DNA of 32,000 nt from Candidatus Saccharimonadota bacterium. Lineage in GTDB: Bacteria; Patescibacteriota; Gracilibacteria; Absconditabacterales; Absconditicoccaceae. The stretch spans positions 600,001 through 632,000 of the forward strand of contig OZ246420.1 in NCBI GenBank assembly GCA_965231145.1. The letters are read 5' to 3'. Shown here one piece after another: positions 1 through 32,000 of the stretch (positions are counted from its first letter, which is position 1; every line of letters starts with the position of its first letter). The notes under the pieces are model-generated. The model saw nothing but the letters and a program-made list of their open reading frames with translations, did not search any database and was not told the origin of the DNA. A program made the position numbers and the translations under genes.

Positions 1-986
1 TCATTATATCATATTAATGAAGGTATATTATCAAATGTATCTCGAAGCTTTTGAATATAAATATTGTCCTGATGGAATGACGTAATGTAATCATTTAAAT
101 CCATAATACTTCCATAAATTTGATTTAATATCATCCGAAACAGAGCAAGATCTCCAACAGTAAATTCTCCACGTCATATACGAACGATAACATAAAACAT
201 AATACCAATACGTAGAATAGTGAAAGTAAATTTCTGCAAATCAAACGTTACAAGCATCTTTCTTGATTCTCTTGTTCGCATTTTATAAATCTTTCTGAAA
301 AATGAGTCTATTTTATCTGATTCGTAGCCAAGTTTATTGTTCTGTAAAATTTCAAATTTAGACATAATCATTCTCGTTGTATTTCTATCTAATTCTGTAG
401 ACAGATCTCTTCTTTCTTTTCTATATTTTGCCAATTTTTTATTGGCAAATTGTATAAATATAAATGAAGCTATAAAGATAACTACAAATGTGACAAAACC
501 TTTTCGTCAAAGATTGATTGCTACAACAACAAATCATGTTATAATTGACACTCACATTCTAATTGCACTTCAAAAGAGTGATTGAAGATTAAGTCTCCAG
601 GTAGGCAGTCATTTAGATATAATATTATTGATTCTTCACGTCCCTAAAGATTCAAAGCTATTATTATCTCCTATGGCATATTTAACGATATATTCTTGCC
701 ATAGATTTGATTCTATAGACCAACCCATTGTACTAGAAAGTTGACGAAAAAAGTATGCAGGCAAGTCTGATAGTGCGAAGACAACACCCATAACGACTAA
801 CCACGTATATACTATCTTCATATTTCCAACAGCTAGGCCATCAATCATTTGTTGCATTGCAATAGCTACTATGGATCCTTGTAATCCAACTTGGATAGCT
901 CTAATTGATATAATCGTAGCAGCTCACTTAAACCCACTAATCGGAGCGAAGAATCTTTTACACCATAATCGTCTAGATTCTTTCAT
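1..986 (-). CDS. ABC exporter, N-terminal transmembrane domain (MsbA-like); the 3' part with the ATPase domain lies beyond the window start
   Basis: Track ORFs 174-434 and 636-857 share one frame and join with no TAA/TAG once TGA is read as Gly. The translation MKESRRLW...SFESLGTGRINNIISKG...GRGEFTVGDLALF... shows the type-I ABC exporter TMD pattern. ATG at 986. Confidence 0.8.
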
Positions 987-1144
987 AGTTGCTTAGGTAA
1001 AATACATAAAATATGATGTGCTGCATAATACATACGAACTTTTAAAAACATAGATATAATAGCTCTTTTGTGACAACTATTGCCTAGCGTTTTTTTCCTG
1101 ATTTTACTTGTTTTCTTGAAAACTATGTTTATAGTGATATCATC

Positions 1145-1175
1145 AAAAAGAGAGAAACCGGCTCACACGTGCCGG
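1145..1175 (-). terminator. Rho-independent terminator downstream of tgt
   Basis: Hairpin ccggc-tcacacgt-gccgg at 1158-1175. On the minus strand it is followed by tttctctcttttt, 9 nt after the tgt TAA. Confidence 0.6.
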
Positions 1176-1183
1176 TTTTTTTG

Positions 1184-2344
1184 TTAGCTTTCTAAAATCT
1201 CCTTCTTGATCGTCTCTACTAAATTGTGCAGATACCAAATATTGTGCAATGAAAGCAATGTTCACGCCAGCATCTCGTTTTCTCTGACGAGATGGTGCAG
1301 ATATGCTTTTGTGTAGTTACGTGATACGATACAGTCGCTGTCAGGATCAAGCGGCGTATGATCGTCGCGATATTGTGCATTTGAAAGTTTGATATTTCCA
1401 TCTTTTGTCATCGCGACTCCGTGGCGTCCAAGTCTTGTCGGGAGGACACAGTCGAACATGTCGAAGCCGTTATCGATTGCATGACGAATCATGGCTTCTG
1501 TTCCAACTCCCATGAGATAGTGGGGCACAGCCTGCGGCAATTTTGGCCCGACAAATGAGACAATACGTGCTACATCGTCATGCGACTCACCCACGCTCAC
1601 TCCTCCCACTGCGATACCGTCAGTTGCAAATGGCGTCAATGCATCTATCGACTCCTGACGAAACTCTTCATAAAGTCCTCACTGAACGATAGGAAACAAG
1701 ACTCATTTTGCTTTGTCATAGACTTTCTGGAAGTGCTCGTATTGTTGTTTCGCCCGCTTATGCGTGAGATTCATCTGCTGCTTAAATTTCTTTTCTGAGA
1801 TACCCGGAGGCGAACACACATCGAGCATCATCATGATATCAGAACCTATGTTCATCTGGATATCCACACATCCTTCTGGTGAAAAGAAATGCTGAGATCC
1901 ATCGTGGATACTACGAAATTTAATTCATTCTGCCGTAATTTTCGAGAGCGGCTTTCTTTTCTTCACTCATTCTTCGTCTAGCCCTTGTCCCTTATCCCTC
2001 CCTTTTCCTCCTGTTCACAGCGAAAATGCCTGAAAACCTCCTGAGTCGGTCAGGATAAGCTGATTTCGATTTTCAAATGTGTGAATTCCTCCAGCTTCTT
2101 TGATAAGCTGGTCTCCGGGACGGAGATAAAGATGAAATGTATTTGCAAGGATGAGATTAATAGGCGGAACCTTTGTTCCCATGTAGTGTGGATCACGAAG
2201 CATATCGAGAACGAGGCCCTTCACCGTACCTTTCGTTCCCACCGGCATGAAAACCGGGGTTGTAAGCTTTACTCCATTGAGTTCGATCTCGCCTACTCTT
2301 GCATTTCCTCTTGTTTTCAGGATGCGGAATGATAACTTGGACAT
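1184..2344 (-). CDS. tgt: Queuine tRNA-ribosyltransferase
   Basis: [36 protein letters not shown][G]..FPIVQG[G]..[25 protein letters not shown][G]TLLSLHNIW. Six in-frame TGA codons, several at conserved Gly. TAA at 1184-1186. An alternative ATG lies at 2362. Confidence 0.92.
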
Positions 2345-2504
2345 ATATACTTTTATACACAAAAACTATAAAACAAATAGGTCATAGGTCATAAAAATTC
2401 CGTTCCTATGGACTATAAAACATACATTCAATTCTAATGATTAATAATGAGTTTGCCATATAAATTTAACATATAGAATTCAACATTTAAAATTATTTAT
2501 AGAA

Positions 2505-2948
2505 ATGTTAGACCAAATAAAAAAAACCATTACCACGAGATATAAACTTGAAGACGCCAAGGGTGTTTTTCTCTCTGCATTTGATAAAAAATGAAATCTC
2601 CTTACATCTCAGGGAGTGCTTCATACCGACAAAGACCTCTGAAGTGTCGTAGAAAAACTCTATAAAGGCTTCGCTGAAGATATGGTAAAAAATACGGGGC
2701 TTCTAACGATAGATATCGTGACCTCACTTTTTGAAGAAAGTAATATTTCTAAAATACCTTGAGTATCAGTCAAACAATACGGCTTCTATGTGATCGATGC
2801 AAACAATAAATCCGGCGTTATCCTTCCAAACACCAAGGGGATCGCTGACGCGAAGAACGCCCTGTACGTTCTCAAACAGAAATACGGTATCAGCGGCAAC
2901 GTTAAAGTATTTTTGTTTACCACAGATAGACTAATCGTCACACCATAA
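2505..2948 (+). CDS. Divergent AMMECR1-like domain protein (147 aa)
   Basis: 148 codons open with 3 TGA=Gly. GVFLSAFDKKGNLL.., IDIVTSLFEE, KQYGFYVID..SGVILPNTKGI resemble AMMECR1 blocks, but the LRGCIG cysteine is absent. Confidence 0.45.
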
Positions 2949-2966
2949 TTTTACTCTCTATGTCAT

Positions 2967-3167
2967 ATGATGGCAGATAGCAATAAAGCATTGTTTTGAG
3001 CTTTGAGTGATTTCCGAAAGACAGGAACACAGGAGCTGAGTAAAAATGTCTCATCGATCATGTCGACGCCTGCGACAAAAGACGCTCCGAAAAGTGGCAA
3101 TATGATCACACCTGCACTGGAGAAGTGGGAGAAGGATGTGATTGAGCAAAGGAAGTATTCTCAATAA
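2967..3167 (+). CDS. Small hypothetical protein (66 aa)
   Basis: ATG ATG GCA.. open to TAA at 3165 with one TGA=Gly. No recognisable domain. Confidence 0.3.
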
Positions 3168-3279
3168 CCAAAAACATAAAACTGAAAACTAAAATCTCTT
3201 CTGCTGATTTTCCATCAATAATTTTACCTATAAAAGGGTTTGAGATTTAAGATTTGAATTTTTAGTTTTAAGATATGCG

Positions 3280-4173
3280 ATGAAAAAAGCATTGGTAATA
3301 GTACTATTTGCTGGGTTGTATATATGGTGAATAACTCATGGATATGTTGCTCCTATGTGGGCAGGACGGATGTTTGCTACAGCGCTGCTGTACATCCTCA
3401 TGCACTATGTGACGCTCTCATGGCGCGATACGGTACATGCATACTGATGGGCGATACGGATTTTCATCCTCAGCATGACGGGCTTTGTCATGATTCACTC
3501 GAACAACGTGTGGCTATGAATCAGCGTATTGCTCTGGCATACAGCGCTCCGAACAGTAATTCATTCACTGGAAGATGATCTCTATAATCGCAGAAAATTT
3601 AAGATGACAGAGTTCTTCCAGACATGAGGCGCATTATTCTCTGTGTTCTTTACGCTTAGCTTCATCACCGCATTCATCGGAAGAAATCAACAGTTTACCC
3701 TTACCTGTGATCAAATCATTACGGCGTCAACGAGTGTGATTTCATATGGCCAGGAAAAATTTGACATTAGCGTCAATCAGGTTGATACATGGGTAGATGA
3801 TCTCATAATTTATATTTGAGGTCCTGCAAGCGGAGAACATGAAATGAATGAACAAAATACTACCTATGCATCTGGTTCACTTATGGGTATCATTTCACAA
3901 TACAAACAACAGCTTGTCGATGCAACGATTTCAAACCAACAAAATGTAAATGAAAAAGTATGTCAGGTGTTTATTGATCAGATCAAAGATCTCTATGAGA
4001 AACCTGGTTTCAGAGTATCGGTCATCGTACTTATGTTCTTGTTTATATCACCGCTGTTAAGAATTACGCTCTACATCATCAGTGGGATTAATATGCTTAT
4101 ATTCATTCTGCTGAGAAAGATGGGAGCTTATAAGATAACAAAAGAAACGGTAGAAGTGGATAAGATCATATAA
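3280..4173 (+). CDS. Hypothetical multi-pass membrane protein (297 aa)
   Basis: 298 codons with no TAA/TAG and about 7 TGA=Gly. Same frame as track ORF 3844-4173. Hydrophobic segments include MKKALVIVLFAGLYIWG.., ..FILSMTGFVMI.., ..ALFSVFFTLSFITAFIG.., ..VIVLMFLFISPLL.. Confidence 0.6.
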
Positions 4174-4214
4174 TAATTCAAAAATCAGAATTCAGAAAGC
4201 GAAATTACATACAT

Positions 4215-4245
4215 AAAAAACTCAGCGCGATGCTGAGTTTTTTTA
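4215..4245. terminator. Bidirectional rho-independent terminator between the convergent membrane-protein gene and lexA
   Basis: aaaaaa-ctcagc-gcga-tgctgag-ttttttt: hairpin at 4221-4237 flanked by an A-run and a T-run. Confidence 0.65.
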
Positions 4246-4270
4246 TTTAATGAGTTATTCGTAGTTGCAT

Positions 4271-4867
4271 TTAGAAGTATCTGCGGAATGTTCCTACGAC
4301 TTTACCGACGATTTCCATGTTGTGTTCCGGGTAGATCGGAGAGAAATCTGGGTTTGCTGGTTCGAGATATTTCTTTCACTGTTTGTCCTTTGCGAAATAT
4401 TTTACGGTAAAGGTATCCGTACCGTCAACGAGAGCGACGACGATATCTCCGACTGAAGGATTTTTAAGCGCCTGGTCCACGATCACAACGTCTCCGTCCA
4501 TGATACCTGCGTCTTTCATGCTCTCACCTTTTACTTTTACGAGAAATGTCGTCTGCGGTTTCTTCACGAGAAAGCCCTGGATATTGATCTCTGCCTGCAC
4601 CTCATCAGTGGCAGCAGTAGGCATACCAGCCTGGACGTACTCGTAGAGCGGAAGCGCCCCAAGTTTATCCGTAGCGACGTAATCATCTCCAAGCTTTCTG
4701 ACATAGCCTTCCTTCTCAAGACCTTTCATGAAAAGATGGATCCCGCTTTTTGAAGCAAGCCCAAACATATCCATGAGCATACTAAATGATGGGATACTAT
4801 AGTGCTTAAAATAGTACTCTTTCAGTTTCATCAAACGCTGCTGGAACTTATCGTATATATCGTGCAT
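4271..4867 (-). CDS. lexA: LexA repressor (S24 peptidase)
   Basis: N-terminal wHTH, cleavage-site-like VQA-GMP, GESMKDAGIMDGD (Ser nucleophile) and TVKYF (Lys). Track ORF 4376-4894 extends through one TGA=Gly to TAA at 4271. Start 4867 (MHDIYDK) is preferred because the ATG at 4894 lies inside the SOS box. Confidence 0.88.
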
Positions 4868-4885
4868 GGAGAGACACATAAAGAA

Positions 4886-4903
4886 ATAGAACATCTGTTC
4901 TAT
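4886..4903. promoter_or_regulatory. SOS (LexA) box of the GAAC-N4-GTTC type
   Basis: atAGAACatctGTTCTat has perfect 7-bp inverted arms. It lies 19 nt upstream of the lexA ATG and overlaps the putative -10. A second one-mismatch site, gaccaatcgttc, lies at 4927-4938. Confidence 0.6.
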
Positions 4904-4926
4904 ATTCCTTTTTCCGACAATTACAA
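4899..4926 (-). promoter_or_regulatory. Putative lexA promoter
   Basis: Minus strand TTGTAA (4926-4921), N16, TATAGA (4904-4899). The -10 is embedded in the SOS box. Confidence 0.4.
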
Positions 4927-4955
4927 GACCAATCGTTCTATTTTATACCGTTTTC

Positions 4956-5201
4956 TTATTTTTTATTTATTATCTTCATTTTCTGATCTTTAGAGAGTTG
5001 CTTGATCTCCCATTCTTTTTTACACGCCGACGATCTTGTCCTGCTAGCGCACGACCAGACCAGCTTGACTGGTCTTCTGGCTTTTGTATAGGCTGCTCAT
5101 TTTGGACTGAAATTATGCTCCTCTACCCTTCTTGCAAGGTCTGTAGCGACACCGGTATATAAAGTCTTATCTGCGCATTCGAGGATATATGTGTGTCGCA
5201 T
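4956..5201 (-). CDS. GIY-YIG nuclease-family protein (UPF0213/YhbQ-like, 81 aa)
   Basis: [31 protein letters not shown][G][14 protein letters not shown]. One TGA falls at the conserved Gly. Confidence 0.8.
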
Positions 5202-5208
5202 AATTCGA

Positions 5209-5610
5209 TTATTTCTTTAAAAGATACTTATCTGTTAGTCACCTCCCTCATTTGAATACAAATATTCCCGTTCACGTAAGAGCAGCCAACAAAATGAAAT
5301 AGTAAATAGAAAAAATAAAAAGCTGGATACTTCCTACATCAAATGGCTTAAATATGACCGCAAGTTCTCATGCTTTATTGAAAAGATCAGCCAATAAGTA
5401 TAATTTTTCAGTTAGTAGAGATCGCATGATAAAAATCACATTAATGATGATACCTACTATCATATAGTGTAGTCATTTTTGCAGATCTGTTTGTTTATCG
5501 AACTTTTTATAAAGCCAGTAATCCTTTTTTCATAGTAGTTCTACGAAAAGATATCCTATACACATGATAAGTAAGAGAAAGACGAAACCTCAAAGTCAGT
5601 TAATTTCCAT
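5209..5610 (-). CDS. Hypothetical small membrane protein (133 aa)
   Basis: 134 codons in about 30% GC DNA with no TAA/TAG and about 9 TGA=Gly. Hydrophobic stretches: [45 protein letters not shown]. Confidence 0.45.
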
Positions 5611-5635
5611 AATTATCTATACATTAAATAAAATC

Positions 5636-6328
5636 TTACTGTAAACTCATACCATATTTTTTCATCCGCGCCATAGCGTCTTTATAGCTTGGATACAGCT
5701 CCTCTACTACCGCCCAAAATCTCTTCGAATGATTCATCTCTTTCAGATGCACTAATTCGTGACAGATAACATATTCTATAATCTCTTCCGGCATCTTAAT
5801 CAATTTCCGATTTAATCATATATTCTTTTTCGATGAGCAGGTTCACCATTTGGTTTTTTGGTCTCTGATATAGAGCTTCTCATAGTGGAGTTTGTGCTTC
5901 TGAGCGAGCTGGGAGAGTTTTTTCGACAGATAGTCCTTCGCATAGGATTTGTATCGTTCTTTCTGTTTGGTCTTGTGTAACAGATCAACTCAACTATAGA
6001 TAACTTTCTCCTCGTGTTCTACGACCGTTTTCTGTTTCAAGGCGGGTTCGTATGTAAAGGCATATGCTACGCCATAGAGTAATATTTCGTTCTCCCCTAC
6101 CGGCAACTGCTCTTTTGCTTTTTTGACTCTTGCCAGCGCCTTTTCGATCCGGTCTTTTCTGTCTTTGATAAATGAATTTATATAGGCATCCGACAAACGC
6201 TTTGGAGCTGAAACTATGACCTCTCCGGATGGGAGGACACGGATGCGAAGAGATTTGATGGGTTTGCGGTGGATTGTGAGGGGCATAGAAAATTTTCTAA
6301 TTTTATCAAAAACTAATCGCTTAATCAT
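5636..6328 (-). CDS. DUF45/YgjP-like (M48-type) zinc metallopeptidase
   Basis: ..RDQKTKW[G]TCSSKKNI[G]LNRKLI..YVICHELVHLKEMNHSKRFW.. (HExxH motif). The ATG at 6328 overlaps the hsdR stop by 8 nt. Confidence 0.8.
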
Positions 6329-9158
6329 TTACAGGATTTCCCACTCCCGTAATATACGTCTCTACAAAATATAAAATCTTTTTCGTAACTCTAGACACGA
6401 TCTTAGCACGTTCAAGGAGTTTTAGCTTAAAATTTAATGCTGCTATGATATCGTCGCGCAGTGGCTTCTTTTCGGTAAAAATATAACCTTCAATAATTTT
6501 CGCCAACTTTTCAGGTATAAGTTTTTCTTCTTTACATAGTTTATCAAATGCCTCTTTCTTTTGTTCATCTCGGAAAACATAAAAAGCATCTTCTATATCA
6601 TTTGCACCATCAATTTGAGGCAAATTTTTTTCCATAAATTTTTCTATAAGCTCTCTCTTACTACGTAATGTCGTATCAGAAGCAATCGTCTTCATAATAC
6701 CTTTATACTGTTTATCTGCCTCACCTGAATTATTATTTTTCAATTGTTCTAACTTAAGTTTAGCTAATAATCTTAATATATAAGCCACGTTTACATCATC
6801 GCGATGAATTAATTCAATTTCAAAATCCACGTCATTGAGAATAGAGGCCTTTTCTTTCTTGTTAGCTAATCTTACTTTATCATAAATATCTAAATATTTG
6901 CTTTTATAATCCTCAAACCTTTGTTCATCTATCTTAAGGTCACCAAAATTGAAATCAGCAAATCATCATAATATATTTTTAAGACGAATGAGTTCACGGA
7001 ATATTTTAATAAATAAAAGTTCTTCCTCTTCGTCTTCTAAATAGCTAACGCTTTCTACCGTGGGAACGACATCTGTAAGATCCTTTAATCTTCTATTAAA
7101 TTTTTCTACATAACTTTCATATGGTTCCATCAAAACAACTTCAATGGCTTCTTTGTTTGAGAAAAGAGTAATGGCGTCATCCGTTGCTTTTTTGAGATTG
7201 CGGAAAGAAACTATATTCCCCTGAGATTTCTTTTCATTGAGGATACGATTTGTACGAGAAAATGCTTGTATGAGACCATGATATTTAAGGTTTTTATCTA
7301 CGTAGAGAGTATTGAGAGAAGGACTATCAAATCCTGTCAGAAACATATTTACCACAAGCAAAATATCAATCTTCCTCGCTTTTACCTGCTTTGCAATATC
7401 CTTATAATAATTGTAAAATGACTGAGTATCTTTTGTAGAAAAATTAGAACCAAACATGCCGTTATAATCATTAATGTATTCATCTAATTTTTCTCTGCTA
7501 TGTTTATTTACTGGTATATTATCTTCTATAGTCAATTCATCTGGCAGTAAACCATTTGCATCTGCATCTTCCTCATTTGCAGCATATGAGAAAACCGTAG
7601 CTATACGAAGATTAGTCTTTTTCTGCTTAAATATATCATAATACTTGACCAGTGAATCAACACTACCTACACAAAACATAGCAGTAAATTCTTTGCCATG
7701 GGTCTTACGCTCATGATTTGCAATGATATAATCGACTATTTTCTCTAAGCGTGCTGGAGATTCCAAGAGTTCCTTCGTATCTATGTCCTCGACCTTTATA
7801 TCTATTTCATTTCTACTTCCCTCTTTTTCTTTATATTTACCCACATATTCTATAGAAAACTTCAGGACATTTTCATCTTTAATGGCATCTGTTATCACGT
7901 ATTTGTGCAAACACTCCCCAAAGAGGTCTTTTGTGGTTTTTCCTTTACTATGATTTTCTGCTAAGATGGGCGTTCAAGTAAATCCAAACATCTGATGATT
8001 GGTAAAAAACTCTTTAATACGCCTATGCGTATCTCCAAACTGGCTACGATGACACTCATCAAAGATGAATACCACACGCTCATCTTTAATTTTTTCCATT
8101 TTTGCACCATAACGTATTTTGCTAATTGCAGTGTTGAGTTTCTGGATAGTTGTAACTACGAGTTTTGTGTCATCAGTTAATTGTTTTACCAGGGTTCTTG
8201 TATTATCAGTTCCATCAACACTTCATTTTGAAAAACTATTAAACTCTATTATCGTTTGAGAGTCTAAGTCTTTTCTATCTACCACAAAAACCACCTTAGT
8301 CACCTCTGGTATATCATCAATTATCTGACTTGCTTTAAATGAGGTAAGGGTCTTTCCCGAACCAGTAGTATGCCAGATATATCCATTATTTTTACCATTC
8401 TTAACTCTTTCTACTATCGCTTCGACAGCATAGTACTGATATGGACGAAGCACCATCAGTATCTTTGTTTCTGCCAAGACTGTATACTTTGTAATCATCT
8501 TTGAAAGATGACAAGGCTCAAGAAACTCTTTTGTAAATCTTTCCAATTGAGTAATAACTTTATTTTCTCTGTCAGCCCGGTAAAACGTCTGTTTAAATGA
8601 TTGATTTTTATTGTTTGCATAGTACTTGGTATTTACACCGTTACTTATCACAAAAATCTGGATATACTGAAAAAGACCATATGAACTATCATATGAGTGT
8701 TTTTGATAGCGATTGGTCTGATTGAATGCTTCTTTAAGCTCTAACCCTCTCCTCTTCAGTTCTACTTGAACAAGAGGCAATCCATTAATAAGAATGGTTA
8801 CATCATAACGATTTTTATACTTTCCTTCTTGGGTTACTTGATTTGTAACCTGGTACTCGTTTTGACACCAATTCTTCTGGTTGATAAACTCAAGGTAGAT
8901 GCTCGTTCCATCTTCCTTTGTAAGTTGCATCTTATCTCTCAGTATTTTTGCCTTCTCAAAGACATTTCCTTTACTCAGATGATTGAGCACCATAGAAAAC
9001 TCCTTCTCTGTCAGCTTTACCTTATTGTGAACTTCTAGCTGTATTTTCAGGTTTGCCAAAAGTTCGGCTTCATCGCGTATAGTGATACGTGTGTATCATA
9101 GTGTTTCGAGCTGCTTGAGGAGTTCCTTTTCGAGGATAAGTTCGGATTGAGTGGTCAT
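6321..9158 (-). CDS. hsdR: Type I restriction enzyme, R subunit (945 aa)
   Basis: [20 protein letters not shown][G]YT.., [34 protein letters not shown][G]TPI, and C-terminal ..LKNIL[GG]FADFNFG... Track ORFs 6321-6830, 6966-7910 and 8223-9059 are one frame. Confidence 0.95.
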
Positions 9159-9163
9159 ATTAC

Positions 9164-9967
9164 TTACTTTTCATAATGTAAATTCTTTAAGTCTTTAACA
9201 TTATCTTCCGAAGCAATAATTAAATACAAAGATTCAGCTATTCATTTTTTTATAACCCCAGGAGCTCATCAATATGTAATAATTTTAGGGTTATAAGCAC
9301 GAGGATCTTTTACACAAACTATTCATATACAATACGGAATATGATCTGGTGTTTGTAATATTTGTAAAGGAATCTTTCAATATTTAGGATAAATTTTATA
9401 AGAATTATTTAAAATATTTTTGTTTTTGAGAATATGAAATCATTCTACAACATAATTATACTTATTATTCTTCTTTGACAAGTCTATAATTAAGCCTTTT
9501 TGAATTAACATATAGTTTTTACTCAATTGTTTCTCATCAAACAAGCTTATAGTAGGTAAATCCTTCAATATCTCAATTCATATATTAAATATGAAGATTG
9601 GACCTCAATCATTTGTAGATGATAAAAGATTATAAGACTCAATACTTAATCATTTTGCTTTATTAGCTTCGTCAAATCATGATAAAATTCAATATCATGA
9701 GATTTGTGCCTTTCATGATATATGATGTGATATCTTAGGTTTAAAAACTTCGATTTTGTATGTATGTTTATCATCTCTTTTCACATTACATGTTTCTTCA
9801 CGTCACATATTCATTGGTATTCAAATCTTTGTAGCAATATATTTATGATCTCTATCTAACACATCATTAATATAGTATGATCAATCTGATAGATATCAAA
9901 TATTAAATAATCTATAAGTATTATTTTTATGATTCAAACATATCCTATAACATAAATTGTTCTTCAT
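9164..9967 (-). CDS. Orphan protein (267 aa) encoded between hsdS and hsdR
   Basis: 268 codons in very AT-rich DNA with no TAA/TAG and about 20 TGA=Gly. The gap to the hsdS stop is 11 nt and the gap to the hsdR ATG is 5 nt. No domain recognised and no P-loop. It is absent from the ORF track. Confidence 0.6.
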
Positions 9968-9978
9968 CTTATTCTATG

Positions 9979-11142
9979 TTAAATAAACATCTTCTGCAAC
10001 AAACCTTTCTTCCAAACTTTCATCTTCTCTATTTGCTCCTCTACTTTTTCTATTTTCTTATCAAGAGCAGAAAGGGAATTTGCTATCTTTTGTTGCTCAA
10101 TTATAGAAATAGGGTATGGGATGCTTTGCTCTGTCACTGTTCACTTTGAGAGACCGATTTGAGCCGTTCAGTTAGCTTTTTTTCTAAATGACATATTAAT
10201 TTCATAACTATTAATTACAAAGAACAGATATTTTATATCAATACTGATATTAGTTAGTTGATATACATGATCTCAGCAAATATATTTATTATTTTCTGGG
10301 ATTTGTACTACTTTCCCTATAATATTTCCTCATCCAATATCATCCTTTGCCATTACAAGATTAGATATAGATAATATATCACCATCAAAGTTTGTCTTCT
10401 TATTAGGAATCAATCTATAATTACTGCCTATAGCTCACATATCAACGATCACATATTTACCTGTATCTTCTATATACTTACTTTTTGATCAACATGAAAT
10501 CACATCACATATTTTTCATAACTTTGTTCTTTTTCGCTCAGAAAACCCTTTCCCCTTCTCATCCCTAAAACGGATTTTCTGACTAAAAATTAGCTGTATA
10601 ACTCACTTTTTATATCTTTCTAATTGTTCTTTTTTCTGAGAAAGTTGTTGGATTTTCTGTTCAACTATGGAAAAGAATTTGGCTATTTTCTTCTGTTCAT
10701 TACTATCTGGCATATGAATAGACAAGCTCTTTAACTGTCAACCCGTTATTAGAGGTTGTCCTGATCAAAAAACTAGCCTATTTAAAACATTTTTTATAAG
10801 AACTATATATATGTAATCTATATTTACATCCTTTTTAAGCCTTAATATAAGGGCATTATCAGATACTCAATATTGTCATTCAACTTTATAAATAAATCAT
10901 GCATTAGCTCATACTCTCGCGATTAATATATTTTTTCATTCATATTCAAAAGATTTTGACAATCCTAAAACACCTGTTGAGCCATAAATATAATATTTTC
11001 CACTTTCATTTGATTGAGTTCATGATCTACCAGATGATATCGATTCAGCGACTGCTTCGAGCCTTATTTTTTGCCATTGTCAATTAAACCCAGGAAAACG
11101 AAGTGTAGGAATAATGTTTTCTGCCTTTACCGCCTTACTCAT
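9979..11142 (-). CDS. hsdS: Type I R-M specificity subunit (387 aa, two TRDs)
   Basis: [20 protein letters not shown][G]QW.., ..VF[G]SGQPLIT[G]GQL.., central [21 protein letters not shown][G][12 protein letters not shown], ..AN[G]TAQIGLSK[G]TV.., C-terminal [30 protein letters not shown]. About 17 in-frame TGA. No ORF appears in the track. Confidence 0.92.
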
Positions 11143-11257
11143 AGGAAATTACCATAATATAAAGGATTTGCATTTTTGAGTATTTTGTTTATTATCATAG
11201 TGTATCACCACAAAAGGGCTCCAAAAAGTGTTAGTACTTGAGGAAACCCTTTTTTTG

Positions 11258-11785
11258 TTATGTTAAATGTTTCTTTTGATAGCTTATCTTGTCTTGGGCG
11301 TTTTTTAAATAGTAATAATAAGTATTTCCCAATTTATTATACAGTGACGAATGATTAGCATTTGGAAATATAATCTTTTCAAAAACTCATTTCTTAATAA
11401 GGTAATCTACTACTTTCTTATAGTCACCATCTCATGAAACTAAGACCATCTTATTCCATGTACCCTTTGGATCATCTATCAGCTTCTTCATCATAGAAAA
11501 TACTATATCTACATCTACGTTGCCTTTTTTCTTCCCCTTAAGCGCTGAGGTATGTTCCCTAAATGACATGATAAATCATGCTTTTTGTATGTTATCATAT
11601 AAGTCTTGCTCACTTTCATCAACACATCCCAAAAAATAATATGCCTCCTCTATCTGGAATTTATCCTTTAGAAAGATTCTAAATTTTTTGAAATCTATCG
11701 CTCGTCATTCTGACTTTATTCATAGATGTAAATTCTGACCATCTATAAAAGCAATATTATATAATTTGGGAGTTTGTTGAGACAT
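11258..11785 (-). CDS. NYN/LabA-like (PIN-fold) ribonuclease domain protein (175 aa)
   Basis: ..LYNIAFIDGQNLHL[G]IK.., ..KGNVDVDIVFSMM.., ..MVLVS[G]DGDYKKVVDYLIKK[G].. match the NYN acidic motifs. 176 codons open with 6 TGA=Gly. Confidence 0.75.
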
Positions 11786-11801
11786 GTGATGAGAGTTTAT
11801 A

Positions 11802-12149
11802 TTAAATAGGTAATATTCCTAATTTAGTTAGAACCCATAGAATTAACCAACTCACGACAACGAGTATTAAGTACAAGCAAAAATATATGATCGACCTTTG
11901 GGTCGGGCCTTTTACTGTATGTTTGTCGCTTATAATACCTACTATTATATAGCAAATAAGCCATAAAATGGTATAAATAGAAATAATTTGTCCAAATATC
12001 CATTCAATCGTTTTATTTGCAAAAATTGGAAATTGTTCTATTGTCATATAACAAATCCATATGCGTATTATAAAACTCAAACGACTAATTATTGGATACA
12101 TATTAATAATGTTAGTAAGCTTTTTATTTAAAATGGACTTTCTATTCAT
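11802..12149 (-). CDS. Small membrane protein (115 aa, about 3 TM)
   Basis: Track ORF. Hydrophobic helices: LSFIIRIWICY, IISIYTILWLICYIIVGII, IIYFCLYLILVVVSWLILWVL. The ATG overlaps the recoded hsdM 3' end by 22 nt. An alternative start is at 12101. Confidence 0.5.
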   Translation of the reverse strand: MNRKSILNKKLTNIINMYPIISRLSFIIRIWICYMTIEQFPIFANKTIEWIFGQIISIYTILWLICYIIVGIISDKHTVKGPTQRSIIYFCLYLILVVVSWLILWVLTKLGILPI

Positions 12150-13702
12150 AATTCTTTACAAAAATCTGTAATTTTATGATCAATTTCTACTATTTGTTTT
12201 TCAATATCTTTGATCTGTTTTGCTACCTCATTTACATCAATCTCCTCTTCATCTTCAAACGTATCCACATAACGAGGAATATTTAAATTATATTCATTTT
12301 CTTTCACTTCATCGAGCGTTGCGATATGGCTATATTTATCTGTTTCTTTTCTTTCTCTATAAGTAGAAATGATCTTCTCAATATCCGCATCCCTCAGCTT
12401 ATTTTGATTTTTGACTTTCTCAAAATGCTGACTTGCATCTATAAATAAGATATTATCGGTATGAGTACGGCACTTTTTAAACACTAAGATACATGTCGGG
12501 ATACTCGTCCCGTAGAAGATATTAGCCGGAAGTCAAATAACAGCATCTAGATAGTTTTTTTCTTTTATAAGGTATTCGCGGATATGTCATTCTGCTCCTC
12601 CGCGAAACAAGACGCCATGAGGCATAACAACCGCCATCGTTCCATTGTCCGCTAAGTGATAGATCATATGCTGTATAAATGCATAGTCTGCTTTGCTACT
12701 TGGAGCAAGTCTACCATACTGAGAAAACCTCTCATCACTCAGGTGAAGTTGATTCGCGCTTCGCTCAGCAGAGAAAGGCGGATTAGCTACGATAGCTTCA
12801 AACCTTTCATGCATGTGCTGAGGATGCTCAAGGGTATCTTCTTGTTGGATACTAAACTTACTATAATGTACTCCATGAAGGATCATGTTCATACGAGCAA
12901 GGTTATATGTTGTATTATTAAGTTCTTGTCCATAAAATTTTCCAACTTCTTTTACCTCTTTCGCCACACGTAAAAGCAACGATCCTGAACCGCAGGTAGG
13001 ATCATAAGCCGACTTAAGTTTTGTCTTTCAGGTAGTAACAAGCTTTGCAAGCACTTTAGACACTTCTTGCGGCGTATAAAACTCCCCCGCTTTCTTCCCT
13101 GCTCCACTGGCGAATTGCCCTATAAGATATTCATATGCATCACCCAGCACATCTATTTGTGCATTCTCCAACTGAAAGTCTATCTTATCAAGATAAGACA
13201 GTACTTTTGCAATGATTGTATTTTTTTCTTTTTCTGTTTTCCCAAGTTTTTGAGAAGTCAAATCAAGATCAGAGAAGAGATTACTAAAATCATCCTCGCT
13301 ATCCGTTCACATGGTACTATGTTCTATGCTATTAAGAATTTTCTGCAGATCTCCGATGATGAAATTATCTTCTTTTTCTGACTTAGCATTTCCTCTCTCA
13401 GCTACCACATGAAAAAGCTCAGAAGGCTTGAGGAAATATCCGAGACTATCTAACGCCTCTTCTTTTATAGCCTTAAGCATATCTTTGCCTTTCTTAGAAC
13501 TTTCATCAATATCTTCATATGCCATATTGCCATCATTTTCCAATATTTTATTTGCATACAGATACATTTTCTCCGAAAGATACTTGTAGAAAATGAATCC
13601 TAAAATATAGTCACGGAACTCATCAGCATCCATCCTTCCACGCAAAGTATCAGCAATATTCCATAGTTGAGTTTGTAGTTGTTTTTTCTGTTCTTCAGAC
13701 AT
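12128..13702 (-). CDS. hsdM: Type I R-M N6-adenine DNA methyltransferase subunit (524 aa)
   Basis: MSEEQKKQLQTQLWNIADTLRG.., ..GDAYEYLIGQFA..AGEFYTP.., YDPTCGSGSLL, VANPPF, ..FRGGAE[G]HIREYLI..AVI[G]LPANIF. Four track ORFs share one frame. The TGA at 12146 is read through to TAA at 12128. Confidence 0.95.
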
Positions 13703-13741
13703 ACAATAGACCACTTTATATGTAAAGCAAATATAGATTTT

Positions 13742-13769
13742 TTTATATGTATAAGAGCATCTATTGCAA
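13742..13769 (-). promoter_or_regulatory. Putative promoter of the hsdM array
   Basis: Minus strand TTGCAA (13769-13764), N16, TATAAA (13747-13742), about 40 nt upstream of the hsdM ATG. Confidence 0.35.
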
Positions 13770-13835
13770 GTCACATATCCATGATAGTTTCAAGTAATAT
13801 ATAGAATAGACTCACTTAGTTCGATCTTTAAATTA

Positions 13836-13863
13836 TTGACATCCCACTCTAAATCCCTAAAGT
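13836..13863 (+). promoter_or_regulatory. Putative promoter of the 13889 gene
   Basis: TTGACA, N16, TAAAGT, 25 nt upstream of the ATG. Confidence 0.35.
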
Positions 13864-13888
13864 CTAGCCACACTAAAACACAACTCGT

Positions 13889-14494
13889 ATGAAAAAAACA
13901 CTATCAATACTGGCCTTCCTTATCATAGCTATAGATTGCTATGCGCAGGTCGCCTCTACATCGACTCCCGAGGAGACAGGCCCTATAGCAGTTTTTTTAT
14001 CTGCTATCGGAACTATACTCATCCTTGCTTCAGGGATAGTCGATATCGCTAAAAAATGGAGTACTTTCCGGCAAACACTCTTTCTCATCCTTATCCAGGC
14101 ATTTGGTGTTGCCATACTCCAATCTCACATCCCATGGGGGTTTCTTATATTTGGACTTAGCTGCTTGCACACGATCGTATTTGTTATCTATCGTATCCGT
14201 GAAAGCATCAAACCGCCCACTGCTGAGGAAGAAAATGATGATGACTTGGAAGAAAGCTATGACTATCCACTGATGTTAAAAATTGCTCAGGAGGTACTTG
14301 ATGAAAACCAGGTAGTCTGGGAAACAAAAGAGGAGCTCAAAGATTTCTTGCGTTACCATTATGACCAAACTATCAAGTTTCGCTATATGGAAGCACAGGA
14401 TGTGCCTCAGGTATACATCATACACTATGTAGAAGGACTTATCGTCAAACTGGCCGACAGTATCCATATGCTTAAGCAGCAGCCAACAACGTAA
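13889..14494 (+). CDS. Hypothetical membrane protein with signal peptide and acidic C-terminal domain (201 aa)
   Basis: Intact track ORF. MKKTLSILAFLIIAIDCYAQ signal-like N-terminus, about 3 TM, EEENDDDLEE linker. No TGA codons. Confidence 0.6.
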   Translation: MKKTLSILAFLIIAIDCYAQVASTSTPEETGPIAVFLSAIGTILILASGIVDIAKKWSTFRQTLFLILIQAFGVAILQSHIPWGFLIFGLSCLHTIVFVIYRIRESIKPPTAEEENDDDLEESYDYPLMLKIAQEVLDENQVVWETKEELKDFLRYHYDQTIKFRYMEAQDVPQVYIIHYVEGLIVKLADSIHMLKQQPTT

Positions 14495-14520
14495 TATACT
14501 ATTTTACCACATCGTAGTAT

Positions 14521-14546
14521 CCCTCTGAACCCAGAGGGATTTTTTT
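14521..14546 (+). terminator. Rho-independent terminator
   Basis: ccctctg-aacc-cagaggg followed by a-ttttttt. Confidence 0.65.
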
Positions 14547-14613
14547 ATTATGCAGCCATTGAAATGTAGCTTTGGATCGTTATACTTTCCGGACAACAAA
14601 AAAGACAAAACGT

Positions 14614-15003
14614 ATGAAACGATTAATGACTATTATTCTCTTACTTACACCTTTGTGCTGTTTTGCAGCAACCCAAACTACTACTGCCATTCCAGCCGCA
14701 TCAGAAAACACGAGAGAAGTTGACTTCTGGATAGGCGCTTTGGTTGGCGTTCCTCTTTTTATCTTGCTTTCCAAACATTTTAGGAAAAACGTAAGAATTG
14801 GCATGGGAGTAGTTTTTGGCATAACACTGACTTTAATAGCAGTTAGCTGTTGGCATGATCCAGCGCATGTGCGCTATCGGGGAGGATTTTCTCTCCTATG
14901 GATAGCGCTTGTTATTATAATAAATTACTTCACCAATAAATATTATAAAAAGGGTGATTTTAGTGAAGATATCCATCTGCCAAACATTGCGGCAGACGAG
15001 TAA
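14614..15003 (+). CDS. Hypothetical membrane protein with signal peptide (129 aa; alternative start 14572)
   Basis: Track ORF. MKRLMTIILLLTPLCCFAA signal-like segment, then about 3 TM. No TGA codons. Confidence 0.55.
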   Translation: MKRLMTIILLLTPLCCFAATQTTTAIPAASENTREVDFWIGALVGVPLFILLSKHFRKNVRIGMGVVFGITLTLIAVSCWHDPAHVRYRGGFSLLWIALVIIINYFTNKYYKKGDFSEDIHLPNIAADE

Positions 15004-15024
15004 GTCTCTCAAACCCATGACATG

Positions 15025-15051
15025 TTCCCCTGTTTTAGGGGAATTTTTTTT
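15025..15051 (+). terminator. Rho-independent terminator
   Basis: ttcccc-tgtttt-agggg-aa followed by T9. Confidence 0.65.
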
Positions 15052-15053
15052 AT

Positions 15054-15075
15054 AAAAAAACCGCCCGGAGGGCGG
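15054..15075 (-). terminator. Rho-independent terminator of the TspO-like gene
   Basis: ccgccc-gga-gggcgg at 15061-15075, followed on the minus strand by a T-run at 15060-15054. Confidence 0.65.
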
Positions 15076-15097
15076 CGTTTCGAGAAGGTATAATAAT

Positions 15098-15736
15098 TTA
15101 TGAAAGAAAAGCTGTTAACGCTCAGATCAATGCCCGAAACGAGAGAAGAAGCGCCATAGGATTGCGTCGTGCGCGCCATGAGAAATACGTTACGATAACA
15201 CCAATAGCCAATGCGCAATATGCCCGGAGAGACGAAAGCGCAAATGCTGGGTTGAAGAGATAGATAAGGATAGAGACGCTGAGAACCGTAGTCGCCATGC
15301 TGATCCAGCCATAGTAGGCTCCAAATGCTCGTCGTCCAAACGTATGTTGCATGAGGTTTTTCCTGTACTTGTCGAGGATGAACATAAGAACAAGCATGAT
15401 GAGTGCAATGATGATGACGGAAAGTACATATATTTCGCGGCTGGTAACTATGACCCAGGCGATATTGAGAAGCGATGTCAGTGCAAAAAGCCAGGTTATT
15501 TTTTTATGATATTTCTTTCCAGAGAAAAATCTGATAAGGATAAGGATCATGGTCACTCCAAGCATGACGAAGATGAGCCCCCATGCAAGCGAGAAAAAAA
15601 GACCAGCAGGCATATACGGAAATGGAAAGACCTCTCCGAGATTTGCGATGCTGCCTCATAAAATGTCTCATGTAGCACCAAGATAATTGAAATAATACAC
15701 TCCGAGTAACAGAAGCAATGCAACGATAGCTGCCAT
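15098..15736 (-). CDS. TspO/MBR-like tryptophan-rich membrane protein (212 aa)
   Basis: MAAIVALLLLLGVYYFNYLGAT[G]DIL[G]GSIANLGEVFPFPYMPAGLFFSLAWGLIF.. resembles the Firmicute-type TspO-like N-terminus (NYLGATG ... PAG.aFsIWg). Track ORF 15122-15613 extends at both ends through TGA. Confidence 0.5.
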
Positions 15737-15918
15737 CCAAATAAACAATAAAAAATAAAAGATAAGAAATACAAAATATCACCTACAAGCTATATGTATA
15801 TGAAAACAAATTGCAAACAAAGGAGCATAAAAAACAAGACAGGATGATGATAATTTTTATTTTCCGAACATATCCGAAAGTAGTCTTGCAATAGCATTGC
15901 ATATCTCTATTCTATTTC

Positions 15919-15930
15919 AGAACATGTTCT
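15919..15930. promoter_or_regulatory. 12-bp perfect palindrome AGAACATGTTCT upstream of the DUF134 gene (candidate operator)
   Basis: GAAC-N2-GTTC, immediately followed by TATAAAAT and 23 nt upstream of the ATG at 15953. Confidence 0.25.
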
Positions 15931-15952
15931 TTTTATAAAATACTTGATACCC

Positions 15953-16267
15953 ATGAAAGCGGGAAGAAAAAAGAAATGCAGAGTGATCGACTTTGACACA
16001 AATAGGATGGTATGTCACTGTTTCGGCCCCACAGCGCTCTCCAAAAAAGAGTTACATCTTTTACCGAAAGAGAAACTATGAACTGACGAACTCCAAGCAC
16101 TCATCTATCAGGACATAGACGGATTAACCATGTTGGCAGCCGCAAAAAAGATGGGCATCTCAAAAACAGTATTTGCAACGATCTATACATCTGCAAAAAA
16201 CAAACTTATCAACAGCATCATCACACCCAAAATATTAATTATCGAATGCGAAGAAAAAACTATTTAG
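15953..16267 (+). CDS. DUF134 (UPF0251) putative DNA-binding protein (104 aa)
   Basis: MKAGRKKKCRVI..FGP....LL..EKL[G]TDELQALIYQDIDGLTMLAAAKKMGISKTVFATIYTSAKNKL.. matches the DUF134 layout with a sigma-70 region-4-like HTH. Confidence 0.7.
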
Positions 16268-16285
16268 CTTATATTATTCTAGCCT

Positions 16286-16594
16286 ATGGAAAAAATCACC
16301 TATGAGCAATTTGCTCCAACTATCTCATCAGGAGTCGTTATCGTCGATTTCTTTGCAGAATGGTGTCCCCCGTGTAAAGCGCTGACGCCTGTATTAGAAA
16401 ACTATAAAGTAATATATGGCGATAAAATTAAGATCGTCAAAGTAGATGTGGACGAAGAACAACGTCTTGCAATGCAACAAGGGATCACTGCAATGCCTAC
16501 CCTACAATTTTTCAAAGACGGAAAGCAGGTTAATATGGTAAGAGGGTTTGACCCAGCGGGTATCATGGCAGCTATAGACGCAGCGATTGCATAA
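16286..16594 (+). CDS. trxA: Thioredoxin
   Basis: Intact track ORF. VVDFFAEWCPPCKALTPVL..MPTLQFFKDGK. Confidence 0.92.
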   Translation: MEKITYEQFAPTISSGVVIVDFFAEWCPPCKALTPVLENYKVIYGDKIKIVKVDVDEEQRLAMQQGITAMPTLQFFKDGKQVNMVRGFDPAGIMAAIDAAIA

Positions 16595-16611
16595 AAAAGC
16601 TAGAGGTTTCT

Positions 16612-17064
16612 CTAAAGCGTAATTTCATGTGGAAGATCCCATGAATGTCCATCTATGATCCTTATCCAGGTAGGAGTGATTTTATAAAATGATCTGAAAT
16701 CATAATTTTCTGCTGCTTCCTGAGCCTCACCTTCGTCTTTCGCAGGAAATTTATCATAGAACGCTTTCATAGCACTGCTACCATCTTTCACTTCAAAAAG
16801 CTTACATACTCATTTTATTTGTAGTCCGCTTACAACATTGTCCGTTACCTCTTCTGGAGTATAAATACATACTGATACCTCGGGATGCTTTTCTATATTT
16901 TGTGCATGTTTTCTTTGAGGCCTCGACACAAAGTAGAGATTCCCATCTTCATCTGCATAGTAATGCAAATTACATACATCCACCCCAACACCATCTGTTG
17001 TCGCTAATGCCAGAATCTGATTATCTTGTAAAAAAGCACGCAGTTGTTCTTTGATGTTCATCAT
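16612..17064 (-). CDS. Pyridoxamine 5'-phosphate oxidase-family FMN-binding protein (150 aa)
   Basis: ..ILALATTDGVGVDVCNLHYYADEDGNLYFVSRPQRKHAQNIEKHPEVSVCIY.. split-barrel pattern. Track ORF 16810-17064 continues through one TGA=Gly to TAG at 16612. Confidence 0.65.
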
Positions 17065-17193
17065 TGAGATTTATTAAAAATAAATATTTTCTCGCACTAT
17101 AGTAGTTTCATGCATAATTACAACGGTTTCCTGTCGTCATACAAGGGATAGAAATAAGGAGAACAAGATTTGCATTAATGAAACACAAAGACA

Positions 17194-17221
17194 TTGACAA
17201 GATAAAGAATAAATATAAAAT
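17194..17221 (+). promoter_or_regulatory. Putative promoter of the 17245 gene
   Basis: TTGACA, N16, TAAAAT, 23 nt upstream of the ATG. Confidence 0.4.
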
Positions 17222-17244
17222 CATGATTACAAAAACAAAGCTGT

Positions 17245-17775
17245 ATGAAAATAAATTTAGTATTACTCGTTCGATGGCAAAACGGACACTGTAGCGTGCC
17301 GCCTATGGATGTAGAGGTAGATGTCTCCGTTAACGCTATTCCTTTGCTACGGGAAATTGACTCCCATATACATGGACTCGCCTCGCGTAATGAACAGAGA
17401 GGAACTACCGGGACTCCTGGTAGCGGCTCAAGCTTTTCCTATGGGCATAAGGCAAATGTCTTTGGGCACCACAGTAACCAATTCTACTACCATACTTTGT
17501 ATGCAGCATGTGGTTTGTTACAACTCGGTGATACAACTATGTCGTTTCCCCTGAACGTATGGGATGACGCAAACATTGAAGAACTTGTTGCCGACATCTC
17601 CTCTGCTATAAATGCCGCAGCAAGTGATATGGGACTACACAACGACCGTCCTGCACAGGTAGATCTGTATCTGGATATTAGCGAAAAATACAGAAACATA
17701 TCGCTTATAGAAGCACTGCAAAAACACTATGGTGAAGCGCTCCGTGTAGTAAGACACCAGCCAGCAAACGCATAA
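17245..17775 (+). CDS. Hypothetical protein (176 aa), no recognisable domain
   Basis: Intact track ORF with its own promoter-like and terminator signals. Visibly GC-richer than its surroundings. No TGA codons. Confidence 0.5.
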   Translation: MKINLVLLVRWQNGHCSVPPMDVEVDVSVNAIPLLREIDSHIHGLASRNEQRGTTGTPGSGSSFSYGHKANVFGHHSNQFYYHTLYAACGLLQLGDTTMSFPLNVWDDANIEELVADISSAINAAASDMGLHNDRPAQVDLYLDISEKYRNISLIEALQKHYGEALRVVRHQPANA

Positions 17776-17798
17776 TTGTATCTTATTGAAAATATTAA

Positions 17799-17828
17799 AG
17801 AGAGAGGGATCTTCCTCTCTCTTTTTTT
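17799..17828 (+). terminator. Rho-independent terminator
   Basis: aagagagaggga-tc-ttcctctctctt followed by ttttttt. Confidence 0.65.
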
Positions 17829-17889
17829 ATTGCCTTTTTATCCGATTTAAGTAAATCAAAAAATAGTATTTTATATCTCTCGCTATACT

Positions 17890-20586
17890 ATGAAACATAA
17901 AAAAATCCTGACGTGGTTTGCTATGCTTGCATGAGCAAGTACGCTTGCTATTATGAGCATAGTACATGCTGCAAATCTAAGCACCAACCTTACGTGGTGT
18001 ACGGCAAATTCTGGCTCGATCAATATTTCTTATACAGAGTGTCAGTCTCTTGCCTATCTCTACCATGAAACAAGTGGAGACAACACCTGGGCTGCTACAG
18101 GAAATTGGTTTTCGAATACTGATGTCAGCCTGTGGAAATGATGAGATGGAACTAACAGCGGAAATGCTATGGTTATCTCAGGATGACATATCATAAGCCT
18201 CTCCCTCTCCAACAACAATCTGCGAGGAAGTATCCAAAGTGGTCTTGTGGGACTTACGTACTTAAGCTGATTAAATCTCTTCGACAATAGTCTTTTCAAT
18301 GTAAACACCTCCTGAATGTCCGCTCTCAGATCTCTCAACATAGGCTTCAATGCAAGCTTTTCTTGAGACTTCACATACACGACAGGCCTCAAGTATCTGA
18401 GTGTCTACTTCAATAATTTCTTTTCTGACAAGCTTAGTTCATTGATCGCTCCCCTTCACGATCTCGAATGGCTGCATGCATGGAACAATATATTATCCGG
18501 TGGACTTGATGTTTCGACGCTCACAAGTTTAAAAATCCTTGAACTCAATGAATCCTCTCTCTCATCTATCGATCTTTCAAACAATACAGCCCTTACCAAT
18601 CTCGCTATCAATTATAACAATCTTACCTATCTAGATATATCTCACAATCCTCTCCTCTCCTATGTTACTGCAGAATACGGTTTACTAACAGGTGTCAAAT
18701 TGGGCAATCCTATAGCCACCGAAATGTACTTCTGATCTAATAGTATTACCTCTATAAATCTATCCGGAGCAACAGGTCTACAATCTATTAGAGTCTCAGA
18801 CAATCAACTTTCATCCATCAATATCTCTAGCAATCTTGCGCTCGAAGGCTTAGATATACAAAATAACAACTTCACATATATCAATCTTACCGGCCCAAGT
18901 CTTATGAGTCTCAATGCACAGGGAAATCAACTTACCGGTATCGATCTCAGTGGAGTCCCACTTATAAATTATTTGAACCTTAGTTCACAAGAAGGATCAG
19001 GACTAACGACACTCGACATATCAAATAACACCCTTCTCTGACAACTTCTTGCAAGCGGCAATAGCATAGAAACTATCATCTCTGCTCCTGCATGATCATA
19101 TGGTTCATTAACAGTATTTGATGTGAGCGACAATCCTCTCTCAGATGTGACAGATATAAACGCCCTCTCGCTCTTATCATCACACAATCAATATACAAGC
19201 GTCTGAAATTTCACCGGAACTGCGCATGACACTGCTGTCAGCATCGAATGGACGAGACCGATTGACTATGGTTACTCATGAGACTTATACAAATATACAG
19301 CCAGACTGGATACAGGCAGCGCTATAAACATATCATGATTATCTACTACAACATATGTTATTACCGGACTCACCAATAGTCAATCATATCTTGTAACACT
19401 ATGTGCAGTATATAGCACTACTTGAGCTGACAATGCAATATGTGAAAGCGTTACACTTACTCCAGAATTATCAGTGTGTCAACCAGGGAAAACATTGTAT
19501 ACTGGTGGTGCATTCCCCGAATGTATCCCCTGTATGGCAGGGACATTCAACAGTCTGATCGACGGAGCATGTATTCCAGCACCTATGTGATATTTCATAG
19601 ATAACTCAGGAGCTACCGGAGCTACACTTTGTCCTCCAGGTACATATGGAGACACAACAGGAGCTACTGCATGTACTCCAGCAGAGCAAGGATATTTTGT
19701 CCCAGATTTCTGATCGCAATCAGCTATAGAGTGTGAGCCTGGATCATTCTCAAATACAACATCTGCTAGCGAATGTACTCCAGCGACTCCAGGATATTTT
19801 GTAAGCGGTTATGCAGCTATCGAACAGACAGCATGTGGTCCAAACACCTTTACTGATAGTGCTCATTCTACTTCATGTACTCCTTGTCCTACTGGTTACA
19901 TCAGCAATGCCGGAGCTGCTATATGTGTTCTGCCTAGTAGTGGAAATGGCGGTGGAGGTGGTGGTTGATTAACTTCTTTCATACGCAATCCCCTTACAAC
20001 TGTACCGGGTCAACTACTGAATATTGTTGTACCTACTATAACGAAGACCACTCAAAAGACAGAAACCAAAAATGATAATATAGATCCATCGGTTGACGAA
20101 GCATACTCATTTTGATTTACCTATGGCCTTACTACTCTTGCAAAAGAAAAAGCCAGACTCGATGATGGACTCAATAGATTTGAGCTAGCGAAAATGGCCA
20201 GCGCATTTCTTAAGAACGTCTTATGAAAAGATCCTGTAGAAAATCCTTTGTGTGATATTAGTAAGTTTCAGGATTATGAGACTTTTGATAGCGAGATGAA
20301 GACATATGTGAAGAAAGCATGTGAGTATGGTCTTATGGGCTGGAAAGGAGACAAGAAAGCTATACTGGACAGCTTTAATCCATTTGATTCTGTTACCAGA
20401 GAACAATTTGCTACTACTCTCTACAGAGCTCTCTTCCCACAAAATAATGAACAAGTATCTTCACTCTTACAAGCACTCAACAAAGCAGGCATTATCCGCA
20501 ACATATCAACTCCTGAGATGTCAGAGATTAGATGATATACTCTGCTTATGTTTCAAAGAGCTGCGGCGTATGGTAGTAAAAAATAG
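17890..20586 (+). CDS. Large secreted surface protein (898 aa): signal peptide, leucine-rich repeats, FN3-like domain, Cys-rich ephrin-receptor/GCC2_GCC3-like repeats, Gly linker, C-terminal SLH-like domain
   Basis: 899 codons open with about 25 TGA=Gly. Track ORFs 17953-, 18442- and 20248- share its frame. MKHKKILTWFAMLA[G]ASTLAIMSIVHA is the signal peptide. L..L.L..N.L repeats span about 18190-19190. ..VSIEWTRP..YKYTARL..TYVITGLTNSQSY is FN3-like. C.PG.Y...C..C..G.F repeats span 19441-19935. ..FNPFDSVTREQFATTLYRAL is SLH-like. Confidence 0.8.
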
Positions 20587-20593
20587 ATTAGGA

Positions 20594-20620
20594 AAAAGAG
20601 TTCGTAGTGGACTCTTTTTT
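20594..20620. terminator. Bidirectional terminator between convergent genes
   Basis: aaaaagagt-tcgtagtgg-actcttttt. Confidence 0.6.
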
Positions 20621-20632
20621 GAAATTATATTA

Positions 20633-21673
20633 TTACAAGCAAGCATTCTCAAGGATAGCAAAAGTTTTTGTATTAAAATCCAACTCTGCCTCTATTCCCA
20701 ATGGCAAAACAAACATCGGATCTGTATGTCAAAAGTCCATATTTGTTACTATTGGCAATTCTACTAATCCCAGTTCTTTATTTACTATTTTCAAAAGAGC
20801 GTCGTCATAGTTTATTTGTTCTCATGTTTGATAATCAATCTGGGATCTTCCCATTACTATTCCTTTGATTACATGTAAGATTCATTGAGAACCAAGGTTT
20901 CTTATAATTCTTTCAAATTGATTAGTACTCATTTTCTCCTCCGAGGTCTCTATAAAGAGTATCTTACCTTTTCGTTCCTCTACTAAAGGCCAAATAGATG
21001 TTCATACAAGAAATGGAAACACATCAATACATCCTCCCAAGAGCTTTCCACCTATCCTTCAACCTCCTTGTAGCCATCTCCAAGGTGACGCAGGAAGAAG
21101 ATTTCTTTTCTTTTGTTGATTTTCTGGATTATTCCATGGAAGAAATTCATTAGTCCATCCATTTTCATTTGGAGAAATTTCTCATATAATTTCTGATGAA
21201 AAAATAGATTTATTTACGGAGTCTACCATATATGGGAACAATCACCCATTCTCACCAAAGCCAGCCATAATACTTGGTCCATAAAACGATACAATACCTG
21301 CCTTATAACATATAAAATGAGTGATAGTAGTATCTGAATACCCTATAAAGACTTTAGGGTTGTTTCTAATAACATCAAAATCTATATAAGGCAGCATTCT
21401 AATAGACTCTTCTCATCAAATAGTAGAAAATATACCTTTGATGGTTGAATCCTTAAAAGCATCCATTAAGTCTTTTGCTCTTGCTTCTGGATGTTCATAT
21501 ACAAATATAGAATCCTGCATAGTATTAGTCATTTCTATTACTTTTACCCCAAATTGCTCTTCTAATTGTTTTTTACCTGCGAAATACCTTTCTGGCGCCG
21601 CTCACGGCCCTCCCCACGAAAGTGATACCGTAGCAACCTTATCTCATTTCTTTAAATGTTTAGGCTTTATCAT
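20633..21673 (-). CDS. S66-family serine peptidase (LD-carboxypeptidase / MccF-like, 346 aa)
   Basis: MIKPKHLKK[G]DKVATVSLSWGGP.., ..FIGYSDTTITHF (Ser), ..KILFIETSEE.. (Glu), ..NMDF[G]HTDP (His). About 12 TGA=Gly. Absent from the track. Confidence 0.85.
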
Positions 21674-21681
21674 TTAAGATT

Positions 21682-21795
21682 TTAGAAGTTAAAAAATCCT
21701 TTATTATCCCAACCTGTATCAATAAACACATAGTTTTTTCGTACAAGACTAGAATAATCTCTTTTAATAAGCTCTATGAGTTGTTCTTGTTGCAT
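21682..21795 (-). pseudogene. Truncated copy of the APH gene 5' end (37 codons)
   Basis: MQQEQLIELIKRDYSSLVRKNYVFIDTGWDN.. compared with the intact MTKEQLIEIIQRDYPNLVRKDYVFIDTGWDN.. at 23547. It then diverges and stops at a TAA. Confidence 0.65.
21705..21795. repeat. Repeat copy A (about 91 bp) of the APH 5' coding end
   Basis: Aligns by eye with 23457-23547 at roughly 85-90% identity (tatcccaacc.gtatcaataaacacatagt.ttttcgtacaaga.tag.ataatctcttt...). Confidence 0.7.
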
Positions 21796-21817
21796 ATTAA
21801 TATACAGTTTTAAAAAA

Positions 21818-22336
21818 TTATTTTTCTAAATTATTCATTATATCTAATACTTTATAATAATGACTTTCTCATGCTAGTTTTACTAATTTCCAATTAGTAT
21901 TTTTAGCTATCTTTTCTTGGACCTCGCCAAAAGACCCTTCAGGGTCAGATTCATTTTGCATAAGAGCGACAGGGAACTCATAGTCTTGAAGAAAAGCATC
22001 TAGCTGTATGCTTAATTTTTCAGAGAAACGTAATGGCAAACCACAAATCAGGACAAATAATGGCTTGGTGATAATTTTTGAAATAGTTGATAAGAAAAGT
22101 AGGTTTCACACCGATTTACAAACAATTTTATATGGCTCTTCTGACTTCTCTACCCATGCTATTAATCTTTTCTCTTCTGCTCAAAAATCTATCATTTTAA
22201 GTTCTTCGTTCTCCCAATGATTATAGGTGATATATTCTGCGTTTTCTGCAATATTCTGCTCTTTTATGCTTGCACATATTTCTGAGCACCAAGGTTTGTT
22301 ACTAACGCTATTTCCTCCCAATACAAGTACACGCAT
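21818..22336 (-). CDS. Hypothetical protein, small alpha/beta-hydrolase-like (172 aa)
   Basis: 173 codons open with 3 TGA=Gly. MRVLVLGGNSVSNKPW.., ..IVCKSV[G]NLL (nucleophile-elbow-like), ..A[G]ESHYY. Confidence 0.45.
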
Positions 22337-22434
22337 CATTATTATTAAAAATATTAAACAATTGAGATCATACTAAACCAATTATGTACATCAAGCAAGT
22401 TTATATATCATAATAGTAATTCTTTTTTGATAAC

Positions 22435-22463
22435 AAAAAACGCACCCGAAAGTGCATTTTTTT
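22435..22463. terminator. Weak bidirectional terminator-like hairpin
   Basis: aaaaaac-gcac-ccgaaa-gtgc-attttttt. The GC stem is only 4 bp. Confidence 0.35.
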
Positions 22464-22674
22464 GGAGCGGATCGCCGAAAAAATTTCGAACAGACAAGAC
22501 TTTTAGTCCAAAGTACTGACTTGAGAACTATTATCTCTCTGGTATGATTATATAAGGCTGTTTTTGACCAAAACGGCAGTTTATTGGACAAATTAACTCC
22601 TCAACAGAAGAGATTTTACAAGATAAACTAGCTAATTTAAGAATGTTAGATCATTAAGAGAACGATATTTGAAC

Positions 22675-23547
22675 TTATAGAAAAGAAAACGCTTTTTTGA
22701 AACCTTGTAGATGCAAATCCACATCCTTCTTTTTTTCTATTGCATCTATTAAACCAAAGATATGCCTTCTTTTTTCATAAAAAAGAGACCTTTCTAGGAA
22801 ATTATCTGTTTTTATACCGGTATAGCAGCTGTACACTCCTTTAACGAAATCCTCTCCGTATTCCCACAATAGATCAAAATCCAAGGCAGAATCTGCTATT
22901 CTTGCGTCTGAAAAATCAATCACGCCAGATAACATGCGTGTATCTGGATCAAATATTATATTTTTACCTTGAATATCTCAGTGAGTTATGGTTTTATCTG
23001 GGTAATCAAAGTTTGCCAGATCAATTATATACTGATTTACAAGTACAATCTCCTCTACTGAAAAATATTGACTGCATGCATTTGCAAAATTAGTTTGCAG
23101 TTCACTAATCCATCAGCTCATATCCCCATTCTCTCCACTCTTATATCAGATCGATGCTAATTCTGACAACGGAATACCATGAAGTTGACTAAGAAATTTG
23201 CCCAATTGAACCTGTATACTCTTCTGATCAGTAGGTGATAACTTATTATACTCCTCCACCATAAAAAGGTTTCATTTCACAATTTCATAACCAACATATT
23301 CATATGTAGAAGAAATATACGAATACTGGGGAATAGAAAGCGTTACATATTTACCTACAAGAGACAAAAGCTCCTTCTCTTTTCTTAATACTCCCTTCAC
23401 ATACTCATTTCTTGGAAACCTGAAAACTATCTTATCGTCTAAGATAATAATTTGGTTATCCCAACCCGTATCAATAAACACATAGTCTTTTCGTACAAGA
23501 TTAGGATAATCTCTTTGGATAATCTCTATCAGCTGTTCTTTTGTCAT
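22675..23547 (-). CDS. Aminoglycoside/macrolide phosphotransferase-family (APH) kinase (290 aa; alternative start 23559)
   Basis: ..IVFRFPRNEY.., ..TITH[G]DIQGKNIIFD.., ..LSGVIDFSDARIADSALDF... Track ORFs 22675-22935 and 23272-23559 join in one frame through 5 TGA=Gly. Confidence 0.85.
23457..23547. repeat. Repeat copy B (intact APH 5' coding end)
   Basis: Partner of 21705-21795. Confidence 0.7.
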
Positions 23548-23627
23548 GATAGTCGACACTATAGATAATAAGATATTTATTGCAATTATATCTAGATATT
23601 AAGTCCGTAAAAATATATAGTAGAGAT

Positions 23628-25271
23628 ATGCTGAAAGTATCTAATTTGACCAAATCTAACTGATCTACTGAGCTTTTTTATGAAGCTGATTTTAGTATTT
23701 CCGAATGAGTTAAGGTCGGTCTTGTTGGTCCTAACTGATCAGGGAAAAGCACATTACTAAAAATATTAGCTGGAATTGATAAAGATTATACAGGCTCAAT
23801 AAGCTTTAAAAATAAGAAAACTCGCATTGGATATATACAACAGGAACTTTATGTAGAAGATAATTGCAACATTATCGAGTTTCTGAAAAGGGAAACATGA
23901 ATATCTGCCTTGGAAGCTGACTTGAAAGCTGCTTATGAAAAGCTATCAGAAGATCCGAAGTCAAAAAAGCTCCTTAATAAAATTAGTGTTATTGAAGATG
24001 AATTAAATTTCTTAAACTACCATCAAATTGATAGTAAAATAGAAACTATTTTAGAGGGGTTGTGATTTGAAAGAGCATATTTTAGTAAAAAGGTGTCAGA
24101 TCTATCTTGATGACAAAAAAGAAGAGTATTATTGGCCCTGATTTTGATTAAGGGAATAGACCTCCTTTTATTAGACGAACCGACAAATGATTTAGATTAC
24201 TATGCAATTCAGTGGTTAAAGAACTACATCAAAACACTGAAACATACTACCGTAGTTATTGTGTCGCATAATAAAAATTTTCTAAACTATACAATATCTA
24301 AAGTACTTGCCATCAATACTCATACTAAAAAGATTGACATGTACACAGGCAATTACACAGACTATGAAAGAATCATGGAAGAAAACTTAATGAGAAAAGA
24401 GTGAGAATTCACCAAACAGGAGGAATATATCGAAGTGATACAAAAGAATATTGAAATCGCTCAAAATAAAGCTACTAGAACTCACTTTAAGATCCGTGAT
24501 AATGATAAATGATCTAGAAATAAGAAAAAAGATAACTGACAGAGAATACAATGACAGATTATTAAAAGACTTTCTTCGCAGTTAGAGAGATTAGATATGG
24601 AAAAGCCTTACAGAAAAAAACCACTTCACTTCCTTATAAAAACTGAAAAAATAGCAGATTGAAACATTATTATAGATAATTTTTCTTATGCTTATAAAGA
24701 TACATGATTTTGTATATCAATACCACATTTGGAAATAAAAGCATGACAGAAGATTGTGATCATTTGAAGAAATGGATCCGGCAAAAGCACTTTCATAAAA
24801 GCACTTCTTTGAGAGCTCAAAGATATGTCTAAAACAATTAATATACCAAGCAGTTTCGATATTTGATATCTTGGTCAGCAGTTAACTGCGAGTAGTGATG
24901 AAAATATGCTACTTCAGGATTATATATATAAATATAAGAATAAGTGCATAGTTCTAGAGGAGGAAATGCTGGAGAACGTACTTCAACAATTTGAACTTAA
25001 CCATCCCAAGAAAAAAGTTTCTGATCTCTCTCCTGGTCAAAAAATTAGAATGCAACTGGCAATATTCTACATAAATCAGAACAATCTACTTATTTTGGAT
25101 GAACCCACTAACCACTTAGACATGGAAGCTATTGAAGTGTTAGAAATTGCACTTCACGAATATAATTGAACACTAATAGTCGTAAGTCATGATGAAGATT
25201 TCATTAAGAATATTCAGCCTGATGCGATCTGCGTAATGAATGACTGAAAACTATCTAACAAAAGCACATAA
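23628..25271 (+). CDS. ABC-F family ATPase (two ABC domains, no TMD; 547 aa)
   Basis: GLVGPN[G]SGKSTLLKILAG, LS[GG]QKRRVLLA..LLLLDEPTNDLD, linker of about 75 aa, II[G]RNGSGKSTF, LSPGQKIRMQLA..LLILDEPTNHLD, VVSHD. About 20 TGA=Gly. Confidence 0.9.
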
Positions 25272-25297
25272 AGATCAAAAATCAGACGAACTTTGTA

Positions 25298-25325
25298 TTG
25301 ACTAATACGCTAGATAATCTATAGT
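25298..25325 (+). promoter_or_regulatory. Putative promoter upstream of the truncated ABC-F fragment
   Basis: TTGACT, N16, TATAGT. Confidence 0.4.
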
Positions 25326-25352
25326 ATAAATAGATAATTTATCTCAGTTTAG

Positions 25353-25589
25353 TTGATCTTAATACTAAAAGCGAAGGGGCTGGAGAAGTCATTTGGTTCA
25401 CAATTATTATTTAATGACGCTAGTCTTACTGTTTGAGATGCAGTAAAAGCAGGACTAGTGGGCATTAATGGTAGCGGAAAATCCTCGCTTTTAAAGATCT
25501 TAGCTGGTGAAGACAAAGACTACAAAGGAGAGATTTCATATGAAAATCTATGAACAAAAAACTGATGTATATATTGCAGAATGGCTTAA
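25353..25589 (+). pseudogene. Truncated ABC-F paralog (first 65 or so codons only)
   Basis: TTG start, then ILILKAKGLEKSFGSQLLFNDASLTV[G]DAVKAGLVGINGSGKSSLLKILAGEDKDYKGEISYENL. ABC-F similarity is lost near 25548 and the frame ends at a TAA at 25587. Confidence 0.65.
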
Positions 25590-26220
25590 TACCAATGGTT
25601 GGGTAAAAAAAGTTTGAAACAAAGAGTCTAAGGCGAATAATAACAAACTACGTGCTGTATGGAAAGACCCTTTCTATTATGGGAAACTAGTAGTTAAAAA
25701 TTATTCATCCGATCAGACAATAGATAATCCTCACTATAAACCTATGATTACGTTTGCTGAATATGAGCTCCTACAAAGTCGTATGGAAGGAAGCAAACCC
25801 AAAGACATTCAAAAGAAAAGAAAGGATGAACTACGATCGAAAGTTTTATCATACCAAACCCCTTCTACTCTTATTTGATTATGCAAGTTATTTGGGGAAT
25901 CTATTGCAGAAATAGAACATACATATCATAATCAATGATCTACATCATTAATTTTAAAAAATCCTAAAGAGGCAAAATATATCTATAGAACAAAGGAGAT
26001 TGCTGACTATTTATATGACCTTGATTGAACAACTATTAATACTGTATGAATGTATCTACATGAACAGATAGAATTAAACCATACTAATTGATTAGACAGG
26101 AAGAAAATGTATCAGGTAACTCAAAAACCTACTTATACAAATGCAAAAAACATTATAAAACATTACAGTCAGAACGACATTTTAGAAGTATTTTCTGATG
26201 AAATCACAGATAATATTTAG
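25540..26220 (+). CDS. ORF (226 aa) with an N-terminal large-serine-recombinase 'recombinase' domain-like segment and no catalytic domain; probable remnant
   Basis: ..IAEWLNTNGWV...LRAVWKDPFYYGKLVV....PHYKPMITFAEYELLQSRM.. resembles PF07508-type blocks. The rest is unassigned with HTH-like stretches. 227 codons open with 7 TGA=Gly. Confidence 0.45.
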
Positions 26221-26922
26221 CACTTCATCACCTTTATTATTTGCTTCCCATGCATGCTCTCAACCTTCAATAAGTCTGATCTCAGAATTCTTTATTTTTT
26301 CATGCAATAAAACACTCTGATGAAAATCAACGTTTTTATCTTTCGTTCAATGAATAATTAACACTGGATATTTAATACGAGATGCCTCTTTATAAGCATT
26401 ATTTTCTTGAATACTTGTCAGCAATATTGACGACAACTTAATAATTCTTTCTCAATATTTTCTTATTATATATCATTCTTCTTTCCATAGATTGATTTTT
26501 TGCTGTCCTAATGATGTAATTTCTTTTTCATACCAATCAGAAATAGGCGCTCTTAATATTAGAAATTTAATATCCTTATCTATATCTTTATCACATAATG
26601 TAACTAATCCTCACAAACTATTTGCTATGATTCCTATGTTTTTGTATTTTAACTTTGCAAATTGCACAATAGAATTAAGATCTTCAATACATTTATTTAT
26701 TGTTAGCTCTCATATATCACTATTAGAGTCTCAATGACCATAGAAATCAAAAGTAATCACATCAATTTTATCATTAGATATTTTTTTTGTTACAGCAACA
26801 TTCAATGAACTTCATTTGTGTCATAAGAATCAATGACATAATATAATAACATTCTTATTGTTATCACCATTTTTAAATATTTGATAGACTGTTTCTCTTC
26901 AATGATGATTAATGACTTCCAT
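26182..26922 (-). CDS. Alpha/beta hydrolase (246 aa)
   Basis: ..VIILCH[G]FL[G]HK.., ..TFDFYGH[G]DS.., ..IGIIANSL[G]GLV (nucleophile elbow), ..PVLIIH[G]TKDKNV.., ..IEG[G]EHAW. Absent from the track. Confidence 0.8.
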
Positions 26923-27071
26923 GCTATTTAGGAAATAAGAGATAAGAATATAATATATACGCATACAACAAGATTTTTCTAGCTATACTTTTTAGCTTGC
27001 CATTATCATTGCTATAACTATAATTTAGCTAAGACTATATTGACATATTATTTATATATATTCTCTTTACA

Positions 27072-28046
27072 ATGGCAAAATCTATATCTTTACTTTTTAA
27101 TAATGAGTCAGAGATACTAAGTCAATTTGAAGAGTTAAAAAATAATAAATTAAATGAATTATTAAGATTGGAAATTTTACGCACCATCTGAACATCTACG
27201 ATAATTAATTATATATTAAAAGAACTATCAAATATAGACTATCATACTTTCACTGAACAAATCTTACCAAATATTGTTATAAGCGGAGCGGGAATGATAA
27301 AAATCAAGCTTCTAACTCATCCGTTTGGTAAAATACGTTTACATATTTGGCCAAGCGATTCTCTACCTTTAATGTGAAAAAATCTATGAGGCAACTGTCA
27401 TATTCATGATTTTCAGGCATATTCTCATGTGCTTTCTTGAGAAATATACGAAGAAAGTTTTAAAGTTTATAAAATGACTGAAGAAGAAAATAAAATATAC
27501 TCAATCTTTTTAAAGAGAATTTTAGGACTTGATATTATCAAACAAGAAGATATTTCAAATATTCTAGAATGAATTTTTATTTGAAAAGAAACATCCAATC
27601 ATTTTATTGATATATTCTGCCATGAATTCAATATAAAGCCTTATATGCTTGCTCAACGACACACTTTTTTTACATGAGAAAGATATGTTAACACAGAAAA
27701 TAATCCTGTGGAATCCTTTCAAATTCATGGTAATTATAACTTCGAGCTTATATGAAAAAGAACTATTTTAGCATGAGAAGCATATTTCTTGCCGATAGAA
27801 CAATGACATAGAATTTATACAAATTGAGATACTATGACTTTTTTTGTAACTGACACTTCATATAAACATGGAGCAATTCCAGATAACGGACATACGTTAC
27901 TAAATGGTCATGGCAAAAGGTATCCTCGAAAGCAATTACTTTTAGAATCTAGAAATAGTGATTGATATAATCTAGAAAGTAATGTTATATATGAAACGGT
28001 TAAAAATATATGTAAGTCTACTCTAAAAAACCTAAACAATCTGTAA
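27072..28046 (+). CDS. Hypothetical protein (324 aa) with cupin / cysteine-dioxygenase-like His motifs
   Basis: 325 codons open with about 17 TGA=Gly. ..IRLHIWPSDS...CHIHDFQAYSHVLS[G]EIYE.. and ..A[G]EAYFLPIEQ[G]HRIY... Confidence 0.5.
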
Positions 28047-28276
28047 GTTAATTTGCAATTATACAAGTAAGGAAAGTTTTCCATGTGTATATTAAGCTTT
28101 TCTGAAGCGATAATGAAGTTATCAGCAATCTTACAGAAAGACAGCAGGTAATATATGGTCTAAGTGATTAACTACCCTACCTCATTGGTATAGCTTAGCG
28201 ATATAGGAACATATGTTGATATATGAAAGCAAGCAATTAAGCTATATGAGTCTTTTATAAGATCAGCATTATAGCT

Positions 28277-28993
28277 ATGGCAGTAGATATATCTAAATTC
28301 CTTAATCAAGAGGATGCAATAAAGTACATTATAGAAGAGATTAGATGATGAAGAACAAAGAATTACTGATATGACTTTCATCTACGTCAAACACTAGAGA
28401 AACGAGCATGAGAGAATACACTCAGAATAGGAGAAGAAAAATATAAGATCGTAGAATTAGCTTCTCCATTATTTTATGATGCTCTATGGGAATTATGTAG
28501 CATATGAGTTTTAAGACCTAGTATTAGAGTATTTAATACTCAGTCTACTGATGAATGAAGTGCTTGAAATGGGTATGCAATTACTGCTTTTTGAAAGACA
28601 TGGCTATCAGAGATTGACTTGAAAAAATTTATACCAATGGATCCATCTAGATTTGGCGAAATGCTTGAGCCATATGGCAAGAAATTTGGTCTATGATTTC
28701 AACAAAGAGCTAATCAAGCTATACTCTGTTATAATTGTCATGCCTATTTAGCTTGCTGTGTTATGTGCGGTGCAGCCGCAGAGTCAATTCTGTTACACTT
28801 AGCGATTCAAAAAGATGGCAATGAAGACAATATATTAAAAAAATATCGTGCTGGAAACGGCAGAAAAACAATAGAAGATTTCATATTACATAAATTAAAG
28901 TGATGAGCAACAAAAGAAACAGGAACAGATGAGAAGTTTGCAAAACCAGAGAAACATCATGGATGGCAAATACAAAGATTTCTTAACTGTTAA
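28277..28993 (+). CDS. Hypothetical protein (238 aa), no recognised domain
   Basis: 239 codons open with about 13 TGA=Gly. Contains a Cys/Ala-rich helix, ..CYNCHAYLACCVMCGAAAESILLHLAI... Confidence 0.5.
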
Positions 28994-29510
28994 TTTATGA
29001 GGGAGAAGAGATACTCAAGAAGAAAAAGCATATCAAGAGAAAAGAAATAAGCAACAAGCTATTCTTGATAGAATTGACAGAGATATAGATAAGCTCAAAA
29101 ATGACGATAGAAGTTATATTGATGAATTTGAAGCATTTATTGGCGTGTTTAGAAATGCCTCTGCCAGATTCAAAAAACTCACTTTTGTTCGAAAGAGAGA
29201 ATTTACTCAATTCTTCATTTCGAACATCAAAATTAACCGTTCTAAGAATATTCAGATAACCGTTTTCCCTTATGTTGAAGCCATTTTCAAAGACAAAAAT
29301 TCAAAAACAAAAAAATATCACCCGTGAGCGATATCTTTTGGAGCTCCTGAACCGCATGAATTCGAACAAATGTATAAAAACCTAGTTAATATACCTATTA
29401 TGCAGACTAGACAGCTTTTTAGTCTATATATTAAATATATTGCGAAAAATGATGAAATCACCAAGCATCTATCTAAAAAGCAATTGGTACTATATGGATT
29501 AAATGAATAA
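28929..29510 (+). CDS. ORF (193 aa) resembling the C-terminal coiled-coil/tail of large serine recombinases; probable remnant
   Basis: ..QQAILDRIDRDIDKLKNDDRSYIDEFEAFIGVF......REFTQFFISNIKINRSKNIQITVFPYV... The start is uncertain (frame open from 28899) and overlaps the previous gene. Confidence 0.35.
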
Positions 29511-29553
29511 ATATACACAAAATTTTCTATAGTTTACAGAGATACGAACAATT

Positions 29554-29940
29554 TTAATGTATTTTTTTAAGAATATCTCCTAAATCTTGTGGTCTGAATT
29601 CCACCTGGATAGTTTCCAGATTGAAAAAACCACAATCTATGACTTCTGTTCCAGAAACCTTTGATAAGTCAATATTATGAAATTCTTGAGTATTTTCGAT
29701 TTCATACCAGAAATCAATTGTAGTTTTATCTTCTCCAGTAAACTCATTTATATAAAGTAACTTTCAGATAACAGGTTCAATACCTACTTCTTCAAGAAAT
29801 TCTCTCTTAAGTGTTTCTTCTCTTGTTTCACCAGGTTCTAATGTACCACCTGGGAGGCATAAAAAAGAACCATCACCACATAAGAATACTTTATTAGTCC
29901 CCTTTTCAACGATTACTCCTCTAACTTTGATTTTAATCAT
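29554..29940 (-). CDS. NUDIX hydrolase (128 aa)
   Basis: Nudix box LPGGTLEPGETREETLKREFLEEVG. The ATG overlaps the upstream kinase stop (ATGATTAA). Confidence 0.85.
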
Positions 29941-31006
29941 GACTATCTAAGTAAGTATAAATATTGTCTCACAATGGTAAATCTATAATATTTATAGAAG
30001 TTTTAGATCGATCAAGTACTTTGATAATTATATTATACAACTTGTTTCTATCCTCAAGTTTATATTCAAGAATGTTTTTAATCCCTAAAAACCTATATAT
30101 AAGTCTAGAGGCGAATTCTTGTTTCCATTTCCAGTCTGGTTTCTTTTGCAACCCTATACCTATAAGAGTTATCATGAGTGTATTCTGGAACAAATGGAAT
30201 ATAGTATTTTGTTTATCAATATAGTCTTTCGGATCTTTCAATGTTCCAATAAATCATTTTCTATATATAGGGAATAAGTATGATGATTGGAGTGCTAAAT
30301 ATCGGTAATAAGTGGCAAAGTCAGAAAGAATAGGATTATATCAAACCGTAGCAGCATCAAAGAAGCATATACTTTGATAATTTCAATTCTTAATCTTTAT
30401 TGCATAATTCCAATCATGTATATCTCAATGATTTAAGGAGAATAGAGTTTCATTTATATCATATTCCATAAGTTCTAATATTTGCTTTTTATAGTTTGAA
30501 CTTACTTCTTTCATATCATTCAATAGACCTTCAAAATTTTCACCATAAAAACTATATAATCTTCAATTATCCTTCCTTGTTTCGTAAAGGACTCTTAAAG
30601 GGTAATTTTCAGATGAATTAAGATGGATTGAAGATTGGTGACCCTCTTTTAACTTGTCAAAAATCTGAGAATATACTTGCTCTACATATTCTACTGAAAA
30701 TGTAGGATTAGCTATAAATTCAGCTCAGGTTATTCGTCACTCATCTTTTCTCTTATATTCATAAACTAACAATACTTTACCTTCCATATGGAATTGTGCC
30801 TCAAGTTGAGGTAAATCAATCTTAGTTTTTGCATTATCTAAATTAACAGCTTCACTCTTTGCCTCCTCAGGAGAGAGCAATTTAAAAAAAACATCCTTTA
30901 GATGAAATTGTCATTTTCAGTAAATACTATTACTTGAATATACAATTTCCTCAATCTTTATGGAAGTAGCATTCTCTATGATTTCTTTAAGATATTCACT
31001 ATTCAT
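29933..31006 (-). CDS. Phosphotransferase-family (APH/ChoK-like) kinase (357 aa)
   Basis: ..LFSLNH[G]DIHDWNYAIKIKN[G]NYQSICFFDAA.. (Brenner HxDxxxxN plus D motif). 358 codons open with about 13 TGA=Gly. The ATG overlaps the upstream gene stop (ATGAATAG). Confidence 0.7.
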
Positions 31007-32000
31007 ATAATGTAATAAATTCTTTAAATGCATCTTTTACCATCTCTTCTTCACAATTTCTTTCGATTCAGTGTACTCCTAATCTTTTAAGTAGAATGAA
31101 GCTTAATTCTCAATTAGCACTTATTTTATCTTGTTGTAAAACATTCTTAATAGTTTCCCAACTAAGCGCTATGCGCTTATGTTGATTTGGATTTAATCAA
31201 TAAAGCCATTTTTTAACGAACTCTAATTCGGAATTCTGATAAATTTTTACAGACAAATCTAGAGACATTAATATTCCTGTCATAACCGCATCACCATGCC
31301 TTAATTTATAAACTAATGTTTCTAGTACATTTGCAAATGTGTGGCCTAACGAGAGTCCCTTATGGAGTCCAGTATTATCAAATAAATCTGGTGCAACAAA
31401 TGAATACTTCACTTCTAAAGATTCTTTAATCATACTACACCATTGTTCAAAGTTGTCGTCGTTAACTCCATCTTGAATCAAATTAAAATATTTAGTTCCT
31501 TTTTTTATAATAAAATCTGAATCTTCATATTTAATTAATAAATGTTTTATAATTTCTGAAAATCAAAGGATACGCTCAGTCAAAGGCAAATTCTTTATAT
31601 AATTAATGTTACAAAATATTACTTCAGGAGAGCGAAACAAACCAATCACATTCTTATAACTACCTAAATTTACACCAACTTTTCATATAACTGCATCACA
31701 CTGAGACATTACTGTACTCGGAACTTGATAGAATCATATTCATCTCATATACATACCTGTAGCCACCCCGACAAGGTCTCCAACATAACCTCCTCACATT
31801 GCTAAAACACAACTTTTTCTATTAAGTCCAACTGAATGAAAATATTCCAAAAGAAAATGCACAGATAATAAGTTTTTAGTTGTTGTATGAGCATCAAGTA
31901 TCATTTCTCATGCAAATTTTTCTTTTAATTCACTAGAAAATATGCTAGATATTTCTGCTCAGTTACTTGATCGAAATTGTTTATCTACTACCAATAAGAC
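30999..32000 (-). CDS. 3-dehydroquinate synthase-family sugar-phosphate cyclase (5' end beyond the window)
   Basis: ..AM[G]GGYVGDLVGVATGMYMR[G]I[G]FYQVPSTVMSQCDAVI[G]KVGVNLGSYKNVIGLF.., ..LSLGHTFANVLE.., ..HGDAVMTGI... Frame open from 32000 to TAG at 30999. Confidence 0.85.

Follow-up and report, generated by a model that had tools for sequence, protein, structure and literature searches.

The window, by which we mean the whole stretch of 32,000 nucleotides that was analysed, contains an intact Type I restriction-modification (R-M) operon on the minus strand (Table 1). hsdM is its first gene, and it is followed by a hydrophobic ORF, an NYN-domain gene, hsdS, the gene under study (the target), hsdR, and a gene for a YgjP-like metallopeptidase, which appears to close the R-M cluster as its last gene. 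The NYN gene and the hydrophobic ORF form a second insertion, located between hsdM and hsdS. A gene for a LexA-like S24 peptidase lies about 0.7 kb beyond the cluster. hsdS, the target, and hsdR are all on one strand, and the spacing is as the first-pass annotation had stated, with 11 nt between the hsdS stop codon (9979-9981) and the target ATG and 5 nt between the target stop codon and the hsdR ATG (9158). A terminator scan found no terminator-like sites between hsdS and hsdR on the operon strand, and the promoter and terminator scans over the locus gave matches at chance level. Co-transcription is plausible because the genes are tightly packed on the same strand, and it is reasonable to infer that the target is transcribed together with hsdS and hsdR.

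Table 1. Features of the R-M locus in the window and of loci that encode relatives of the target. X, family member.
Feature	Sequence	Position	Strand	Description
LexA-like S24 peptidase gene	window	4271-4942	-	Pfam; identical Logan contig
YgjP-like metallopeptidase gene	window	5636-6328	-	Pfam 2.9e-51; overlaps hsdR stop by 8 nt
hsdR	window	6321-9158	-	945 aa; Pfam HSDR_N, ResIII, T1R_D3-like, EcoR124_C
Target gene	window	9164-9967	-	ATG (9967) to TAA (9164); 267 aa + stop; 24.3% GC
Most conserved core of target, residues 77-123	window	9599-9739	-	PK-IS-HH-ISG-KAQ-ISG-YG-ILSG ... KG-LSIES ... NDGGP
hsdS	window	9979-11142	-	387 aa, two TRDs; Pfam Methylase_S 7.5e-32, 2 stretches
NYN-domain (LabA-like nuclease) gene	window	11258-11785	-	Pfam NYN 1.9e-15; PADLOC NYN 2e-06
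Second insertion (NYN gene and hydrophobic ORF)	window	11258-12149	-	
Hydrophobic ORF	window	11802-12149	-	115 aa; 22-nt overlap with hsdM end; putative coding; no family match
hsdM	window	12128-13702	-	524 aa; Pfam N6_Mtase 4e-115, HsdM_N 2e-17
Diverged paralogue	L058	3022-3954		Family HMM, E 6e-31; directly upstream of X, downstream of KAP NTPase
321-328 aa protein	L069	8933-9919		Adjoins X
321-328 aa protein	L071	6992-7957		Adjoins X
Free-standing ORF matching the helical extension	L075	560-1150		E 2.7e-06; beside a short-form X, opposite strand
LexA-methylase fusion	L079	561-2006		Single ORF: LexA DNA-binding + S24 peptidase + N6_N4 DNA methylase; adjoins endonuclease VII gene and X

If only TAA and TAG count as stop codons, the target frame is open over 269 codons. 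In 2000 shuffles of local DNA of 24-27% GC, the longest open stretch had a mean of 75 codons and a maximum of 158, and each of the remaining five frames over the target contains 11-28 TAA or TAG codons. The long frame free of TAA and TAG that had been claimed earlier was thus found as described, with 267 codons and a TAA stop, far above the shuffle maximum. The claim of about 20 TGA codons read as glycine was right for the number of glycines (20) and too high for TGA, since the gene has 17 in-frame TGA and three GGN codons. TGA therefore encodes 85% of the glycines. There is no TGG codon, hence no tryptophan, and no internal TAA or TAG.

Long ORFs appear across the entire window only when TGA is a sense codon, and both Tgt ('FSLxTGG') and HsdR ('FGFTxTP') have TGA where a glycine is conserved. 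The code was also tested on the target itself, with an HMM of 30 members of its family (see below) that carry G at the positions matching TGA. The target scored 209.9 bits when TGA was translated as Gly, 168 bits as Ala, 154.7 bits as X, and 149.7 bits as Trp. Ten of the 17 TGA sites are in Gly-majority columns of the alignment, two of which are invariant Gly, and none of the 17 is in a Trp-majority column. In the conserved core, the TGA sites at residues 85, 91, 93, 97, 106, and 121 match Gly columns. The target is a genuine gene, its host bacterium translates TGA as glycine, and the best explanation of its product is a functional, cytoplasmic protein of roughly 30 kDa.

A decayed second hsdS TRD or an N-terminal fragment of hsdR, both raised in the first-pass annotation, or a chance ORF would be the readings in which the frame is not a gene. 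Random ORFs are somewhat longer in AT-rich, TGA-recoded DNA; otherwise, no support for such an origin was found. The target frame is well beyond the shuffle maximum, and there was no Methylase_S or HSDR_N signal in the target, even at E<=1. As a TRD remnant it failed to match Pfam PF01420 at that threshold, although the true hsdS alongside gave 7.5e-32. As an hsdR fragment it had no HSDR_N or ResIII match, and the neighbouring hsdR is complete with all domains. Moreover, the target aligns over its full length to a family that is found far from R-M genes, and its invariant residues are intact. These readings are refuted, and the chance that we leave to them is practically nil.

The target is the most AT-rich gene of the window and has the highest TGA share. 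TGA accounts for 13% of the Gly codons in hsdR and 19% in hsdM (34-36% GC) versus 85% in the target (24% GC). This difference, together with the Bacteroidota affinity of HsdR described below, may be a sign that the R-M core crossed a genetic-code boundary when it was acquired, and that the target is cargo from within the lineages that use code 25. However, the share of TGA follows AT content throughout the window, and thus it does not prove an import of the R-M core.

A word-indexed homologue search with the target returned a single protein (P0001, 94% identity). P0001 is the target gene itself from a Logan assembly, translated in code 4 with 17 Trp for Gly. We then have a very different picture from an exhaustive phmmer search, in which the Trp version of the target was compared with 1.84 billion representatives. 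This search brought up 47 other clusters, of which 22 reached E<=1e-10, and the best E was 1.7e-39. The target is therefore not the orphan that it was called at first, and many of these clusters have no TGA-derived Trp. The closest matches are 35-40% identical and carry Trp at family Gly positions, so their source genomes are recoded, and about 30 further family clusters have ordinary Gly at these positions. Organism names, two where given, were 'Patescibacteria group bacterium' and 'Candidatus Gracilibacteria bacterium'. With hmmsearch, the target matched the family HMM at E 4.1e-63 (about 210 bits), with residues 4-268 covered. A profile of 35 sequences in the word-indexed search found 3 proteins only. 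In JGI metagenomes, a degenerate DNA pattern in which Gly positions may be TGA matched 12 loci, 11 of which are true members. A protein of 5271 aa with 11 repeats (P0033) did not match the family HMM and was rejected as a composition artefact.

The mistranslation in code 4 costs the target about 60 bits of profile score. Because of this replacement of Gly by Trp, the word-indexed search missed the whole family and the target seemed to be an orphan. The suggestion that recoding hides the gene was correct, since its sole database copy is the code-4 translation. In public collections the code-25 members (P0001-P0012, P0027, P0038, and P0046) are present only as code-4 versions, with one Trp per TGA. 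This is a practical problem.

No match to the target was found in Pfam, PADLOC, NCBIfam, PHROGs, or PDB sequences; the only PDB-sequence matches were to AT-rich Plasmodium eS7 and were discarded as a composition effect. Nor did family members match Pfam at a meaningful level (n=35) or any of 5027 PADLOC models (n=30). The A3 family profile gave only LRR noise against PDB sequences, and this was on the C-terminal extension described below. IMG/VR contained no members in a search with an 8-sequence subset and none by the degenerate DNA pattern, and the INPHARED phages and PLSDB plasmids likewise yielded none. The absence of a recognisable domain, noted at first sight, thus held in Pfam, PADLOC, NCBIfam, and PHROGs, and the possibility that homologs would reveal a known housekeeping protein did not apply, as no known family was matched. 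Judged by sequence similarity, the target belongs to a small, previously undescribed family with both code-25 and standard-code members. So far the family appears to be confined to CPR/Patescibacteria, including a code-25 Gracilibacteria-type lineage.

Members of the family share a core signature, PK[IL][ST]HH-x2-G-x2-[HQ][IV]SG-x-G-x2-SG ... KG ... S ... NDGGP, which is also present in the target, and in the family alignment it reads PK[IL][ST]HH-x-D/S-G-x-A-[HQ]-[IV]-SG-x-G-[IV]-x-SG ... KG ... S ... NDGGP-x-F-x-F. Across 35 sequences, K78, H82, S90, K105, and P123 never vary, and P77, H81, S96, S111, and D120 show at least 90% conservation. The target keeps all ten of these residues. At residue 178 it has His, where at least 90% of the members have Tyr. 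The invariant polar residues, which would sit on Gly-rich loops, suggest an enzyme or a small-ligand-binding site, and from their conservation we propose the core as a candidate catalytic or ligand-binding site. Lys78, His81/His82, Ser90, Ser96, Lys105, Ser111, and Asp120 would cluster in this putative active or ligand site.

The structure prediction and Foldseek comparison proposed in the first-pass annotation gave a confident model of a relative and no structural relative in PDB or BFVD. The model was made with AlphaFold2 for P0014, a standard-code protein that is the closest relative of the target with Gly at the TGA-matching positions. From a 30-sequence alignment it had a mean pLDDT of 88.8 and a pTM of 0.87, with 16 strands and two short helices. 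In a second model, of P0017 (513 aa), the N-domain was recovered with a pLDDT above 90 and was followed by a helical C-terminal domain (residues 269-440). The target is assigned the family fold because it matches the profile over its full length, and thus it is predicted to be almost all-beta, as in the P0014 model and the N-domain of P0017. Foldseek found no match at E<=1e-3 among 350,542 PDB chains and BFVD. The best TM-score was at most 0.26, with high rmsd and low probabilities throughout, and matches to GFP, beta-clamp, and lectin folds were low-probability noise. An internal duplication of the fold was considered and dropped, as hhalign detected no similarity between the N and C halves. 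The predicted fold of the family has no relative in PDB or BFVD and is unlike any solved structure.

In four members (P0017, P0035, P0036, and P0037) a helical extension of about 230 aa follows at the C terminus; it has a pLDDT of 80-95 and no relative in Pfam or PDB. A free-standing ORF that matches this extension was found next to a short-form member in another locus (L075, Table 1).

We collected 17 independent genomic contexts of family members, many of them on short contigs. About 12 of the 17, a raw count from a small sample, are of a defence or mobile type. Overall, the defence-type neighbours include R-M, Abi, HEPN, Mrr, KAP or PDC-S01 ATPases, toxin-antitoxin genes, and recombinases. 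Besides the target locus, whose Type I R-M operon makes it a defence-type context, there is one more locus with hsdR (L060), in which the order is hsdS-hsdR-DUF4357-membrane protein-X-serine recombinase (X, family member) and the member is three genes downstream of hsdR. The member follows RadC-Dcm-RE_HpaII-Vsr-ImmA-DUF4411 in L069, and it is found in the order DUF5677-HEPN_AbiV-...-X-Mrr_cat in L078. Abi_2 adjoins the member in L076, a code-25 genome. In other loci the member comes after an AAA_14 ATPase (L055; PADLOC PDC-S01, 3.5e-29), after a RecD/PDC-S68-like helicase (L072), or after a KAP NTPase and a paralogue (L058). Serine recombinases are near the member in L071 and L063, a ParB-methylase gene is found with it in L077, and a LexA-methylase fusion and endonuclease VII are found with it in L079. 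The remaining five contexts (L057, L065, L067, L068, and L074) are of a housekeeping type.

Three side observations were made in these loci. The paralogue in L058 is diverged and in tandem with the member. In L079 the LexA DNA-binding, S24 peptidase, and methylase parts are encoded by a single ORF. Furthermore, a protein of 321-328 aa adjoins the member in two unrelated loci, L069 and L071. It has no Pfam match and carries a C-terminal motif DDHDxHFHVIH, and its copies in the two loci share 36% identity (E 8e-60). One subgroup of the family may have this gene as a partner; a protein of this type is absent from the window.

The neighbourhoods are suggestive of the pattern of a defence-island gene. 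A high density of defence systems has been reported for CPR genomes (PMC12259885), and therefore the association of the family with defence is only suggestive. Examining the gene neighbourhoods of homologs, as had been advised, thus showed mostly defence- or mobile-type contexts and no conservation of the slot between hsdS and hsdR. hsdR is present in only two of the 17 contexts, with different gene orders, and since the slot is not conserved, a specific link to the R-M enzyme is unsupported beyond the target locus and L060.

In a scan of genome contigs, the closest relatives of HsdR were from Bacteroidota (62-65% aa identity). The 53 loci with the nearest relatives of HsdR all lack a family member, and among the seven of them that were inspected the slot before hsdR differs in content. 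By our own reading of the sequences, it would contain nothing, an uncharacterised ORF of 324 aa, several unidentified ORFs, or a nucleotidyltransferase-type pair. Because the 53 loci have no member and the slot is variable, the target is lineage-specific cargo. The best explanation is that it is outside the ancestral Type I R-M operon and is a restriction-linked ORF in a variable slot upstream of hsdR.

Because the family recurs in defence islands and beside recombinases, we propose an accessory anti-phage or abortive-infection-type role. In this proposal the target would be an enzyme-like accessory defence effector, brought in as restriction-linked cargo from a new family, and we consider this about an even chance. 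It would have been inserted upstream of hsdR and be transcribed with hsdS and hsdR. The effector may act independently or alongside neighbouring systems, and it is unlikely to be a dedicated R-M subunit.

The main rival to this proposal is a CPR-specific enzyme or binding protein outside defence, whose gene would lie in variable regions only because these accept insertions. Roles in episymbiotic life or in nucleotide or cell-surface metabolism can be given as examples. The five housekeeping-type neighbourhoods, the 30 members that no PADLOC model matched, and the lack of copies in IMG/VR, INPHARED phages, and PLSDB plasmids are consistent with such a role. However, the family is rare and patchily distributed, with 47 clusters in 1.84 billion representatives, its genes are repeatedly adjacent to R-M, Abi, HEPN, Mrr, toxin-antitoxin, and recombinase genes, and there is a tandem paralogue in L058, all of which argue against such a role. 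We regard a role outside defence as possible but doubtful. The lack of members in these viral and plasmid collections argues against a mobile-element or prophage origin, in which a gene for anti-defence, superinfection exclusion, or addiction would have landed in the R-M operon. For a mobile origin one can cite the serine recombinases near the members in L060, L063, and L071, the ParB-methylase gene of L077, the LexA-methylase fusion and endonuclease VII of L079, and the target's own composition, with the lowest GC (24.3%) and the highest TGA share in the window. Yet no flanking integrase or repeat was found in the window, and the gene is cleanly spliced between hsdS and hsdR. We consider this origin very unlikely.

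A guard function has also to be considered, in which the Type I enzyme would hold the target latent and an anti-restriction attack by a phage would release it as a suicide effector. The target is in the same slot as prrC (hsdS-X-hsdR) in a tightly packed operon, the member in L060 is three genes downstream of hsdR, and PrrC and EcoprrI provide a precedent for the logic (PMC2610378), though the target protein is unrelated. Against this, the target has no homology to PrrC (ABC ATPase, Walker A, R-x3-E...H triad, PADLOC, or Pfam), hsdR is rare among the contexts and in another gene order, and at least five members are among housekeeping genes. Guarding by analogy with PrrC is thus unlikely, and as the slot is not conserved it is unlikely as a property of the whole family. 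A bolder version is that the target is the founding member of a new CPR-specific family of single-protein anti-phage effectors, a backup that fires once the Type I enzyme is disabled. This seems rather improbable to us. If it were true, the guard logic of PrrC would have been reinvented with an unrelated all-beta enzyme whose fold has not been seen in solved structures.

CPR bacteria represent a large share of bacterial diversity. They are described as seldom carrying CRISPR-Cas, and their phage resistance as an open question (PMC6509639). According to a recent survey, apparent gaps in the CPR defence repertoire may reflect unknown systems (PMC12259885). The accessory effector proposed here comes from a family that is a concrete candidate, since it is small, its standard-code members can be expressed directly, and its invariant residues are clear.

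Among known systems, the family resembles the PADLOC PDC-S and Abi proteins in that its members are stand-alone proteins of about 270-300 aa that are patchy, sometimes in tandem, and beside defence genes. In contrast to these proteins, it has no PADLOC, Pfam, or PHROG match and no fold relative in PDB or BFVD, and it is only a candidate. PrrC is the anticodon nuclease of the E. coli prr locus (hsdM-hsdS-prrC-hsdR). It consists of an N-terminal ABC-ATPase (Walker A, ABC signature, and Walker B) and a C-terminal ACNase triad, Arg-x3-Glu-x(36-52)-His, and the linked Type I enzyme keeps it silent (PMC2610378). As with PrrC and RloC, the target is a non-R-M gene that shares its strand with a Type I operon and separates hsdS from hsdR, and by analogy with PrrC a second-line defence role is plausible for it too. 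The remark in the first-pass annotation that the target occupies the PrrC position therefore holds for the slot and for none of the PrrC protein features that were examined. A pattern search ([AG]xxxxGK[ST]) found no Walker A motif, in agreement with the same annotation. Pfam at E<=1 gave neither an ATPase nor an AAA family, and there was no ACNase triad (R...E.{30,55}H) and no PADLOC match. Unlike PrrC, the target is predicted to be all-beta and is only 267 aa long, compared with about 396 aa, and it has no sequence or profile similarity to PrrC. Thus, the target was rejected as a PrrC or RloC, with which it shares linkage by position only.

The term rlo refers to restriction-linked ORFs, from the Type I loci of Campylobacter jejuni (PMC2610378). 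Similar to rlo genes and other cargo of defence islands, the target is a variable, lineage-specific gene inside a Type I R-M locus; its family differs in that it is undescribed among rlo genes or in PADLOC and appears to be restricted to CPR. What is new here is the family, which is undescribed, seems to be restricted to CPR, and has a confidently modelled fold with no relative in PDB or BFVD; what is known is the class of restriction-linked ORFs. The resemblance of the target to PrrC is only positional, and the target fits this known, wider class.

Follow-up and report, generated by a model that had tools for sequence, protein, structure and literature searches.

A dehydroquinate synthase-like enzyme with an altered pocket, translationally coupled to a putative kinase and a NUDIX hydrolase: a possible non-shikimate sugar-phosphate cyclase pathway in a reduced genome

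Three minus-strand genes lie in a row at the end of the 32,000-nucleotide stretch of DNA analysed here (the window), and the one furthest upstream encodes a protein resembling 3-dehydroquinate synthase (DHQS, AroB), hereafter called the cyclase. Does this protein belong to the shikimate pathway, as its resemblance suggests, or to another pathway that it shares with its two neighbours? When the region was read with table 11, only short, fragmentary ORFs were obtained, and code 25 was adopted instead. Reading TGA as sense gave three long ORFs with 10, 10 and 1 in-frame TGA codons, respectively (Table 1). In the alignment, cyclase TGA codons fell on three columns where all 19/19 standard-code homologues have Gly, as well as on others with mostly Gly, which shows directly that TGA encodes Gly, as in genetic code 25.

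The original prediction had described three minus-strand genes with 8-nt overlaps; the coordinates were exact at both junctions, and all sequence motifs quoted there were present in the cyclase, whose N-terminus extends about 34 residues past base 32000. An alternative in-frame start of the kinase gene at 31033 would enlarge the overlap with the cyclase to 35 nt. An 8-nt overlap of the form ATGA[AT]TA[AG] was seen at three junctions of the closest relative, locus L001, so this stop/start overlap, a mark of tight translational coupling, is a conserved feature. The cyclase/kinase junction of L001 has the same geometry with the sequence ATGATTAA, and its kinase/NUDIX overlap is identical to that of the window. 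No tRNA genes were found, nor was a terminator-like site downstream of the NUDIX gene.

Table 1 Coordinates of the three genes, their junctions and sequence motifs in the window.
Feature	Position	Strand	Details
DHQS-like sugar-phosphate-cyclase homologue, H264/S268/N275 subfamily	30999..32000	-	333 aa inside window, 10 TGA (Gly)
Putative small-molecule kinase, APH/ChoK/EcKL-type, divergent	29933..31006	-	357 aa
Small NUDIX hydrolase	29554..29940	-	128 aa, complete Nudix box
8-nt stop/start overlap ATGAATAG, cyclase/kinase	30999..31006	-	cyclase stop TAG / kinase ATG (reverse complement)
8-nt stop/start overlap ATGATTAA, kinase/NUDIX	29933..29940	-	kinase stop TAA / NUDIX ATG (reverse complement)
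Cyclase motif GGGYVGDL	31773-31796	-	NAD glycine motif
Cyclase motif KNVIG	31641-31655	-	
Cyclase subfamily signature block HKGLSLGHTFANVLE	31320..31364	-	H(264), S(268), metal ligand H(271), N(275)
Cyclase motif RHGDAV	31284-31301	-	
Kinase beta3 Lys motif VFFKLL	30875-30892	-	Lys42 invariant, 9-member alignment
Kinase catalytic loop HGDIHDWN	30407-30430	-	D195, N200 invariant, 7-member alignment
Kinase DFG-like FFD	30347-30364	-	D217 invariant, 7-member alignment
Nudix box GTLEPGETREETLKREFLEEVGI	29779-29847		fits GX5EX7REUXEEXGU (regex)

The cyclase has both domains of AroB (DHQ_synthase PF01761, 1.2e-27; DHQS_C PF24621, 5.8e-18), and the two-domain fold is common to it and AroB (EC 4.2.3.4; PF01761 + PF24621; TIGR01357). 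Against the AroB equivalog model TIGR01357 it scored 198.8 bits, under the 305-bit cutoff, and full-length members of its subfamily also stayed below 305 bits (204.1, 244, 288 and 211.7 bits). Residues are numbered here as in A. nidulans DHQS (1DQS), whose sequence was checked as an exact match. Alignment onto 1DQS showed R264H, N268S and H275N in 16/16 subfamily members examined, whereas R/N/H occupied these positions in 13/13 canonical AroB and in 1DQS, and H/S/N in 0/13, DHQS being the only family with which the active-site fingerprint was compared. The replacement of the second His by Asn in the LN.GHTFGHAIE block, pointed out earlier, is thus one of three family-wide pocket changes. R264 binds the DAHP carboxylate, and N268 and H275 are neighbouring pocket residues. 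The metal ligands E194, H271 and H287 are retained in 16/16 members, as are the GGGxxGD NAD motif and R130, D146, K152, N162, K197, K250 and K356 in the subfamily; most contacts to phosphate and hydroxyl groups are thereby kept, and K152, N162, K250, K197 and D146 are the ones that bind a pyranose polyol. The subfamily further differs from AroB by a one-residue insertion before the signature block and by the changes GGK to GK and DKK to DK[IL].

With the signature block masked, the subfamily was monophyletic in 77/100 bootstraps of a neighbour-joining tree that was built without authentic EEVS, EVS, DDGS, DOIS and aminoDHQS. In an exhaustive search of 1.84e9 representatives it amounted to about 50 clusters, roughly the top 50 matches preceding canonical AroB, and it was present in 9/185,579 species genomes. 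It is patchily distributed, mainly over CPR bacteria and DPANN archaea, and occurs in one gammaproteobacterial MAG. Searches of IMG/VR (viral), INPHARED (phage) and PLSDB (plasmid) returned no subfamily members, just canonical aroB at <=32% identity.

The gene neighbourhood was compared with that of canonical AroB. Among 432 neighbour ORFs of 58 subfamily loci, the aroC, aroK, aroA, aroE and DAHP synthase families gave 0 matches, whereas canonical AroB loci (n=67) were flanked by chorismate synthase in 35 cases, shikimate kinase in 26, EPSP synthase in 22, shikimate dehydrogenase in 9 and DAHP synthase in 8. The earlier remark that the cyclase does not stand beside shikimate-pathway genes therefore extends to every one of the 58 loci. 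It is hardly credible that the protein is a divergent yet genuine AroB of a fast-evolving reduced genome: although its top Pfam, NCBIfam and PDB matches are all DHQS, it falls under the equivalog cutoff in a separate clade, all members but no canonical AroB carry replacements of the three DAHP-pocket residues, and shikimate neighbours are missing at all 58 loci of a family patchily distributed over CPR, DPANN and one gammaproteobacterial MAG. Because of the sub-cutoff score, the replaced pocket trio, the separate clade and the lack of shikimate neighbours, the window cyclase is not AroB. The sequence comparisons are best explained if this DHQS-like protein branched off from bacterial 3-dehydroquinate synthase and was neofunctionalised.

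Which cyclase reaction could such an offshoot perform? EEVS, DDGS and DOIS had been brought up as cyclases of this family that are paired with kinases, and these enzymes turned out not to be close. The best matches of the subfamily profile in PDB were bacterial DHQS at 197-215 bits, followed by DOIS (2D2X) at 168, DDGS (5TPR) at 123.5 and EEVS ValA (4P53) at 120.5 bits; the subfamily shares a superfamily with EEVS ValA/AcbC, EVS, DDGS and DOIS BtrC, but lies farther from these than from DHQS. The second-best NCBIfam match was TIGR04425, 'AroB-related putative sugar phosphate phospholyase (cyclizing)', also an uncharacterised AroB offshoot, at 142-229 bits, which is far under its 400-bit cutoff; the sole relative preferring this model, P0010, has the canonical R/N/H.

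To the 5' side, the closest relative shows what may precede the cyclase. At L001 the gene order is NUDIX, a fusion of a tandem P-loop nucleotide kinase with a Pol-beta nucleotidyltransferase, a NodU/CmcH-type carbamoyltransferase, the DHQS-like enzyme, an APH-like kinase and a second NUDIX. The window proteins are 82% (cyclase), 51% (kinase) and 72% (NUDIX, against NUDIX_B) identical to their L001 counterparts, and blastn found no nucleotide-level match between the two cassettes. The expectation that the operon continues upstream is borne out at this locus, where carbamoyltransferase, kinase::nucleotidyltransferase fusion and NUDIX stand before the 82%-identical cyclase. With the upstream half taken from L001, the window genes probably make up the 3' half of an accessory operon of six or more genes.

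Neighbour families were assigned with domain HMMs, since de novo single-linkage clustering over-merged fusion proteins. Across 58 dereplicated loci, the neighbours were NUDIX (38), nucleotidyltransferase (32), P-loop kinase (26), HPrK-like kinase (20) and APH-like kinase (17), and more rarely HAD phosphatase (9), carbamoyltransferase (7) and the adenosine-deaminase (A_deaminase) homologue (6), which heads the class I operons. In the 19 well-flanked loci, NUDIX was found in 17/19 and nucleotidyltransferase in 15/19; 11 had only the APH-like kinase, 7 only the HPrK-like kinase, none both and 1 neither. The cassette is modular: a Pol-β nucleotidyltransferase, NUDIX and nucleotide kinases are combined with a kinase that is either APH-like or HPrK-like, the two types never occurring together. 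The partners that vary comprise transferases of carbamoyl, methyl and glycosyl groups, phosphatases and the adenosine-deaminase homologue, and further accessory genes include an NDK fusion, a PurD-like ATP-grasp and a PRTase-like motif (L086, L092). In class II loci NUDIX is fused to GT2, and GT1/GT4-like genes occur in L086 and L103. A Tgt gene (1184-2365) was considered as a cassette member and dropped; it lies 27 kb off and never recurs near the cassette. Literature searches pairing DHQS or sugar phosphate cyclases with the carbamoyltransferase, with NUDIX, with phage or defence topics or with Patescibacteria returned nothing relevant, and the cassette is rare, horizontally scattered, undescribed and unconnected to aromatic amino-acid synthesis.

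The middle gene of the window had been called an APH/ChoK-type kinase. This call agrees with the motifs and the family matches, but the window sequence alone does not reach the Pfam APH threshold (E = 0.011, 15.9 bits, gathering score 23.2). Within the kinase family (n=9), APH was matched by 6/9 members (best 4e-5), EcKL by 3 and ChoK by 1, and the family profile matched amicoumacin kinase in PDB with E = 0.0056. The catalytic set of beta3 Lys, HxDxxxxN loop and metal-binding Asp is present. A single-sequence search found no homologues and a profile search just 3 proteins. In the AF2 model of the orthologue P0030 (pLDDT 43), the confident part comprised only an N-lobe-like beta-sheet plus a helix. 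The gene is therefore named a putative divergent APH/ChoK/EcKL-type kinase on its sub-threshold matches and motifs. Elsewhere in the window, at 22675-23598, lies a second APH gene, which is bona fide; when the kinase family was compared with it by hhalign, the catalytic loop alone was aligned, with low probability and no significance. The third gene, predicted to be a NUDIX hydrolase, is one: it exceeds the Pfam NUDIX cutoff (1.1e-12, 48.6 bits vs 21.1), its Nudix box is perfect, and in PDB it comes closest to MutT-type NTP pyrophosphohydrolases.

Among characterised proteins, the kinase is nearest to APH phosphotransferases and amicoumacin kinase, the nucleotidyltransferase to ANT(4')/AadA and the carbamoyltransferase to TobZ/NodU; the nucleotidyltransferase profile matched kanamycin nucleotidyltransferase (4e-4) and streptomycin nucleotidyltransferase (1.5e-3), and the carbamoyltransferase resembles NodU. 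Enzymes of the APH, ANT and TobZ/NodU types modify hydroxyls of sugar- or cyclitol-like small molecules, and the profiles suggest that the cassette partners resemble such O-modifying enzymes. The similarity of kinase and nucleotidyltransferase to the antibiotic-modifying enzymes is remote (E = 1e-3 to 1e-5), and the cassette genes are operonic with a cyclase rather than stand-alone. A resistance, detoxification or salvage module, in which an aminoglycoside- or cyclitol-type toxin from outside is inactivated by the APH- and ANT-like enzymes and degraded or recycled by the DHQS-like enzyme and NUDIX, would agree with these antibiotic-inactivating relatives and with the bona fide APH gene elsewhere in the window. 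We hold it to be very unlikely, since resistance genes are normally single rather than conserved 6-9 gene operons around a cyclase core, the ring-forming or lyase reactions of the DHQS family are in effect irreversible, and the APH and ANT similarity is as weak as stated.

On balance, and at somewhat better than even confidence, we lean towards a non-shikimate sugar-phosphate cyclase pathway that would yield a phosphorylated or nucleotidylated carbasugar. The cyclase would take a neutral sugar phosphate, not DAHP, and through NAD+/metal-dependent transient oxidation, beta-elimination of phosphate, re-reduction and probably intramolecular aldol closure would release a carbasugar (cyclitol). The APH-like kinase, or the non-homologous HPrK-like P-loop kinase in other versions of the cassette, would phosphorylate this product, and the Pol-beta-type transferase would then nucleotidylate it. 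Tailoring would consist of carbamoylation in the window/L001 version and of methylation or glycosyl transfer elsewhere. NUDIX hydrolases may cleave intermediates or by-products that are linked to a nucleoside diphosphate, and NTP may be regenerated by the nucleotide kinases. We infer the substrate, the ring closure, the order of the steps and a biological role as either bioactive small molecule or envelope decoration.

Kinship with cyclitol pathways had been predicted, and the combination of cyclase, kinase, nucleotidyltransferase and phosphatase does parallel known ones. In the GDP-valienol route of validamycin and acarbose, the logic is cyclase, cyclitol kinase(s), HAD phosphatase, nucleotidyltransferase and transferase, as experimentally established for GDP-valienol in acarbose biosynthesis (PMC9200736), and the cassette is alike in this logic and in its carbamoyl-, methyl- and glycosyl-transferase tailoring. 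The partners themselves are non-homologous, with an APH-like/HPrK-like kinase in place of ROK/sugar kinases and a Pol-beta nucleotidyltransferase in place of the RmlA-type enzyme. The cassette also differs from those of secondary-metabolism cyclases in having no aminotransferase, in the integral NUDIX and nucleotide kinases, and in its CPR/DPANN hosts, which are not actinomycetes or cyanobacteria. Aminotransferase was absent from the fully assigned cassettes L001, L003, L008 and L009, so the 'aminocyclitol' product named in the original prediction has no basis. Pol-beta-type transferases normally O-nucleotidylate hydroxyl groups and do not make NDP-sugars, so an NDP-carbasugar step would be mere analogy.

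The partner genes would fit nucleotide chemistry, or a nucleotide substrate, at least as well as classical cyclitol tailoring. An alternative that we regard as unlikely, if credible, is that the DHQS-like enzyme acts on a nucleotide or nucleotide-like 5'-phosphate and forms no carbocycle: 3'-OH oxidation, 5'-phosphate elimination and re-reduction are geometrically the first three steps of DHQS, and the cassette would yield a modified nucleoside or nucleotide, which might be an antiviral or a signal, while kinases, NDK, NUDIX, the adenosine-deaminase homologue and the PRTase-like protein handle the nucleotide pool. The Tmk-like/CoaE-like tandem kinases, the NDK fusion, the A_deaminase homologue at 6 loci, the PRTase-like proteins of L086 and L092 and the MutT-like NUDIX all agree with this, as do the defence genes adjoining the cassette in two loci, Pycsar PycC in L003 (3.5e-95) and Shedu SduA in L086 (5.8e-135). 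However, these two are among ~19 well-flanked loci, and the literature searched offered no example of a DHQS-family enzyme with a nucleotide substrate. PADLOC-DB v2 recognised no described defence system among the cassette proteins, only generic NUDIX (PDC-S07) and nucleotidyltransferase (PDC-S09) and nothing for cyclase, kinase, carbamoyltransferase or HAD; the absence of the subfamily from the viral, phage and plasmid collections and the retained K152, N162, K250, K197 and D146, which are pyranose-polyol contacts, also argue against it.

A broader and speculative idea, which we rate as rather unlikely, would join both chemistries. A modular cassette serving as 'chemical weapon or immunity' would be exchanged among CPR bacteria and DPANN archaea, which are ultra-small and metabolically reduced; its core, a new DHQS-derived enzyme class, would make a carbocyclic or otherwise phosphate-eliminated sugar that is joined to a nucleotide, giving a carbocyclic nucleoside- or nucleotide-like product directed against phages, hosts or competitors. 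If true, sugar-phosphate-cyclase chemistry would gain a new branch, and CPR/DPANN lineages their first typical pathway dedicated to a bioactive metabolite. On a further reading, which we consider improbable, the cassette would supply glycosyltransferases with an NDP-activated unusual sugar or carbasugar for attachment to the envelope of ultra-small CPR/DPANN cells, as a surface decoration and not a free metabolite. The NUDIX-GT2 fusions of class II and the GT1/GT4-like genes of L086 and L103 are consistent with it, and glycans are commonly tailored by methyl- and carbamoyl-transferases; yet the window/L001 version contains no glycosyltransferase, flippase, polymerase and membrane anchor genes do not recur, and the family occurs in far too few genomes to serve the envelope in general.

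Returning to the carbasugar pathway that we favour, the characterised DHQS/sugar-phosphate-cyclase reaction types are to our knowledge only DHQS, aminoDHQS, DOIS, EEVS, EVS and DDGS, and each new reaction type has opened a natural-product class. The subfamily adds a further clade, defined by a fixed three-residue pocket change and a conserved modular gene partnership and almost confined to CPR/DPANN organisms. Most biosynthesis is believed to be missing from these organisms, and we know of essentially no specialised metabolism from them. The mutually exclusive, unrelated kinases and the swapped tailoring enzymes resemble the evolution of biosynthetic gene clusters. Automatic annotation will label such genes aroB, so that reduced genomes are mistakenly assigned a shikimate step, and operons of this kind stay hidden where public gene calls take TGA for Trp or stop. 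The versions at L003 (5607-12746), L008 (229-8335) and L009 use the standard code and can be expressed directly, which makes the question of the product testable.

Under the standard bacterial code, positions 29554-32000 contained only short ORFs. On the minus strand, in-frame TGA codons were seen at sites occupied by glycine in DHQS. When gene 1, the DHQS-like cyclase, was aligned with standard-code homologues, TGA codons coincided with three columns that hold Gly in 19/19 of them and with three further columns that are mostly Gly. Therefore the window genome uses code 25 (TGA = Gly), which is known from Gracilibacteria and Absconditabacteria, and the low GC content, about 0.30, is consistent with this. 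No tRNA genes were found in the window. In the public protein record (Logan gene call) of the closest homologue, P0001, TGA is translated as Trp, giving AMWWGYVGDL (compare window 31773-31796), and such translation weakens homology searches.

Features of the window and of related loci
Feature	Sequence	Positions	Strand	Remarks
Gene 1, DHQS-like cyclase	window	30999 to beyond 32000	minus	333 aa, 10 TGA codons (TGA as sense)
Gene 2, kinase	window	29933-31006	minus	357 aa, 10 TGA codons (TGA as sense)
Gene 3, NUDIX hydrolase	window	29554-29940	minus	128 aa, 1 TGA codon (TGA as sense)
Type I restriction-modification locus	window	5636-13900	minus	assigned by reading translations
M48/DUF45-like peptidase	window	5636-6328	minus	read from translation
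hsdR	window	6321-9194	minus	read from translation
267-aa ORF	window	9164-9973	minus	no Pfam or PADLOC match
hsdS	window	9979-11148	minus	read from translation
NYN-domain protein	window	11258-11818	minus	read from translation
hsdM	window	12128-13900	minus	read from translation
LRR-like surface protein	window	17851-20586		912 aa, 20 TGA codons
APH-family phosphotransferase	window	22675-23598	minus	Pfam APH 8e-16
Serine-recombinase fragment	window	25504-26220	plus	'Recombinase' domain alone
Three ORFs	window	27033-29510	plus	324, 238, 193 aa
Pycsar pair	L003	3310-4636		PycC cyclase (PADLOC 3.5e-95), PycTM effector
Adenosine-deaminase-family gene	L008	229-1149		heads class I operon
Adenosine-deaminase-family gene	L009	3071-5432, with PurD-like ATP-grasp gene		heads class I operon
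UvrD-like helicase	L086	1627-3465	same as DHQS-like gene	stops 2 nt before DHQS-like gene
Shedu SduA nuclease	L086	10593-11849		PADLOC 5.8e-135

The original prediction of 8-nt overlaps between the three genes was confirmed, the reverse complement of 30999-31006 (cyclase/kinase) being ATGAATAG and that of 29933-29940 (kinase/NUDIX) ATGATTAA, and all the motifs it cited were found in the window. The same ATGA[AT]TA[AG] stop/start overlap recurs three times in L001, the closest relative locus, and the coupling is therefore conserved. If the kinase began instead at the alternative start 31033, the overlap would be 35 nt long.

Both DHQS domains were found in gene 1, and its best PDB matches were bacterial DHQS (1.5e-35). 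With the AroB equivalog model the window cyclase scored 198.8 bits and its full-length relatives 204-288 bits, against a cutoff of 305. The A. nidulans DHQS sequence was checked to be identical to PDB 1DQS, and its numbered active-site residues were then mapped. The metal ligands E194, H271, and H287 were kept in the subfamily, as were R130, D146, K152, N162, K197, K250, and K356. The His-to-Asn change noticed earlier proved to be H275N, one of three fixed substitutions: R264H, N268S, and H275N were present in 16/16 subfamily members examined and in 0/13 canonical AroBs, all of which have R, N, and H there, as does 1DQS. It is established from structural studies of DHQS that R264 binds the carboxylate of DAHP and that N268 and H275 line the phosphate/C7 end, with H275 implicated in catalysis. 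Gene 1 was shown to encode a DHQS-fold enzyme whose machinery for cofactor, metal, and phosphate is intact and whose substrate pocket is altered.

When 1.84 billion representatives were searched exhaustively with the profile, the top ranks were taken by roughly 50 clusters carrying the signature [HQ]..LS.GHT..N, and canonical AroB started at about 270 bits. With the signature block masked, 82/82 signature-bearing sequences fell into one clade without canonical AroB in 77/100 NJ bootstraps. Assignment of the cyclase as AroB was rejected on the equivalog score, the three substitutions, and the separate clade; automatic pipelines would name the subfamily genes aroB. The proposed affinity to EEVS, DOIS, or DDGS failed as well, the subfamily profile scoring 197-215 bits for bacterial DHQS versus 168 for DOIS, 123.5 for DDGS, and 120.5 for EEVS. 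Nearest to bacterial DHQS by profile and forming its own clade, the subfamily is a DHQS offshoot outside the known secondary-metabolism cyclase clades. Two 'intermediate' DHQS-like sequences, P0058 and P0070, have Gln at 264 but keep Asn268 and His275; they were placed within or beside the clade of the subfamily, perhaps as evolutionary intermediates. Among the top matches to the subfamily profile was also P0071, a 2653-aa protein with a DHQS-like domain at residues 1197-1528.

The product of gene 3 is a small NUDIX hydrolase; its Nudix box is perfect, and its nearest relatives are MutT-type enzymes. Gene 2 alone matched Pfam APH at E = 0.011 only, and the single sequence had no detectable homologue among 5.8 billion proteins. 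A family was assembled from orthologues at related loci, in which the catalytic Asp, metal-binding Asn, DFG-like Asp, and beta3 Lys are invariant. Pfam searches with nine members gave APH in 6/9 (best 4e-5), EcKL in 3/9, and choline kinase in 1/9, and the family profile matched amicoumacin kinase in PDB (E = 0.0056); the AF2 model, with a pLDDT of 43, did not confirm the fold. Gene 2 was accepted as a putative divergent APH/ChoK-type small-molecule kinase. Outside the catalytic loop it is unrelated to the other APH-family phosphotransferase of the window, which is a bona fide one.

When 185,579 species genomes were scanned, the signature turned up in only 9, namely Falkow-, Nomura-, Parcu-, and other Patescibacteria, a 'Peribacteria' MAG with recoded TGA, a Woesearchaeota archaeon, and a single gammaproteobacterial MAG. 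A further 61 loci came from a metagenome motif scan; the loci were dereplicated to 58, with neighbours assigned by domain HMMs. The control consisted of 67 canonical AroB genes obtained in the same scan, whose neighbours within 4 kb included chorismate synthase (35), shikimate kinase (26), EPSP synthase (22), shikimate dehydrogenase (9), and DAHP synthase (8). Around the 58 subfamily genes, 432 ORFs lie within 7 kb, and not one matched these five families; the non-shikimate reading therefore held, no neighbourhood that would speak against it having been found.

L001 has the order NUDIX, 632-aa fusion, NodU/CmcH-type carbamoyltransferase, DHQS-like gene, kinase, and NUDIX, the fusion comprising two P-loop nucleotide-kinase-like domains and a Pol-beta nucleotidyltransferase (NT). 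From this 82%-identical relative, the sequence beyond base 32000 is predicted to be arranged likewise. Across the 58 loci, neighbours were NUDIX (38), NT (32), P-loop kinase (26), HPrK-like P-loop protein (20), APH-like kinase (17), HAD (9), carbamoyltransferase (CarbT; 7), and adenosine-deaminase (ADA) homologue (6). Four architectures were distinguished around the DHQS-like gene (DHQSL). Class I reads ADA, NUDIX, tandem kinase, NUDIX, APH-like, NT, [CarbT], [HAD], DHQSL, of which the window and L001 are a rearranged form; class II reads methyltransferase, NDK::kinase, NUDIX::GT2, NT, DHQSL, then a convergent HPrK-like gene; class III reads DHQSL, HPrK-like, methyltransferase, NT-like, TIM-barrel, NUDIX; and class IV reads DHQSL, two APH-like kinases, Cof-type HAD, PRTase-like protein, GT. 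The deaminase homologue scored 105 bits, well under the equivalog cutoff of 216, and L009, a standard-code locus, also carries a PurD-like ATP-grasp gene. Translational coupling joins the cyclase to the small-molecule kinase and the NUDIX hydrolase, and NT and nucleotide kinases are conserved along with it. In 19 loci with adequate flanks, 11 had only APH-like and 7 only HPrK-like kinases, none had both, and the single locus with neither was frameshifted. Such non-homologous replacement argues that phosphorylation is integral to the pathway.

In the pathway we propose, the cyclase would oxidise a sugar phosphate without the DAHP carboxylate, eliminate its phosphate, and reduce it again, all in the manner of DHQS, and would probably close the ring by an aldol reaction. 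The product would be phosphorylated, nucleotidylated, and then tailored, in the window version by carbamoylation; NUDIX enzymes would cleave the NDP-linked species and kinases would recycle the nucleotides. The experimentally established GDP-valienol route, with EEVS, kinases AcbM and AcbU, HAD phosphatase AcbJ, nucleotidyltransferase AcbR, and pseudoglycosyltransferase AcbS, has the same pathway logic, although its enzymes are unrelated (PMC9200736). The NT and kinase partners are only remotely similar to aminoglycoside ANT and APH enzymes. In the main rival reading the cyclase would act directly on a nucleotide 5'-phosphate, which has the same HO-C/C-H/CH2-OP geometry; this would account for the many nucleotide-handling partners (ADA homologue, NDK, Tmk-like kinases, and PRTase-like protein). 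Nucleotide chemistry was under-appreciated in the original prediction, whose non-shikimate placement and cyclitol-style pathway logic stood and whose 'aminocyclitol' reading fell together with the cyclase affinity. Literature searches found no description of the subfamily or cassette, which is a new variant inside a known superfamily and not a new kind of system. Its substrate, product, and role are experimentally accessible via standard-code orthologues.

Patchy phyletic spread and recombinase and defence contexts indicate that the cassette is an accessory, horizontally transferred island. The fragment of a large serine recombinase in the window is probably an integrative-element remnant, and at another locus, L032, an intact large serine recombinase lies directly upstream of the DHQS-like gene. 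The Pycsar pair of L003, a standard-code relative, is 1 kb upstream of the cassette, and at L086 a helicase precedes the cyclase and the Shedu nuclease follows the cassette about 2 kb downstream. The spread and contexts are no proof of a role in defence; the cassette matched no PADLOC system, and no subfamily member was found in the viral, phage, and plasmid collections searched. The window also carries a Type I restriction-modification locus. The three plus-strand ORFs convergent to the cassette had no Pfam match and one marginal PADLOC match (PDC-S26, E = 7e-4). GC rose to 0.39-0.43 within 14000-20000, compared with 0.27-0.33 in the flanks, and the LRR-like surface protein lies inside this region.
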